Shown here one piece after another: positions 1 to 64,000 of a stretch of DNA of 64,000 nucleotides. The translations under genes were made by a program, and so were the position numbers. Each line of letters opens with the position of its first letter. The stretch's first letter is position 1. The notes beneath the pieces were generated by a model. It was given only the letters and a program-made list of their open reading frames with translations, was not told where the DNA came from and did no database searches. Origin of the DNA: an uncultured Thermoplasmatales archaeon (GTDB taxonomy: Archaea; Thermoplasmatota; E2; DHVEG-1); assembly GCA_964467345.1 (NCBI GenBank), contig CAYXPY010000001.1:82986-146985 (forward strand). The letters run 5' to 3'.

Positions 1-360
1 AATCTCACCTAAAAATACTGTATTCGTTCCAGCAATCACTTCTTTCCCGGATAAAATCTCAGATACCGTTTGCACACCATTTCCACAAGCAAGAACAAGT
101 ATCTTTGCTGATTTGCCAAGCTCAGTTTCATACCTTTTAAGCAGGCGTTTATCGTTCAGGAGATGGCATGCTGGTTCAAGTATCACCCAGCCTGTTACAG
201 GGACATTGTTTTTTAGCAGCAAGTCCTTTATTGATAATATCTCCTCTTGGCTTCCAGTATGACAGATGGTTGCACATTCACTACATCCTACAAGAAACAC
301 GGGTTGTGAATCAATCCGACGAAGAAGTTCGATGAAATCCTTTTGTTTTGTGATAATCAT
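1..360 (-). CDS. Cys-rich small protein, 3' end truncated by the window edge. Start ATG at 360. Possible metal- or Fe-S-binding role, loosely MetV/MTHFR-C-like.
   Basis: Manual reverse-strand translation from the ATG at 358-360 gives MIITKQKDFIELLRRIDSQPVFLVGCSECATICHTGSQEE...ACGNGVQ with four or more conserved-looking Cys. The open frame runs to position 1. Confidence 0.4.
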   Translation of the reverse strand, partial: MIITKQKDFIELLRRIDSQPVFLVGCSECATICHTGSQEEILSIKDLLLKNNVPVTGWVILEPACHLLNDKRLLKRYETELGKSAKILVLACGNGVQTVSEILSGKEVIAGTNTVFLGEI

Positions 361-479
361 TAGTTATCAAAATAGGTAACTCATTAATAAGAATTTGTTT
401 TTCAAATTAAAAAAGAATTAAGACAAAATGAAAAAAAAGATTATTAAGTACAAGAGGTTTACCTGAAATCGAGAAACTC

Positions 480-809
480 ATGGAGAGAACGATTGTACAA
501 TTTATGATTGAAAACATTTTTCTTTTTCTACCGATAGGTATCGCAGGAGTCGTTGCTACAGCGATTCTTATATTTCTACCGAAGAAAGAGATAAGTCCTC
601 AACAAGAAAAAACTACATCAGACATCATCACTCTTTTGGGCATTCGATTCGATTTGTATTTCGTAGTGTATCTTTTTATTTGGATTTCAATCATTATTAT
701 TGGACTGCTCTCAGACTACATACTCCCTACCCTCATTGGCGGTGTTATCGCTGCTCTCCCGCTTATTCTGTTACAGCTATTAAAACTAAAAAAATCAAAG
801 GAGCCATAA
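480..809 (+). CDS. Hypothetical small membrane protein with about 3 TM helices.
   Basis: ORF track. Hydrophobic segments present. Immediately upstream of the next membrane-protein gene. Confidence 0.4.
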   Translation: MERTIVQFMIENIFLFLPIGIAGVVATAILIFLPKKEISPQQEKTTSDIITLLGIRFDLYFVVYLFIWISIIIIGLLSDYILPTLIGGVIAALPLILLQLLKLKKSKEP

Positions 810-813
810 CGAC

Positions 814-1491
814 ATGTTTTTCATAGAAATTAACCAGAATTTTGGTGAACAAACAACGCTTCTTGCTCCTTTCATTTTTGTAATCGCTGTCACATGGATC
901 GTCCTTGTCATCTATTCCTACAAGAAATATGGGACTAAAATGACTTTGATGTATTTCTTACCAATAATCATTGCTACGTTTATGATTGAATCCGCAGGTG
1001 TCGCAAGTGGGAGATATTACTATCCAGGGTATATTCTGTATCTTTCGATTGTTGGTGGTGGTGTTCCTTTAATCATCATACTAGCATGGAGCGTAAATCT
1101 ATTCTTATTTATGAATTTGGGAAGACACTTCATCTCAAAAGTATATACAAAACGTAATTTAGTGCAGATTATTTTTATTTCAGCAACGGCGGGGTTATTC
1201 GGTGTGTGTTTAGATTTACTCGAGGACCCTCTAGCTCATTATAACAACTGGTGGATATGGGAAACCTCGTTAGAAGGAATCAAATATTTTGATGTTCCGA
1301 TTCTCAATTTTATCGGTTGGTTTATGTTGATTTTTTTTATGTCTATTGCTACGTTGTTAATCGAACGATCGAAATTTTCAGAGAACAGAAAGGTCCTCCT
1401 TTCAATATCATCATTGGCAATAACTGGGGGGGTTATTTTTGTCGTCCATGGTGCTATTGTAAAATTGTTTGAATTTATCGGTCTTTCTTAA
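814..1491 (+). CDS. Polytopic membrane protein, possibly DUF422/carotenoid-biosynthesis (CruF-like) family. Family assignment is tentative.
   Basis: 225 aa with about 6 hydrophobic helices. Lies directly upstream of a UbiA prenyltransferase, in the arrangement seen for lyeJ-cruF-type clusters. No diagnostic motif verified. Confidence 0.35.
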   Translation: MFFIEINQNFGEQTTLLAPFIFVIAVTWIVLVIYSYKKYGTKMTLMYFLPIIIATFMIESAGVASGRYYYPGYILYLSIVGGGVPLIIILAWSVNLFLFMNLGRHFISKVYTKRNLVQIIFISATAGLFGVCLDLLEDPLAHYNNWWIWETSLEGIKYFDVPILNFIGWFMLIFFMSIATLLIERSKFSENRKVLLSISSLAITGGVIFVVHGAIVKLFEFIGLS

Positions 1492-1551
1492 AAAAATCCC
1501 CCTACTTATAAACCATTAAAGTAATAAAGTAAATCCTGATTATTGGATGAC

Positions 1552-2487
1552 ATGGGTTTAAGGACCTTAACGATTGCCTGGATACGAATGATACGTCCTC
1601 CGATACTTTTTCTCTGTTGTTTTGGAGCGGTCGTCAGTGCATTAAATTGTGCAATATTTATGAATGAGAGTTTATCCTATGTTCAAATCCTCTTTTTGAT
1701 ACTTGCACCAGCATTCCTTTCCACAGGAACAATGTTTCACAATGACATTACAGATTTGGAGTCTGATAAAATCAATAGACCAAAGAAACCGGTTCCTTCG
1801 GGACTATTGAAAGAAAAAACAGTATATTACACAGGGATAGTCCTTATGATTGGATCCATTTTTTTAGGATTGCTGGTGAATTTTTGGGACAAAGGTGAAA
1901 TCAACTGGCAATGTGGTGTTCTGACATTCTTTTTGGTTGTTATCGGTCTGTATTATAATTACTATGGAAAACACCATGGACTTGTAGGCCATATGGCTGT
2001 TGCGATCGGGGTTGGTGCCATACCCTATTGGGGTGCACTGGCAGTTTTTCCAAATCAACCCTTGTTGATGTTACCATTGGCCGTAGCCATCTTCTTCCAG
2101 GAGACCGGGAGGGAGATAATGGTGTGCGCTGGTGATTATATCGGTGATATCAAAGCTGGTTTTAAAACAACCCCTGTACGCCACGGACGAAAACGCTCTA
2201 TGCAGATTGCTTTGCTATTTTATCTCTTATTTATCCCGATATTTCCCTTATCCGCCTATGACTGGGCAGGTCTGAATATGCCACAAGTTTTCGGGACTGT
2301 CTACCTGATCGGCGGCTTCATTTTAGCAATATCTTTAGTTACCACTTGGTTATTGACCTACAATGTCGTCATAAACACTGATGATGAAAAAAAGATATGG
2401 AAATCGTTCGAGCGATACGAAAGAACCGGAACTCGCGTGATGATTATCGTTTTCCAAATTTTTATTCTTCTCGAGGTATTTTACTAA
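1552..2487 (+). CDS. UbiA-family prenyltransferase, DGGGP-synthase-like.
   Basis: Asp-rich motif NDITDLESDKINRPKKPVPSG and a second motif DYIGDIKAG. N-terminus LTIAWIRMIRPP is typical of the UbiA superfamily. First in-frame ATG at 1552; the ORF track begins at a TTG at 1543. Confidence 0.8.
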   Translation: MGLRTLTIAWIRMIRPPILFLCCFGAVVSALNCAIFMNESLSYVQILFLILAPAFLSTGTMFHNDITDLESDKINRPKKPVPSGLLKEKTVYYTGIVLMIGSIFLGLLVNFWDKGEINWQCGVLTFFLVVIGLYYNYYGKHHGLVGHMAVAIGVGAIPYWGALAVFPNQPLLMLPLAVAIFFQETGREIMVCAGDYIGDIKAGFKTTPVRHGRKRSMQIALLFYLLFIPIFPLSAYDWAGLNMPQVFGTVYLIGGFILAISLVTTWLLTYNVVINTDDEKKIWKSFERYERTGTRVMIIVFQIFILLEVFY

Positions 2488-2730
2488 TCAGAATGCATAG
2501 AAATGAGAAAAACCCTAATATATTTTTACTCAACCACACGTCCATGAACAAATTTTTTGCGTACGCAAAAATATCTCGTATTCCAAGTATTGGTGCTCTA
2601 GGGATTGCCCCTGCCATATTATTTTCAATTGCTGAAATACCACCCGTAATTCTGTTGATAGGTATCCTTATCATTTGGTATGTTTTATGTACACCATTAC
2701 TTGGAGAACGAGGATTCAAACAAAGTAAGT

Positions 2731-2750
2731 AAAAAAAAAAAAAAAAAAAA
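2731..2750. repeat. A20 homopolymer immediately upstream of the geranylgeranyl-reductase gene's RBS.
   Basis: Twenty consecutive A on the + strand, followed by GAGGAAACTC and then the ATG. No minus-strand gene ends nearby, so it is not a terminator. Confidence 0.9.
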
Positions 2751-2760
2751 GAGGAAACTC

Positions 2761-3969
2761 ATGACATATGATGTAACGGTCGTTGGGGCAGGTCCTGCAG
2801 GCTCGACAACCGCAAAGTTACTCTCCGAAAAAGGTTTTAAAACCCTGTTAATCGATAAAGAGCAATTTCCTCGGGACAAACCATGTGGTGGAGGATTACC
2901 CCTACGCGTATTACAACGATTCCCTTATGTTGTCGTTGATAAGATTATTGAGGCGTACTCATCAAGCGGGACGGTTTTTTCTCCTTCATTGAAACACCAA
3001 ATTGATATCTGTAAAGACAGGCCAATAATATCTACAATCTTGAGGAAAAAGTTTGATTATGAATTGCTGAATTTCGCACAAAATGCAGGTGCCATTATTC
3101 AACAGCAAACTCTTGTTGATTCCGTCAAAACATCTGATGAAAAGGCGCAAGTGAAACTGCATCAAGGACAAACGATTGATACAGAGATAGTCGTTGGCGC
3201 AGATGGAGTAAACAGCGTGATTGCAAAAACAACGGGACTGCAAAAAACAGGGGCAGAAAAAGGTGTGTGTCTCCTGCAAGAGTTTGAGGTTGATGAAAAT
3301 ATTATGGATGAGTATTTTACCCCGTTTCGACATTGTTATATCCATTCGAGATTCAAATCAATAGGCGGTTATGGATGGGTCTTTCCAAAAAAAAAACATC
3401 TGAACGTAGGGTTTGGTATTGTCCAGGCCTTAAAAAATCTAGAACAGAAACCAAATATCCTGAAATGCTATCAAAGCTATGTCTCGTTGTTAAAAGAAAG
3501 CAATCTTATCCCGCAAGATTTAAAGAAAGCAGAAATCAAAGGCGGAGCACTGCCGACACATCCGTTAGAGAAAACCTATGGACGTCGCCTTCTCCTTGTT
3601 GGTGATGCAGCAGGATTTATCAATCCGTTATCCGGCGAAGGAATCTATTATGCCATGGCTTCAGGGAAAATCGCTGCAGAACTCATAACCGAAGCGTTAG
3701 AGAAAAATGACACAACAGAAGAATTTTTATCAAAATACCAGCGACTGTGGCAAAAAGATTTTGGTAAAGATATTGATCGTATCTTAACGGTTGTGAAAAG
3801 AGGAAGTGTTGAGTACACAGAACGGGTTATTCATATCGTAAGTAAAGATCGCAAACTGACCGATCTCATGATGGGGGTTATCACAGGAGAATTAGGTGTT
3901 GAGGAATACAAATGGAGAATACTCAGAAGGTTTGTTTATAGTTCGTTTAAGCATCGTCTAGGGTTGTAA
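2761..3969 (+). CDS. Geranylgeranyl reductase family flavoprotein (digeranylgeranylglycerophospholipid reductase-like).
   Basis: N-terminal FAD fingerprint MTYDVTVVGAGPAGSTTA, and an LLVGDAAGFINPLSGEGI motif typical of GGR/FixC-like flavoproteins. GGAAA RBS precedes the ATG at 2761. Confidence 0.8.
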   Translation: MTYDVTVVGAGPAGSTTAKLLSEKGFKTLLIDKEQFPRDKPCGGGLPLRVLQRFPYVVVDKIIEAYSSSGTVFSPSLKHQIDICKDRPIISTILRKKFDYELLNFAQNAGAIIQQQTLVDSVKTSDEKAQVKLHQGQTIDTEIVVGADGVNSVIAKTTGLQKTGAEKGVCLLQEFEVDENIMDEYFTPFRHCYIHSRFKSIGGYGWVFPKKKHLNVGFGIVQALKNLEQKPNILKCYQSYVSLLKESNLIPQDLKKAEIKGGALPTHPLEKTYGRRLLLVGDAAGFINPLSGEGIYYAMASGKIAAELITEALEKNDTTEEFLSKYQRLWQKDFGKDIDRILTVVKRGSVEYTERVIHIVSKDRKLTDLMMGVITGELGVEEYKWRILRRFVYSSFKHRLGL

Positions 3970-3989
3970 AAAAAGGAGCAGTGATTGAA

Positions 3990-5381
3990 ATGGACAAAAA
4001 GAAGGTATGTATCATTGGTGCAGGAATAGGTGGTTTAACAGCTGGCGCGTTACTCGTGCAGAAAGGGTTTTCTGTTGATATCTTCGAAAAGGAACAAACC
4101 GTGGGGGGACGAGCGGTTTCTATCGATATGTCTTCTCAGACCAAGGAATCGTATGTGAAGTTATTGGCGCGTTTTAATACACGTATCGTTTTTTCAGAAC
4201 CAAGTCTTGATGAAATTTTTAAAAACAAGATGTTCGAAGGATACACCCTTGACTTAGGGTTCCATATGATTGGGGGAGGAATCATTCAAAAGTTGCGTAC
4301 TATCATCATGGAATACTATGAAAAAATCACTATCTACAAATCAAGGCTATTCGAACAGAAAAACGGTCACTTTGGTTATTTTGTGACCACCGCTGACAAA
4401 ATTTCAATGTTACCCAATATTCTTCGGTTGCTTCTTTCTGGTGAACAAACCATGAAAGAATTAGATTCGGTCTCAATAACAGAGACAATTAAAAAATATG
4501 GGAAGGGCAAGATGAAAGCCGTCTTAGAGGTTAACCCTCGACTCATAAGTACCATCAACAATCTTGATGTGATTTCTACAGGAGAAGTGTTTAGAACACA
4601 AAAAGACATGAGACTTCGGGGGGTGAACTACCCAAAGGACGGGTTGTTAAAAATATCAAAAACAATCGCTGAGTATATCCAAAACAATGGCGGGAGAATT
4701 CATCTGAATAGCCCTGTTTCACAAATTGTTATAAAGAACAATAAGGCAGAGGGCGTTGTAGTCAAAGATAAAACACTCTTTTTTGATTGTGTCCTGTCAA
4801 ATATGGTGGTACAAAATCTGTTTACAATCGCTGATGAAACACAATTTCCGTCTCCATATGTGACGATGTTGAAATCCCTTGAGGGAACCGGGAGTCTTTG
4901 TGCGTATTATTCTTTAAAGACCATCAATCCAAGATTGCTGGGAAAGACATTTATTTTTGTTGAAAGAGACATCGGTGTTGATGGAAACGATGCTGCGGGG
5001 ATGATTGATTTCATCGCTTCAAAGGCAGAAACAGGGTTATCGCCCCCCTCGCAGTATTTGATACAGGCATATATCATCTGTACACCCAGGGAGGCAAGGG
5101 ATGAAGCGATGCTTAAAAAACTCAAAGGTGCATTGGATAAGAACCTTGAACGGATCATCCCTGGTTTTCGTTCACAACTTCGTTGGGCTGTGTATCCGAC
5201 GGTATGGCACTTGGATGGCGTTGCAAAGACACTTCATAACACAAAACCTGATATTCAAACACCTGTCGAAAACCTCTATATCATCGGTGATTGTGTCAAA
5301 GCTCCAGGAATCGGTATAAATTGTGCCATTAACTCGGCTCAGATAGTCCAAGAGATGCTTACAATATCAAACCATCAATAA
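3990..5381 (+). CDS. NAD(P)/FAD-dependent oxidoreductase of the phytoene desaturase (CrtI/CrtD)/amine oxidase family.
   Basis: Dinucleotide-binding fold KKVCIIGAGIGGLTAGALLVQKGFSVDIFEKEQTVGGRA. C-terminal IIGDCVKAPGIG is typical of CrtI-like enzymes. ATG at 3990 is 12 nt after GGAG; GTG at 3981 is an alternative start. Confidence 0.65.
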   Translation: MDKKKVCIIGAGIGGLTAGALLVQKGFSVDIFEKEQTVGGRAVSIDMSSQTKESYVKLLARFNTRIVFSEPSLDEIFKNKMFEGYTLDLGFHMIGGGIIQKLRTIIMEYYEKITIYKSRLFEQKNGHFGYFVTTADKISMLPNILRLLLSGEQTMKELDSVSITETIKKYGKGKMKAVLEVNPRLISTINNLDVISTGEVFRTQKDMRLRGVNYPKDGLLKISKTIAEYIQNNGGRIHLNSPVSQIVIKNNKAEGVVVKDKTLFFDCVLSNMVVQNLFTIADETQFPSPYVTMLKSLEGTGSLCAYYSLKTINPRLLGKTFIFVERDIGVDGNDAAGMIDFIASKAETGLSPPSQYLIQAYIICTPREARDEAMLKKLKGALDKNLERIIPGFRSQLRWAVYPTVWHLDGVAKTLHNTKPDIQTPVENLYIIGDCVKAPGIGINCAINSAQIVQEMLTISNHQ

Positions 5382-5383
5382 AA

Positions 5384-5402
5384 TTTTTATTTAATTATTT
5401 TT
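5384..5402 (+). terminator. Oligo-T rich stretch downstream of the CrtI-like gene. Putative archaeal terminator.
   Basis: T5 and T3-5 runs start 3 nt after the TAA stop. Confidence 0.3.
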
Positions 5403-5532
5403 AAAAATAAAAAAATATATATAATGAGTAAGTCCTACTACGGATAATAGTTGCCTTACAGAGAAGTAGAGCAATTAATATAATATCCATCTCCATTCAC
5501 AACAACAAAATACCTCGGTATATGGTGCCGTA

Positions 5533-6498
5533 ATGTCAGTAAAACTAACGATGAAGGAACCGTATATAAAAAACAGATTTCTGTCAAAAAAATTTAGAGG
5601 CTACTTTGATTTGCTCCGCCCGTTTACCTTACTTGCACCCTTCTTTGTCTCGATGTTTATCATGTTCGCAAGCCTCGTTTACAATAACAGGTTTATTGAA
5701 TTCCCGAACTGGTGGATTATCATAGGACAAGCCAGTCTTACCTTAGCGTTTCTAAACGGAGCATCCAATGCCTTAAACCAGGCAACAGATGTAGAATCTG
5801 ATAAAATATCAAAACCGTACCGCCCCATTCCTCGTGGAGTGGTGGAACGCGATGAAGCGCAAAGCATCGCCTACATTCTTTATCTGTTCGCCTTGCTTCG
5901 GGCTGTGACAATCAACACCTGGTTCGGAGTGTTTGTTTTCCTCATTATGTTGTTTACCGTGGTCTATTCTCTACCACCGCGAATGAAACGATTTCTCTTT
6001 GTCAATCAAGTCTGGATAGCAATCCCGCGAGGGTTGTTTGCAGTTCTTGCATCCTGGAGTGTTTTTGGGGATCCGTTTCAGATGGTGCCACTAATAATTG
6101 GTTTTATCGGACTCACCTTCTTCGTAGGAGCAATGACGACAAAAGATATCGTGGATTGTGAAGCGGACCGGAAAACTGGAACCCGGACACTCATTAACAC
6201 CTATGGTATTAAAAAAGCCGCGTTTATCTCATTACCGTTCCTCATCATACCGTTTGCACTCTTCCCGATACTGATTCATTACGAGATAATTGATGCATAC
6301 TTCTTACCTCTTACCATCTTTATAATACCCAGTTTTTTAATCTTTTACCTAATGATCAAACATCATCAAAGCGAAAGCTTAGAAAATGTACAAGCATGGT
6401 CACTGATGTATATCACCTACCTTTTCTATGCAATCGTATTTACTACCCTCATCATATTAGGAGAATTAGGACAACTAGATTTTTTCATACCTATTTAG
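5533..6498 (+). CDS. UbiA-family prenyltransferase, paralog A of a closely related pair.
   Basis: LLRPFTLLAP N-terminus. Motifs NQATDVESDKISKPYRPIPRG and KDIVDCEADRKTGTRT. About 9 TM helices. Confidence 0.8.
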   Translation: MSVKLTMKEPYIKNRFLSKKFRGYFDLLRPFTLLAPFFVSMFIMFASLVYNNRFIEFPNWWIIIGQASLTLAFLNGASNALNQATDVESDKISKPYRPIPRGVVERDEAQSIAYILYLFALLRAVTINTWFGVFVFLIMLFTVVYSLPPRMKRFLFVNQVWIAIPRGLFAVLASWSVFGDPFQMVPLIIGFIGLTFFVGAMTTKDIVDCEADRKTGTRTLINTYGIKKAAFISLPFLIIPFALFPILIHYEIIDAYFLPLTIFIIPSFLIFYLMIKHHQSESLENVQAWSLMYITYLFYAIVFTTLIILGELGQLDFFIPI

Positions 6499-6642
6499 TC
6501 AAAAAGAAGGAAATGTCTTATTTTTAAAAAAACATAAGGAGAAAACAAAAGATATACCGCTCTGCATTCATTAAAAAGATTCTTATATACATAAAACAAC
6601 TCTTTTATATAGAAAAGCTTAATATAAAAAAAAGGGAGACCT

Positions 6643-9600
6643 ATGCGAAGGTCGTACCTCTCAGTAGTCGGTATACTTCTTCTACTTGCACTTCCAGCGT
6701 TAAGCATGCCGATATCCTCGCAGGATGATACAAGCCTCCTTTGGAACCCCGCGTATAAGGACTGGCCGCATAGACAAGAGCTACAACTTCCCATCCCTAC
6801 AAATGATCCACGGGCTCATTATCAACCAATAGACCTTCGCCACAGGTTTGAAAAATCATGTTGGACTGAAAATGAGAACAATACGTCAATTCGTGTCTCT
6901 TGTTGGCATAAAGAACAATGGCATAATTTAGATTCGCAAATCTATTCTATTTTACAGGAGAACGGTAAGGTCAGTTCTATCACCGAATGCAACATTATTT
7001 TTTTGATCCCTGATTTCGCAGATGGGACAGAACGATACTTCGTGTATTATAGCGATGATAGAACATCCAAACCAAATTACATAGATCACGTTATGCTTGA
7101 AGATGCCAATTATACCTCATCGCCGTTACCTGAGCTTTCAGCCCAAGCAAGATTCTATGGCATCAAACAAGATGGGTTTTGCATCTACGGTGTAGGACAA
7201 GAAGGAACACTTCTCGATAGATCCTGTGCTCAAGTGGTTGTAAAACAAAACAGAGGAACAAAGGAATTCGATATCATTAATTCAGATCAAATCATATCAT
7301 TTGCATTTTCATATTATTACGGGAGTAAAGAAAAAGACGAAAGCGCTTCAGATCAAATTTTTCTCGATAAAAAGATCTTTGTCGACGGAAACCTCATGGT
7401 GGAATTTGGAATAATTAGCGAATCGAAAAAAAAGGATGTTCAGACGACTGCCATTTATCGATATTACTACTGTCCTTGTGAGGATAAACGGATATATGTT
7501 CATGTGAAACATGAAATGCTGAAAGATGCAGCAGTTCAAGGTATTGACAACATCGATGGACGTTTTGGTTCTTTAATATCCTTAAAAGCAAAAAGTGCCG
7601 CGGTCGAATCTTTAAATTTTGGGGAAATACACCCATTCCTTAACTTCTATAGTCATAATGAACGGATCGAGCAATACCAGTTAAATCAGAATCCTTCAAC
7701 AAAAGAACGAGAGTGGATTATCTCCTATAAAAACGACGCAAGCCTTGGATCGGAAGCATGGTTAAGTTATGGCGAGGGAAAGAAAGGAAAATCTAAGGCT
7801 GTTATTTTTTCATCCAATGAAGATATTGTTATCTCAGGAACGGATGAACAAGATGGAGTCCAGATAAAAGTCGCTGAAAAAGAATATCTTAACTTCCTTG
7901 GCACCGAGGTGGACTATGTCTCAATCAATTTCGGAAGACGATCATATAAACCAGGAGGGAGTCATGATGTCACGATACCATCGGATCTTACCGTGCAATT
8001 CGACGCGGAGGTATACGCCACAGATACAGGTGGATATGAAGCAGTACAAAAGGAATCAACGTTTTACAAAGCATTGATAAAATCTCGGAAGCTTTCCGGA
8101 GAGAATCAATTTGAACGAGAACAAAAAAGATACAATATTACTATCATTCCACGATTCGGGGGAACGCGGTTAACGCATCCCCGGCTGTCGAACCGCACGG
8201 GTAGTCTTTTTCCAGTGATGTGGGTTGAGTTGCATCGTGAAGGACAATTAATTGCTCAAGGTGTAGCAGATCGAGTTCTTTTTGTAAGAGCAAGAAAAAC
8301 CTTCCTTGACATACTAGAGGGTGAGTATCTTGTCAAAGTGTTTTTTAAAACTGAACGAAGGAAGGTTTTCACTGGTTCGACTATTGTAATTTTAAATAAA
8401 GATACGAAAGTCAATGTGTTTTGTACTTGGGAAAGAATAATACAATTTACTTTTATTGATGGAAATGGAAACGGAATACCTGGGATCCATGCCTGGTTAA
8501 CAAATAAAGATGGCATGATATTCGATGAAAATGATACAAAAGATGAGGGGGTAGGTATTGTCCGGGCCCCCTACAATGCAAATGAACCGTATTCCCTCCG
8601 AGCAGAATATAAAGGTATCATCATCTATGAATCAGGGCTGCAGAAAAGTCTTAAAAAATTAAATGTAGAGGTAATCGTTAATCTCTATACCTTTGATGTT
8701 ATCATAACAGATAGGCTTAACCTGCCACCAGGCATTGATATCATACCCCTTCTGATAAAATCAAATGGGAACAAAACACAACCATTAACCGCCATTGACC
8801 GGGGAAATGGATTGTTTACTTTTGAGGAACTCCCGAAAGGAGAGTATCATCTTCAAATCAGCTATGGTGAGTTTATTGATACTATCCATATCACGATTCC
8901 TGGTGAAAGCAACGTTATCAGAATGAGTTTTTCTGCAGCTTTTGATTTGACAATCCAATTGTTCGACTCGAAAGGGAATGGGCTCACAAATGACAATATT
9001 GAGTTTGTAATCCTCCGCGATAACAAAACCATAAGTAAAACAAAGGATAAAATTATTACTCTGCCTCCAGCGCACTATAAAATCAATGCCTATTTAGATA
9101 ACAAGCTTATTGGTGTAAAACAAGTTGAACTCATAAGTGATAAACATTTAATGTTGGTAACCACCGTTGAATCACTTTTCCCACTACTTCTTTCACTTCT
9201 GTTATATGTGTTGTTTGCTTTTTTTGTTATACTTACATTGTTAAAAAAATTTTCACTCTCCTCCCTCCTAAAATCTCTTGCAGTTCTCTTTGTTATTTTT
9301 TCGCTGTTCCAACCATGGTGGCTGTTCACCGGATCAAGTGCGAGGCTACCTATAGAAAAGACCACCGCGTTATACATTAACCCAGGAATGATGATAGAAA
9401 CAAAACAATACTATGGGGAATTGACTCTTACATTAGCTGAAATGCCAGAAATCTTCATTATGTTTCTTGCAGCAATGGTACCACTTGCATCATTTGCATG
9501 CATAAGCATAAGTCTCGGAATCATTTTGAAAAGAACACCGAAAAAGAAATATGCGTTTTTTTTAAGTGTGTTTGGAGTTGTTCTCCTTGCCATTCTGCTC

Positions 9601-9825
9601 CCCATGTTTTATGCGGGCACAACAAAATTAATCGAAACAAGCATTGGTGCAGTACAGGGGGAAGGGATGATGATGATCTCGATTGGCTCTGAAGAGGTTT
9701 TACTGAATTCAAGTTGGGGTTTTGCGTCAGGGTTTTATTTTGCTTGCCTGGCGGTCCTAGTAGCCATGATAGCAATAGTTTTAGATATCAAATTGCGGTT
9801 TAAACAGAAGAAAAAATTATTATGA
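6643..9825 (+). CDS. Large exported protein (1060 aa). N-terminal signal peptide, carboxypeptidase-regulatory-like beta-sandwich repeats, and a C-terminal domain of about 5 TM helices.
   Basis: Signal-peptide-like MRRSYLSVVGILLLLALPALSM. Long hydrophilic body with an IDGNGNGIPG-type motif. The last ~250 aa are strongly hydrophobic. Confidence 0.6.
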   Translation: MRRSYLSVVGILLLLALPALSMPISSQDDTSLLWNPAYKDWPHRQELQLPIPTNDPRAHYQPIDLRHRFEKSCWTENENNTSIRVSCWHKEQWHNLDSQIYSILQENGKVSSITECNIIFLIPDFADGTERYFVYYSDDRTSKPNYIDHVMLEDANYTSSPLPELSAQARFYGIKQDGFCIYGVGQEGTLLDRSCAQVVVKQNRGTKEFDIINSDQIISFAFSYYYGSKEKDESASDQIFLDKKIFVDGNLMVEFGIISESKKKDVQTTAIYRYYYCPCEDKRIYVHVKHEMLKDAAVQGIDNIDGRFGSLISLKAKSAAVESLNFGEIHPFLNFYSHNERIEQYQLNQNPSTKEREWIISYKNDASLGSEAWLSYGEGKKGKSKAVIFSSNEDIVISGTDEQDGVQIKVAEKEYLNFLGTEVDYVSINFGRRSYKPGGSHDVTIPSDLTVQFDAEVYATDTGGYEAVQKESTFYKALIKSRKLSGENQFEREQKRYNITIIPRFGGTRLTHPRLSNRTGSLFPVMWVELHREGQLIAQGVADRVLFVRARKTFLDILEGEYLVKVFFKTERRKVFTGSTIVILNKDTKVNVFCTWERIIQFTFIDGNGNGIPGIHAWLTNKDGMIFDENDTKDEGVGIVRAPYNANEPYSLRAEYKGIIIYESGLQKSLKKLNVEVIVNLYTFDVIITDRLNLPPGIDIIPLLIKSNGNKTQPLTAIDRGNGLFTFEELPKGEYHLQISYGEFIDTIHITIPGESNVIRMSFSAAFDLTIQLFDSKGNGLTNDNIEFVILRDNKTISKTKDKIITLPPAHYKINAYLDNKLIGVKQVELISDKHLMLVTTVESLFPLLLSLLLYVLFAFFVILTLLKKFSLSSLLKSLAVLFVIFSLFQPWWLFTGSSARLPIEKTTALYINPGMMIETKQYYGELTLTLAEMPEIFIMFLAAMVPLASFACISISLGIILKRTPKKKYAFFLSVFGVVLLAILLPMFYAGTTKLIETSIGAVQGEGMMMISIGSEEVLLNSSWGFASGFYFACLAVLVAMIAIVLDIKLRFKQKKKLL

Positions 9826-10714
9826 CCGCGAATGAGAGTGCAAACGTAAAATAGGTGGCATACATCAATATCCACGAGGATGTGTTTTCATATCTTTCAT
9901 TTTTGTGGTTGTTCAGCATTAGCCATCCAATAATGATGCTTAAAATACTAAGAAACGAAAGAGGTATGATTTCTGCAGGAATCATATGGAAATGTACCAA
10001 GGGAAGAATCAAGAAAAATGCACCAATCATGAAGAGAAGAGAAAAAAAAGAAGCGCTTTTTAAACCAAACACATTAACCAAGGTTTTAGTTCCTACCGTT
10101 TTATCTGCCTCAGCGTCTAATATGTCCTTTGTGGTTGTACCACCAAAAAGGAATAAAGCTGCAACACAACCGATCGAGAGTGGAAGGATGTCGAAGGGAT
10201 TTCCAAAAACACTCCAGGAAGCGATGATACCGAAGAAACCTCTTGGAATCGCAACCCATAGTTGATTGAGAAACAAGAATTTTTTCATGCGTGGTTTAAT
10301 CGAATACGTAATCGAAAAAAACGCAATAACTGAGATAAAAACAGCGAAGTGGATATTGACAACGCATGACAGAAGGATCGCTACTACATACAAGAACAGA
10401 GAAAATCTGTATGCTTCCTTTGGCGAGACGATTCCCTGCGGAATAGGACGATACGGTTTCGAAAGAGCATCTTCTTTCCAATCTGTTGCTTGATTTAATA
10501 CATTAGAGGCACCATTGAGGAGTGCAAAGCATATACTTGCAGAAAGAATCACCCAAAGGATTGATACAAGAGGAAGATTGGTAACCCCCGAATAAACAAG
10601 GCTGGCAACAATGACGCTGCTGGACACAATCAGCGGTGCCAAAAGGGTAAATGGTCTGAGAAGTTTTAAGTAAACACGTATGTTATGATCCACAACCTCA
10701 CCACAACCAATCAT
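9800..10714 (-). CDS. UbiA-family prenyltransferase, paralog B. Close paralog of 5533..6498.
   Basis: LKLLRPFTLLAP. Motifs NQATDWKEDALSKPYRPIPQG and KDILDAEADKTVGTKT. ATG start at 10714. Convergent with the large exported protein, overlapping it by 26 nt. Confidence 0.8.
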   Translation of the reverse strand: MIGCGEVVDHNIRVYLKLLRPFTLLAPLIVSSSVIVASLVYSGVTNLPLVSILWVILSASICFALLNGASNVLNQATDWKEDALSKPYRPIPQGIVSPKEAYRFSLFLYVVAILLSCVVNIHFAVFISVIAFFSITYSIKPRMKKFLFLNQLWVAIPRGFFGIIASWSVFGNPFDILPLSIGCVAALFLFGGTTTKDILDAEADKTVGTKTLVNVFGLKSASFFSLLFMIGAFFLILPLVHFHMIPAEIIPLSFLSILSIIIGWLMLNNHKNERYENTSSWILMYATYFTFALSFAVIIIFSSV

Positions 10715-10794
10715 ACTAGTACTCTGCTACATTTTTTTATTTAAATATATCTTTACAGTTCTTATCAAAAAAGGGGGTTTTTATAATAAAAGAC

Positions 10795-11295
10795 TTAACT
10801 AGACAAGCGTTTTAGACGATTGACACCGTCAATATCATATATGATTTTTTTAACCATAGAAGGCACCAATTCTTCCCATGGCTCATCATTAAGAATACGT
10901 CTGCGTATCTCCTTTCCAGAATATTCTTTTCTGTTAAAATAAACAGTCCCTTTTACCAGATATCCTTTTTGGGAGAATAATTTTTTTGTAAGGGGGTTAT
11001 TGGCGATAACGATATCAAAATCTGAGACGATGGAACATACGTGATCAACCCAGAGGGGGGGATTGTGAATATCAGGGATGGGCACAATCCGATAGTGGCT
11101 GACTCCATCGGCAGCTAACGACTGGGCAATCATTTGTCGTCGTTCAGCCTCAGAGAATGGATTCTCAGCTGTATCATGATATTGAGACGACCCGATGCCG
11201 ATTATGATCATCTCATAGCGTTGACTCAACCGCTTCAGTATCGAGAGGTGCCCCAGATGGAAGGGTTGAAAACGTCCGATAAATAACGCTCTCAT
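10795..11295 (-). CDS. nadM: Nicotinamide-nucleotide adenylyltransferase (archaeal NMNAT).
   Basis: MRALFIGRFQPFHLGHLSILKRL is the (H/T)xGH nucleotidyltransferase motif of archaeal NMNAT. Length is about 166 aa. Confidence 0.85.
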   Translation of the reverse strand: MRALFIGRFQPFHLGHLSILKRLSQRYEMIIIGIGSSQYHDTAENPFSEAERRQMIAQSLAADGVSHYRIVPIPDIHNPPLWVDHVCSIVSDFDIVIANNPLTKKLFSQKGYLVKGTVYFNRKEYSGKEIRRRILNDEPWEELVPSMVKKIIYDIDGVNRLKRLSS

Positions 11296-11373
11296 TTCAA
11301 ATCTACAGCCCTAAAGGAATAGTACTCTTTCTTTTTTTCAAATAATCTGAGTGAAGATGCAGGTTTGTGTAAT

Positions 11374-13398
11374 TTATCGTTCATCGCTACGAAGGGTGGT
11401 CTTTTGCGTCTTACGCTCTGATTCGAGTTCTACTTTCCCAATGATTTTAGGAGGGCGCATTTCTTTTAATTTTCGCAAAAGCTCTTCTTTCCCAGTTCCT
11501 ACCAGTGCATTTTGAAGAACATCGGTCAACGTTTCAACAGGGATAATTTCAATAATTGTTTTGTATTTATCCTCGATTAACACATCATTGAGATTTGCTT
11601 TCGGTATAAGTACGGTCTTGACTCCTGCCTCTGCAGCAGCCTCAATTTTTGCTGTCACACCACCGATTGGTAACACAGTTCCTCGGATGCTTATCGAACC
11701 TGTCATCGCGACATCCTGCCGCACTGGGACATTCTCCATAGCGGAAATGACAGCTGTTATCAGAGAAATGCTTGCTGAGTCGCCTTCTACACCTTCGTAG
11801 GTACCGATGAACTGGATGTGTATATCGTGTTTGGAGATATCTCGTCCCATATATTTTTTAATAATCGCAGAAATATTCTGAACCGATTCTTTCGCAATAT
11901 CACCAAGTTTGCCTGTGGCAATGACTTTTCCCTCTGATTGTGACCCTGCAGGTGTGACTTCTGCGACGATGGGCAGGACCAATCCGGAGAATTCACTCAT
12001 TGATGGATCAGCAGAATGGACTGCAAGTCCATTGACAACACCGACCTCTTCACCTAACGTTCTAAAGGACCGATAGCTCTTTTGCGATTCCAACGCCCTG
12101 TCTGCTACCTGCTGTTCTAGGGATCGTGCGATACGTTTTGCTTCAATGACATGATTCGGTGTGATGATTGTGTCGGCACGTTCATACGCAATATCTCCAG
12201 CCACTCGGATCAAACCACCAAGTTCACGTAATCGAAGTGATAGTTTTCCTTTCCGACCTGCCCGGCGTTGTGCTTCGTGAATGACCTCTGCGACTGCTTC
12301 TTTGGTAAAATGATGGATTTTCCCATCTTTCTTTACCTCTTGGGCGACAAATCGTATGAGTTTTTCCCGATTTTCATGGGTGTCTTCCATCACACTGTTC
12401 AGATAGCTTTCGTACCCATATCCTCGTATTCGAGATCGTAGTGCAGGATGCATACCATTTAAAGCATCAAGGTTCCCTGCGGAAACAAGAATAAAGTCAC
12501 AGGGAGCAGGCTCTGTTTTTACCATCGCACCAAAACTTCGCTCCGATTGTCCCGTAATTTGAAATTTTTTCTCCTGGATAGCGGTTAATAAATGTTGCTG
12601 TGAGGGTAACCCTAATGTGTTTATCTCATCGATATAGAGGACTCCTTTATGTGCGCGGTGAATAGCCCCCGCTTCGACAAGCTGATGTGGAGGTGTTTCC
12701 AAACCAGCTGACTGGAAGGGATCGTGACGCACATCTCCGAGTAATGCACCGGAATGTGCAGCGGTTGCATCAATAAATGGAGGGACATCATTTTTCTCAT
12801 GCGACACTAACAGTTTTGGAATCATTTGTAATTCTCTCCTCTGAGAAAATCCACCTCTTGCCACTATAAGATAAACCATGACGGCAGCAATGACCCCGAA
12901 AATTGCGTATTCGAATCGTTCTGTGACTATCGCTCCTATAAGAGACAGGGTTACTATTAATAAAACAATACCAAGAATCATGCTGTTTTGTTGTTCTACC
13001 TTTCTTTTTGCATCATCCCGTTGTGCTCGAATGATTTCTTGAGCTTTTCCTGCGGGGACGACACGTATTGTTGGGGTATTTGTGTCTTCGCTGTTTGGAT
13101 AGACAATTATATCTTCGAGTTCTCCTTTGGGTAAGAACTCAGTCATAGCACGAGCAACCATTGATTTCCCGGTCCCTGGGTCGCCAATAAGCATCACGTG
13201 TCGTTTCTGTTCGGCTGCCTTCTTGACGATAGCGACGGTTTGGTCTTGACCTATGACTTGATCAAGGAGGCTCTCGGGTACTTTGATGTCCTCAGTGGTA
13301 TTAAATTTAATATCCTGAATCCATTTATCGATAGGAGGTAACTCCTCTGTTTCTTGTTCATTTTTTTCTAGCGGGATATCTGTCTGTTTTTTAGCCAT
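11374..13398 (-). CDS. lonB: Archaeal membrane-bound ATP-dependent Lon protease (LonB).
   Basis: Walker A GDPGTGKS, a TM insertion within the AAA+ module, and a C-terminal Lon protease domain with the Ser-Lys dyad region. ATG at 13396-13398; the track's upstream TTG adds 2 aa. Confidence 0.9.
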
Positions 13399-13514
13399 GG
13401 TCAAAACACCTATTTACGAGCGTCTGGTTTCGCATCCTCTTTTAAGACCCATCGACATATACACATGACGTATTTCAATTTTTTTCTTACCTGTAAAATG
13501 TATCGCCGTTGGCT

Positions 13515-13528
13515 TTATAATATAATAG
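13515..13528 (+). promoter_or_regulatory. TATA-box-like element TTTATAATATAATA, about 26 nt upstream of the bactofilin-like gene ATG. A leaderless transcript is likely.
   Basis: AT-rich box in the divergent lonB/bactofilin intergenic region, at the archaeal -26 spacing relative to the ATG at 13546. Confidence 0.3.
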
Positions 13529-13545
13529 CTCATATGGTTTGAATA

Positions 13546-14469
13546 ATGGCTTTTGACAGAAAAACGCTTGTCGTTCCAGATAAAACCTCTTTTGAGGAGG
13601 ATGTCATCTCGACGAAGGGCGATGTCGTCATTGGTGATCGTTCACTAGTACGTTTTGGAGTGAATACCGATGGTCGCATTTTTGTTGGTGAACATGCGAT
13701 TATTGATGGTACTCTTGATTCGCCTCTTGATATTCGAGTAGATATCTTTTCATCAATAGGCGGCGATATCCGGAGTGGAGGGAACGTCTATTTAGGAGAG
13801 AAAACAAGAATTAAAGGGTCGCTTTCACTCAAAGGAGATCTGGATGTTGGTGATAGCGTTGAAATTGAGAAAGGATTCGAAGCAAAAGGATGGATCAATA
13901 TTAGAAACCCCGTCCCTATTGTTATATATATATTTGTATATCTAATGCAGTTGTTGAAATTGGGAAGAAGCGAAGAAATCGAACGGATACTTGAAGAATT
14001 GGAACAAAACGATGGAGACACCATACCAATATCCGAATCATTCCTTTTTTTACCAAATAACTCAATCATTAGCACATCCAGTTCAAAAGTCGAAGGAAAT
14101 CTACAGATTGGAAAAGAATGCAAATTATTAGGAAATTACGATGTGAAAGGAAATGTCTCAGTCAACGAGAAATCGGAAATCTTTGGTGCAATAAAATCCA
14201 CAGGAAACATATTTATCGGCAAAAAGGTAAAAATCCATGGAAATATTACCTCTACAGCGTTGGTGAATATCACAGACCAAGCACATATCATCGGTGACAT
14301 CGATGCAGAGGAAATTTTGCTATCAAAAACCGCTTCAATACAAGGAACAATACTAGCAAAGAAAGGCACCTCATTTGTCGATGTTGCAAAAGAAATGGCA
14401 TCTGAAAAGATTACCCGCTTTGACAATGATGTTGACATGGTTGATGAAGTAAAAGAAATGTTGGAGTAG
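13546..14469 (+). CDS. Bactofilin-like (CcmA/DUF583 polymer-forming cytoskeletal) protein with two beta-helical repeat regions and a central hydrophobic segment.
   Basis: Repetitive G-x-V/I-x-G beta-solenoid motifs, for example VVIGDRSLVRFGVNTDGRIFVGEHAIIDG and VEGNLQIGKECKLLGNYDVKGNVSVNEKSEIFG. Hydrophobic stretch PIVIYIFVYLMQLL. Confidence 0.6.
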   Translation: MAFDRKTLVVPDKTSFEEDVISTKGDVVIGDRSLVRFGVNTDGRIFVGEHAIIDGTLDSPLDIRVDIFSSIGGDIRSGGNVYLGEKTRIKGSLSLKGDLDVGDSVEIEKGFEAKGWINIRNPVPIVIYIFVYLMQLLKLGRSEEIERILEELEQNDGDTIPISESFLFLPNNSIISTSSSKVEGNLQIGKECKLLGNYDVKGNVSVNEKSEIFGAIKSTGNIFIGKKVKIHGNITSTALVNITDQAHIIGDIDAEEILLSKTASIQGTILAKKGTSFVDVAKEMASEKITRFDNDVDMVDEVKEMLE

Positions 14470-14475
14470 AAAAAA

Positions 14476-15669
14476 ATGCAACTTGGTATAGTTGGAAAAC
14501 CAAATGTTGGAAAATCTACTTTTTTCAACGCAGCTACCAAAGCGCATGCCGAGATAGCAAATTACCCTTTTACAACCATCGAGGCCAACCGTGGTGTCAT
14601 GTACATCCGCAAACCATGCCCCTGCAGAGACGCTCATGTTACCTGCACGCCTCATAACTCACGATGTATCGATGGGATACGATTCGTCCCCATCGAGGCG
14701 ATAGATGTCGCTGGACTTGTCCCTGATGCCCATAAAGGGAAAGGATTGGGAAACAAATTTCTTGATGATCTTCGACAAGCACACGCCTTAATCCATATTG
14801 TCGATGCCTCAGGAAGCACGGATGCAGAAGGAAACCCCTGTAATGTTGGGACCCACGACCCTCTCTCAGATGTCGCATTTCTTGAAAAAGAAATCAATTA
14901 TTGGCTCTTTGGTATCATAAAGAAAAGTTGGGAAGTCATCGCACGAAAATGCGAACTTGAAGGGAAAAAAATTGAAAAAATGCTTGCAGAACAGCTCACC
15001 GGTCTTGGGATAAAGGAAGAACATATCACCGGAGCTATCAGAAAAATCAATCTTGATAACGCAAGACCATCCCAATGGAAAGACGAACAGATTATCAAAC
15101 TCACGGATTATGTTCGTATCATAAGTAAACCAATTATTATCGCGTTTAACAAATGCGACAAAGCACCAGAAGCACTTATGGAAAAAAGAAACGAACTGAC
15201 AAACTATATTGTTATCCCCTGCAGTGCAGAAAGCGAGTTAGCTTTAAATAACGCATCAGAAAAAGGAATTATCTCATATACACCCGGTTCAAATGATTTC
15301 TCGATTCTTAAGAAAGAAGAACTGACTGAAAATCAACTCAAAGCATTGGAGTACATCAAAACACATGTCCTTGCAAAATATGGTTCGACAGGTGTACAAA
15401 AATGTATCGACGAAGCAGTACGCATGCTTGACCTCATTGTCGTTTATCCTGTTGAAGACGAACATCATCTGACTGATAAAGAAGGACGCGTGCTTCCTGA
15501 TGCGCACCTCATCCCACGAGGATCAACCGCAAAAGACCTTGCTTATAAAGTCCATACAGACCTCGGCGACCATTTTATCAGGGGTATCGACGCACGAACC
15601 CATCGGGTCATCGGGGCGGACCATCAGCTGAAAGACGGGGATATTATCAGCATCATCGCAGATGGGTAA
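14476..15669 (+). CDS. Obg/YchF(OLA1)-type GTPase, archaeal Ygr210-like, with a C-terminal TGS domain and a Cys-rich insert.
   Basis: G1 motif GIVGKPNVGKST. Cys insert CPCRDAHVTCTPHNSRC. C-terminal TGS-like region. Six-nt gap from the upstream gene suggests co-transcription. Confidence 0.8.
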   Translation: MQLGIVGKPNVGKSTFFNAATKAHAEIANYPFTTIEANRGVMYIRKPCPCRDAHVTCTPHNSRCIDGIRFVPIEAIDVAGLVPDAHKGKGLGNKFLDDLRQAHALIHIVDASGSTDAEGNPCNVGTHDPLSDVAFLEKEINYWLFGIIKKSWEVIARKCELEGKKIEKMLAEQLTGLGIKEEHITGAIRKINLDNARPSQWKDEQIIKLTDYVRIISKPIIIAFNKCDKAPEALMEKRNELTNYIVIPCSAESELALNNASEKGIISYTPGSNDFSILKKEELTENQLKALEYIKTHVLAKYGSTGVQKCIDEAVRMLDLIVVYPVEDEHHLTDKEGRVLPDAHLIPRGSTAKDLAYKVHTDLGDHFIRGIDARTHRVIGADHQLKDGDIISIIADG

Positions 15670-15970
15670 ACATCGCAAGCGGATACTTCGCCGAACATGT
15701 AGGTGCATATAGAGCTGCACGGTGAAGGGATAACGAGCTGCCCTGTAGATGCATAGGTATCTACAAAACAGCCTTTTATAGTCCGGTCTTGTTGCTTTTT
15801 TGGGATCACTAAAAAAATATTCTTCACTAGGAGGAAGAACGGTGTCGATAAGAAAAATTAGCAATAAAAGTCTATCGCGAAATTTGAAAACAAGAAAAGC
15901 GCCATTACGGGTGCTTCCCTTAGCCACCTTTAATTCTAGACACCATATAAAACAAAAAAGAAACAAAAAA

Positions 15971-16351
15971 ATGATGGAGGAATACGAATCTCAATCCATT
16001 CCCCCATCAACAATGCAAAACAAACTTCAAAAAGTCATTCGATCGACAGGGAACAGTCTTAAAAACACCGCGAAAAAAGCACCACTTACCATTAAACCAT
16101 TGATCAGTTTCCATTTCAAAATGAATCCTTTACGATGGATCTTGATACTTATCTTTGTCTATCTTGCTGCGGGAACCGGTATTGTGATGATCCAGGACGG
16201 GACCGAATCGCTAAAAACCATCGTCATCTATAGTATTATGGGATTTTTCACGTTCTTTATGGGCTATCTCGGTTGGATCCTTGCCCGTGATGTTCTCATG
16301 ATAGTCTTTGGAAAGAAACATGCTCGAAATGAGCTTGAAATTGAGACATAA
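15971..16351 (+). CDS. Hypothetical small membrane protein.
   Basis: ORF track 15800..16351. Internal ATG at 15971 (MMEEYES) is preferred because the upstream part is basic and low-complexity. Two predicted TM helices. Confidence 0.35.
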   Translation: MMEEYESQSIPPSTMQNKLQKVIRSTGNSLKNTAKKAPLTIKPLISFHFKMNPLRWILILIFVYLAAGTGIVMIQDGTESLKTIVIYSIMGFFTFFMGYLGWILARDVLMIVFGKKHARNELEIET

Positions 16352-16413
16352 ACATTGTCTCATCCTCTATCCTTTTATATCATTCTTTTTATTGTCCTGT
16401 TGAGGTATCCTAC

Positions 16414-17244
16414 GTGATCTTCTTTGATAACCATCTTCATCTTCGACGAGACGGGAGATTTCTTGACGCTATAAAAGAATTCCAAAACGCTGGTGGAACC
16501 CATTTCTGCCTGTGCCAATATCCGATGACAGCAATCGTCTTAAAAGAGAAAAGTTACCTATCGTGCTATGAAGAAACATTGCGTATGGCTGAAGAAATAC
16601 AAACAGCGATCAAGGTCGGTGTTTTTGTCGTTGTCGGTCCATACCCCGTCGACCTTCTTACATTACAGGAAACGTTCGGGAGAGAAGCAGCTATCTCGAT
16701 TATGAAAAAAGGGATGGATGACGCAGCAGCCCTTTGTGAAGAAAAAAAATGCATTGCTATCGGTGAGATAGGACGACCCCATTTTCCCGTAAACCAGCAA
16801 CTCATCCAAGACTCAAACGACATCCTAGTATATGGGATGCAGAAAGCAAAAGACGTTGGTGTACCGGTCGTGTTACATACGGAAACTACCACACCTTCGC
16901 AATGCAAAGAATTGGTTGAAATGGGAAAAAAAGTTGGTTTAAAACCAGAAAAAATAATCAAACATTTTGCACCACCGCTCATCAACTCCACTGAAAATTA
17001 TGGATTGATTCCATCGGTCCTTGCCAGCAGAAAAAATATAATCGAGGCGATCGGAAAAGGAACCCGGTTTCTTATGGAGACAGACTACATCGACGATCTC
17101 CGACGCCCTGGGGCAGTCCTTGCCCCAAAATCAGTGCCAAAACTGACAAAAAGGCTTATCGAAGAACAAATCATGTCAGAACAACAAGCATATACGATTC
17201 ATGTCACAAATCCTCAGAACATCTATGGAATGGAGATAGAATAA
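16414..17244 (+). CDS. TatD-related metal-dependent hydrolase (COG1099-like).
   Basis: N-terminal (V/M)IFFDNHLHL His motif typical of the TatD/amidohydrolase fold. GTG start at 16414. Confidence 0.6.
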   Translation: MIFFDNHLHLRRDGRFLDAIKEFQNAGGTHFCLCQYPMTAIVLKEKSYLSCYEETLRMAEEIQTAIKVGVFVVVGPYPVDLLTLQETFGREAAISIMKKGMDDAAALCEEKKCIAIGEIGRPHFPVNQQLIQDSNDILVYGMQKAKDVGVPVVLHTETTTPSQCKELVEMGKKVGLKPEKIIKHFAPPLINSTENYGLIPSVLASRKNIIEAIGKGTRFLMETDYIDDLRRPGAVLAPKSVPKLTKRLIEEQIMSEQQAYTIHVTNPQNIYGMEIE

Positions 17245-17308
17245 CATTTCCGATAATCAAACCTATAAAGAGGTAAATGATGTATTGATACACATCAGAG
17301 GACGTTGC

Positions 17309-17863
17309 ATGTCAATCTTTAGAGGTTTTATCGCAATAGATATTACCGCCACCCCGGCCTTACTGGGATTTGTAAAAGAAATAAGCAAGACAGGAGCGGA
17401 TGTGAAACTCGTCGAACCAGAAAACATCCATATCACGATAAAGTTCCTTGGTGACACTGATGAAAAATATATCGATGCCATCGAAATGAGCATCAAAGAA
17501 TCGGTCAAGGACATCTCACCATTTCCAATCACGCTCAAAGGAACAGGCGTCTTTCCAAATGACAAGTACATAAAAGTCCTATGGGTGGGTATCACTAATA
17601 CCAGCGAAATAGAAACAATAGCCCGTTCCATTGACACCTCGCTGGCTGCATTGGGATTCAAAAAGGAACAAAAAGGGTTTTCCGCCCATCTGACGGTGGG
17701 TCGTGTCAAAACAGCCAGGAAGAAAGATCAACTTCTCAGTGTCATAGAACGTTTCAACAACGAAGAATTCACTACTCAAGAGGTCCGTTCGATTGTGCTG
17801 AAGAAAAGCGACCTTACCCCGAAAGGACCGATTTATTCCACAATACGAGAAATACACCTATGA
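17309..17863 (+). CDS. thpR: RNA 2',3'-cyclic phosphodiesterase (2H phosphoesterase, ThpR/LigT).
   Basis: Two H-x-T/S-x motifs (HITIKF and HLTVGR) at the appropriate spacing. About 184 aa. Confidence 0.8.
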   Translation: MSIFRGFIAIDITATPALLGFVKEISKTGADVKLVEPENIHITIKFLGDTDEKYIDAIEMSIKESVKDISPFPITLKGTGVFPNDKYIKVLWVGITNTSEIETIARSIDTSLAALGFKKEQKGFSAHLTVGRVKTARKKDQLLSVIERFNNEEFTTQEVRSIVLKKSDLTPKGPIYSTIREIHL

Positions 17864-17893
17864 GATGGCGGTGAAACCATAGAACCTTGGTTT

Positions 17894-18655
17894 TTGATTT
17901 TAGCGACTCTGAACATCCTTCTGTTTGTCACCTCTGTAGTATTTATCATTCCAAAGATCACCTGGAAAAAAACGGTCCAGAACTATAAAAAAATACTCTC
18001 ATCTCATATCACCCCGCTGCTGCTCATCATTCTAGTGGTTCTTGTTCATCTCCTGGAAGTTAACATTATCGATCCCTTTACGACCTCGCTCATCGGCCAA
18101 GACTTCACAGCAGCTATAGAATCCATCGAAAACGGGGTGGTGTACTGGTTCTCCCAACATTGGACACCGATGCTTTTGTATTTTTTTGTCTTCATTTACA
18201 TCGGCTTGTACCCATTTCTACTCTGGTTTTCACTCCTCTATTTCTTACTTACCGATGAAAAAAAAGCGATGAAAACATTTGCCTATTGCCTTATTGGAAT
18301 TTATGTTATTGCGTTGCCATTTTATCTGTTCGTACCAATCACAAACGTCTACACCTATTACGGGGGAACTTCAGCACTAGACGTAGCAATCCCTACAGTA
18401 GAACAGTTTTTTTATACAACGACGACAAACAACAACTGTTTCCCTTCACTACACGTCGCAATGTCACTACTCATCGCAAAAACTGCATCCTTTACCAGGA
18501 ACAAAAGATTCATCTACCTAACCTATCTCTGCGCTATTGGCGTTATCTGCGCAGTTATCTATTTAGCTATTCACTGGATAACTGATGTCATCGGAGGACT
18601 ACTCCTTGTATTTGGGGTATTCGCTCTTGTTCACTACATCACAAAGGAGACATAA
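17894..18655 (+). CDS. PAP2-superfamily-like integral membrane protein.
   Basis: Six hydrophobic helices. C-terminal FPSLHVA and HWITDV resemble PAP2 motifs C2/C3. TTG start. Confidence 0.45.
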   Translation: MILATLNILLFVTSVVFIIPKITWKKTVQNYKKILSSHITPLLLIILVVLVHLLEVNIIDPFTTSLIGQDFTAAIESIENGVVYWFSQHWTPMLLYFFVFIYIGLYPFLLWFSLLYFLLTDEKKAMKTFAYCLIGIYVIALPFYLFVPITNVYTYYGGTSALDVAIPTVEQFFYTTTTNNNCFPSLHVAMSLLIAKTASFTRNKRFIYLTYLCAIGVICAVIYLAIHWITDVIGGLLLVFGVFALVHYITKET

Positions 18656-20014
18656 ATGATCCCTGGATCAAAGCAAACTGAGAACAAAGTCTTAAAAAAA
18701 ATTACACCGACTGCTAAGGAGAAAAAACAGATAGAACATATCATTGAATTACTCAAGCGAAAGGTACACAAAGAAATCATAAAGACAAAGATACCAATAA
18801 AAACGACACTTGTCGGGTCGACTGCGAAAGACACCTACATCCGTACTGCTGTCGACATCGACCTTTTCCTCCTCTTCCCAGCGACGACCCCGCGAGAAAT
18901 ACTACAAGAAAAAGGACTTGCCATTGGTCGTGCGATCCTGGAGGACCAGGAAGAATGCTTCGCAGAACACCCCTATATCCGGGGGACGTTTAAAGGCTAT
19001 AAGACGGAGTTGGTCCCCTGCTATAAAATCGACAATGCATCACAGAAACTCTCCGCGGTTGATCGTACGCCCTTACATACACAATACATAAACAAACACC
19101 TGAAGGAGTCGCAAAAAAGAGAAGTACGACTTTTCAAACAATTTCTCAAGGGTATCGGTTGCTATGGAGCAGAGGCAGAAATCGAAGGATTCTCAGGGTA
19201 TCTATGCGAAATCATGATCGTGAAATATGGGACATTCCAAGAGATAGTGGAAAATGTCGCACGATGGAGGTATGGAGAAAAACTTGCACTGTCTCCGGGG
19301 ACATCCCCTGATTTTACCAGCCCGTTAACTTTCATCGATCCGGTTGATTCTGAAAGGAATGTGGCATCTGCCCTTTCGAAAGAAAAATTTGATGTTTTAC
19401 AAAAGGCTTGTATAGACTATCAAAAACACCCACGCCTGAGCTTTTTCTTCCCTAAAAAACTTAAACCATGGTCGATTGTGACAATAAAAAAAGAGCTTCA
19501 AACGAGAGAAGTCATCGCAGTGAGATTTCCAAAACCAGAGATCATCTCAGAGAATCTGTATCCTCAAATACGAAAGGCACTCAGAGCAATATGTGATCTC
19601 TGCGAACAATATGACTTCATAATCCAAAACGCGACGTTTACTGTAGAACAGAAAAACGTATACATAATCCTTTTTCCAGCAGCAAGTACAATATCAAAAA
19701 CCGTTCTGCATACAGGACCACCGATAAGACTGAAAAAAAATGCAGATGAGTTCATAAATAAATGGCTGGCTCACCCACGTACAACAAAAAAACCTTTTGA
19801 GAAAGAAAAACGATTATATGTCGAAATAGAACGTGAATATACTGATATTGCAACACTTTTACACAGTCAAGTACAACAACTAAGTTTAGGCAAAAATATA
19901 GACGTTATGATTATAAGAAAATTCACAGTGCTCAAGAAAGAAGACTTACTACGAGAGGACCTTCGCGTGTTTTGGACCATGGTTCTTGACCAACGAATGA
20001 GCTGGGAGCGATAA
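18656..20014 (+). CDS. cca: CCA-adding enzyme (archaeal class I tRNA nucleotidyltransferase).
   Basis: VGSTAKDTYIRTAVDIDLFLLFP nucleotidyltransferase motif. Length of about 450 aa is typical of the archaeal CCA enzyme. AGGAGA RBS lies 6 nt before the ATG. Confidence 0.85.
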   Translation: MIPGSKQTENKVLKKITPTAKEKKQIEHIIELLKRKVHKEIIKTKIPIKTTLVGSTAKDTYIRTAVDIDLFLLFPATTPREILQEKGLAIGRAILEDQEECFAEHPYIRGTFKGYKTELVPCYKIDNASQKLSAVDRTPLHTQYINKHLKESQKREVRLFKQFLKGIGCYGAEAEIEGFSGYLCEIMIVKYGTFQEIVENVARWRYGEKLALSPGTSPDFTSPLTFIDPVDSERNVASALSKEKFDVLQKACIDYQKHPRLSFFFPKKLKPWSIVTIKKELQTREVIAVRFPKPEIISENLYPQIRKALRAICDLCEQYDFIIQNATFTVEQKNVYIILFPAASTISKTVLHTGPPIRLKKNADEFINKWLAHPRTTKKPFEKEKRLYVEIEREYTDIATLLHSQVQQLSLGKNIDVMIIRKFTVLKKEDLLREDLRVFWTMVLDQRMSWER

Positions 20015-20092
20015 TAAAGTCGAATTCCTATGATAATTCTTTGTATAGAAAAGAACCGGTATTTTCGTAATCCTTAAATCATAAAAGGAGAT

Positions 20093-20116
20093 ATGCATAT
20101 GCAATTACATATGCAT
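20093..20116. promoter_or_regulatory. 24-bp near-perfect palindrome ATGCATATGCAA/TTACATATGCAT over the annotated start of the beta-helix surface protein gene.
   Basis: One mismatch between the half-sites. An in-frame ATG at 20126 begins a signal peptide, so the palindrome may lie in the 5' leader. Confidence 0.5.
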
Positions 20117-23100
20117 GAGGATGGGATGAAACTAAAGAAATTGCTGATAGTGATTATTGGTATCTTACAATTTACACAATGTATGGGTTTTTTGGGTCTC
20201 ATCCAGACAAGCAAAGCAGATACACCCCCCACACTCTATGTAGGACAGCAGGAGACCTACACGCACATCCAGGATGCACTCGACGATGCGGCAGATGGCT
20301 ATAGAATCTTTGTCTACAACGGCACCTATAACGAGAACCTGATTATCAACAATCGAATCGACCTCTTTGGTGAAGATCGGAGCAATACGATCATCATAGG
20401 CGACGCAACGACAGTGATAACAGTAAATGCAGATAACGTCAATATCAGTCATTTTACAATAAAAAACAACGGTCCATTAGAAGCAAGTAGCGTTCTTCGT
20501 ATAAACGGCTTGAACTCGATTATAACTGATAACATCATTTCAGATGGATACCACGGAATTTACCTCTATAACACATATAATCATCTAATCTATGACAATG
20601 TGATTATCAATAATTCAGGGGATGGTATACGACTCTATCAATCATATAATATCATCAATATTAGTTATAATTCAGTATCCAAAAATAAGAACGGCATCTA
20701 CCTGTACGAATCAGATGGAGTCCGGATTTACAATAATAAGCTCCAAAATAACAACCAAAGCGGCATCTTCCTTAACAGCACATGCCAGAATAATATCATC
20801 AGCAAGAATAATGCTTCTCAAAATGGCGTCCATGGGATCTACTTAAACGACTACAGTGATTATCAAACGATAGTAGACAATCAAATCTTCTACAATAAAA
20901 ACTCAGGATTGGTTTTAGAAAACTGTAGTATGAATTTAAAAATAGACGGAAACACAGTCATAGGCAACACCAATTATGGTATAATGATTATAGGTTCAAC
21001 AAACAACATCAGTAACAACCTTGTTTCTCAGAATAAAAAAGACGGTATGTATCTCTCTGCTGACGATCATAACATGATTTATAAAAATACTATCACGTAT
21101 AACACACTCGCAGGAATCCGGATGTATAATTCTACCTATAACTACATCCGAAACAATAGAATTGGTTTTAACAAAGAATGTGGTATCTATCTTGATTTTT
21201 TTACCATACATAATCTGATTTACAATAATTACTTCCAGGACAACACAAAAAATGCAATTGATAAGAGTATCAATCGCAATAGATGGAATATCACGAGAAC
21301 AACCGGAACAAACATAATCCAAGGAACAACACTCCATGGTAACTACTGGGATGACTTTGATGAATCCAGTGAGGGAGCAATAGATGATGACTCAGATGGG
21401 GTTGCAGATGCACCATACACAATTTATGCTTTGAACACGGACAAAGGACCCATTCTTGATACAATAAATCCTTGGATACAGCTTCCTGTTGCATCTCCGG
21501 TTTCACAAACATTAGGAAGGAATACAAATCTTACCGTTCTAATAACTGACAATACGAAAATCAAGGAGGTTTATCTTAATATCTCTGGCCCAAACGGTCA
21601 GCGATTCAACACGAGCATCACTCAAAATAAGACAGGAGACACGTACTATTGTAATAAAATATTCTCATCGACTGGCAATTATACGTTTTTTATTGCTGCA
21701 CGAGACCCACGGAATTGGAACTTTTCGGCAAATCAGACATTTTCCATTCGACCTGGAGAAAAACCAACAGTAAAAGACAATTCACCGTTGACTGCAAAAC
21801 CTTCAAAGAAATACACCTTTAATGCAACCGTAACCTCAAAAAACGCCGTCGCCTCTGACCTGCAGGTCTTCGTCAGCTGGAGTCATGGAACTATCAGGAA
21901 TAACTCAACGATGGTACTCTCTCGAGGCAACTATTTTGTCGCAACAGTCACTCTTGCACATAGTATCGAAAATCTTACCTATCATTTCTATGCAACTGAC
22001 AAATGGGGAAGCAGCGTTGTTACTGAAAATAAAAAAATAAAAGTCATCGATACAGAACCTCCTGTGATTCATATCAACCGTTATGGCCCATCTGTTCAGG
22101 ATTTTCCAAATAGTTACACCTATGAAGCAACAATAACCGACGACTCTATTGTATCAACAGTGACGATCGAATATTGGTATAACAGCAGCAATAAGATGAA
22201 GACAAATATGGATTCAATGACAAATAATCGCTATAAAAAAGTGATTATTTTTGATGACGACACCCCTGAACTTTTTTGCATCATCAATGCAACTGACATC
22301 GCAGGAAACAAAAATGATACCAGGAATCCTATCGCATGTCACAACGGTCCATATAACGGTTTTATTCTCCAAGAGATAACATTTAATGGATCGAAGAGTT
22401 TCGATCTCGATGGAACGATTACCAATTATTCATGGGATTTCGGTGACGGTACAACAGCAAACAATTCCCTAGCGACACATGCGTATTTTTCAAGCGGTAC
22501 CTATACTGTGACATTAACTGTGACCGATGATCAAGGAAAAAAAGGAACAAACCAGACCCGTATTACAGTCATCCCATTCTCCCAACATTTGATACCGCTT
22601 GATCAACTTGCCCTCATTAACACAAGGTATAATCTTAATCTCAGTGAACCTTTCTTCTGTTACGATTCCGATGGTAATGGAGCTGTAGATAAATTTGTCG
22701 ATCCTGCCCAGATACTTATCACCATTCATGATACGCCACTGAATTTCAACAGCAACACCTTATTTTTAATTTCAATCGGTGAAGATGCTATTCCTGAATT
22801 CTTCTGGGAAACGACGACTGATCTGATTTTCCCTATTACACACACGATAGGAATGATTCAGAACAAGATAGTCGATGATTTAAATGAACAAGCTAAATTA
22901 TATGTCACAGTTGACAAGGGACAATGGATCTATATAGAAATCGATGATCCATACCCTGATTCACCAGTCACCATTACTACGAAAGGCAGGATGCTTTCTG
23001 CCGATAATTATTGGAGGAAAAATCAAAAAATCTATGTCTTTGACGATCCTGAAACCAGCTACGAGTTTCTTTTTATTAATATTTTCCCACCGCTGAGTGT

Positions 23101-23767
23101 GATCTTTTCACCAGCTGACGGGGGAGTGATCGATGGCGATTATCCAACAATCAGAATTACATATAATGCACCAGTGACCATCATCTCTGCGATATTTAAT
23201 CAAGACGACATTCATGCTGAGCTACTACGTTTAGACGATAAAAGTTACTTGTACACACCCCCAGGCTATCTGGAAAATGGAACGTATGAACTTGAAATCC
23301 AGGCGCAGGCTCTGCAAGGAAAAGGATACCTCGCCACTTCAGCTGTGTATTTTTATTTTTCCTATGAGCCAGCACCCCAGAAGAGTTTTCTTGAAAACAA
23401 CTGGTTTTTGATACTCACAGGTATTTTGGTTGGTATGATTGGAGGTATGCTGGTATTCTTTAGAACAAAGGATATCACCATTGAGGGATTTGTCTATCTG
23501 AGGAACAAAAAAATCATCCCGTTTTTTAAATCTGTTATCGTTGGACCTGTAAGCATCCAGATACCTCAGGAGCAGTTCAGCAAAGCCGAATTTTATATTG
23601 ATGGGCAACTGAAAGACGAAGTGACATCCTTTCCGGTCCGTTGGCAATGGAACGAAAAAGCGTTCCTGAAGCATACGCTTGAAACAAAAATTTATGACCA
23701 GGAAGGAAACAGCGCTTCAAGTGGTGAATTAGAATTCTATATTTTCAACCCGTTAAAAGGTAAATAA
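20093..23767 (+). CDS. Large cell-surface protein (1224 aa). Signal peptide, right-handed parallel beta-helix (NosD/pectate-lyase-like) repeats, a PKD domain, and a C-terminal TM anchor.
   Basis: Recurring NxxxxNxxxGIYL beta-helix repeats. WDFGDGTTANNSLATHAY PKD signature. Hydrophobic FLILTGILVGMIGGMLVFF near the C-terminus. Alternative start at 20126. Confidence 0.7.
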   Translation: MHMQLHMHEDGMKLKKLLIVIIGILQFTQCMGFLGLIQTSKADTPPTLYVGQQETYTHIQDALDDAADGYRIFVYNGTYNENLIINNRIDLFGEDRSNTIIIGDATTVITVNADNVNISHFTIKNNGPLEASSVLRINGLNSIITDNIISDGYHGIYLYNTYNHLIYDNVIINNSGDGIRLYQSYNIINISYNSVSKNKNGIYLYESDGVRIYNNKLQNNNQSGIFLNSTCQNNIISKNNASQNGVHGIYLNDYSDYQTIVDNQIFYNKNSGLVLENCSMNLKIDGNTVIGNTNYGIMIIGSTNNISNNLVSQNKKDGMYLSADDHNMIYKNTITYNTLAGIRMYNSTYNYIRNNRIGFNKECGIYLDFFTIHNLIYNNYFQDNTKNAIDKSINRNRWNITRTTGTNIIQGTTLHGNYWDDFDESSEGAIDDDSDGVADAPYTIYALNTDKGPILDTINPWIQLPVASPVSQTLGRNTNLTVLITDNTKIKEVYLNISGPNGQRFNTSITQNKTGDTYYCNKIFSSTGNYTFFIAARDPRNWNFSANQTFSIRPGEKPTVKDNSPLTAKPSKKYTFNATVTSKNAVASDLQVFVSWSHGTIRNNSTMVLSRGNYFVATVTLAHSIENLTYHFYATDKWGSSVVTENKKIKVIDTEPPVIHINRYGPSVQDFPNSYTYEATITDDSIVSTVTIEYWYNSSNKMKTNMDSMTNNRYKKVIIFDDDTPELFCIINATDIAGNKNDTRNPIACHNGPYNGFILQEITFNGSKSFDLDGTITNYSWDFGDGTTANNSLATHAYFSSGTYTVTLTVTDDQGKKGTNQTRITVIPFSQHLIPLDQLALINTRYNLNLSEPFFCYDSDGNGAVDKFVDPAQILITIHDTPLNFNSNTLFLISIGEDAIPEFFWETTTDLIFPITHTIGMIQNKIVDDLNEQAKLYVTVDKGQWIYIEIDDPYPDSPVTITTKGRMLSADNYWRKNQKIYVFDDPETSYEFLFINIFPPLSVIFSPADGGVIDGDYPTIRITYNAPVTIISAIFNQDDIHAELLRLDDKSYLYTPPGYLENGTYELEIQAQALQGKGYLATSAVYFYFSYEPAPQKSFLENNWFLILTGILVGMIGGMLVFFRTKDITIEGFVYLRNKKIIPFFKSVIVGPVSIQIPQEQFSKAEFYIDGQLKDEVTSFPVRWQWNEKAFLKHTLETKIYDQEGNSASSGELEFYIFNPLKGK

Positions 23768-23769
23768 TT

Positions 23770-24678
23770 TTAAACAATCGATTCGTCCTTCGTTGATGTG
23801 TCTTTTCCAGAGAGAAACGTCAAACCCTCTTCGGTCAGTTCTATCTCGTTATATGACACATAATGAAGAAGCTCATTTTGCAGTAATTTACGGACGATTT
23901 GTTCAAATTCAATCTTTGAGACATGAAGGACCACGGAAGCTGTTTCTGCATCCATATCTCTGGATTGTAGCATCCTTAAAAGCTCAATTTCTTTGTCCGT
24001 GAGCATGACTTCGTCTTGATATTCAGCAGAGGGATCTTCATACTCCTGAGTGAGATTCGTAACATAACTTTCAATGATTGTATCTAGGTTCAGACGATCG
24101 AGTTCCTTTCCTTCTTTACTGTAGAGGACACAGGTTTTTTGTAAAGGATCATATTTCCAGGATCCTACGTTTTTCCAGCTGTAACCCAGAAGACTTACAT
24201 CATCTCGGTGTATGATACCATCACCAGTTCGTTTCATCTGCGTCTGTTGTTTCTTCTTTCTATGCTGTCTATGCATGTAACGTTGTTCTGTCTGCAGAAG
24301 CGCTAAATCAACACCATAGTGACGTAGCTGCATGACAATTTGTTCTCCAGCTTGTTGCTTGAGTTCTTTTATGAAGAATAAACCTGTTTTTCCAACAAGG
24401 TCCATATAGACAATCCTAATTATCGCTTCGACTGCAGTTCCTAAACGAGAAGGATCAACAGTGTTTATCTCTTCAGAGATGTTGATGATAATCTCTGAGT
24501 TAGTGAACTCCGGATTTTCGATATTTATATATTTTAAAAAATCGTAATTTTGTTCTAATGTTTTTATGATAGCACCTATGACGGTCGCTGCAAAAGTCTG
24601 TGAGGTTCGCCGGCTTGCAACAGAATATAAAGTACGAAGGACTCCACCGATGACTTCAGTGTTTTTCAGATCAGTCAT
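23770..24678 (-). CDS. Hypothetical protein with a C-terminal winged-HTH-like region. Encoded downstream of the histidine kinase on the same strand.
   Basis: 302 aa. The C-terminal ~60 aa are helix-rich and resemble a TrmB/MarR-like wHTH. Seven-nt gap from the kinase gene. Confidence 0.45.
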   Translation of the reverse strand: MTDLKNTEVIGGVLRTLYSVASRRTSQTFAATVIGAIIKTLEQNYDFLKYINIENPEFTNSEIIINISEEINTVDPSRLGTAVEAIIRIVYMDLVGKTGLFFIKELKQQAGEQIVMQLRHYGVDLALLQTEQRYMHRQHRKKKQQTQMKRTGDGIIHRDDVSLLGYSWKNVGSWKYDPLQKTCVLYSKEGKELDRLNLDTIIESYVTNLTQEYEDPSAEYQDEVMLTDKEIELLRMLQSRDMDAETASVVLHVSKIEFEQIVRKLLQNELLHYVSYNEIELTEEGLTFLSGKDTSTKDESIV

Positions 24679-24684
24679 ACGTCA

Positions 24685-27600
24685 TCACGTTTTGAAATCA
24701 ACAATCATTTTGTAGATATAGGGAAGCTGTATTATAAATCTGCTTCCTTTACCAACCTCACTTTCAGCCCAAATCGTTCCATTGTGTTTTTTGATAATTT
24801 CTTTTGATATAAACAACCCAAGACCCGTGCCTTCATTATTACGGTCTTCGCCTGTATATGCTTGATAGAATTTTGTAAAAATTTTTTTGAGTTCATCTTG
24901 GGAAATCCCAATCCCAGTGTCCACAACGGAAATTAAAATATGATTATCTTTCTTTTCAACATCTAAACCGATGAAACCGCAGTCGGTGAATTTAAGGGAA
25001 TTTCCTATAAGGTTTTTTAACACCTGAGATAAACGAATTTTGTCACCAATGATATGGGGTAGTTGCGTTGGGATATTGACCTGGAATTCTAGTTTTTTAT
25101 TGATAATTGCTGGTCTCATGTCCTCGACGATTTCATTGAGGAATTCAACAGGATCTATTTTTTCCATATCGAATCGCATCGTGTCGCTATCAAGTCGTGC
25201 GACATCCAAGATGTCATTGACAAGTTTCAGAAGTCGTTCTGCGTTTCGGAGACTGATTTTCGCCCAATTCCGAATCTTTTCATTGCTTTCATTATCGTGA
25301 ATGATGAGATCCAGGTATCCTTTTATAGGAGTGACAGGTGAGCGAAGTTCATGAGCTGCGATGTTCATGAACTCTGTCTTTAATCGTTCGTTTTTCTTTA
25401 ATTCATCTTCAATTTCTCTCCGTTGGGTGATATCACGGACGGTACAGACAACACCACCGAATTCTGTTTGTTTCGTCAGAGGTGCTATGTTGACTTCGAT
25501 TGGGATAATATCACCATTACCAGATACAAGTTCCAATTCAACGTTCTCAATCTTATCGTTTTTCTTTCGTACATCAATAAAAATTTGTTGGAAGAAATAG
25601 ACTGAATCCTCAAGAAGATAGTTACGAAACGGTGTTGCTAATATCTGACTTTTCCGTCGTCCACATAGTTTTTCAAAAGAAGGATTTACATAGGTAAGCC
25701 GTCCTAGTGAATCTGTCGTAAACACGCCATCAGCAGAAGTTTCAGCAAGGATACGATATTTCTCCTCAGACTTCACAAGTTCTTCCCAGACTTTCTTACG
25801 ATCGGTGATATCCTCGATAGATCCTACGACATATTCAGGTGTATTTATTCCATCGAAAATGATGGTAAAGGTGTCCCGCATCCACCTATAACCTCGTGTT
25901 TTATGTTTGAAGCGGTATTCGATTGATTGAACAGCATTTTCTTTTAATTCATTAGATTTGATTATGTCAAGATGCTGGGTCCATTGAAGAGAATCCTCCG
26001 GATGGATGAATTCTTCTATCTTTTTTATGGGATAAGCGGTCATCTCCTTTGGCCCATATCCTATAACTTTCATTGAAGACGGGCTGACATAATCACAAGT
26101 TTGATTCTTTAAATTAAACTGATAGATCATATCAAGGGAGTTTTCCAAAACCACCTGAAATCTCTTTTCATTGTCACTTGCTGTTTCAACTGCGTTGAAG
26201 TTTTGATTATTATCGATATAGAAACCCATGATTGAAAAAGGTTGAGCCGATTCATTTTTGATCATATTAGCATAAAGCTTCGCCTGAAATGTAGTCCTGT
26301 CTTTTCTCACGCATGTTATCTCACCAATCCACTGCTTCTTCTGGTTCAGTGTCTGGACTATTTCATTAGTTTGTTCTTTCATGGTCCAGAATTTCGTCAC
26401 TGATTTTCCGATGATATCTTTATTGTGAGTATAGCCCCACATTCTGAGAAATGAATCATTTGCATAGGTGATCTTTCCATTCAGGTCAATTAAGGTAATC
26501 GGACAAATTGAGGATGCTATCGCGTCATCTTTTATTTTCATAAGATCTTCATTGTTTTTTCGTTTGGTAATATCAGACAGAACGACAAGATATCCAAAAC
26601 TCTGTTCTTGTTCGTTTAAAAGAGGTGATGCGTAAATGATGCCTCTCCTCTGTTTGTTCTGTTTCGAAACGACATCGATTTCAACAGGCACGGATTTTTT
26701 GACAACTTTACCCTTTAAAAAAATCTTTTTAATCGTTCGTCTAGATTCTTTTGTAAACAAGGGCAAATTATAAAAATTCATCCCTTTTATTTGATAGGGC
26801 GGACAGGTGACCCATTCGGTGATTGTGTTATTTGTATCTACTATCACACCATCATTATCTACGAGAATAATCGCATGTGGAAAAAAGTCGAACATCATGC
26901 GATGAAGGTTTTCCTGTTCCAATAACATGTCTTGTGTTTTTTTATTCTCAGTGATATCCTTTGAGATAACCAAAACCTCATTTATTTGAGAAGTCGAAGC
27001 ATCTTTCACAGGATTAATGGTCCTAGTGAACCAACTCCCATTCCTACTATGTGTATCTTTCAGAGGTAGCTCGTGATCCAATACCCAGGACAGCTTTTCT
27101 GTAAACTCCTTAGTTTCTTCAGGTGAATGAAAATCATGATAGGTTTTTCCTAACACGTCTATCCGCGTACGACCAAGTTGTGACAGGAACGCGTCATTTA
27201 CCATAAGATATCGGCAATTCGCGTCTAAGAGGCATATCGAGTCGTCCGAATATTGAATAATTGATTCGAGATGTTTTTCTTTCCGTTTTTGTTCTGAGAT
27301 ATCTTTTATGATGTACAGATACCCAAGATTTTTTCCATTAACGTTTTTCAAATTACATAAGGAAACCACGGCATCCAGTGTACCTTGGTTTTTCGAAAGT
27401 ATCTTTGTTTGTATTTGGTGCTGGAGACCCATGTGATTTTCTAATTTTCTTTCCAAGGTTGACCATTCATTTGTTGAATGAAGTGAAGCAACTGATTGTA
27501 AATACAGTTCGACATCGGTTTTTTCAAGGAGGGTTTCCGTATAAGCATTCCAGGAGATAATGCGTTTTTGTGTATCTAGAACAAGAATAGCAAGCAGTGA

Positions 27601-27822
27601 GTTTTCAAACGCATTGCGATAGATTACTGAAAGATGCTCAGGACTAAGAGTATTGCATCGTGTTTGAAAAGGTTCTAAAAGGACAGTGGACGTATCTGAA
27701 TTCTCTGTGAAGCGATCATCTGATTTTGCTATCGTCTTACCATTGCGGGAGGTTTTTTCCTGAGAGTTCCTTATCCGTTCTTCCTCTCGTAATATTTTTA
27801 CAATTTCAGGTTCGCTTGTCAT
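24685..27822 (-). CDS. Multi-PAS sensor histidine kinase.
   Basis: HisKA H-box FMNIAAHELRSP. HATPase_c N/G boxes (VVDTGIGI, GTGLGL). Five or more PAS/PAC repeats. The internal ATG (MTSEPEIVKILREEER) is preferred because a paralogous N-terminus occurs in the 52663..54060 protein. Confidence 0.85.
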   Translation of the reverse strand: MTSEPEIVKILREEERIRNSQEKTSRNGKTIAKSDDRFTENSDTSTVLLEPFQTRCNTLSPEHLSVIYRNAFENSLLAILVLDTQKRIISWNAYTETLLEKTDVELYLQSVASLHSTNEWSTLERKLENHMGLQHQIQTKILSKNQGTLDAVVSLCNLKNVNGKNLGYLYIIKDISEQKRKEKHLESIIQYSDDSICLLDANCRYLMVNDAFLSQLGRTRIDVLGKTYHDFHSPEETKEFTEKLSWVLDHELPLKDTHSRNGSWFTRTINPVKDASTSQINEVLVISKDITENKKTQDMLLEQENLHRMMFDFFPHAIILVDNDGVIVDTNNTITEWVTCPPYQIKGMNFYNLPLFTKESRRTIKKIFLKGKVVKKSVPVEIDVVSKQNKQRRGIIYASPLLNEQEQSFGYLVVLSDITKRKNNEDLMKIKDDAIASSICPITLIDLNGKITYANDSFLRMWGYTHNKDIIGKSVTKFWTMKEQTNEIVQTLNQKKQWIGEITCVRKDRTTFQAKLYANMIKNESAQPFSIMGFYIDNNQNFNAVETASDNEKRFQVVLENSLDMIYQFNLKNQTCDYVSPSSMKVIGYGPKEMTAYPIKKIEEFIHPEDSLQWTQHLDIIKSNELKENAVQSIEYRFKHKTRGYRWMRDTFTIIFDGINTPEYVVGSIEDITDRKKVWEELVKSEEKYRILAETSADGVFTTDSLGRLTYVNPSFEKLCGRRKSQILATPFRNYLLEDSVYFFQQIFIDVRKKNDKIENVELELVSGNGDIIPIEVNIAPLTKQTEFGGVVCTVRDITQRREIEDELKKNERLKTEFMNIAAHELRSPVTPIKGYLDLIIHDNESNEKIRNWAKISLRNAERLLKLVNDILDVARLDSDTMRFDMEKIDPVEFLNEIVEDMRPAIINKKLEFQVNIPTQLPHIIGDKIRLSQVLKNLIGNSLKFTDCGFIGLDVEKKDNHILISVVDTGIGISQDELKKIFTKFYQAYTGEDRNNEGTGLGLFISKEIIKKHNGTIWAESEVGKGSRFIIQLPYIYKMIVDFKT

Positions 27823-27904
27823 AATTCCCTTCCGAGGAATACCTGTAAGTATTTTTGCATCCCATTTTTGCATCCCATTTGAAATAAAAAAACCTACTGT
27901 TTGT

Positions 27905-28267
27905 TTACGTTTTTAATATCTTATCGACCCGCTGTAAGAGCGTCTCCTTGTCAAAGGGTTTCATAATGTAATCTGCCAATCCTTCATCAATCAAGACCTG
28001 CTTTCGCTTCTCAGAGATGTCTAAAACACTCATGAATGCGACTTTGATGTCCTTGTTTTTCTTTTTGATACGGTTAAAAACATCCCAACCGCTCATACCC
28101 GGCATCATAATATCTAATAAAACCAAGTCGACCTTTTCTTTTTCAAGTCTGCGTAATGCTTCCTCACCGCTGTAGGATGGCACGACGGTATATCCCCCTA
28201 GTTCCAGGACAGTTCTTGTCAAATCAACGATGTCAGGTTCGTTATCGACGACCATAATTTTTTTCAT
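27905..28267 (-). CDS. Response regulator receiver protein (CheY-like, no output domain).
   Basis: MKKIMVVDNEPDIV...DLVLLDIMMPGMSGWDV, with the conserved Asp pocket and a downstream Lys. Confidence 0.85.
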   Translation of the reverse strand: MKKIMVVDNEPDIVDLTRTVLELGGYTVVPSYSGEEALRRLEKEKVDLVLLDIMMPGMSGWDVFNRIKKKNKDIKVAFMSVLDISEKRKQVLIDEGLADYIMKPFDKETLLQRVDKILKT

Positions 28268-28439
28268 GTTATCGGCTCCTCATCCATGTTCGTAAGGCCG
28301 GTTTGGCTATAAGAACATATCGTAAATTGTTTATTATAATTATTCTTTTTTGTCTGATTGTCACTAGCCCATTTAAGAAAAAGAAAAGTATAAAATCTCA
28401 TCAACGATATGATTTTTGATAAAACCTGATGGGTGCGCC

Positions 28440-28943
28440 ATGAAGAAAAATGAAAATATCTTTATTTCCTTGGAGTTACAAAGAAATTTCGATTTAAAAG
28501 CACTAACACTCAGCGTTCAATTCGATAGAAATGCTCCTAATTTTTCAGAGGAAAATGAACATATCAACTGGTCTCCCACACCAGATGAGCTCGATTTTAT
28601 AAAAGAGGCTTTTGAGCTAATCGGAGGCAATACCATTCAAATAAAAGAGGTGAAGGAGACCCAAGAGGTCGAGAGTACACCGGCATTAGGCATGGAGACA
28701 ACAGAGCATTCGCATCGCTCTTCTGAGATTCGGATTGCCCCTTTACCAAACGACCTAACCGCTGAAATAACAGAGGGTCCAAGAACCCCCCATCTGAAAA
28801 GAAAGGATGATGAGGAAAAAATTTTCATACAAGCGGATGAGAAAAAAATCGATGAAATATTAAAACGAAAAAAACAGCAGTACGAAACAGATGATGATAT
28901 AGAAATTGACGATAAGATGACGAAACAAAAAAAGAAGAAATAA
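28440..28943 (+). CDS. Hypothetical acidic/Lys-rich protein.
   Basis: ORF track 28416..28943. ATG at 28440 preferred. Low-complexity charged C-terminus. Confidence 0.35.
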   Translation: MKKNENIFISLELQRNFDLKALTLSVQFDRNAPNFSEENEHINWSPTPDELDFIKEAFELIGGNTIQIKEVKETQEVESTPALGMETTEHSHRSSEIRIAPLPNDLTAEITEGPRTPHLKRKDDEEKIFIQADEKKIDEILKRKKQQYETDDDIEIDDKMTKQKKKK

Positions 28944-28957
28944 TGGTTTTTTATAAA

Positions 28958-29752
28958 TCAAAGAGGGATTTTATCAGGGATATCGTATTTTTTATGGTAT
29001 TTTGAAAGGGCATCATTCACTTCTGTCATGTAGGTCTTATCAGGTTTGATACTGTGTTCATACAAGGCATCGTATCTTTGAAGGAGGCCAGGATAGTGTA
29101 TTTTTATCAATTGTCGATAATGCTGTTTTTGATCTCCCTTCAATTCTAAGAACTTATGAAGCAGATATTGTGCATCAACACTCTGCGCGGCTTCAAACAG
29201 TGAATCTAACTCAGAGTCGGAGATATACGGTAAAAGTGGTATGAAGGCGATGCCTGCCTTGATATGATGCTTTCGAAGTATTTGTAGGGTCCTTATCCGT
29301 TCTGAAGGAGAGGGGACCGCTGGCTCAAAGACTTGAACGACTTGAGGATTCAATGACAATAGACTTATTGTTACTATGCAATCTAGGTGAGTGATAAGAT
29401 CAATATCTCTTAAAACTAAAGGTGATTTTGTGATGATATGACAAGAGAAATGATGGTCTTTTATGGTTTCAAGAACCAGCTTTGTTATTTCATAATCTTT
29501 TTCTGCGTTTTGATAGGGGTCATGGACTGATCCTATGATAATCCGACCGGGTTCCATCGATGTCAGTTCTTTTTTTAATACATCGATGATATTTTTTTTA
29601 ATGTAGATTATGTTTTCAAAGGAGGAATCACAGTACTGGCACCCGAATTCACAGTTCTGATAGGGATCAATACAATAATCACCATAAAAAAGTGAGTCTT
29701 TTTTCATGATCCTTTTAATAATCGAATCACAGTTAATCGATTTGTACTCCAT
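28958..29752 (-). CDS. Radical SAM protein of the spore-photoproduct-lyase-like/DNA repair photolyase family (COG1533).
   Basis: CEFGCQYC radical-SAM-like Cys cluster near the N-terminus. About 264 aa. Confidence 0.55.
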   Translation of the reverse strand: MEYKSINCDSIIKRIMKKDSLFYGDYCIDPYQNCEFGCQYCDSSFENIIYIKKNIIDVLKKELTSMEPGRIIIGSVHDPYQNAEKDYEITKLVLETIKDHHFSCHIITKSPLVLRDIDLITHLDCIVTISLLSLNPQVVQVFEPAVPSPSERIRTLQILRKHHIKAGIAFIPLLPYISDSELDSLFEAAQSVDAQYLLHKFLELKGDQKQHYRQLIKIHYPGLLQRYDALYEHSIKPDKTYMTEVNDALSKYHKKYDIPDKIPL

Positions 29753-31477
29753 TCACATCTCCTTTGGAGCAGAGATTCCTAGTAAATCAAGGGCATTATG
29801 AAGAACGATTTTTGTTGCGTGTACAAGGGCAAGCCGTGAGGAGCGAATCGAACTGTTTTCCTCAGATAGTACAGGGCAATCTCGATAGAATTGGTTGAAC
29901 GCTGAGGCTGTTTCGAAAAGGTAGTTTGTTACAAGATGTGGTTTGTAGCTGTTACAAGCGTCTTCAATGATAAGGGGGAATCTAGCTAGTTTTTTAATCA
30001 GTGTGGTTTCCGATCCATGGATTAATAGTGCAGGATCAAAGATATGTTCCATGATAGTTACTTTCGAAAGGATGCTGCATGCTCTCGCATGGGAATATTG
30101 AATGAAAGGAACCGCATTACCTTCGAAATTCAGGGCATCTTCCCAGGTAAATACAATGTCTTTTTCTGGTTGAACTTTTATGATATTGTACCGGAGAGAT
30201 CCGATACCGATTAATTCTGCGATTTTTCTCATTTCTGATTCTTCGAGTTCGTCAGATCTCCTTTTTTTAATCTCTTCATAGGCATGTTCGATGCATTCAT
30301 CTATAAGCTCATCAAGGTAGACGACCCGGCCTTTTCGGGTGGACATTTTCCCACCAGGTAAGGAGACAAATGCGTAGAAGACGACCTGGGGAAGGATCTT
30401 TGTTTTTAGAAGTTCGAGAGCCACGGTCACTTGTTTGGATTCCAGTTTATGGTCCTCCCCGAGTACATTGATGAGGATGTCTGCTTGATTTGCTTTCCAT
30501 CGATGGTAGGCGATATCCCTTGTCGCGTAGAGTGTGGTACCATTGCTTCTTAAAAAGAAAAATTTGGTATTTCTTCCATGGATACCAAATGGTTCCATAT
30601 CGATATAGAATGCTTTGTCTTCCTCACGGCAGTATTGTGTTTGTTTTAATTCTTTGACCACCTGGTCAACGCTTTTGTTATATACGAAGGTTGATTCAGG
30701 GATGTACGTATCAATGGTGATATGTATTCTCTGTAGACTTTGTTGTATACCGGCAAGCACGGGGGCGTACGCTGTATGGATCAATTCTATAGTTTTTTCA
30801 TCACCCTGTTCCAATTTTTTAACGATATCACCAATCTGTTCCGCTATGGTGCAATCCAGACCCATGCGCTCATTTGCAGTCTGATAGTATCCAACCATTT
30901 GATGATCAGCTTTTTTATAGTCTGACGGGGGGATGTCCTTTTGGTTCAGATTTTTAACCCCCCAGGCTAGAATCGCCACTTGTTTTCCCAGATCATCAAG
31001 ATAAAATTGTGATTCCACATCGTATCCTGCTGCCTTGAAGAGCCTTACGAGAGTATCACCGATGATGGGGTTTCTTGCGCGGCCAACATGCAAGGGACCA
31101 TTTGGGTTTGAAGAGGTATGCTCGATAATCACTTTTTTATTCTTTTTTTTCAGATGTCCATAGGTTTCTTTTTTTTCTAAAACTGATTGGAGTGTAAGAG
31201 AGGATAGTTCAGTAGTGTTTATGAAAAAGTTCACATAACTGCCCTTTGCTACTACGTTGGTAATCCAATTGCTTTTTGGAATGTCCTTGACAATCTGGGC
31301 TGCGATGTCAGCAGGGGATTTTTTTAGGAGCGGGGCAAGTTGGAAGCAAGGGAAAGCAAAATCACCCATGTTTTCTGGCGGGGTTTCAATTTTGATTTCA
31401 AAAGCAATATTAAATTTTGAGATAGCTTTTTGAATTCTTGATTTGATTTCATTTTTGCATTCTTCAAGCGGATACAT
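29753..31477 (-). CDS. argS: Arginine--tRNA ligase.
   Basis: Class I HIGH-type motif PNGPLHVGRARNPIIGD, a KMSTRKG-like KMSKS motif, and a C-terminal DALR anticodon-binding region. Confidence 0.9.
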   Translation of the reverse strand: MYPLEECKNEIKSRIQKAISKFNIAFEIKIETPPENMGDFAFPCFQLAPLLKKSPADIAAQIVKDIPKSNWITNVVAKGSYVNFFINTTELSSLTLQSVLEKKETYGHLKKKNKKVIIEHTSSNPNGPLHVGRARNPIIGDTLVRLFKAAGYDVESQFYLDDLGKQVAILAWGVKNLNQKDIPPSDYKKADHQMVGYYQTANERMGLDCTIAEQIGDIVKKLEQGDEKTIELIHTAYAPVLAGIQQSLQRIHITIDTYIPESTFVYNKSVDQVVKELKQTQYCREEDKAFYIDMEPFGIHGRNTKFFFLRSNGTTLYATRDIAYHRWKANQADILINVLGEDHKLESKQVTVALELLKTKILPQVVFYAFVSLPGGKMSTRKGRVVYLDELIDECIEHAYEEIKKRRSDELEESEMRKIAELIGIGSLRYNIIKVQPEKDIVFTWEDALNFEGNAVPFIQYSHARACSILSKVTIMEHIFDPALLIHGSETTLIKKLARFPLIIEDACNSYKPHLVTNYLFETASAFNQFYRDCPVLSEENSSIRSSRLALVHATKIVLHNALDLLGISAPKEM

Positions 31478-31610
31478 ACTATACTGCGGAAATTGTCTTG
31501 GTGTTATAAGGTTTTGTTATCGCTTTTTTGTTTTTTTTTTATCGCGCGTCCTAGACTAAGGAAAACCATCTAGATTTATATGTAATGAACGTATTAACGG
31601 TGCAATCGGG

Positions 31611-32036
31611 ATGGGTTGCATGGGAAAAACAATAGCACTTAAAATAACAAAAAAAGAGGAACAGATTATTGCAGAGCTCAATAGACTTGGATTGAGTAAT
31701 AGTGATCTTTTAAGAAACGCTCTTCGTGAATACTTATCTTACATTCATGAATCATCTCCAGAGGACACTGAGCTAAAAAACATTTTTATAAAGCAAGAAG
31801 ACAAACAGGCAAGAGTATTTGATACCTTTAAAGAACTGAAAGAAGAGATAAAGCATTTACGGCAAGAAATGGAAAAAAATCAAAAACAATTTGAAAACGA
31901 CATGACCTTACTTCAGAGACGATTATATCTGCTTTCGGTCAGTCATCCAATCGCGACTCAAGATTCATCATCAAGAAAAGAGCATAGTGTTCATGATATT
32001 CATCAGGAAGTTGATGAATTTCTTCAGAAACAGTGA
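31611..32036 (+). CDS. Ribbon-helix-helix (CopG/Arc-like) DNA-binding protein with a C-terminal coiled coil.
   Basis: KTIALKITKKEEQIIAELNRLGLSNSDLLRNALREYL has the strand-helix-G-x-S-helix RHH pattern. The heptad-like charged C-terminal half suggests a coiled coil. ATG at 31620 is an alternative start. Confidence 0.5.
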   Translation: MGCMGKTIALKITKKEEQIIAELNRLGLSNSDLLRNALREYLSYIHESSPEDTELKNIFIKQEDKQARVFDTFKELKEEIKHLRQEMEKNQKQFENDMTLLQRRLYLLSVSHPIATQDSSSRKEHSVHDIHQEVDEFLQKQ

Positions 32037-32082
32037 CAGTAATAACAGAGGAACAAAAAACCACAGTGGATGTTTTCTTAGG

Positions 32083-32457
32083 TTAAGGTGGTGTGACAAA
32101 ATATCCTTTTACCGTCTGGAGTAACTGCCTTGTGTCGAAAGGCTTGGTGATGTAATTTTTAATGTATTGTTTGAGGTCATCCATCTTCCAATCGCATTCA
32201 TCCTTGGCTGATATCATGGAGATGATATTGCCTTGATTGAGTCCCTTGGTTATTATTTCACGAATGGTCGCCCATCCATCCATATGAGGCATCATGATAT
32301 CCATGAGTATGACACCTTTGAAACCGTGTTCGAGTTCGTCTATGCAGTCTTTGCCGCACGGGACTGTGTATACCTCAAATCCTTCTGATTCAAACAATTC
32401 CCGTACCGTGATAAGAATATCAGGATCGTCATCCACAATCATGATCTTTTTTTGCAT
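32083..32457 (-). CDS. Response regulator receiver protein (receiver only).
   Basis: MQKKIMIVDDDPDIL...GVILMDIMMPHMDGW. Confidence 0.8.
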   Translation of the reverse strand: MQKKIMIVDDDPDILITVRELFESEGFEVYTVPCGKDCIDELEHGFKGVILMDIMMPHMDGWATIREIITKGLNQGNIISMISAKDECDWKMDDLKQYIKNYITKPFDTRQLLQTVKGYFVTPP

Positions 32458-32567
32458 CCGAATCCAAATAAGGAAACAGATGGTACGGTTATTAATTTTT
32501 TGTTATCCATCCATTGAAAATATGTTGCATGCATTGAATCGATGAAATGAGCCTGAAAAAAATATTT

Positions 32568-32822
32568 TTACGTAATCATTGGGTCAAATGCGTCTGTGTT
32601 GTTTGGGGGCCGGGGGTGATTTCGCCCGTTTAATCTTTTTGCAATCTGGTGTAAAAAATTCTTTTCTACCATTTCTACTTGTCTTTTACTGAGATTCGTC
32701 TTCCTAATCAATATTTCCCCTCGTTCGTTAATGACCTCGATGATGCCTCGCTCTGCGTCTGAGATTACTTTAAATGTTTTTCCTTTTGTTTGGAGCCAAT
32801 CCCAGATGTGTTCACCTGTCAT
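32568..32822 (-). CDS. Small protein (84 aa) of unknown family. Paralog A, divergently paired with KaiC-like gene 1.
   Basis: About 40% identical to 33836..34063, sharing the pattern IWxWxQ...K(V/A)IS..E.G.I......I(L)R(K/R)T.LS..QV. No Cys or His. Confidence 0.55.
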   Translation of the reverse strand: MTGEHIWDWLQTKGKTFKVISDAERGIIEVINERGEILIRKTNLSKRQVEMVEKNFLHQIAKRLNGRNHPRPPNNTDAFDPMIT

Positions 32823-33047
32823 AAAAATTCCTTAATTTTTATATATTTTTAAGTTAGTTTATTGGTATTTAAACATTCCGATAAAATCAGTTCAAAACCT
32901 GAACGAGTCAAAGAACGAGGTTCTTCCAGGGTCATATTTTCAGTCTGACAGATTTACACCTTATGTTTATATAGTCGTAATAAGAGAAATTGACGCGGTA
33001 AACATTAAAGAGATGGAACAAGATAGTGTTTACCTTGAGAGTGAAGC

Positions 33048-33839
33048 GTGAGTGAATTTCGTATCCCTAATATAAAACTTGAAATGCTACGGGAAGAAGA
33101 GGTGGTGTTGAAGACCCAAATCCCCGGGTTTGATGAATTATTTAAAGAAGGGGGCGTTCCGAAGCGAAACGCCATTTTGGTCGCTGGTGGAGCAGGTACC
33201 GGTAAGAGCACATTGTGTAGACAAATCTGTTATAATCTTGTTACGCAGGGTAAGCATTGTATGTATGTGAGTTTCGAGGAGAGTATCGAGAAAATTGAGC
33301 GAAGTATGTCTGCGTTTGGTTGGGATGCGAAAAGATACGTTGATTCAGGGCATTTGCTCATCCAGAAGATTAATCCGTTGGATATTCTTCGAATGAAATT
33401 CGGTTCGGTGAGCGGATCTGGTTCAGCGACAGAGTTATCCTATAAGATTAAACCATTGATTATCCCAAAAGATTTTAATCCAGAGATCATCGTCGTTGAT
33501 TCATTAACCGCTGTTATCTCTGCGTCTATCAGCAAGGAGAAAAACTACCGGGTATATCTCCAGCAGCTGTTTAATTTCTTTGAAGATACCCATGCAACAT
33601 CCTTTTTGATAACAGAGACTGAACCGATTCCGACGAGGTTCAGCGAGACAGGGATTGAAGAATTTTTAGCAGATGGGATCATTGTGTTATATAATCTCCA
33701 GCTTGGTGATTGCCGGCAGAACGCTATTGAGGTGCTGAAGATGCGGTATTCAAATCATCAGAAGAAAATATTTTCGATGGAAATCTACAATAAGGGGATA
33801 AAAGTGTATCCGGACCGACAGATATCATTACCGGTCTAA
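33048..33839 (+). CDS. KaiC-like single-domain RecA-superfamily ATPase, copy 1.
   Basis: IPGFDELFKEGGVPKRNAILVAGGAGTGKSTLCRQ is the KaiC/RadA-paralog signature. GTG start at 33048; ATG at 33084 is plausible. Confidence 0.8.
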   Translation: MSEFRIPNIKLEMLREEEVVLKTQIPGFDELFKEGGVPKRNAILVAGGAGTGKSTLCRQICYNLVTQGKHCMYVSFEESIEKIERSMSAFGWDAKRYVDSGHLLIQKINPLDILRMKFGSVSGSGSATELSYKIKPLIIPKDFNPEIIVVDSLTAVISASISKEKNYRVYLQQLFNFFEDTHATSFLITETEPIPTRFSETGIEEFLADGIIVLYNLQLGDCRQNAIEVLKMRYSNHQKKIFSMEIYNKGIKVYPDRQISLPV

Positions 33840-34063
33840 AGATAGGTAAAGGGTTCTTTTCTGTCACCGATTTTATTAAGGGCATAGGTTGCAAAGATAA
33901 GTTCTATGGTTTTTACTTGCTGTCGTGAAAGGCCGGTGCGGCGCAAGATGATGTTGTCACATTCGTCATAAATTGAGATGGTGCCTGACTCTCTGTTTGA
34001 GATTGCTTTGAGTATTCTGTTGTTTTGCACCCATATCCAGATTTTAATGCCCTTCGTGCTCAT
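33836..34063 (-). CDS. Small protein (75 aa), paralog B of 32568..32822. Divergently paired with KaiC-like gene 2.
   Basis: Homology to paralog A. ATG at 34063. The 3' end overlaps the KaiC-1 stop by 4 nt (convergent). Confidence 0.55.
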   Translation of the reverse strand: MSTKGIKIWIWVQNNRILKAISNRESGTISIYDECDNIILRRTGLSRQQVKTIELIFATYALNKIGDRKEPFTYL

Positions 34064-34233
34064 GTTTTCATTCTCGTGTATCTATGATATATATTTCATT
34101 TAATAAATATATAAATATTTTCATAAATATTAATATACTATAATGAAACCATGTCAATAATCGTCATGCAAACTGGAGTCGAAGATAACAAATTAATTAT
34201 ATATCCACAATTATACAGAGGCGAGGGTGGATC

Positions 34234-34992
34234 ATGGCGCTCATCCAGACTGATACTAAAGTTACAGTGAGTAAAATGGAACGTGTGAAAACAGGTATTA
34301 AAGGACTCGACGAACTAATCTCAGGAGGGCTGCCAAAAGAAAGCATCACCCTTGTCTCAGGACCACCAGGAAGCGGTAAATCTATTTTCTGTTATCAATT
34401 CATTGCCCAAGGTGTCCAAGACGGTGAAAAATGCCTGTATCTTACACTTGATAAGAAAATCGAAGGACTACTCCTGCAAGCCTCAGAGTTGGGACTGAAT
34501 TTCGCACCAGCAATCCAAACCGGACAAGTCAAATTCCTCTTCCTCAATATCAATAAAAAACTCATCTACGAAAGCATGATCAATGAAATCCTCTCAGGCA
34601 ATTATGACCGTATCGTCCTTGACTCGATAACACCCTTATCAGAGATGCCGATTTATATCAACAACCCTGAATTCACCAGCGAGGTCGATAACATCGACCA
34701 TGGAGAAATAACGTCAGGGAACTTCCCAGTCAGACGGCTCCATCTCCATTACATCATGAACGCTTTGGAAACAGCAAAATGCACTGCTGTCGTGACCTCA
34801 GAGCTCCCATCAGGTTCAACACATTACTCCCGTGATGGCCTCTCTGAATTCCTCGCAGACGCAGTAATTATCCTAAGTCTCGACCCGACAATGGACCGCC
34901 GCAAGCTAGCTGTAATGAAAATGCGAAGCACCAAACATACACTGAAGCCACAGAACATAGAAATCGGCAAGGGCGGCATGCAAATAGTCTAA
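34234..34992 (+). CDS. KaiC-like single-domain RecA-superfamily ATPase, copy 2.
   Basis: VKTGIKGLDELISGGLPKESITLVSGPPGSGKSIFCYQF...GEKCLYLTLD matches the KaiC family closely. Confidence 0.85.
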   Translation: MALIQTDTKVTVSKMERVKTGIKGLDELISGGLPKESITLVSGPPGSGKSIFCYQFIAQGVQDGEKCLYLTLDKKIEGLLLQASELGLNFAPAIQTGQVKFLFLNINKKLIYESMINEILSGNYDRIVLDSITPLSEMPIYINNPEFTSEVDNIDHGEITSGNFPVRRLHLHYIMNALETAKCTAVVTSELPSGSTHYSRDGLSEFLADAVIILSLDPTMDRRKLAVMKMRSTKHTLKPQNIEIGKGGMQIV

Positions 34993-34996
34993 GAAC

Positions 34997-35464
34997 ATGT
35001 TCCAATACCGACCACCAAAACAGCTCCGGGCGCTTTTCATTATCCATTATGCACCCCTGCTGCTGATTATCCTCATAGGACCCCTTACTGCGTATTACGG
35101 TGTCTGGGAGATCCCTTTACCGAAACTTATGACGATCATTTCAGGATGTATCGTTTTTCTCCTTGGCACGTATGTCTATTTCAAATGGGAAATCTTCTGG
35201 CATAAAACATACAAAGGACAGCTGGTGACTGATGGGATCTTTCAACAGATCAGACATCCCCATTACACCTCCATCCTCATCGTTGGGTTCGGCCTAGCAT
35301 TGTTTTTCTATTCCCTCTTTGCATTTGCCATCTCTGTGATCGCCATCCCATTAATGATATGGAGTATAATCGATGAAGAAAAGGTACTGATGAAACAGTA
35401 TGGGGAGCCTTATAAGGAATATATGAAAAAGGTGCCCTGGAGAATCATCCCAAGGATCTTCTGA
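34997..35464 (+). CDS. Isoprenylcysteine carboxyl methyltransferase/phospholipid methyltransferase family membrane protein.
   Basis: C-terminal IRHPHYTSILIVGFG...EEKVLMKQYGEPYKEY ICMT/PEMT signature. Four-nt gap after KaiC-2 suggests co-transcription. Confidence 0.65.
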   Translation: MFQYRPPKQLRALFIIHYAPLLLIILIGPLTAYYGVWEIPLPKLMTIISGCIVFLLGTYVYFKWEIFWHKTYKGQLVTDGIFQQIRHPHYTSILIVGFGLALFFYSLFAFAISVIAIPLMIWSIIDEEKVLMKQYGEPYKEYMKKVPWRIIPRIF

Positions 35465-35488
35465 TGATCCTTGCATCACTTCCTTTAA

Positions 35489-36550
35489 TCATTCGCATTC
35501 GATTTTCGGAGGCATCCATTCTCTTTTCTTGAAAAAGAGATAGATCATATAGGTGCACAGGATCGTTGAAACCACCAATATCGCAATGATCCACGGCCAT
35601 TCAATAAGATCATTTATTTTACCGATACCAAATATCGTAGCAAGCGTGTTTGGGACAAGACCTGCTGTCGCCAGCACCGCAAGCCATGTTGCAATAAAAG
35701 CCAACCGGTTGTTCAACATCTGTAATTGGTTATTATAAATGGTCTGCAGCACTTCTAAACCAGATGCGAGCACCTCGCTCATATGTTCACTGAGTGCTAT
35801 CTGTCTGTTGATATCATCACCCAGGATACCGATACGCTGTAAAAGCTTCTGATTATCTGAGACGGTCTCGGCATCTCCATACCGTAACGAGTTTATCACA
35901 TCCCATGACGCCCAAAGGGTGTTTAGATAGGTAATCAACGCATGCTTCATTTTATAGATGTCATTGCCGATTTCAACCCGTGGTGCCTTTGGGTCAATCA
36001 TGTATTTCCCAAGTTCATCGCCTTCTTCTTCGATTTTCCGTAGACCATTGAAATTCTTCTGATTGTTCTCATCGATGATACGAGTCAGAAGAATCGTCAA
36101 TCTATCGTTCCAAGGTAAATCCTGGCGGATTTTCTTCATAAAGATGTCCGCGTATCGGTAGATTTTTTGTAAACGGATGACTTCTTTTGGATGAATGGTG
36201 AGTATCAAATTTTTTCGTACCAAAATCAGCAACGGATAGACCTTGACATCAAATTTATCCACTCGAACTGCTGGTAACATTAAACCTAACTCTGTATCAA
36301 GATCCTCATAAGCCGAATAGGGGTCTGTTAGGACACTTGCGACAAGCTGCAAACTAAACTTCAGTGATGATGCGATAACAAAACTATCCTCGTTGATATT
36401 CTCAACAGTAAAATCCATCCATTCTAAAGCCTCTTCCTGTAAATGTCCGACAATTTCAGAGATATCGTCACTTTCTTTTTTTATTGTGACACCATCTTTC
36501 GAGAGTGAGACGTAAAAAGCGCTTTTTTGTGTCTTTTCGGCTTCGCCCAT
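35489..36550 (-). CDS. CorA-like divalent cation transporter. Tentative, with an atypical GIN/GIG motif in place of GMN.
   Basis: Large soluble N-terminal domain plus two C-terminal TM helices, preceded by the loop FGIGKIN. Overall CorA/ZntB-like topology. Confidence 0.45.
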   Translation of the reverse strand: MGEAEKTQKSAFYVSLSKDGVTIKKESDDISEIVGHLQEEALEWMDFTVENINEDSFVIASSLKFSLQLVASVLTDPYSAYEDLDTELGLMLPAVRVDKFDVKVYPLLILVRKNLILTIHPKEVIRLQKIYRYADIFMKKIRQDLPWNDRLTILLTRIIDENNQKNFNGLRKIEEEGDELGKYMIDPKAPRVEIGNDIYKMKHALITYLNTLWASWDVINSLRYGDAETVSDNQKLLQRIGILGDDINRQIALSEHMSEVLASGLEVLQTIYNNQLQMLNNRLAFIATWLAVLATAGLVPNTLATIFGIGKINDLIEWPWIIAILVVSTILCTYMIYLFFKKREWMPPKIECE

Positions 36551-36654
36551 GATTACTCACCCTGCATGAGATTTTGCTTTAGAATGAGACTACATCAGCA
36601 GGGTGCATATAAAACTACGTTTGAAGGTTTCAAAGTAACATAAAAAAAGAAGGA

Positions 36655-36728
36655 CGGACCTGTCGGGATTTGAACCCGAGTCAGAGGCTCCGGAGGCCTC
36701 TGTGATATCCAAGCTACACTACAGGCCC
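36655..36728 (-). tRNA. tRNA-Arg (anticodon CCG).
   Basis: Reverse complement folds as acceptor GGGCCTG/CAGGTCC (one G-U pair), anticodon arm GAGGC-CTCCGGA-GCCTC, and T-arm TCGGG-TTCAAAT-CCCGA. 74 nt, no encoded CCA. Confidence 0.8.
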
Positions 36729-36880
36729 AAGACAACCCGGCTAATCCGCAGAAGAATTAATAGGTTTTGCGTGGTCTTTCTTTTTTCTTTATATAGATAG
36801 TTTTAGACAAAGAGTAATATTCTATTCGGAATCTCAAAACACTATGGAAAAAACGTAGCAAAAGAAATCCTACTGCCAAT

Positions 36881-37060
36881 CTAAGGTTTTGGTGCCTCGT
36901 TTTCCTGTTTTTTTGTTTTAAACTCAGTATAACCGCATTTACCGCAGCTTGTTCGATCTTTATGATCTGCAAGGAACACGCCGTCCCCGCATTTCGGGCA
37001 GCTTTTCCGCTGCCGAACAATCTTTTCACCTTCAACCTTAAACACTTCTCTTTTTTCCAT
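36881..37060 (-). CDS. rps27ae: Ribosomal protein S27ae (eS31).
   Basis: Manual translation [48 protein letters not shown] contains the C4 zinc ribbon. The antisense 149-aa ORF (36757..37206) is spurious. Confidence 0.8.
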
Positions 37061-37078
37061 GAGTTCACCCTTCTTTTC

Positions 37079-37474
37079 TTAGGCTTGTTTCTGAGCAGAC
37101 GGTGGCTTAGTTTCTGCTTTTGCAGGCTTTTCCTTTGGAGCCTCTTTCTTCTCAGCTCCTTCTTTTGAAGTTTCTTTCTTTGCTTTTTTCTTTGTCCCCA
37201 GACCATTGCGTTTCAGAATGGGATCTGCTTCCCGTGCTTTTGCATCTTCGATAGAGTGGTAAATCTTCGCATAGCCAACTGTTTTCCGGGAGCCAAAAGA
37301 AGAATGCATCGCGTCGACCATGATGGTTTCCTTCTTCGTGTTGAGTTTCTCAGCAAGTTCACTGCGAACCAGCTCTCGTTTCGGAGTACCTTCACCTTCA
37401 TGAAGAACTGTAAAACGAATCTCGGTTCTGCCAAGCAGGACATTATCAACTTTCGATTGAATCTCAATTTCCAT
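37079..37474 (-). CDS. rps24e: Ribosomal protein S24e with a Lys/Ala/Glu-rich C-terminal extension.
   Basis: MEIEIQSKVDNVLLGRTEIRFTVLHEGEGTPKRELVRSELAEKLN is the canonical S24e N-terminus. A tail of about 35 aa follows (KKKAKKETSKEGAEKKEAPKEKPAKAETKPP). Confidence 0.85.
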   Translation of the reverse strand: MEIEIQSKVDNVLLGRTEIRFTVLHEGEGTPKRELVRSELAEKLNTKKETIMVDAMHSSFGSRKTVGYAKIYHSIEDAKAREADPILKRNGLGTKKKAKKETSKEGAEKKEAPKEKPAKAETKPPSAQKQA

Positions 37475-37480
37475 AGGACA

Positions 37481-37981
37481 TCACATTCTATCTAATACTT
37501 CTTTTACCTTCTGTTTATGAGCCGTTGTTGCTTGTACGACTACGACCCCCTTATTCGGCAATCCATATATTACTGTTACGCCTGGAGGAGCAAGGTATAT
37601 TGCAGCCAAAGAAGCAAGATCCTCCTCCCCGTCGACCTCGATACAAACCGGGCCAGCCTGCAGATTCTGAAAAACGCTGTGAATCGCGTCCCATAGCTCA
37701 TCAGAAATCGTCCCTGGAGGGTTTTTTATCAGGAGATGGACCGCCCCAAAGGCTTGGATGCATGCTTTCATCTCTTCAGGGTAAGGTTTACGTTCTAGGA
37801 TAAAATCGACGATACAAAGGACGGGAGAAAACCCATGCTTCAGAAGAGTGTAGGTGACCTTGTCTCCAACAGAAACAATGTGCTTTTCTTTTTTAAGGAG
37901 TTTAAGAAGGGTTGGTTCGTCGACCAATTGTCCAATGTAGCCTTTCAAAGTATCCTTGAGATCATCAGGTAAAACATGCAT
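37481..37981 (-). CDS. DUF359 protein, likely the archaeal GTP-dependent dephospho-CoA kinase.
   Basis: Conserved position in the rpoE-spt4-DUF359 operon. GVTVIYGLP and VSVGDKVT segments are typical of DUF359. Confidence 0.6.
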   Translation of the reverse strand: MHVLPDDLKDTLKGYIGQLVDEPTLLKLLKKEKHIVSVGDKVTYTLLKHGFSPVLCIVDFILERKPYPEEMKACIQAFGAVHLLIKNPPGTISDELWDAIHSVFQNLQAGPVCIEVDGEEDLASLAAIYLAPPGVTVIYGLPNKGVVVVQATTAHKQKVKEVLDRM

Positions 37982-37983
37982 CG

Positions 37984-38169
37984 TTAACTTACCTTTAAAG
38001 CATATTTCCCAGGTTTTGTGATGTTCATCTTCTTGGCCACCTGGGAATGTTCCGGGTCACGAACAATCACATACCCTCGCCATCGGCTTACGGTCTGATC
38101 AGAACAGTTTGGACAGCGGTCCTTTTCCGTTAACAAATGACAGGATTTACATGCATTTAATGTTTTCAT
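37984..38169 (-). CDS. spt4: Transcription elongation factor Spt4 (RpoE''), a zinc-ribbon protein.
   Basis: 61 aa with CKSC...CPNC. Immediately downstream of rpoE, overlapping it by 4 nt. Confidence 0.85.
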   Translation of the reverse strand: MKTLNACKSCHLLTEKDRCPNCSDQTVSRWRGYVIVRDPEHSQVAKKMNITKPGKYALKVS

Positions 38170-38777
38170 TTTTTCTCCCTTTGTTCATCCTTTTTTTCTT
38201 TTCGGTCTTCCCGTTTTTTTTCGCCTCGTTTTTCATCTTTTGGTTCTACGAGCCATTCATGGGTACCTAACGCTGGTTGTCGCATGGTCAGACCGATTTT
38301 GCTTTCCCGAGCAGATAATTCGTTTAAACTTACGGCGACTATCCGGGCGCGTATCGCATCACCGACTTTAAGGATCCGTTTTGTTTCTTTTCCCTGAATG
38401 CGTCCGCTTTCTGCATCAACATCCACATAATCGTTCATAATCTGGCTCATATGGAGCAGGGCATCAAGAGGACCGATATGGCAAAAGGCACCGAACTCGA
38501 CGATTTCACAGACCATACCATCAACAATCTCCTGAAGGAGGGGATTGAAGGTGAGAGCTTCGAATTCAACTTTCTGATACATACCCCCATCACCATGGAT
38601 GACGATACCGTCACCTAGCGGGGTGATGTTATCGACAGCGACAATTAACCCATAATTCCGCCGGATGGTCCCTTCAAATGTTTTCTGGACGATATCTTTT
38701 ATAGCCTCGTTTAAATCTTCACCAAATCGCTCGGGAGGTACTCGAATCGTATCATTAATTTTTGCTAAGGCGTACAT
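38166..38777 (-). CDS. rpoE: DNA-directed RNA polymerase subunit E (Rpo7) with S1 domain.
   Basis: N-terminal Rpb7-like fold followed by an S1 domain. Conserved operon context. Confidence 0.85.
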   Translation of the reverse strand: MYALAKINDTIRVPPERFGEDLNEAIKDIVQKTFEGTIRRNYGLIVAVDNITPLGDGIVIHGDGGMYQKVEFEALTFNPLLQEIVDGMVCEIVEFGAFCHIGPLDALLHMSQIMNDYVDVDAESGRIQGKETKRILKVGDAIRARIVAVSLNELSARESKIGLTMRQPALGTHEWLVEPKDEKRGEKKREDRKEKKDEQREKK

Positions 38778-39011
38778 TATCTCACTTTTTTATCCTTGAT
38801 TAAAGTTCGAACTGGAATGGTCTTATTCCTTAAATTCTTTTTGAGTGGTAAAAGAGCTGAAAAACAGGGTAAAATTTCTTCCTATAACCCAAGAAACGTT
38901 CAGAGATTCCTTGTTAAGGAGAAGATTTATAAAATACTCACTATTCCCCTTCTTGTAACACTACGTCATAGAGTTGCTCCGTAGAAAGAAGAATTACAAG
39001 GAGAAAGAATC

Positions 39012-39446
39012 ATGGCAGAATTTAAAGTCGTCGTCAATGATATACAATCTGGTAAATCATACAATATCCCTGTGAGCGGACATCATGCCAACTCATTGAT
39101 AGGCAAGAAAATCAACGATGAAGTCGATGGCATCTTCGTCTCACTTCCAGGATACAAACTCAAAATAACTGGAGGAACCGATAAAGATGGATTCCCCATG
39201 AGGCACGATATCCCTGGATCGACCCGGAGACGTTTGCTTCTCAGCAAGGGTCTTGGTTTCAAACCAAAGGAGAGAGGGAAACGAAAAAAGAAATCAGTCC
39301 GTGGGAACACGATAAACCAGGAAATCGTCCAGGTGAATATGAAAGTCTTGAAACCTGGTGCGAAACCAATCGAAGAAATCATCAAAGGCGAAGGGAAAAC
39401 AGAAGTAAAAGAAGCAGCTCCTAAGGAGAAGAAAGAGGAGCAATAA
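39012..39446 (+). CDS. rps6e: Ribosomal protein S6e.
   Basis: [21 protein letters not shown]...[10 protein letters not shown] is the S6e signature. Confidence 0.9.
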
Positions 39447-40690
39447 TGAGTTTTCCGAAACCACCTGAGGTCAACATCGGGATGATTGGACATGTTGACC
39501 ATGGGAAAACGACGCTGACTCAACGGTTAACCGGAAAATGGACTGATGAGCATTCCGAGGAACTGAAGCGAGGTATTTCGATTCGTCTTGGGTATGCTGA
39601 CGCTGCTTTTTATAAATGTCCTAATTGTGAGGATCCCTCTTGTTATACGACGCAGAAAGTCTGTCCGAATTGTAAAGGTAAAACTGAATTATTACGTGTG
39701 GTTTCTTTTGTTGATGCACCGGGACACGAGACACTGATGGCAACGATGCTTTCTGGTGCAGCCATTATGGATGGGGCAGTGCTTGTGATTGCTGCAAACG
39801 AAGTCTGTCCTCAGCCTCAGACCCGGGAACATCTCATGGCTTTGGAGATTATCGGTGCAAAACGGATAATTATCGTGCAAAACAAAATCGACCTCGTCTC
39901 AGAGGAAGACGCAGTCAAGAACTATGAACAGATCGTGAAGTTCGTGAAAGGAACCTGTGCTGAGAGTGCACCCATTATTCCAGTGAGTGCGCATCATGAT
40001 ATTAACATTGATGTGTTGATTAAGACAATGGAGGATTACATCCCAACCCCAAAGAGAGATATGGAAAAACCACCGCTGATGTATGTTGCCCGGAGTTTTG
40101 ATGTCAATAAACCTGGGGCAAAACATAGTGAATTAAAAGGTGGTGTAGTAGGAGGATCACTTCTACAAGGGACGATTAAAAAAGGGGAACAAATCGAGAT
40201 CGCACCTGGGAGAAAACGGGAGGTGGAAGGAAAGGAGGTCTTAGAACCGATCTTTACCACCGCTCATTCGTTGATGACCGGTGGAACCATGACTGAGACG
40301 GCCTTACCCGGTGGATTGATTGCGATTGGTACCGAGCTTGACCCTACAATGGTCAAATCTGATTCATTAGCAGGAAAACTTGTGGGACGACCCGGACAGC
40401 TTCCCCCAGTGCTGGATACATTTGATTTATCGATGTGCCTTCTGAAACGAGCGGTAGGAACGGTTGATGAGAAGAACGTCGAACCGCTCAAGACCAATGA
40501 ACCGTTGATGCTGACGGTTGGGACCGCGACCACTGTCGGAATCATCAGTGAACTTCGTCCAAATTGGATCCGGGTGAAACTGAAACTACCGGTCTGTGCT
40601 GATCAAGGGCAACGTATCGCGGTGAGCAGACGCATCGAAGGAAAATGGCATCTGATTGGGTACGGGGAGATAAAATCCACAAAACAGTGA
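39446..40690 (+). CDS. eif2g: Translation initiation factor 2 subunit gamma (aIF2-gamma).
   Basis: G1 [10 protein letters not shown], zinc-knuckle insert [22 protein letters not shown]4 NKID. TAATG overlap with rps6e. Confidence 0.9.
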
Positions 40691-41049
40691 TCTTGGATAG
40701 CAGTGCTATCCTGATGTTTTTTGAATTTTCTGTTGATTGGAAAAGGGAGCTTGACCGTCTTGTTGGCGCGTATCGTCTTGTGGTCCCAGCAGCAGTGGTT
40801 CGGGAGCTAACGGTTCTTGCGACTCAGAAAAAAGGTCAGAAGAAAATCCTAGCTGCTCTAAAGCTCATCGAGAATCTTGAAAGAATTGAGGATTCTGCAG
40901 GTTTGGCTGATGAAGCTGTACTGAATATTGCCAAGGAGACCCAGGGGATTGTGGTGACGAATGATTCGGTGTTGCGGCATCGGTTGAAAGCGCAGGGAAG
41001 CTTTGTGATTTTTTTACGGGGTAAGAAAAAATTGGTTGTGGATGAATAA
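40687..41049 (+). CDS. PIN-domain protein.
   Basis: (V)ILDSSAIL N-terminal acidic motif and ...[12 protein letters not shown]-terminal Asp motif. GTG start in a GTGA overlap with the aIF2-gamma stop; the ATG at 40645 would overlap by 46 nt. Confidence 0.6.
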
Positions 41050-41103
41050 GAAGGTCTTATGAAGAAAGTTTTTATAAACAGTCCCTATTCAGCATGCTAT
41101 CGC

Positions 41104-41221
41104 GTCGGGGTGGCTCAGCCTGGTCAGAGCGCCTGACTCATAAGCTCAGCTCAAAGGTTCGTCTGAAGCGTAGTTGCGCTAAGATATCAGGAGGCCGCGG
41201 GTTCAACTCCCGCCCCCGACA
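41104..41221 (+). tRNA. tRNA-Met (anticodon CAT; elongator or Ile2-type) with a ~43-nt intron at the canonical 37/38 position.
   Basis: Acceptor GTCGGGG/CCCCGAC, D-arm GCTC-AGCCTGGTCA-GAGC, anticodon stem CCTGA...TCAGG interrupted after CTCATA by 41143..41185, T-arm GCGGG-TTCAACT-CCCGC. G1:C72 argues against an initiator. Confidence 0.8.
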
Positions 41222-41444
41222 CCTTATTTAAATACTCAACAGGAGAAAAAACACCCTTTTTTCGTGACTGCACTCTGAACCCGCAAAAGGAAGGAATCTG
41301 AACCTGCAAGGTAATGACAAAAAGACTTAAAAACAAAACATGACTTCAATTTCAATTGAAAAAATTGCTTAATCTCTGTTCCTTCGGAGGATATTGTTTT
41401 TATAGGAGAACATTCATTTAAAATATTGATACAGGGGGAAAATC

Positions 41445-42110
41445 ATGAGTAGAAATCATTTATTTAGAAAAGGTTTGACGGCTGGAATTATCTCACTTTT
41501 CTTTGCAACTATCATTATCCCATCATCGTATGCAGATGATTCATTCACTTACTTCTCAGACAAAGAAAATGCAATACCCGCTAGTGCAGAAAATTGGTCG
41601 TATAGCAATTTTACGCTCCCTAATGTTCATATCACCTATGACCGCAACAAATGGAAATGGGGAGTTGTAGAGTTCGAGGATTCTAACCCGGAATTTGATT
41701 TGAATTACTCGTCCTTTGGGACTAATCCTGATTGGGTGAATGTTGGGTTCAATATAACGATTTTCTGCCATACGCAAGCACAAGTATTCCCAGCATGGTT
41801 TGAGATGGACATCGAGTTAGCCCCAAATGGAAGCATCCCTCAAGGCATGGGTGGTGGAGGCGCTATTTTGAGGAGATGGAATTGGACATCGCAAGAACAC
41901 TTGGCGTATTTTGCTATCACGAAAGACATGGTAAATACTGACGTTCAAGGGAAAATCGCTGTGGTAGGAATTCCACCAAGATTGTTTTTCCTATCATATT
42001 TATTCATTCCTCTTCACATATTTTGGTGGTTCGCTGATTTCAGAATGATCATTCCCTTGGAGGAACGACGTGGGGCTACAATGGAATTTACCATCCATGT
42101 TCATGATTAA
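41445..42110 (+). CDS. Secreted hypothetical protein with signal peptide.
   Basis: N-terminal LTAGIISLFFATIIIPSSYA signal-like segment. No recognisable domain. Confidence 0.5.
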   Translation: MSRNHLFRKGLTAGIISLFFATIIIPSSYADDSFTYFSDKENAIPASAENWSYSNFTLPNVHITYDRNKWKWGVVEFEDSNPEFDLNYSSFGTNPDWVNVGFNITIFCHTQAQVFPAWFEMDIELAPNGSIPQGMGGGGAILRRWNWTSQEHLAYFAITKDMVNTDVQGKIAVVGIPPRLFFLSYLFIPLHIFWWFADFRMIIPLEERRGATMEFTIHVHD

Positions 42111-42156
42111 AATCAATATATTTGATAGGAGATTATGATAAAGGAGGTAGGAAAGT

Positions 42157-43158
42157 ATGGATAAGAAACCTCTGATTGGAGTCAGTATCCTGGCTGTGGT
42201 TCTTCTTGTGATGGGTTCATTGAGTAATGTTGTTGGGTATCAAACACAAAATATTGAAAAATCACAATTCTTATCTATGAAAAAGACGCAAAGTTCAGCC
42301 ATCGATTCTTTTAATAATGAAACAGAATTAAAATATTACGATGTAGAATTATTAGATATAGTCTTGGGATTCGAACGAGATATTTGGAAATCCGCTATTC
42401 GACTGACTCAAGATGAGATGGCTGCCTATGCCGGGTGGACTTTGACAAAAGTCAACATTGCGTTTTGTGCAGATGCCGGGTGTTCTGTAGCAGATGTTCG
42501 GATTTATCTTTATGGCAAGGGAACAAATGTATATCCTGGTCCCCTTATTGCCAATGATACTGTATGGACAATAGATACAACAGGTATAACGACTGTACCT
42601 CTTGTAACATCCATCAATCTCTCTGACTATGAGGAACTCTGGATTGCGATTGAATGGACACCTATTGACACACAAGGTGTAGGTATTTTTTACGCTTGGA
42701 TGGACCAATTATCTGGGCCTCATGTTACAAATAAAAGCGACTTTATCTTCCTTAATAGCTGGGGCTGGACTCAATTGCATACAATCAATCCGGTATGTGA
42801 TGGTCGATGGGGAATAGGAGCAATTATTGAAGACACCCGTCCAACGGAGTTGATGATTGGGTATATCCATGGACCAGTTGGAATAACAACGAAAATTTCA
42901 AATATTGGTGTAAGAGATGCCGAAAATGTTTCTTGGTCAATATCGGTTAATGGTGGTTTTCTTCATGGAGTGGTTATTTTAGAAAGTGGAATGCTCTCGT
43001 TATTAGATATGGGTTCCTCTACAGGAATTAATGTCGGTATGTTCTTTGGATTCGGCAAGATACTAATTATAATAACTGCTGAGGCAAAGAATGCACCTGA
43101 AGTTCAAGCAATAAAAACTGCAATTTTACTTGGCCGTTTTGTCTTCAGAATTAAATAA
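42157..43158 (+). CDS. Secreted hypothetical protein with signal peptide/N-terminal anchor.
   Basis: LIGVSILAVVLLVMGSLSNVVG N-terminal hydrophobic segment. AGGAGG RBS upstream. Confidence 0.5.
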   Translation: MDKKPLIGVSILAVVLLVMGSLSNVVGYQTQNIEKSQFLSMKKTQSSAIDSFNNETELKYYDVELLDIVLGFERDIWKSAIRLTQDEMAAYAGWTLTKVNIAFCADAGCSVADVRIYLYGKGTNVYPGPLIANDTVWTIDTTGITTVPLVTSINLSDYEELWIAIEWTPIDTQGVGIFYAWMDQLSGPHVTNKSDFIFLNSWGWTQLHTINPVCDGRWGIGAIIEDTRPTELMIGYIHGPVGITTKISNIGVRDAENVSWSISVNGGFLHGVVILESGMLSLLDMGSSTGINVGMFFGFGKILIIITAEAKNAPEVQAIKTAILLGRFVFRIK

Positions 43159-43175
43159 AACCAAAAGGTTGGAAA

Positions 43176-44072
43176 ATGATGATAAGGAAATGGTTGGCAA
43201 TAGGAATCATTCTCTTGTTCGTTGGTGTGACCATAGCACCAACTATCAGCTTCAACACCGTGAAAGCATCCCAGGATGACGACTTGGTGGAAGTCACCAC
43301 CCAAGCATGCGGCATCCAAGGATATGGTGATACTACTGTGAAACTCACCAGGGAACAATACCAGAACCTGGAACAGTATCTGGTGGAGTTAAGAGCCAGG
43401 TTGAACCAGACAACAACCAGGGAGGAAGCAGCCCCCATCTTCAAAGAAGCAGTGGTGGAGCTGGATAAGTACGGGTTGTTACCAAAAGGGATGAGTGTTG
43501 AGCGAGCACAGAGGTTGGTGATATCCAAGTGTGTTAGTCAAAGGTCTGGAGAGTTATTAAAAAGAGTATTTGGAGGAAATCAAAATAGTGAAAATTTTAA
43601 TGAGTATTGTACAGTTTCTGGCAAAGTAACGAGAGCAAGATCTTTTGGTGCATTTTATCCAATTCGTCTCCTCTTATCAGTTTTAGGGAATAGAATTAGT
43701 GATTTTTGGATGGTCAGATGGGTATTTTCAGAAATCCTTTTAGATTTGCGAAGTATATATTTTCCCTTGTATTTATTTAGTGAATTCAGTATCGGTGAAA
43801 GTTATTGGTATTATCAAGAACAACATTATGAGTATTATCCCTCCGTTGGATGGATTTCATCTACTGGAACTAATGGTTTAATAAATTATACTGGAGAGTT
43901 TTATGGTCAAATACGAGAAATACCAACATTAAATTTGGGTCCAGTAGGAAAAGAAATCTATTATTCAGGTATCTACGGTTTTGCAGGATTTTGTATTAGA
44001 AAATCAAACGGTAGTGAGTTAATAGGTTCATGTCGTTTAATTGATATCGGACCTTCTCCCCCTGAACAATAA
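43176..44072 (+). CDS. Secreted hypothetical protein with signal peptide.
   Basis: WLAIGIILLFVGVTIAPTIS N-terminal hydrophobic segment. No recognisable domain. Confidence 0.5.
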   Translation: MMIRKWLAIGIILLFVGVTIAPTISFNTVKASQDDDLVEVTTQACGIQGYGDTTVKLTREQYQNLEQYLVELRARLNQTTTREEAAPIFKEAVVELDKYGLLPKGMSVERAQRLVISKCVSQRSGELLKRVFGGNQNSENFNEYCTVSGKVTRARSFGAFYPIRLLLSVLGNRISDFWMVRWVFSEILLDLRSIYFPLYLFSEFSIGESYWYYQEQHYEYYPSVGWISSTGTNGLINYTGEFYGQIREIPTLNLGPVGKEIYYSGIYGFAGFCIRKSNGSELIGSCRLIDIGPSPPEQ

Positions 44073-44126
44073 TCATATGAACTGACAATCTGAAATTGTC
44101 TGAAAATGATAATCTAAGGATCAACA

Positions 44127-44153
44127 AAAAAAAAAAAAAAAAAAAAAAAAAAA
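44127..44153. repeat. A27 homopolymer tract on the + strand.
   Basis: Twenty-seven consecutive A, 55 nt after the stop of the last cargo gene. No minus-strand gene upstream that it could terminate. Confidence 0.9.
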
Positions 44154-44341
44154 CTGTGTCAATACTTTTCCTCTGGTTTCTTAAAATCGACAAAATATTG
44201 GAGGAGCATTGAATCCCTGGCAATCATTCCCAGTGGGGGATTTTATGCCAGTCCTTCACTTCCCCCACGGGTGGGAGCACTGAAATCTTGGCACGCATTC
44301 CCGACAGGAGCATTATATTCCCTTTTTGGTGGGAGCTGTAA

Positions 44342-44369
44342 CCCCGGGGGTACATGTCCGCCCCCGACA
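44342..44369 (+). repeat. Degenerate direct repeat of the tRNA-Met 3' end (T-arm and acceptor). Candidate attR.
   Basis: CCCCGGGGGTACATGTCCGCCCCCGACA versus tRNA CCGCGGGTTCAACTCCCGCCCCCGACA. Confidence 0.45.
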
Positions 44370-44582
44370 TGCTATTTATTAGCACGGTTATTTAGAGGAG
44401 AAAAATCATTTTAATTAATTATTAAATGAACCGTTAAAAAGAGTAAAAACCTCGAATAAAAATATCTAATTGAATATTACATTTTATTATCTTCTGAGAA
44501 ATTTATCATTATTTTGTCCAACTTCTATGTGAATATTTTTTTATACTATGGATAGAGTATGAAATAAAGAGGCAGGTAAAAC

Positions 44583-46175
44583 ATGAGAAAAATACTACTA
44601 GTGACAATCATTCTCCATATCATTTTTGTAAATTCTGTCTCTGTTCTTGGAATTGTTGACACAGTTAAAACGACAATTGGTCAAGCCGAAGACATAGATG
44701 ATATCATCATTGATAAGATGGAACAGCGACATCTTCCTGGTTTGTCAGCTTCAATAGTAATTGGGAAAACCGTTCGGTGGCAAAATGCATATGGTTATGC
44801 CAACATAGAAAGAAACGTCATGGTAACAAATAAGACGTTGTTTAAGATTGCCTCAGTTTCAAAAACGATTACAGCAACTGCGTTAATGCAACTCTACGAT
44901 CAAAAGCTTTTCAACCTATCCGATCCAATAAACGAGTACCTTCCGTACCCGGTGATTCATCCACTGTATCCCTCAACACCTATTACATTTCACATGCTAC
45001 TGACACATTCATCTGGGATTAACGACAATTGGGAGTACTTGTTTTATTTTCAAGGTGATGCACCAATTCCTTTTCAGGTTTTTCTTGAGGAATACTTAGT
45101 TCCAGGAGGATTGTACTATGATGCTGAGAATAATTTTTGTCACTGGGAACCCGGAACAAGTTGGGATTATAGCAATATCGCTGTTGCATTGGTCGGTTAT
45201 TTGGTTGAAGTTATTTCAGGTGTTAACTTTACAGAGTATGTAGAGTCTTCGCTTTTTTCTGCTTTGGAGATGGATGAATCCGCGTGGTATTTACGAGATC
45301 TGAATGTGTCACATATAGCGATGCCGTATCATTGGAACGGTGCAGGATACCAACCCTACGGTCATATCGGGTATGTCGATGTTCCCGCGGGTGATTTGAG
45401 AACCAGTTCGTCTCAGCTTATCCATTTTCTGACGATGTTTATAAACAATGGTGTCTACAAAGGCCAGATGATTCTTGAGAATAGTACCGTGCATTTGATG
45501 TTAACTCCGCAGTTACTATTTCAACCAAATATCGGGTTGATATGGTGGAAAAGCTCAATCGGTGGAAGAACGGTTTGGGGACATAATGGGGTAGATTTTG
45601 GGGCACGAGCGATGATGCATTTTGACCCAAGCACCAATATAGGCGTTGTTGTACTTACCAACGGGGAAGGAGATCTTTCAGATATTTGTGATACACTTTT
45701 TGACTATGCAGAAACTATAGTAAATGTTCCTCCAGATGTTCCAATAATTAAGGGGCCAACAACAGGTAGACCAAATACGCTCTATACATATACCCTCGAA
45801 ACAATAGACACAGAAGGAGACGATGTATACTTTTGTATAAACTGGGGAGATGATACCGCCGAGGTTTGGATAGGGCCTTATGCATCTGGTGAAGAGGTAC
45901 TGGCAACTCATTCATGGTCAAAGATGGGTATCTATAGTATCAAGGTCAAAGCTAAAGATGTATATGATGGTGAGAGCGACTGGACTGTTTTGTCTGTAAC
46001 CATGCCAAAAAATGTAATTTCCAATTTAGAGGCTCATCGAATATTCAATTGGTTGTTTGAACGATTTCCAAACGCCTTTGCTATCATACGATGGATTCTT
46101 AATTCCTACGAATCGAACTTTATTTATCTTCCAATTTTTATCTTTTTTGGTGGTAACTATCACCCTAAAATGTGA
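44583..46175 (+). CDS. Exported beta-lactamase-family serine hydrolase with a C-terminal PKD-like domain and conserved tail.
   Basis: Signal peptide. S-x-x-K active-site motif ASVSKTITA. Class C beta-lactamase/PBP-like body. C-terminal PKD-like INWGDD...HSWSKMGIYSIKVKAKDV. Confidence 0.75.
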   Translation: MRKILLVTIILHIIFVNSVSVLGIVDTVKTTIGQAEDIDDIIIDKMEQRHLPGLSASIVIGKTVRWQNAYGYANIERNVMVTNKTLFKIASVSKTITATALMQLYDQKLFNLSDPINEYLPYPVIHPLYPSTPITFHMLLTHSSGINDNWEYLFYFQGDAPIPFQVFLEEYLVPGGLYYDAENNFCHWEPGTSWDYSNIAVALVGYLVEVISGVNFTEYVESSLFSALEMDESAWYLRDLNVSHIAMPYHWNGAGYQPYGHIGYVDVPAGDLRTSSSQLIHFLTMFINNGVYKGQMILENSTVHLMLTPQLLFQPNIGLIWWKSSIGGRTVWGHNGVDFGARAMMHFDPSTNIGVVVLTNGEGDLSDICDTLFDYAETIVNVPPDVPIIKGPTTGRPNTLYTYTLETIDTEGDDVYFCINWGDDTAEVWIGPYASGEEVLATHSWSKMGIYSIKVKAKDVYDGESDWTVLSVTMPKNVISNLEAHRIFNWLFERFPNAFAIIRWILNSYESNFIYLPIFIFFGGNYHPKM

Positions 46176-46203
46176 TATGCATCTCCCCGAAATATTTTTA
46201 TTT

Positions 46204-47019
46204 ATGAAACCATTAAACGCATCAAAGTATAATCAAGATGATTCAATGACTTCAATGAAACCTTGGTATCAAGCATTATTTGAGAATTACGCAAATACCT
46301 ATGAAAAAGAACCATATACAAAGGGAACTATTGGTGAATGTGATTTCATTGAAAAAGAAATTGGATATAATAAAGGTCTCAAGATTCTTGATATCGGATG
46401 TGGAACCGGAAGGCATTCTATTGAACTAGCAAAACGCGGATATCAGGTTACAGGAGTGGATTTATCTGATTCGATGCTTAAAAAAGCAAAACAAAACGCA
46501 AAAAAGTACCAGGTCGCGGTTAAATTTGAACAACATGATGCACGAAGTTTAGGATATAAATCTGAGTTTGATGTAGCTATTATGATTTGCGAAGGAGCGT
46601 TTTCTTTGATGGAAACTGATGAGATGAATTTCCAAATACTAGAAAATGCTTATCATGCCTTAAAATCAAAAAACAGTAAATTAATATTTACCACGCTTAA
46701 TGGATTTTTCCCTCTTTTTCACTCAGTAAAAGATTTCATGGAATCTGAAAAAAAGGAAGGGACTTCAGAATATTCTCAAAACAAGTTCGATTTAATGACG
46801 TTCAGAGACCATGGTATAACTACTTTTATTGATGATGACGGAAAGAAAAAAGAACTAACGTGTAATGAACGATACTATGTTCCATCTGAAATAACTTGGA
46901 TGTTGAAATCACTTGGCTTTACGAAAATCGACATCTTTGGTGCCAAGCTTGGAGCATTCAGTAGAGATGATCCATTGACCACCGAGGATTTTGAAATGTT
47001 GGTCATCGCAGAAAAATAA
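46204..47019 (+). CDS. Class I SAM-dependent methyltransferase.
   Basis: Motif I ILDIGCGTGRHS, post-I acidic VDLS, motif II. ATG at 46177 is an alternative start; the track's upstream extension overlaps the previous gene. Confidence 0.7.
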   Translation: MKPLNASKYNQDDSMTSMKPWYQALFENYANTYEKEPYTKGTIGECDFIEKEIGYNKGLKILDIGCGTGRHSIELAKRGYQVTGVDLSDSMLKKAKQNAKKYQVAVKFEQHDARSLGYKSEFDVAIMICEGAFSLMETDEMNFQILENAYHALKSKNSKLIFTTLNGFFPLFHSVKDFMESEKKEGTSEYSQNKFDLMTFRDHGITTFIDDDGKKKELTCNERYYVPSEITWMLKSLGFTKIDIFGAKLGAFSRDDPLTTEDFEMLVIAEK

Positions 47020-47053
47020 AAAAAGTGGTTTTATCTGCTGGTTTCACATCAGA

Positions 47054-47467
47054 TTATCCCTCAAACTCATCTGTTATTTTCTGTAACGCCTGGATGAGAC
47101 CATCTAATTGTTTGATTATTTTTAAAGCCTCTATTTTACTTCCTTTCAGTTTTATCCTGTTTTTAAGAAGGGCCATGGCAGTTCCAATCTTCCCTTCAAA
47201 AATATCCCGATATACTCCATAGTTCCCGGTGATGACAAAAACAGCATCCTTCCCGGTAAGTATACCCTCCGTGTGAAGAATAAAATCATGTAACCTGCCA
47301 TCGTTGAGTTCCAGATAGAAACTCATCATCGTATCCTTGGGAGGGACATGTTCGATGATGCCAAGTAACGATGTTGTCAAGTTCCCAAGATCTTCCACAG
47401 GATCAAGATTCTCATCGATATATCTCTTCCCGTATTCTATCCATTCATCTGACAGAAATTTTACCAT
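47054..47467 (-). CDS. SCP2 sterol-carrier-like domain protein.
   Basis: 137 aa. C-terminal GKIGTAMALLKNRIKLKGSKIEALKI resembles the SCP2 signature. Confidence 0.55.
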   Translation of the reverse strand: MVKFLSDEWIEYGKRYIDENLDPVEDLGNLTTSLLGIIEHVPPKDTMMSFYLELNDGRLHDFILHTEGILTGKDAVFVITGNYGVYRDIFEGKIGTAMALLKNRIKLKGSKIEALKIIKQLDGLIQALQKITDEFEG

Positions 47468-49524
47468 TCTTCAAAGTCCCCTAACACGGAGTGAAGAACA
47501 TCTCGAAAAATTCTATCCTCCTCAGGGGTCAGTCCCTTGGGGAGGGGATACAGCACATGCTCCTTGCGATAAATGCCCTTAAATAAATAGTTAATAAGGG
47601 TGAAAATATTGCCCATGACCAGGGATTTTTCTGTGGTCTCCAGTAAGGTCGTACTAATTCTACCTGCGGCTTTTGGGTCGTTATGGTCATAGAAATAGTC
47701 ATATTCAATGTAGATGAACTTGCCTGTGTCCAGAGGACTGATAAATCCCAACGCATGCTCCAGCTGATACTTATCGCCGACCTCGGCAAACATGTCAATC
47801 CATCGCAGGATGTGTTTTTTATCACCTGCCCAGACCGCTCCACCAGGCCCCATCGCCATCCGCTGTCTCATGAGTCGGGAAGGTAAAATACGGAACGCAT
47901 GGAGCCAGACCACATTCGTGAACTCTGGTTTTGCGTAAATTTTTTTGAAGAATTCCTGCAGGTCAGAATCGTAGACCTTTGCGATGTTAGCTGGTGTCGC
48001 ATCCAATCCTTGCTCCAGATGTTTTTTCATAGGTCCTGCAAAAATCGCCTTGAGCGGGTCTTTCTCCTCTGAAAGTATTTTTAAAAATTCGCTTTCTTTC
48101 AAGGACGCCAATTTCGGTGATCCAAGGATCAAGGTCTTAAGCATGGCTTGATCAATGATGCAATCAGCCATTTCTTCAACGATTTTTTTATCCTCCTTGG
48201 TGCAGATTACATCTACGACGTAGCGGAGTTTCAGATAGTTCTTACAGACATCCTCAAAATCTGTCGCTATCTGCCGTGTCGGGCATATGAACTCCGCAAG
48301 ATATTTATAAGAAAGAACAGCAAGTGACAGACCAATTCTTCGCTTCCCCAGCTCTAGGACCAAATCAAGGGCATCTTGAACATTATCAAACGGAACAAAG
48401 ACCGCTTCCTCCGTTTCGAACACAGGGAAGAGTTTCACTGTGACCTCTGTAATAATATACGAGGGGCTTAGAGAGATATTTGTAAATCCATTATCGGTCG
48501 CATATGGGTTTGATATCTCCAGGTCATGATGATGACGGATGTTGCCATCCATATCGACGAGTTCAAGGTCGATGAAATTATCTGCAAAACAGCCATAGGT
48601 ATTTCCCCAGGTTGTTACAATCCCGGTCGTTGCGATGTTGGCGCATACATGTGCTCCGGCTTCTGCGACATTGGCCCGTAACTTATGTCTATAGGCCTCT
48701 TTTTGGAGTTCAAAAGATGTGACCCCTGCGCCCACCGTGGCAGTGGAGCTTTCCGTATGAATGGATAGTTTTTTCATCCGTAAGAGGTCAATGACGATTC
48801 CTCGTTCCAGACTGGTCGCATTGGATAGCACCGTTGGTGTCGCAACTGATAGCGCGGTTCCACCGCTGCGGGGCAAAAAAGGTATGTTCTTTGTGTTTGC
48901 GAACTGAATGATTTTTGATACCTGCTCGGCATTCTCAGGCATGACGATATAGTAATTCAAGGCAGCATCAGGAGGGATGATGGAACGGATATACGATGAG
49001 ATAATCACGGGATCATTGGTAGCCCATTGGTCACCAACAATACCACGGAGACCTGTGACGATATCGTCCTGTGGTATTTTCTGCAGCTGGGTTTTATCCA
49101 GTGATGCAACATATTCCTTCAAGGCTTTGGCAACTTTCTCGGGACGTAGCTGGGTAGCAAAATTACATTGTTTATCACAGACACCACATAGGCAACAAGA
49201 ATCGGCAATCTCAATGAGTTTCTCTGTTGGTTTAATTCTCCCTTGTTGTAAATGCTTGACTAGTTCCATCCGACCCTGCGGCCAGTATGCGAGATACCCA
49301 TGTTTTTTCCCGGAAGGGCATAAACCAGACCCAAGAAAATCGATACGGCACATCCCACAGTGGGTTCCTTTTTCCGCAATCCGCACTGCGTCATCTAAAC
49401 TAGTTTTTTTCAGTGTTACGACCTGATTTTTTGCCATCTTTTTTTCCTCCATGGCAACTATTTGTTTGTTTTTCATGTCATTTCTGTTATTAAATGTTTT
49501 TATTCGTTTTTTGTCCTGAATCAT
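47461..49524 (-). CDS. FAD-binding oxidoreductase (FAD-linked oxidase/PCMH family) with an N-terminal Cys-rich Fe-S-like domain.
   Basis: N-terminal HCGMCR...CPSG and CCLCGVCDKQC clusters. FAD-binding-4-like IPFLPRSGGTALS. About 690 aa. Confidence 0.5.
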   Translation of the reverse strand: MIQDKKRIKTFNNRNDMKNKQIVAMEEKKMAKNQVVTLKKTSLDDAVRIAEKGTHCGMCRIDFLGSGLCPSGKKHGYLAYWPQGRMELVKHLQQGRIKPTEKLIEIADSCCLCGVCDKQCNFATQLRPEKVAKALKEYVASLDKTQLQKIPQDDIVTGLRGIVGDQWATNDPVIISSYIRSIIPPDAALNYYIVMPENAEQVSKIIQFANTKNIPFLPRSGGTALSVATPTVLSNATSLERGIVIDLLRMKKLSIHTESSTATVGAGVTSFELQKEAYRHKLRANVAEAGAHVCANIATTGIVTTWGNTYGCFADNFIDLELVDMDGNIRHHHDLEISNPYATDNGFTNISLSPSYIITEVTVKLFPVFETEEAVFVPFDNVQDALDLVLELGKRRIGLSLAVLSYKYLAEFICPTRQIATDFEDVCKNYLKLRYVVDVICTKEDKKIVEEMADCIIDQAMLKTLILGSPKLASLKESEFLKILSEEKDPLKAIFAGPMKKHLEQGLDATPANIAKVYDSDLQEFFKKIYAKPEFTNVVWLHAFRILPSRLMRQRMAMGPGGAVWAGDKKHILRWIDMFAEVGDKYQLEHALGFISPLDTGKFIYIEYDYFYDHNDPKAAGRISTTLLETTEKSLVMGNIFTLINYLFKGIYRKEHVLYPLPKGLTPEEDRIFRDVLHSVLGDFEEW

Positions 49525-49534
49525 GTTTTTTTTT

Positions 49535-49547
49535 AAAAAAAAAAAAA
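49535..49547 (-). terminator. Oligo-T (T13 on the minus strand) about 33 nt downstream of the metalloprotease stop. Putative archaeal terminator.
   Basis: A13 on the + strand, directly after T9. It is downstream of the gene's stop in its direction of transcription. Confidence 0.4.
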
Positions 49548-49579
49548 TAATCGAGTCACTAGTTTTAGATCGGATGCAT

Positions 49580-51250
49580 TCAGCTGAGCTGAACCTGCAT
49601 CTTGTTGAGAAGCAAGGAGAGGAAGGCGGAGAGGAACGGATGCTTCTGTAGAAATGTTTTTAGGAAATCAAATTCGAATTGTGATACGAGTGGCATGTTC
49701 ACATCAAGGGTCGCCCATGGACTTTCTGCATTAAAAACGTCTTTTGCTTTTACTTTGACTTGATAGGTTCCTTTCTTTGTCCATGAGTGATTGGCATGTA
49801 CGACGAAGCCTGGTGGGAACGCACCAAGCCATCCTGTGTTGCTGCCATCGCCCCAATCGATCCAGTAGAAGATTGGATCCATATCTAGGTCCGTTGTGGT
49901 GGTGTTGAACATATACTGTTGTCCGGGTTTCCCTTTCGCAGGTCCTGTGATCGTAGGGGTATTGGGTGCATTATCAATGGTAACTGTGTCAGAATCGGGT
50001 GTGGGGTCGATGTTTCCGACCGTATTAATCGCACGAGCATCCATCACATGAGGGCCATGGGGGAGCGGAAATGTGGTGAACATGTAGTTCTCGACAGGCT
50101 GGTTATAGAAACCATCGCTGGGTATCGCTGCATTCCAATATCCACCGTCTATGCGATAGAGCACGACCATAATATTGTTTATTGATACATCGTTGCCTGG
50201 ATTGTGCGTCTGGGGATTATTATTTGGATAGGGGACTTCGGTTGCAGTACCCGTATAGGTGAGAGTCTGGAGTGGTGTTGGATCCTGCGGATAGGGATTT
50301 AACACTGTTTCCGGGAAGGTGTCAACGATATCTTGAATCGTGTCCATATCGGTGTCTCTCCAGCCAACCTGAAGCTTTGTTCCTGAAGAAAGTACAAGAG
50401 CATTGGTATCCATCAGACACCCTGATCCTTCGATATCAGCAGCATTCAGGTACCCACTGTATTCGGTGATTCCATCATATTCATCGGTTGCCCAGAAGAT
50501 GTGCCCGGTCTCGTGGGCCATAACTTGGTTCATGGCAGAGATACCCCATCCGTCGTTATCGTAGGTCATCACGAGATACGGACCACCGAGGAAGGCGTAG
50601 GCGAAATACCCATCCGAGAAATTTCCACCTACATCGTTGCTGCTATCAACGAGAAACACGGTAAAGCACCAATCGGTTCCTTTTGCAGTTCGCATCGCGT
50701 TAACATAATCCCGTGTTCTCTGCATCCAGTCACCGGTCGTGTACCCAAGATAAGCCATCGCCTCACATACCCAGAGTTTCTCGTAGGTAGGATCGGTCAT
50801 CGCAGAAGGATGAATGATTGGTTCATAACTCGTTGGTACAGCTGTGTGAACATCCAAGACATAGCTAAGACTAGCCCATTGATTCTGGCCGACCCACCAG
50901 GACATGGCTTGATTGATCTGGGTTTGAACATTGTTTATTTCTGTTGGAGTCCAATTTTCTGTGTTTGGATCAATTGCTCCATTACTTTCTAGGAAAATCA
51001 ACCCGACTGACACAGAACCGATTAAGTATTCGCTTGTGTCGTAATAACCAGGTTCAGGACCAGATGGAGAGGTCATGACGGAAGGGTCTACGTAGCGGAG
51101 GAGGTCATCGCTGAGTACTTCGATTTCACCTGGACATTCGTTTGTTAGGTTTTGTGTGTTTTCAATTCTTTTTTCAGTGTGCGCAGAAAGTGCCAAGGTG
51201 CTTACGCATAATAAGCCTATTATAAAATAACAAACAATCTTAGTTTTCAT
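49580..51250 (-). CDS. Secreted zinc metalloprotease, M6 (immune-inhibitor-A)-like, with a C-terminal PKD-like domain and conserved tail.
   Basis: Signal peptide. HETGHIFWATDEYDG matches the M6 HEXXHXXGXXDEY motif. C-terminal IDWGDGSNTGW...HSWTKKGTYQVKVKAKDV PKD-like domain. Confidence 0.7.
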   Translation of the reverse strand: MKTKIVCYFIIGLLCVSTLALSAHTEKRIENTQNLTNECPGEIEVLSDDLLRYVDPSVMTSPSGPEPGYYDTSEYLIGSVSVGLIFLESNGAIDPNTENWTPTEINNVQTQINQAMSWWVGQNQWASLSYVLDVHTAVPTSYEPIIHPSAMTDPTYEKLWVCEAMAYLGYTTGDWMQRTRDYVNAMRTAKGTDWCFTVFLVDSSNDVGGNFSDGYFAYAFLGGPYLVMTYDNDGWGISAMNQVMAHETGHIFWATDEYDGITEYSGYLNAADIEGSGCLMDTNALVLSSGTKLQVGWRDTDMDTIQDIVDTFPETVLNPYPQDPTPLQTLTYTGTATEVPYPNNNPQTHNPGNDVSINNIMVVLYRIDGGYWNAAIPSDGFYNQPVENYMFTTFPLPHGPHVMDARAINTVGNIDPTPDSDTVTIDNAPNTPTITGPAKGKPGQQYMFNTTTTDLDMDPIFYWIDWGDGSNTGWLGAFPPGFVVHANHSWTKKGTYQVKVKAKDVFNAESPWATLDVNMPLVSQFEFDFLKTFLQKHPFLSAFLSLLLNKMQVQLS

Positions 51251-51538
51251 ATTTCTTCCCTGCGATAAGTTATCACAGTGGGCTTATTTATATATTTCTT
51301 AGTAATAATTCAGTTATTCTCCGAGAAACAAAAAGACTTTTACTAAGAAAAAAAGATGAAAAAGAGGCGAATTTCTAGAGTAAAGAATAATTATTTCTCT
51401 TATCACGCTTGCTTAAGATAATATCACTTGCTATTGCACTCGTGTAAAAAATATAAAAAAAACAACAGAAATTCAAGAAATAATGATAAAAAAATAAATA
51501 TATCTGTTTGTGATTAAAATAATGAGAAAGGATGTCCT

Positions 51539-52519
51539 ATGAGAAATAAACAGAAAAAAACTGTCCTGTATGCTTGCCTGGGATCTGTACTCTTCATTCT
51601 TCTCACCTTATCTGGTTGTATGCATAAAATCCCAGAAGACCCAAATACGTTTACTAGGACAATTCTTTTCGATAGTCTTACCCGGTCGTATCGAATCCAC
51701 ATCCCGCCATTAGTACCAGAGAACAGCAGCCCCGCTCTTGTGTTTGTTCTTCATGGTGGTGGCGGTACTGCTGAGGGCATGGAACGAACCTTGACCCAAG
51801 GGGGATTTAACACACTGGCTGACCACTATGGCTTCCTTGTTGTGTATCCCGATGGCATTGAAAAAAATTGGAACGATGGAAGAAAAAACGTCTCTGATCC
51901 CGCCCATGAACAAAACATCGATGACGTCGGTTTTATTCAAGCCCTTATTGAGAATCTTACTGATGAATTCAATATTAATCCCACTCAAATATTTTCTACA
52001 GGAATATCAAATGGGGCGATGATGTCCTATCGTCTTGCATTTGAGATACCTGAAAAAATCGCTGCGATCGCCCCAGTCGCAGGAGCAGTACCAATCGATC
52101 TGCTGTCGCATAACATATCAGATAATCCAGTCTCTGTCTGCGTTATCAGTGGAACACATGACCCGCTTGTACCATGGGCAGGAGGATTGGTCGGTACTCC
52201 AAGAAACCCACGGGGGGTTGTGATCTCGGTACCTGAATCTGTCTTATTTTGGGTCCTGCATAATAACTGTTCCACTACACCAAATAGCACGGTATTACCA
52301 GATAAAGACCCAAAAGACCATACCTGGATTCAACAAGACACCTATACAGGAGGCGCAGGGAACGCCGAGGTGGTTTTATACACTATTTATAACGGGGGTC
52401 ACACCTGGCCAGATGGGTACCAATATCTCCCTGAGATACTCGTCGGGAGAACATCCCATGATATGGATGCAAATACAGTGATTTGGGATTTTTTTTCCAC
52501 CCATTCAAAACAACAATAA
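51539..52519 (+). CDS. Lipoprotein esterase of the PHB-depolymerase/LpqC (COG3509) alpha/beta-hydrolase family.
   Basis: Lipobox LTLSGC. LVFVLHGGGGTAEGM. Nucleophile elbow GISNG. Confidence 0.7.
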   Translation: MRNKQKKTVLYACLGSVLFILLTLSGCMHKIPEDPNTFTRTILFDSLTRSYRIHIPPLVPENSSPALVFVLHGGGGTAEGMERTLTQGGFNTLADHYGFLVVYPDGIEKNWNDGRKNVSDPAHEQNIDDVGFIQALIENLTDEFNINPTQIFSTGISNGAMMSYRLAFEIPEKIAAIAPVAGAVPIDLLSHNISDNPVSVCVISGTHDPLVPWAGGLVGTPRNPRGVVISVPESVLFWVLHNNCSTTPNSTVLPDKDPKDHTWIQQDTYTGGAGNAEVVLYTIYNGGHTWPDGYQYLPEILVGRTSHDMDANTVIWDFFSTHSKQQ

Positions 52520-52662
52520 AACGATATCAGTGATTTGTTGATACGAGGTTATTTACCGCTCTGGTGAAGAGAATATCATAGAAGAGAAAGACTCCCACTC
52601 AGGTACCAAGCCTACCGAATTTTGATTGATAGTTTTGCGTATTTAAAAAATGTTTGTATACC

Positions 52663-54060
52663 TCAATGTTTCTTTGTTTTTTTTGTTTTTTTTGGTTGCG
52701 TGGATTTGGCTTGTTGTTTAACCATACCATCCTGGGTCTTTTTTTTCGTCTGACCTGTGTCTGTATTCTCGGTGACATCGCTCATCGTGGTATAAACAGA
52801 AACTACTTTTCCGTTTTCGTCAAAGAGGAAAAAATCATGGGAGATAACATACCTTTTTTCACCAGTTATCGTCTGGAATTCCCGTAAATTACCGCTTGTA
52901 TACGATGTTCCCTGAGATATCTTCTGCGAGAAGGACTTCTTCGCATTCATTCGTTCATGTTTGGAGATGAAATCAAAGATTGATCTTCCGATTACTTCGT
53001 CTTTTGTATACCCAAATGTCTGGCACCATTTCTCATTGACATCTGTAATCACGCCTTTCGGATTTAAGGTATGGTAGGGAACTGGTGCTTTTTCATAGAG
53101 GAGTTTGAATTTCTTCTCTGATTCTTGTAAGTTTTTTTCCATTTTCTTTTGATCACTGATGTCTTTGATGACACCGATTGAGCCGACGATTTTATCTTCA
53201 TGATTTTTCAGAACACTCAGGGAGAGATCGACGTCTAATTGTTCGTTATCCTTCTTTTGTATTTTTGTTTCAAGATGGTGTTGCATACCTTTTTGGCGAA
53301 TGTTCTGCGATCGTATTTTTTGCCATTCGGAGTGTGGATAGAGGTCCTTGACAGGCTTAAGATGTAAGTTTTGTTTATCCATCTCTAGTAATGTTTCTGC
53401 ATATTTGTTCCAGGAGATGATTCGTTCATTTTCATCGGTTAATGTGATAGCGACAGCAGAGTTATCAAAAATTGTTCTGTATCTTTTTTCAGATTCTTTT
53501 AATTCTTTTTCGACTTTCTTTAGCTCAGTGATATCTGTTATGATTGCGACTGACCCGACGATTTCCCCGTTGCATCCTTTTAAAATACACAGCGAGAGGT
53601 CTACATCGAAGGGACTTTTGTTTTTTCGTAGCATCTTTGTTTCCATACGATATCGAATACCTTTTTGCCGAACGTTTTCCAGGCGAATTTTCTGCCATTC
53701 TTCAGACGGATAGAGAGAATGCACAGGCTTCATGAACAGATCTTTTTCTTGCATGTGTAACAGATCTTCTGTGTATTTGTTCCAAGAAACAATGCGTTCT
53801 TGGTTATCTGCCAACATGATAGCTACCGAGTAATTGTCAAAAATTGTTTCAAATTTCTCTTGCGGGCTTACTAAGTCGATAATGGTCCTTTTTGGTTCGT
53901 ATCGGGAAGATTCTGTCGAGTTTGTGGATATAAATTCCTTCTGCTGAATCAGGGTAGTTGACGTGCAGTTCCGGTTGGAATTGCTTGACAAAGGTTTCGG
54001 TAGTTTTCCTAATCGTTCCTCTTCTCGAAGTGTTTTTATTATCTCTGGCTCAGTTTTCAC
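52663..54060 (-). CDS. PAS-domain protein (2-3 PAS repeats, no kinase domain) with a Lys/Thr-rich C-terminal tail.
   Basis: PAS repeats paralogous to those of the 24685..27822 kinase. Shares its N-terminal motif EPEIIKTLREEER. Ends ...KKTKKTKKH. Confidence 0.7.
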   Translation of the reverse strand: MKTEPEIIKTLREEERLGKLPKPLSSNSNRNCTSTTLIQQKEFISTNSTESSRYEPKRTIIDLVSPQEKFETIFDNYSVAIMLADNQERIVSWNKYTEDLLHMQEKDLFMKPVHSLYPSEEWQKIRLENVRQKGIRYRMETKMLRKNKSPFDVDLSLCILKGCNGEIVGSVAIITDITELKKVEKELKESEKRYRTIFDNSAVAITLTDENERIISWNKYAETLLEMDKQNLHLKPVKDLYPHSEWQKIRSQNIRQKGMQHHLETKIQKKDNEQLDVDLSLSVLKNHEDKIVGSIGVIKDISDQKKMEKNLQESEKKFKLLYEKAPVPYHTLNPKGVITDVNEKWCQTFGYTKDEVIGRSIFDFISKHERMNAKKSFSQKISQGTSYTSGNLREFQTITGEKRYVISHDFFLFDENGKVVSVYTTMSDVTENTDTGQTKKKTQDGMVKQQAKSTQPKKTKKTKKH

Positions 54061-54342
54061 GTGACCACCTCTAAAATCCTATTTTTCATTAATTGGACGA
54101 TACCGCTCTTCACATGATACGTATGTGTTGTTCTGCCCAACTCTTTTATTCTCTCTGTAATCGCGTCCCATCTCTAACAGCCTCATTAATGAGGTCAGCA
54201 TAGGAAATACATTCACTGTATTAAAAATTACTCACAAGACTTCGGTTTCTATGATTCTTCTGTCTAAAATGACGATGGAACCAAGACAGGGAAAATTTTA
54301 AATCCTATTATTTATACATCCCCGTCGGAGGCACTGAACAAT

Positions 54343-55320
54343 ATGTGGTTACAAATACGTCTTTATGTGCTCGTTGGTCTTATGTTTGCGATCCTATATG
54401 GGATCCTAACAGGAATTGGATATTATTTAGGGGTCACAGGATTCTATTTTTATATCCTAATCACCGGGGTAGCTGCGGGTTTTGTCTTGTTACAATATAT
54501 CATCGGACCGAAAATCGTGGAATGGTCCATGAAAATCAAGTATGTCAGTGAACAAGAATACCCGAAACTTCATATGATGACCGCAGAGTTAGCGGTAAAA
54601 GCAGGGCTTCCCAACAAACCAAAGGTAGGTATATCGCAGCTACCGATACCTAATGCCTTCGCGTTTGGTCGGACTAAGAGAGGCTCACGGGTCTGTGTCA
54701 CCAGAGGGCTTCTCGACCTTTTAAATGATGATGAATTAAAAGCGGTCCTTGGGCATGAGATCTCCCATATTAAGCACCGGGACGTGGCGGTTATCACAAT
54801 TCTAAGTGTGATTCCAATGATATGTTACATGCTGTATATTACGTTTTTATGGGGTGGTATGGGTCGACGCAGCCGGGATAGCGGGGGAGCAATCGCTATC
54901 GGGCTTCTTGCCTTGGTTGTGTATTTCATCACCAGTCTGCTGGTGATGTACGGGTCACGGATACGGGAATACTACGCAGATAAAGGCAGCGCCGAGCTTG
55001 GAAACCAACCGCATCATTTAGCAACCGCTCTGTATAAACTGACACTAAGTTCAGCACGGACCCCTAAACATGCACTGAAACAAAGTGAAGGGATGAAGGC
55101 GTTTTTTATAAATGATCCGTCCAGAGCCATGTATGAGGTTCGTGAGCTGAAGGATATCGACCTGGATATGAGTGGCACGATTGACCAAAACGAACTGATG
55201 ATGCTTTCAGCAAAAAAAGTAACCCTTAAGACCGGGGATAAACTCATTGAAATCCTCAGTACACATCCCAATGTCGTGAAACGAATCAAACATCTCGCAT
55301 CTTTTTCAGAAAACCAGTAA
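54343..55320 (+). CDS. htpX: HtpX-like M48 zinc metalloprotease.
   Basis: HEISHIKHRD HEXXH motif between TM helices. Four TM segments. Confidence 0.85.
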   Translation: MWLQIRLYVLVGLMFAILYGILTGIGYYLGVTGFYFYILITGVAAGFVLLQYIIGPKIVEWSMKIKYVSEQEYPKLHMMTAELAVKAGLPNKPKVGISQLPIPNAFAFGRTKRGSRVCVTRGLLDLLNDDELKAVLGHEISHIKHRDVAVITILSVIPMICYMLYITFLWGGMGRRSRDSGGAIAIGLLALVVYFITSLLVMYGSRIREYYADKGSAELGNQPHHLATALYKLTLSSARTPKHALKQSEGMKAFFINDPSRAMYEVRELKDIDLDMSGTIDQNELMMLSAKKVTLKTGDKLIEILSTHPNVVKRIKHLASFSENQ

Positions 55321-55393
55321 AATCAGAGGCACCAAGTTCGTTATGACAAAGAAGAAAAACTTGGAATGACGCGAGAAAAGATTCATATTTTAT

Positions 55394-55409
55394 AAAAAAA
55401 AAAAAAAAA
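55394..55409 (-). terminator. Oligo-T (T16 on the minus strand) 8 nt downstream of the small membrane-protein gene. Putative terminator.
   Basis: A16 on the + strand, adjacent to the stop of the 55417..55665 minus-strand gene. Confidence 0.4.
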
Positions 55410-55416
55410 GGGGATT

Positions 55417-55665
55417 TTATTTTTGTACTACACCACCCCATTTCGAGATATACACAATGCCTAAGACGGAAACCACTGTGATTATCAATCCCATAACTAT
55501 CCCGTAGATAAGGGCTGTTGTGTCTGGAAATCCGCCTTCTTGCCACAGTCCAGCTAGTTTCATCGCTCCGATAATGATATCTTTCCAGATGAGAGCTATG
55601 ATAAAGCCAAATGCTGCAGCTATTGATACTGCTATTGTGCTCTTTATTTCCTTTATGGTTACCAT
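55417..55665 (-). CDS. Small membrane protein (82 aa, 2 TM).
   Basis: Two hydrophobic helices. Upstream of the folate operon, on the same strand. Confidence 0.45.
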   Translation of the reverse strand: MVTIKEIKSTIAVSIAAAFGFIIALIWKDIIIGAMKLAGLWQEGGFPDTTALIYGIVMGLIITVVSVLGIVYISKWGGVVQK

Positions 55666-55746
55666 GTTTCACCTCCCCTTATTTATGATTGAGCTGAAAA
55701 CATTGAAATGCTATTTAATCATTTCGAAAAAAACACCATTTTTTGA

Positions 55747-56775
55747 TTATTCCAAGGGAATAAGACTCTTTCCATAGAGGAACCGCAGACAGAGCAATGG
55801 CCAGGCAATCAATGATAACATAAGAAGTAAAGTAGCCATGATTCCAAAATGCTCTGTCAAGGTACTTAAAAGCACAACAGGGATTAAGAGAAGCGCAAGA
55901 CCTTCATGAGCTCCTTCGTAAATAAGCATCAGATTCCGATTGCGAAGCGATGTTGTCAAAATCCCCCGTGTCGTAAAGAGTAAAACAAAGGCTAATATGA
56001 AAAAAAAAGCAAGAGGAAACGGAAAACCATTGATGAGATATGATGAGTATCCGAAAATCAACGGCAGCAGCGCTACACCAATGTGCAAAAATTTTATAGC
56101 ATAAGCATACACGATAAATGAGAAGGGTTTTTGTAGCTCATTTTCAACCACCTGGGTTCCAAAGAGAACAGGAGTGGTCGTGATCCCTAGTTTTGTATCG
56201 TATTCCACATCTTTCAAATTTGCTGAGACACCAACGCTGAAGACCCACTGTAACGCTGCAACACAGGAGATACTCAGAGCGAAAAACGATATTTCCCTTG
56301 AGACGGTGAACGCACCAAGCAGCCCATAGCAGAACACTGCAGCAGCCAAGACATATTCCATACCTGGTGTTCGCTTGCTGTATCGATTATACAGAGTCAT
56401 TAGGAGAAACGAAAGCAACAATAAGACTACAGAACGAAATGAAAAGAAAAAAACAACGACGATACTCAGTGAAACAACAAAAGCACCAAGAAAAAGACCC
56501 TGTGCCTGCGATCGTGATATCGCTCCGGATATCAGTGGTCGTTGTACCACATATTCTGACTGTTGGTCAACCTCCATGTCGAAGTAATCGTTTTGGACAA
56601 ACACAAAGATATGACCAAGGACGCCAAGTAGTAATAACATCAAAAGAGAAAAACCATTATATTGACCATTACACAATGCCCCAAAAACAGGGGTAAATCC
56701 GATGAAAAGGATGCCATAGGGTCGAATCAGTTTTAGGTACTCTAAAATAACCTTCACAATCTCAAAATCCTTCAT
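55747..56775 (-). CDS. UbiA-family prenyltransferase (fourth in the window), encoded in the folP-folK-PTPS operon.
   Basis: LIRPYGILF N-terminus and NDYFDMEVDQQSEYVVQRP Asp-rich motif. Its start abuts the PTPS stop with no gap. Confidence 0.75.
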   Translation of the reverse strand: MKDFEIVKVILEYLKLIRPYGILFIGFTPVFGALCNGQYNGFSLLMLLLLGVLGHIFVFVQNDYFDMEVDQQSEYVVQRPLISGAISRSQAQGLFLGAFVVSLSIVVVFFFSFRSVVLLLLSFLLMTLYNRYSKRTPGMEYVLAAAVFCYGLLGAFTVSREISFFALSISCVAALQWVFSVGVSANLKDVEYDTKLGITTTPVLFGTQVVENELQKPFSFIVYAYAIKFLHIGVALLPLIFGYSSYLINGFPFPLAFFFILAFVLLFTTRGILTTSLRNRNLMLIYEGAHEGLALLLIPVVLLSTLTEHFGIMATLLLMLSLIAWPLLCLRFLYGKSLIPLE

Positions 56776-57114
56776 TCAAAGGTGCATCTCTACCCATTTC
56801 CCGTGCCCTTCCCAAAGGCGGAGTGAATAAACCGGTAGCTTCTCTTTCAACTGCACATTTATCCATTCAAGGATATGCTCAGCGGTTGGGTTTTCAAAAA
56901 GCTCATTTAAAGCCTGATGATCCAGTTTCTCTATGATGGTGGTTTCTACTATTTCCTTTATTTTTGCAAAATCCACAACCATTCCATCCTTTTTTATAGC
57001 TCCCTCGATAACAACCTCGAGTTTATAGGTATGACCATGGAGTTTCTCACATTTGCCCTTGTAATGAGGGATATAATGCGCAGCGTCAAAATAGAACTCT
57101 CGACATAATCTCAT
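56776..57114 (-). CDS. 6-pyruvoyl-tetrahydropterin synthase family protein (PTPS-III/QueD-like).
   Basis: CREFYFDAAHYIPHYKGKCEKLHGHTYKLEV contains the Cys and His zinc/active-site residues of the PTPS fold. 112 aa. Confidence 0.75.
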   Translation of the reverse strand: MRLCREFYFDAAHYIPHYKGKCEKLHGHTYKLEVVIEGAIKKDGMVVDFAKIKEIVETTIIEKLDHQALNELFENPTAEHILEWINVQLKEKLPVYSLRLWEGHGKWVEMHL

Positions 57115-57168
57115 AACTGATGCTCCTTTTTCTTATCTGAGTATGGAGACCTTGGATATAAACATCAT

Positions 57169-57648
57169 CTATCTATAGAGGATGACTTTTTCAAACCAAC
57201 GGCGACTTTGATACATCTCTTGGATAGAGAGTTTTTTTTCTGGATGGATGAACTCTGGGTCAAGGTCTAAAAGCGGTTGGAGCATAAAGAGTCGGTCTTG
57301 AATCCGAGGATGAGGGATGATGAGGTCCTTAGTTTTTACAACAACATCGTCATAAAACAAAATATCTATGTCGATACTCCGTGGTCCATTTTTCACTGTT
57401 TTTGTCCGTCCAAGTTTTTGTTCGATTGATTTGAGACGGACTAACAGTTCTTCTGGGGTTAGCATCGTTTCAATTTCAGCACAACAGTTCAGAAACCAAT
57501 CCTGTTGAACCTCTCCAACGGGTTCGGTGAGATAGAGACGAGACATTTTTTTTATCGTACAGAAATCAGAAAGATGGCTGAGTGCGTCATGGATGTTTTT
57601 TTCCTTATCACCGATATTTGAGCCAAGACCAAGGAACACTTTTGCCAT
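57169..57648 (-). CDS. folK: 2-amino-4-hydroxy-6-hydroxymethyldihydropteridine pyrophosphokinase (HPPK).
   Basis: MAKVFLGLGSNIGD...LYLTEPVG...GPRSIDIDIL is the canonical FolK signature. TAATG overlap with the folP stop. Confidence 0.85.
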   Translation of the reverse strand: MAKVFLGLGSNIGDKEKNIHDALSHLSDFCTIKKMSRLYLTEPVGEVQQDWFLNCCAEIETMLTPEELLVRLKSIEQKLGRTKTVKNGPRSIDIDILFYDDVVVKTKDLIIPHPRIQDRLFMLQPLLDLDPEFIHPEKKLSIQEMYQSRRWFEKVILYR

Positions 57649-58481
57649 TATGCATCCCGAATCGCGTCAGCAATCTGCAGGGCTTGTTTACATTCTTTGA
57701 CATCATGAACACGAACAAGGTTTGCCCCGTTCAGAGCTGCGATAGCTACTGCTGCAATGGTCCCCCAGAGACGTTCTGTGACCGGCTGTCCTGTGATTTC
57801 TCCGATGAATGCTTTCCTTGAGGGACCGACCAGAATCGGGCAGCCAAGGTTCTGAAACGTGTCTAAGTGCCGAAGGATCTGAAGATTATGAGGGACTGTT
57901 TTTCCAAAGCCAATCCCAGGGTCTATGATAATCTGCTGTATCTGTTCATTATGGGCGGTGGTGATCTGTTTATGAAAAAACAAAGAAATCTCTGAAAGAA
58001 CATCGTTGTAGAACGGGTTCTTCTGCATAGTTTTTGGTGAACCTTTCATATGCATAAGAACAACAGGGACGTTATACTTGGCTATGGTTCTCCTCATTTC
58101 TGGATTTGTCAACCCGGTGATATCGTTTATGAGATGAGCACCTGCATTCAGACAAGCCTCCGCAACCTGAGGCTTGTGGGTATCAACCGAGAGGGGAACA
58201 GACACCTCATCTAAGAGTTTCGTTATCACAGGCAATATCCTGTGTATCTCTTCTTTTTCAGAGATTGGTAGAGACCCGGGTCGCGTGCTTTCTCCACCGA
58301 CATCAATGATATCCGCCCCCTCAGAAGCCATTTTTTTCCCTTGCTGCACGGCAGTATCGACATCCGTGAACACTCCTCCATCAGAAAACGAGTCTGGGGT
58401 GACGTTAAGAATGCCCATGATAAGGGTTTTGTCAAATCTTAAAGAATACTCTCTACAGATGATCGGTGGTAGTGTCACCAT
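57648..58481 (-). CDS. folP: Dihydropteroate synthase.
   Basis: IMGILNVTPDSFSDGG pterin-binding motif. About 277 aa. Confidence 0.9.
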   Translation of the reverse strand: MVTLPPIICREYSLRFDKTLIMGILNVTPDSFSDGGVFTDVDTAVQQGKKMASEGADIIDVGGESTRPGSLPISEKEEIHRILPVITKLLDEVSVPLSVDTHKPQVAEACLNAGAHLINDITGLTNPEMRRTIAKYNVPVVLMHMKGSPKTMQKNPFYNDVLSEISLFFHKQITTAHNEQIQQIIIDPGIGFGKTVPHNLQILRHLDTFQNLGCPILVGPSRKAFIGEITGQPVTERLWGTIAAVAIAALNGANLVRVHDVKECKQALQIADAIRDA

Positions 58482-58873
58482 AAGTATTCCAAAATGACGA
58501 CGACCTATTAATACTCAGTGATAGAGTGGAAAAACCATGACTATTTTGTAAGGAAATCAAACGGTGACTAATAACTGAAATGGTGACCTAGGAAGAGGAT
58601 TAATCAAGGAGCTGAATTATTATTTAGAATTATTATATAATTTGATAACAATTGTACAACAAGACTTTATAAGGAGCAAATCAACCCCTTTACTGCATGA
58701 TAGTAATCGGACTTTTATCCACGGAAGAAGAAGCACAGGAAATCCAATTTATTGCAAAGATATGTACCGTCGAGAACCGTATTCGCTATCTTGTGCATGT
58801 TGATCGGATAAAACGGCTTGCCGACGAGCAACACAGCCTATAACGTAAATTACAAAAACATCCTTTTTGTTGT

Positions 58874-59758
58874 ATGGATTCGATGACCGTACTGATTATT
58901 TCTTCAACAGAGGATCCTGCAAGTATAAATATGAAACAAGGGCTTTTAGAACAAACAACATGGGAGGAACAGGGAACCTTCTACAACTTCCCTGTCCTAA
59001 GACATTGTTTCATGAAGAATCTTATGTTAGTCACAATCCCGGATAAAAAAATACGGCATGAAAACATCGATCTTGAGATTGAAGAACAATTACATCTCAC
59101 CCCCAAGATAGCTATTTTTCTGTCAAGACATCGCAGTAAAATGGGGGAACCAACTCTTACGGTTCATCCTATTGGTAATTACGGGGATGCAGAGTTTGGG
59201 GGGAAACCAAAAACCTTAGTACGTGCGGCCCCAAGGATGATGACGCATCTTCTCCGGCTTATTAAAAAAAACCTCATGACAACGAGTCTTGAGTATCAAG
59301 TCTGTTACGAGGTGACTCACCATGGACCGTTTTTAAGGATCCCAACACTGTTTGTTGAGGTGGGAAGCACGGAGGAACACTGGCAGAAAAAGGAGCCTGC
59401 ATCGGTAATCGCAACGTCCCTGCTGGAATTGTTTTCAAAATATCACTATGAAGAAGACTATCCAAAGGACATCCCTGTGTTGATTGGGATTGGCGGGGGG
59501 CATTATGCACCTCGATTTACCGATGTCGCGTTTCAGAAAAACATTGCTTTTGGTCATATGATACCATCGTATCATATTGACGTGGGAAACATCGATTGGA
59601 CGATGATCCAAGCAGCGATACAAGCCACACCTGATACGTCTGGGGTCTATCTTCATAAGAAATCATTGAAAAAATCACAGGTCACCAGTTTTAGACAGAT
59701 GATAAGCGATCATGGCATCCCCGTCGTCTCTAGTGACGAGTTACCTGCCTTGATGTAG
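58874..59758 (+). CDS. dtdA: D-aminoacyl-tRNA deacylase, archaeal type (DTD2).
   Basis: About 290 aa, with SRHRSKMGEPTLTVHPIGN and GGGHYAPRF segments characteristic of archaeal DtdA. Confidence 0.7.
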   Translation: MDSMTVLIISSTEDPASINMKQGLLEQTTWEEQGTFYNFPVLRHCFMKNLMLVTIPDKKIRHENIDLEIEEQLHLTPKIAIFLSRHRSKMGEPTLTVHPIGNYGDAEFGGKPKTLVRAAPRMMTHLLRLIKKNLMTTSLEYQVCYEVTHHGPFLRIPTLFVEVGSTEEHWQKKEPASVIATSLLELFSKYHYEEDYPKDIPVLIGIGGGHYAPRFTDVAFQKNIAFGHMIPSYHIDVGNIDWTMIQAAIQATPDTSGVYLHKKSLKKSQVTSFRQMISDHGIPVVSSDELPALM

Positions 59759-60673
59759 GTGTTGGTTTGCGAGTTGATGGGCACGGCGCAATGGCTCTGG
59801 GTTTTTCGTTTGACAGAAGTGTTTGACGACATCTACACTTGTTTTGAGAGACACACGATGTCCTGGTGAAACATAAATGGGTCGAACGTCTTTTCGTAAG
59901 GAAAACGCATATCCCCTGCTTTCAGAATCGATGATCACCTGAGAATCTCGTATGGTGCCATAGAGAAGGGTTTTTGCCACACCAATCGTCGGTATGTCCA
60001 GAGTAATTCCTGCATGAGATGCAAAGCCACACCGTGCAGGATGGATGATGCCGTTTCCATCAAGTAATACCAGAGAGGGTTTTAATCGGAGCTTACTAAC
60101 CAGTGTGTGGACAAGCGGAAGTTCCCTATATGAAAAATACGTTGAAATGAATGGAAAATCCGTCCGTTCGAATACCACGGATTCTTCGAGAACATTCATG
60201 TGTGTATAGTCAAGAACAACACAGGCTCCACAGGCTTCATCAAACTCATTATCAGGATAGGCGACGTCAATACCAGCGACGGTTTTGATATCAGTAAAAT
60301 CATCAGTCAGTGAGATTTTTTTACTGAGCTGGATTTGTTCCTCACGGAGCTTTTTCAAAGGATACGTTGTGTTAAAATCATCAAAGAATACGTTGTCAAA
60401 ATCAACAATCCTGCCGTTTTCAACGGAAATTGAGTCCTGGTGTAATCTCCGTATTTTATCCTGTATACCTAAGCCAAACCCACCGAGTCGTCCATCGGAA
60501 TAGACGATTTTAAAGCAGGGCATGTCATCAGCATTTGGATTCTGGTTCATCATACGGCCTACAGCTCTCGCTGCGATTTTATCACCTAATGCAACCGCGA
60601 CCGCCCCATAGGTGGAGACCTTTCCAGGGGGGATTTGCCGTACCAAATCGTAGGTGTACTCAAAAAGATTCAT
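59741..60673 (-). CDS. nfi: Endonuclease V fused to an N-terminal MGMT-like (O6-alkylguanine alkyltransferase fold) domain with an altered active-site motif.
   Basis: C-terminal EndoV motifs GIDVAY, LLDGNGIIHPARCGFASHAG, PTIGVAKT. The N-terminal ~95 aa (TYGAVAVALGD...AARAVGRMMNQNP...MPCFKIV...GRLGGFG) match the MGMT C-domain, with PCHR replaced by PCFK. Confidence 0.8.
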   Translation of the reverse strand: MNLFEYTYDLVRQIPPGKVSTYGAVAVALGDKIAARAVGRMMNQNPNADDMPCFKIVYSDGRLGGFGLGIQDKIRRLHQDSISVENGRIVDFDNVFFDDFNTTYPLKKLREEQIQLSKKISLTDDFTDIKTVAGIDVAYPDNEFDEACGACVVLDYTHMNVLEESVVFERTDFPFISTYFSYRELPLVHTLVSKLRLKPSLVLLDGNGIIHPARCGFASHAGITLDIPTIGVAKTLLYGTIRDSQVIIDSESRGYAFSLRKDVRPIYVSPGHRVSLKTSVDVVKHFCQTKNPEPLRRAHQLANQHLHQGR

Positions 60674-60750
60674 ATAGAAACATCAATTATGCGGTGTATA
60701 TATTTTCCCCTGTATACTCCTGAAGATAAATCTGGAGAATTTGAACTCGT

Positions 60751-61551
60751 ATGAACAGCATTAAATTTCTTGGGACCGCGGGAGCACGGTTTGTTGTCAT
60801 GAAGCAGCTTCGGGCGTCGGGAGGAATCTGGTTGACCCTGGGGGGGACACAGGTCCTTGTTGACCCTGGCCCGGGTTCACTGCTTCATTGTCTCACAAGT
60901 AGACCAAAACTAAACCCCCAGGACTTGCAGGGAATTATCCTTACCCATCGTCATCTGGATCATTCCAATGATGTCAATATAATGATTGAGGCGATGACCA
61001 ATGGTGGATTTAATAAAAAGGGGGTCGTGTTTGCCCCAAGAGACGCTCTTGAAGATGACCCAGTGGTCTTACAGTACGTGCGTCAACAGCTTCAATCAAT
61101 TGAGGTTCTGAAAGAAAAAGGCCGCTATGAGATAGGGAACATCGTTTTTGAAACACCGATACCTCTGAAACATGGGGTTGAAACCTATGGCATTAATTTC
61201 AAAACGAAGGGGAATACGATTTCCTTGATTACCGATACCGATTATTTTCCTGGTCTTGCATCGTATTTTACGGGGGAGATACTTATCATAAATGTTGTGT
61301 TGATGGATGATAAAAACGCCATTGAGCATCTATGTTTACAAGAAGCTGAACAAATCATTAAGGAAAACAAACCACGACTAGCGATTCTGACTCACTTTGG
61401 TATGGGGCTGGTCAAAGCCAAACCATGGGAAATTGCTGAGAAGATGACGAAAAAACTGGGAATTGAGGTCATTGCAGCCCGAGATGGTATGACAATCGAT
61501 ATAGAATCGTATACAAATAGTTATAATTCTCAACATCGATATCAAAAATGA
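60751..61551 (+). CDS. MBL-fold metallo-hydrolase.
   Basis: ILTHRHLDHSNDV (HxHxDH) motif. Confidence 0.75.
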   Translation: MNSIKFLGTAGARFVVMKQLRASGGIWLTLGGTQVLVDPGPGSLLHCLTSRPKLNPQDLQGIILTHRHLDHSNDVNIMIEAMTNGGFNKKGVVFAPRDALEDDPVVLQYVRQQLQSIEVLKEKGRYEIGNIVFETPIPLKHGVETYGINFKTKGNTISLITDTDYFPGLASYFTGEILIINVVLMDDKNAIEHLCLQEAEQIIKENKPRLAILTHFGMGLVKAKPWEIAEKMTKKLGIEVIAARDGMTIDIESYTNSYNSQHRYQK

Positions 61552-62540
61552 TGACGATACGGGCACTTCTCCCAAAATACCACGCCATTCTCGAAGAAAA
61601 TGGGCTTGCTCGCTATCTTGATTGTAAACAGGTTCCTGTGTCATTTCAGAAATCCCAATCGACCGAGGACCTATGGTGTATCCATAGGAAAGCCCTTGAT
61701 TCGTTAAATGTGCAAAATACGGCACCGGAACTATCGCTTCTTGACCTTAAAATCGAGCTTGCGGAGCGTCTCTTCCAGGCATGTTGTTTCTGTGAACGCA
61801 GATGCAAGGTTGATAGAAGAACAACCACAGGTATCTGTGGTGTGCAAGAATCCCATATCGCTCTTGAGTTCCTGCATTATGGCGAGGAACCGGTGCTTGT
61901 CCCTTCACATACAGTCTTTTTTTCAGGTTGTACTTTTCATTGTGTGTTTTGCCAGAATTGGGATATCAGTCAGGTTCCTTGTGGAACGATCATCCCACCA
62001 AAGCAGCTCGCATCAACGATACAAGAAAGGAAAAAACAGGGTGCTCGGAATGTGAACTGGGTGGGCGGGGACCCGACGTGTCATCTTCTATATATTCTGA
62101 AGGTTCTGAAGCTGTTGGACAGTAATATCGCGCAGGTGTGGAACTCAAATATGTACTGCTCTGAAGAGACCATGACATTGTTAGATGGAGTGATTGACAT
62201 CTACCTTACAGATTTCAAATATGGCAATGATTCCTGTGCGAAGAGGCTTTCTGATACCGATGGATATCTGTCTGTTGTGAAAAGGAATCATATGTTAGCC
62301 TACAAGCAGGGTGAAGTCATCATCCGGCATCTGGTTCTCCCGAATCATGTTGATTGTTGTTCAAAACCAATCATTCAATTCATCGCAAAACAGCTACCTG
62401 ATGCGGTCGTAAATATCATGGATCAGTATAGACCTGAATATATGGCCTATGAATACAAAGAGATATCCAGACCAACATCACCAGGGGAAGTCGCACAGGT
62501 GAGAAAATACGCAGAGAAGCTAGGAATTCACCAGCTATAG
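61548..62540 (+). CDS. Radical SAM protein, PflX-like (COG1313) or AmmeMemoRadiSam-type.
   Basis: CFCERRCKVDRRTTTGIC N-terminal Cys cluster and radical SAM CTFHCVFC. ATGA overlap with the MBL gene. Confidence 0.65.
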   Translation: MMTIRALLPKYHAILEENGLARYLDCKQVPVSFQKSQSTEDLWCIHRKALDSLNVQNTAPELSLLDLKIELAERLFQACCFCERRCKVDRRTTTGICGVQESHIALEFLHYGEEPVLVPSHTVFFSGCTFHCVFCQNWDISQVPCGTIIPPKQLASTIQERKKQGARNVNWVGGDPTCHLLYILKVLKLLDSNIAQVWNSNMYCSEETMTLLDGVIDIYLTDFKYGNDSCAKRLSDTDGYLSVVKRNHMLAYKQGEVIIRHLVLPNHVDCCSKPIIQFIAKQLPDAVVNIMDQYRPEYMAYEYKEISRPTSPGEVAQVRKYAEKLGIHQL

Positions 62541-62545
62541 AATTG

Positions 62546-63418
62546 TTATACCTCGAGGTCTTTTTCTAGTACAATTGTTGCTTTTCCCCCGACTTTGACT
62601 TCGTCGTCTCGAATCTCTACAAAGACACGCCCGGGTCTGCCGATACTGTCACCTTGTTCACAAATGACTTTGTTCTTTTTGATTAGGTGATTCTTCGCAA
62701 GATAACTGCAGACAGCGCCATTTGCAGTACCGGTGACAGGATCCTCCTGTATTCCGTAGAGGGGGGCGAAGTTCCTGGCGTGATACACGGATTGTGGGTC
62801 GATGGTCTCAAAACTAAACACATGGAAGCTTCCCACTTGTATCTTCCGACAGACGTCAGCTACTTTGCGATAGTCAGGTTTCATATTTCTCAGAAGGTCA
62901 AGTGATTTGATACAGACGGGTAAGGTGAACAGACCGGTAGAGACACTTTGTTTTGGTAGTGTATCATCGATATCACGGACGTCAATCTGGAGAGAATCGG
63001 CAATTAAAGATATATCAAAATATATATTTTTATATATCGGTCTTGCCTGAGTCATCATCACCCTGTCAACCAGCCCATCACCAGAACGAAAAACAGAGAC
63101 AGACAAGATACCTGCTTTTGTCTCCTGAGTAAAGACCGCGGTTTTCTTCGACAATCTCCCCCGAGAAGCCAGAGTAAAAAACGTAGCAATCGTCGCATGC
63201 CCACAGAGGTCAACTTCGACGCTTGGTGAAAAGAACCTCACTTTACAATCTGCAACGTTGCTTGGAAAAACAAAAGCGGTTTCAGAGACAGACAGTTTTT
63301 TTGTTACCTGCTTCATCTGTTCATCTGATAACATTGGTGAATCAACCACGACCCCTGCAGGGTTCCCCCCTTGTGATGATTCTGAGAAAGCGTTGACTTT
63401 ACAGACCGTAACGTTCAT
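62546..63418 (-). CDS. PhzF-family isomerase-like protein.
   Basis: MNVTVCKVNAFSESSQGGNPAGVVVD...SETAFVF...LCGHATIA is the PhzF/DAP-epimerase-like signature. Confidence 0.7.
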   Translation of the reverse strand: MNVTVCKVNAFSESSQGGNPAGVVVDSPMLSDEQMKQVTKKLSVSETAFVFPSNVADCKVRFFSPSVEVDLCGHATIATFFTLASRGRLSKKTAVFTQETKAGILSVSVFRSGDGLVDRVMMTQARPIYKNIYFDISLIADSLQIDVRDIDDTLPKQSVSTGLFTLPVCIKSLDLLRNMKPDYRKVADVCRKIQVGSFHVFSFETIDPQSVYHARNFAPLYGIQEDPVTGTANGAVCSYLAKNHLIKKNKVICEQGDSIGRPGRVFVEIRDDEVKVGGKATIVLEKDLEV

Positions 63419-63424
63419 AACAAA

Positions 63425-64000
63425 TCATCGTTTAAAGTTCCATTCCTCGGTTAAAAAACATTCTTTTTCAAATTTTTTTGCTAAAGAACGCTCTTCGTCA
63501 CATAGAGTTCCTTCATTCAAGTCCACATGGAACTCCTCTTCAAACCCCTTTTTCATCGCAGAGGAGACTTCCTCAAAACCGACATCCCTTCCAACCACAT
63601 GTCGTATGGATGTGACCCTCTGTTTCACATCAGCAATAAGCTTATCCTTCATCTTCTCATTTGGCACTTTTAACAATGAAAACATTTTTTCAACATCAAC
63701 ATCCATCAGGATAGTACCATGTTGGAGCACTGTTCCAGCTTTTCTAGTCTGAGCGTTCCCTGAAATCTTACGCCCACCAGCAACAATATCATTGATAGGA
63801 GCATAGACACTCTCAATTCCCAGATACTCTAATCCTTTGATTATCGCTCCGCAAATCCGTCCATAGCTTTTCAGGATGCTTTTAGGAATTTCTGGATGAG
63901 ATTCAGGAACCACGATGCTGTACGTAACTTCTTTTTCATGAAAAACAGCACCCCCACCAGTGATCCGACGCACATAATTAACACCAAGCTTCACACAGGT
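63425..64000 (-). CDS. Lipoate-protein ligase/octanoyltransferase family protein. N-terminus lies beyond the window edge.
   Basis: RRITGGGAVFHE and KISGNAQTRK motifs of the LplA/LipB catalytic domain. The open frame continues to the window end, so the true start is upstream. Confidence 0.6.
   Translation of the reverse strand, partial: TCVKLGVNYVRRITGGGAVFHEKEVTYSIVVPESHPEIPKSILKSYGRICGAIIKGLEYLGIESVYAPINDIVAGGRKISGNAQTRKAGTVLQHGTILMDVDVEKMFSLLKVPNEKMKDKLIADVKQRVTSIRHVVGRDVGFEEVSSAMKKGFEEEFHVDLNEGTLCDEERSLAKKFEKECFLTEEWNFKR

What the first reader, a model, noticed from the sequence alone, without database searches (positions are those of the whole stretch)
59741..60673. Endonuclease V fused to an MGMT-like domain in which the catalytic PCHR motif reads PCFK.
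The C-terminal 215 aa are a canonical EndoV. The N-terminal ~95 aa have the helix-turn-helix and Asn-hinge region of O6-alkylguanine-DNA alkyltransferases (AARAVGRMMNQNP). An EndoV-AGT fusion is known from Ferroplasma and Thermoplasma. Here the acceptor Cys is kept, but the His and Arg of PCHR are replaced (PCFK). His in PCHR is part of the network that activates the cysteine. This domain may therefore be a damage-binding, ATL-like module that recruits EndoV, not a suicide alkyltransferase.
Basis: partly seen in the sequence, partly recalled or inferred. Interest (0 to 1): 0.5.

Follow-up and report, generated by a model that had tools for sequence, protein, structure and literature searches.

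The report
AGT-EndoV fusion repair protein, PCFK site
This archaeal gene encodes a known type of two-in-one DNA repair protein (an alkyl-damage-removal domain fused to endonuclease V), and its odd active-site motif is the normal one for this fusion family, so it does not indicate a dead enzyme.

Summary
ORF 59741-60673 (-) encodes 310 aa: an MGMT/AGT C-terminal-type domain (Pfam PF01035, res 6-80, E=7e-22) fused to an intact endonuclease V (PF04493, res 115-300, E=2e-57). Gap-free alignment to human and M. tuberculosis AGT puts Cys53 on the acceptor Cys, Phe54 on His146 and Lys55 on Arg147.

The "ATL-like, non-catalytic" reading is not supported. Among 407 full-length fusions, PC[YF][KR] is the commonest motif. 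All 39 sequences at least 60% identical to the Ferroplasma Type II protein carry xCY[KR] plus Asp at the Glu172 position, and so does Picrophilus Q6KZ38. The F. acidarmanus fusion is reported to have both AGT and EndoV activity.

In the window's clade (123 sequences) Cys53, Tyr22, Arg36 and Asn45 are invariant, while Phe and Tyr swap about 13 times. The N-domain is more conserved than the EndoV domain. Fusions that truly lost the Cys also lose the Arg finger and Asn hinge.

Most likely this is an AGTendoV orthologue from an uncultured Thermoplasmatota archaeon. How the Cys is activated without His, and here without even a Tyr hydroxyl, is unresolved. I did not see the F. acidarmanus sequence itself.

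The parts
59741..60673 (-). Complete CDS, 310 aa plus stop. It encodes an AGT-like domain fused to endonuclease V (AGTendoV type).
   Evidence: ORF list. Pfam PF01035 + PF04493. A 100% identical protein, P0001, occurs on 6 public contigs. AF2 pLDDT 95.8, pTM 0.90.
60389..60673 (-). N-terminal AGT C-domain-like / ATL-sized domain, residues 1-95. It contains the helix-turn-helix, arginine finger, Asn hinge and Cys site. There is no AGT N-terminal alpha/beta domain.
   Evidence: PF01035 at residues 6-80, E=7e-22. TIGR00589 above cutoff. PDB sequence hits are 2kif, 4bhb, 1sfe, 3gva and 1eh6. Foldseek top hits are Atl1/vpAtl over ~100 columns, then AGT C-domains at rmsd 1.7-2.1 A.
60509..60520 (-). 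Active-site tetrapeptide Pro52-Cys53-Phe54-Lys55, in the position of the canonical PCHR motif.
   Evidence: Sequence ccc tgc ttt aaa. Gap-free alignments to M. tuberculosis OGT and human MGMT. The 120 closest homologues have PCFK in 64, PCYK in 54 and PCFR in 2.
60608..60610 (-). Tyr22, equivalent to human Tyr114 (nucleotide flipping / proton donor).
   Evidence: Offset +92 to human MGMT. Invariant in all 287 Cys-Tyr and Cys-Phe class fusions.
60566..60568 (-). Arg36, equivalent to the human Arg128 arginine finger.
   Evidence: Invariant in the Cys-Tyr and Cys-Phe classes, but kept in only 26/48 Cys-less fusions.
60539..60541 (-). Asn45, equivalent to the human Asn137 hinge.
   Evidence: Asn in 285/287 of the Cys-Tyr/Phe classes, but in only 4/48 of Cys-less fusions.
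60434..60436 (-). Asp80, at the position of human Glu172 (partner of His146 in canonical AGT).
   Evidence: Gapless offset +92 extrapolated. Asp in 254/287 PC[YF]x fusions versus Glu in 42/47 PCHR fusions. The review states the characterised AGTendoV has Asp here.
59774..60331 (-). Endonuclease V domain, residues 115-300, with catalytic residues D136, E184, D205, K234 and H299. The wedge motif reads P-F-I-S where T. maritima has P-Y-I-P.
   Evidence: PF04493 E=2e-57. Alignment to T. maritima EndoV 2w35/3hd0. Foldseek rmsd 1.5-1.7 A over ~210 residues. Family-invariant columns are D136, Y139, F173, P174, E184, H211, K234 and P292.
60697..60706 (-). Candidate archaeal TATA box (AAAATATATA on the minus strand), 24-33 nt upstream of the ATG. 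This would fit a leaderless transcript. It is an inference only.
   Evidence: Read directly from the sequence. It lies in a 77-nt divergent intergenic region shared with the MBL-fold gene that starts at 60751. Not tested.

Best explanation
The gene encodes an orthologue of the archaeal bifunctional repair protein AGTendoV, which is known from Ferroplasma acidarmanus and annotated in Picrophilus.

The C-terminal domain is a catalytically intact endonuclease V. [quoted passage not shown]

The N-terminal domain is a single-domain O6-alkylguanine-DNA alkyltransferase. It binds the minor groove through its helix-turn-helix. It flips the damaged base out using Arg36 and Tyr22. It then most likely transfers the alkyl group irreversibly to Cys53.

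The site reads PC[F/Y]K plus Asp80, where canonical AGTs have PCHR plus Glu. This is a family-wide remodelling of the second shell around the cysteine and does not signal loss of function.

Shown here: the architecture, the residue equivalences, the conservation pattern, and the sharing of the motif with the Ferroplasma/Picrophilus lineage.

Inferred: that the Phe variant transfers alkyl groups as the Tyr variant is reported to do, and how the thiol is activated without His.
For: 1. Domain calls and residue mapping.

2. The N-domain aligns gap-free with Picrophilus torridus Q6KZ38, named 'Bifunctional methyltransferase/endonuclease' (54% identity, PCYK), and with Ferroplasma Type II EQB73062.1, named 'O6-methylguanine-DNA methyltransferase/endonuclease V' (48% identity, PCYK). 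The PCHR-bearing DHVE2 protein needs a 2-residue gap.

3. All 39 sequences >=60% identical to the Ferroplasma protein have xCY[KR] plus Asp. The review PMC10779285 reports that F. acidarmanus AGTendoV repairs O6-alkylguanine and has Asp at the Glu position.

4. Among 407 fusions, the Cys-Tyr class (206) and Cys-Phe class (81) keep Tyr114 and Arg128 at 100% and Asn137 at 99% (285/287).

5. In the window's clade (123 sequences, >=55% identity) Cys53 is invariant, while Phe<->Tyr changes about 13 times by parsimony. So the hydroxyl is dispensable and the Cys is not. 34/95 N-domain columns are invariant against 25/205 in EndoV.

6. Lineages that did lose the Cys (PxHR) show erosion of the Arg finger and Asn hinge. 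This is the pattern expected when transfer chemistry is abandoned, and it is not seen here.

7. The gene sits in synteny conserved across 18 species-level genomes, so it is a stable, vertically inherited gene.
Against: No protein with Phe at the His146 position has been assayed. Phe cannot take part in any proton relay, so activity could be much lower than in the Tyr form.

I could not retrieve the F. acidarmanus fer1 sequence or the primary paper (Kanugula 2005 is not held). That the characterised enzyme has PCYK is therefore inferred from all its congeners and from the review's remark about Asp.

The best PDB sequence hit and the top fold hits for the N-domain are ATLs. One of them, Vibrio vpAtl, reads PWFR and so also has Phe at this position.

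Asp80 is not absolutely conserved in the clade. The species-representative loci L015, L017 and L019 read Ala or Val at that position (read from the sequences). In the 407-sequence census the minority residues are Val/Asn/Glu/Ser in the Cys-Tyr class and Glu/Asn/Thr in the Cys-Phe class.

Strict conservation of Cys is also compatible with a structural or lesion-contact role.
Confidence: 0.6

Rival explanations
1. The N-domain is an ATL-like, non-catalytic lesion sensor that happens to retain the Cys. It would bind and flip O6-alkylguanine and hand the site to the fused EndoV, which nicks 3' of the lesion to start an excision route.
For: - His146 is replaced by Phe, which cannot act in the Glu-His-water-Cys relay described for canonical AGT.
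- The domain lacks the AGT N-terminal domain, and its best PDB matches are ATLs, including vpAtl with PWFR.
- ATL-EndoV fusions are reported in archaea. They are seen here as PxHR proteins such as L021 (PLHR) and P0334 (PFHR).
- The AF2 pTM of 0.90 suggests a fixed two-domain unit that could act on one DNA.
Against: - ATLs are defined by loss of the Cys, and here the Cys is invariant across 287 PC[YF]x fusions.
- The same motif class includes the Ferroplasma lineage, whose member is reported active as an AGT.
- True Cys-less fusions show a different, relaxed conservation pattern.
Confidence: 0.25
2. The N-domain is only a generic helix-turn-helix DNA (or RNA) anchor. It would raise the affinity or processivity of EndoV and have no alkyl-lesion specificity.
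For: - Many fusion lineages have lost the Cys, Arg finger and Asn hinge yet keep the domain. So the domain has some value to EndoV that does not depend on AGT chemistry.
- The review relays a speculation that extra DNA contacts in the fusion may aid translocation.
Against: In this clade every lesion-handling residue (Tyr22, Arg36, Asn45, Cys53) is invariant. The N-domain is about three times more densely invariant than the EndoV domain. That is hard to explain for a non-specific anchor.
Confidence: 0.08
3. The conserved Cys performs a different chemistry. Examples would be acting on another adduct class (O4-alkylthymine, bulky or carboxymethyl adducts) or working as a redox or regulatory thiol, with a pocket reshaped by class-specific residues.
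For: Class-specific covariation accompanies the His-to-Tyr/Phe change. There is an acidic residue at position 49 (human Ile141) in 33/38 non-redundant PC[YF]x proteins. There are basic residues at positions 75/76. Lys replaces Arg at 55 and Asp replaces Glu at 80.
Against: There is no direct evidence for this. The characterised family member is reported to repair O6-alkylguanine. The covarying sites could simply re-stabilise the loop.
Confidence: 0.07

Closest known systems
Ferroplasma acidarmanus AGTendoV (Kanugula et al. 2005 PNAS) and its annotated orthologues (Ferroplasma Type II EQB73062.1; Picrophilus torridus Q6KZ38 'Bifunctional methyltransferase/endonuclease')
   Same: - Same architecture: an AGT C-domain-like module of about 95 aa, with no AGT N-terminal domain, fused N-terminally to a full EndoV.
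- Same non-canonical active-site class: PC-aromatic-K plus Asp at the Glu172 position.
- Same loop lengths, with gap-free N-domain alignment at 48-54% identity and about 40% identity over the full length.
   Different: - Phe is found here where the Ferroplasma/Picrophilus proteins have Tyr at the His146 position.
- The EndoV wedge reads PFIS where theirs reads PYIP.
- The host is an uncultured, sediment-type Thermoplasmatota lineage whose closest named relative is the MAG SM1-50. It is not an acidophile of the Thermoplasmatales.
- The gene neighbourhood differs: DTD2 and an MBL-fold gene here, an MMPL transporter gene in Ferroplasma.
Canonical O6-alkylguanine-DNA alkyltransferases (human MGMT, E. 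coli Ogt/Ada-C, M. tuberculosis OGT, Sulfolobus OGT)
   Same: Same fold of the C-terminal domain (rmsd 1.7-2.1 A). It shares the helix-turn-helix, Tyr114, the Arg128 finger, the Asn137 hinge, and Pro-Cys at the acceptor position.
   Different: - There is no N-terminal domain.
- His146 is Phe, Arg147 is Lys and Glu172 is Asp, so the described Glu-His-water-Cys relay cannot exist.
- It is fused to EndoV.
Alkyltransferase-like proteins (S. pombe Atl1, E. coli YbaZ/Atl, Vibrio vpAtl 2kif, T. thermophilus TTHA1564)
   Same: It is a single-domain protein of ATL size. ATLs are its best PDB sequence and fold matches, and vpAtl also has Phe at the His position (PWFR). The Tyr and the Arg finger are retained.
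   Different: ATLs have Trp, Ala or another residue at the acceptor position. Here the Cys is kept and is invariant. ATLs are stand-alone proteins that recruit NER, whereas this domain is covalently tied to a nuclease.
Cys-less AGT-like::EndoV fusions ('ATL-EndoV' of archaea, noted by Tubbs et al. 2009 according to PMC10779285), e.g. Thermoplasmataceae L021 (PLHR), Thermoplasmatales archaeon AK P0334 (PFHR)
   Same: Same two-domain architecture and the same phylum. The EndoV domain is intact.
   Different: They keep His-Arg but have lost the Cys (to L, V, I, F, S, G, T, A and others). They often also lack the Arg finger (kept in 26/48) and the Asn hinge (kept in 4/48). They are 34-35% identical to the window protein.
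PCHR-type AGT::EndoV fusions (e.g. DHVE2/Aciduliprofundum-like L020, P0388)
   Same: Same architecture. This is the closest non-clade relative by overall identity, at 46-47%.
   Different: They have canonical PCHR plus Glu and a 2-residue longer loop after the active site.

Membership tests
AGTendoV-type bifunctional fusion (AGT-like domain + endonuclease V) | A single polypeptide with an N-terminal PF01035 domain and a C-terminal PF04493 domain | tested here: met
   Pfam residues 6-80 and 115-300. The same pair is precomputed for all 120 closest homologues.
AGTendoV-type bifunctional fusion (AGT-like domain + endonuclease V) | Acceptor cysteine present at the PCHR-equivalent position | tested here: met
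   Cys53 aligns with Cys145 of human MGMT and with the Cys of M. tuberculosis OGT, without gaps.
AGTendoV-type bifunctional fusion (AGT-like domain + endonuclease V) | Active-site class shared with the Ferroplasma/Picrophilus proteins (PC-aromatic-K/R plus Asp) | tested here: met
   PCFK plus Asp80 here, PCYK plus Asp in P0366, P0374 and P0406. The difference is Phe for Tyr.
AGTendoV-type bifunctional fusion (AGT-like domain + endonuclease V) | EndoV catalytic residues (T. maritima D43, E89, D110, K139, H214) | tested here: met
   D136, E184, D205, K234 and H299 align. Fold match is 1.5-1.7 A.
AGTendoV-type bifunctional fusion (AGT-like domain + endonuclease V) | Demonstrated alkyl transfer to Cys and inosine-specific nicking | not testable with these tools
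   This needs biochemistry. It is reported only for F. acidarmanus, via review PMC10779285.
Canonical O6-alkylguanine-DNA alkyltransferase (AGT/Ogt/MGMT) | (I/V)PCHR(V/I) motif, with His146 and Glu172 forming the Cys-activating relay | tested here: not met
   The motif is MPCFKIV. His is replaced by Phe, Arg by Lys and Glu172 by Asp.
Canonical O6-alkylguanine-DNA alkyltransferase (AGT/Ogt/MGMT) | Helix-turn-helix, Tyr114, Arg128 finger and Asn137 hinge | tested here: met
   Tyr22, Arg36 and Asn45 are invariant in the clade. TIGR00589 scores above its cutoff.
Canonical O6-alkylguanine-DNA alkyltransferase (AGT/Ogt/MGMT) | Two-domain AGT fold with an N-terminal alpha/beta domain | tested here: not met
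   The PF01035 match starts at residue 6. Matches to AGT chains start at their residues ~75-100.
Alkyltransferase-like (ATL) proteins | Acceptor Cys replaced (Trp, Ala or other), hence no alkyl transfer | tested here: not met
   Cys53 is present, and Cys is invariant in 287/287 PC[YF]x fusions.
Alkyltransferase-like (ATL) proteins | Only the AGT C-terminal-type domain, with Tyr and the Arg finger retained | tested here: met
   The top Foldseek hits 3gx4, 3gva and 2kif cover ~100 columns. Tyr22 and Arg36 are present.
Alkyltransferase-like (ATL) proteins | Lesion binding without repair, with hand-off to excision repair | not testable with these tools
   Requires binding and transfer assays.

The most novel reading that the evidence does not exclude
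The Phe54 variant has no residue able to relay a proton to or from Cys53. It found in about a fifth of the sampled fusions and has arisen repeatedly from Tyr. Two readings follow.

(a) It is an alkyltransferase whose thiolate is generated by a different second shell, made of the class-specific acidic residue at position 49, the basic residues at 75/76, Lys55 and Asp80. That would overturn the view that the Glu-His-water-Cys network is required in AGTs.

(b) It is a Cys-retaining lesion sensor that directs the fused EndoV to nick next to O6-alkylguanine. That would be an alkyl-damage branch of the EndoV alternative excision pathway.
Probability: 0.25. Interest if true: 0.6.

Novelty: new member of a known kind. 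Interest (0 to 1): 0.3.

Why it matters
This is mainly a clean annotation result. The gene is a bifunctional alkylation/deamination repair protein of a type characterised in 2005, and it should not be recorded as a pseudo-enzyme.

The wider survey adds some modest points:
- AGT-like::EndoV fusions form a large family, with more than 100 clusters at 50% identity.
- They have three recurrent active-site states: PCHR, PC[YF][KR], and Cys-less PxHR.
- The non-His state is the commonest in the set sampled here. A 2023 review still states that all AGTs carry PCHR.

The His-free, and here hydroxyl-free, site is a natural test of how much the Glu-His relay contributes to cysteine activation. That question bears on engineered SNAP-tag-type proteins.

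Tried and rejected
1. Primary literature. Kanugula 2005 (by PMC id and DOI), Tubbs 2009, Tubbs 2007 and Pegg 2011 are not held. Full-text searches for PCYK/PCFK with alkyltransferase terms, for H146A, and for AGTendoV found nothing beyond the 2023 review. So I could not read how the authors described the motif, or any data on His146 mutants.

2. The F. acidarmanus fer1 sequence itself. Two homology searches, cluster look-ups and contig look-ups returned many Ferroplasma-lineage proteins, all xCY[KR] plus Asp. None was explicitly labelled fer1.

3. A second, canonical ogt gene. A six-frame HMM scan found none in the 64-kb window.

4. Operon clues. The neighbours are housekeeping genes: D-aminoacyl-tRNA deacylase, an MBL-fold protein, a radical SAM protein, DHPS/HPPK and PhzF-like. 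They are syntenic across the clade, and there is no repair-gene linkage.

5. Model coordinates are not exposed by the tools. Distances around Cys53 and the relative orientation of the two DNA-binding faces could therefore not be measured.

6. Rejected: that the motif is a sequencing or frameshift artefact. The identical protein is on 6 contigs, and the motif class is conserved in hundreds of sequences.
Full report
**What is there.** The minus-strand ORF 59741..60673 is real. It has an ATG start and encodes 310 aa. Pfam assigns residues 6-80 to PF01035, the DNA-binding/active-site domain of O6-methylguanine-DNA methyltransferases (E=7.3e-22). It assigns residues 115-300 to PF04493, endonuclease V (E=2.2e-57). 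NCBIfam's ogt superfamily model TIGR00589 scores above its curated cutoff. The EndoV equivalog models match strongly but below their cutoffs, as expected for a divergent archaeal fusion.

**Residue equivalences.** Against PDB sequences, the C-terminal part aligns with T. maritima EndoV over its whole length, and all metal-binding and catalytic residues are in place: D136, E184, D205, K234 and H299. The N-terminal part aligns without gaps to Vibrio ATL 2kif, M. tuberculosis OGT, Ada-C, Atl1 and human AGT. A BLASTP alignment to human MGMT is gap-free from residue 8 to 73 with an offset of +92. This gives:
- Tyr22 = Tyr114
- Arg36 = Arg128
- Asn45 = Asn137
- Cys53 = Cys145
- Phe54 = His146
- Lys55 = Arg147
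- Phe66 = Tyr158
- Asp80 = Glu172, by extension of the same offset

The test it proposed as a refutation, that the Cys is not at the PCHR position, comes out in its favour.

**Structure.** An AF2 model built from 71 family members is very confident (pLDDT 95.8). Its pTM of 0.90 suggests the two domains form one rigid unit. The EndoV part superposes on T. maritima EndoV at 1.5-1.7 A. A separate model of residues 1-100 (pLDDT 88.8) hits S. pombe Atl1 and Vibrio ATL first, because these are the only solved single-domain relatives. It then hits about 35 AGT C-terminal domains at 1.7-2.1 A.

**How common the fusion and motif are.** The identical protein is on six public contigs. The 120 closest relatives (63-100% identity, uncultured Thermoplasmatota, e.g. 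the MAG SM1-50) are all fusions. Every one has Cys followed by an aromatic residue: PCFK in 64, PCYK in 54 and PCFR in 2. An exhaustive HMMER scan of 1.84 billion cluster representatives shows that the fusion forms a large family, with more than 100 clusters at 50% identity among the best 150 hits. Three active-site states recur among them: canonical PCHR, PC[YF][KR], and Cys-less PxHR.

**The key comparison.** A species-representative genome scan found a PCHR fusion in a DHVE2 archaeon (L020) and a Cys-less PLHR fusion in a Thermoplasmataceae MAG (L021). Searching outward from the latter retrieved three named proteins, all PCYK with Asp at the Glu172 position:
- Ferroplasma Type II EQB73062.1, named by its depositors 'O6-methylguanine-DNA methyltransferase/endonuclease V'
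- Ferroplasma sp. WP_337859960.1
- Picrophilus torridus Q6KZ38, 'Bifunctional methyltransferase/endonuclease'

All 39 sequences at least 60% identical to the Ferroplasma Type II protein have xCY[KR] plus Asp. The window's N-domain aligns to the Picrophilus and Ferroplasma domains without a single gap, at 54% and 48% identity. The PCHR form needs a two-residue gap.

**Link to the characterised enzyme.** The 2023 review PMC10779285 states that F. acidarmanus AGTendoV repairs O6-alkylguanine and acts as an EndoV. It also notes in passing that this protein has aspartate where other AGTs have the activating glutamate. In my census Asp at that position goes with the Tyr/Phe class (254/287) and Glu with the His class (42/47). 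I could not obtain the fer1 sequence or the 2005 paper. So 'the characterised enzyme is PCYK' is a strong inference and not a reading.

**Is the Cys under selection?** I aligned 407 full-length fusions.
- In the Cys-Tyr (206) and Cys-Phe (81) classes, Tyr114 and Arg128 are kept in all sequences and Asn137 in 285/287, at least as strictly as in the PCHR class.
- In the 48 Cys-less PxHR proteins, Arg128 survives in 26 and Asn137 in 4. Lineages that gave up the cysteine therefore relax the flipping machinery, and the PC[YF]x lineages do not.
- Within the window's own clade (123 sequences, down to about 55% identity) Cys53 is invariant. Phe and Tyr interchange about 13 times on a UPGMA/Fitch reconstruction, which is a rough count.
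- 34 of 95 N-domain columns are invariant, against 25 of 205 in EndoV.

The hydroxyl at position 54 is thus dispensable, the thiol at 53 is not, and the AGT-like domain is the more constrained half of the protein.

**A remodelled site, not a decayed one.** After thinning to 60% identity (45 PCHR versus 38 PC[YF]x), several columns separate the classes besides position 54:
- Position 49 (human Ile141) is acidic in 33/38 PC[YF]x proteins, against Pro/Val/other in PCHR proteins.
- Positions 75/76 (human 167/168) are basic in the PC[YF]x class, against Glu/Leu.
- Position 80 is Asp against Glu.
- Position 55 is Lys or Arg against always Arg.

This coordinated set looks like an alternative second shell. 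What it does cannot be read from sequence.

**Context.** The gene is convergent with a D-aminoacyl-tRNA deacylase gene, overlapping it by 18 nt at the 3' ends. It is divergent from an MBL-fold gene. A radical SAM gene, DHPS/HPPK and a PhzF-like gene lie nearby. This order is conserved in 18 species-level genomes of the clade, so the gene is an old chromosomal resident. It has no repair-operon partner. No second AGT-like ORF lies in the window. An A/T-rich box 24-33 nt upstream of the ATG would fit an archaeal TATA box for a leaderless mRNA, which is an inference.

**Verdict.** The sequence observation is right. The functional interpretation is weakened. The non-His motif does not mark this protein out from the known Ferroplasma fusion, because it is that family's signature. 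The conservation pattern is that of a working cysteine site and not that of an ATL.

The most likely function (about 0.6) is a bifunctional AGTendoV. This would combine suicide transfer of O6-alkyl groups to Cys53 with EndoV nicking at deaminated bases.

The ATL-like sensor idea remains possible for the Phe form (about 0.25). No Phe-variant has been assayed, Phe cannot relay protons, and the closest solved relative (vpAtl, PWFR) is a non-catalytic binder.

In kind, this is a new member of a known family. The residual interest is mechanistic, namely how a cysteine is activated with neither His nor Tyr next to it.

Noticed in passing
related proteins P0121-P0446; loci L020, L021: AGT-like::EndoV fusions fall into three recurrent active-site states. 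In 407 sequences these are PCHR (~47), PC[YF][KR] (~287, though sampling is biased towards the query and Ferroplasma), and Cys-less PxHR (~48, with x = L, V, I, F, S, G, T, A, W, Y and others). Fitch parsimony on a UPGMA tree needs about 70 state changes, so the Cys has been lost many times independently.
   Followed up: partly
window 60527-60529 (Asp49), 60446-60451 (Arg75-Arg76), 60434-60436 (Asp80): Some columns covary with the His-to-Tyr/Phe switch. Position 49 (human Ile141) is acidic, positions 75/76 are basic, position 80 is Asp where PCHR proteins have Glu, and position 55 is often Lys. This may be an alternative second shell around the Cys. The role is unknown.
   Followed up: partly
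window 60143-60154 (residues 174-177, P-F-I-S): The EndoV 'wedge' motif reads PFIS (followed by TY) in this clade. T. maritima and the Ferroplasma/Picrophilus fusions have PYIP(G). From memory, mammalian EndoV has a PYVS-type wedge. Whether this shifts DNA versus RNA preference was not examined.
   Followed up: no
protein P0408 ('MAG: endonuclease V [Ferroplasma sp.]', 300 aa): This Ferroplasma-like fusion has a degenerate AGT-like domain. The active-site region reads ...AYNDYLCRIVYSDG..., and the Asn hinge and the usual loop are missing. It looks like a decaying copy.
   Followed up: no
loci L022-L030 (Heimdallarchaeota / Promethearchaeati MAGs): The nearest stand-alone EndoV relatives picked up by the genome scan (34-38% identity to residues ~106-309, no AGT-like domain) are from Asgard archaea.
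   Followed up: no
window 59741-59758: The 3' ends of the fusion gene (-) and the D-aminoacyl-tRNA deacylase gene (+, 58874-59758) overlap by 18 nt in convergent orientation. The arrangement is conserved across the clade.
   Followed up: partly
window 6643-9825 (+) and 49580-51250 (-): Two long ORFs (1060 aa and 556 aa) have no Pfam match at E<=1e-5. They were not examined further.
   Followed up: no
window 20093-23767 (+) and 24685-27873 (-): There is a 1224-aa NosD/beta-helix + PKD protein, probably a surface protein. There is also a 1062-aa multi-PAS histidine kinase. Elsewhere in the window are an archaeal LonB (11374-13404), an ArgRS (29753-31477) and a single tRNA-Arg(CCG) at 36652-36729. 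All of this is consistent with an archaeal chromosome.
   Followed up: no
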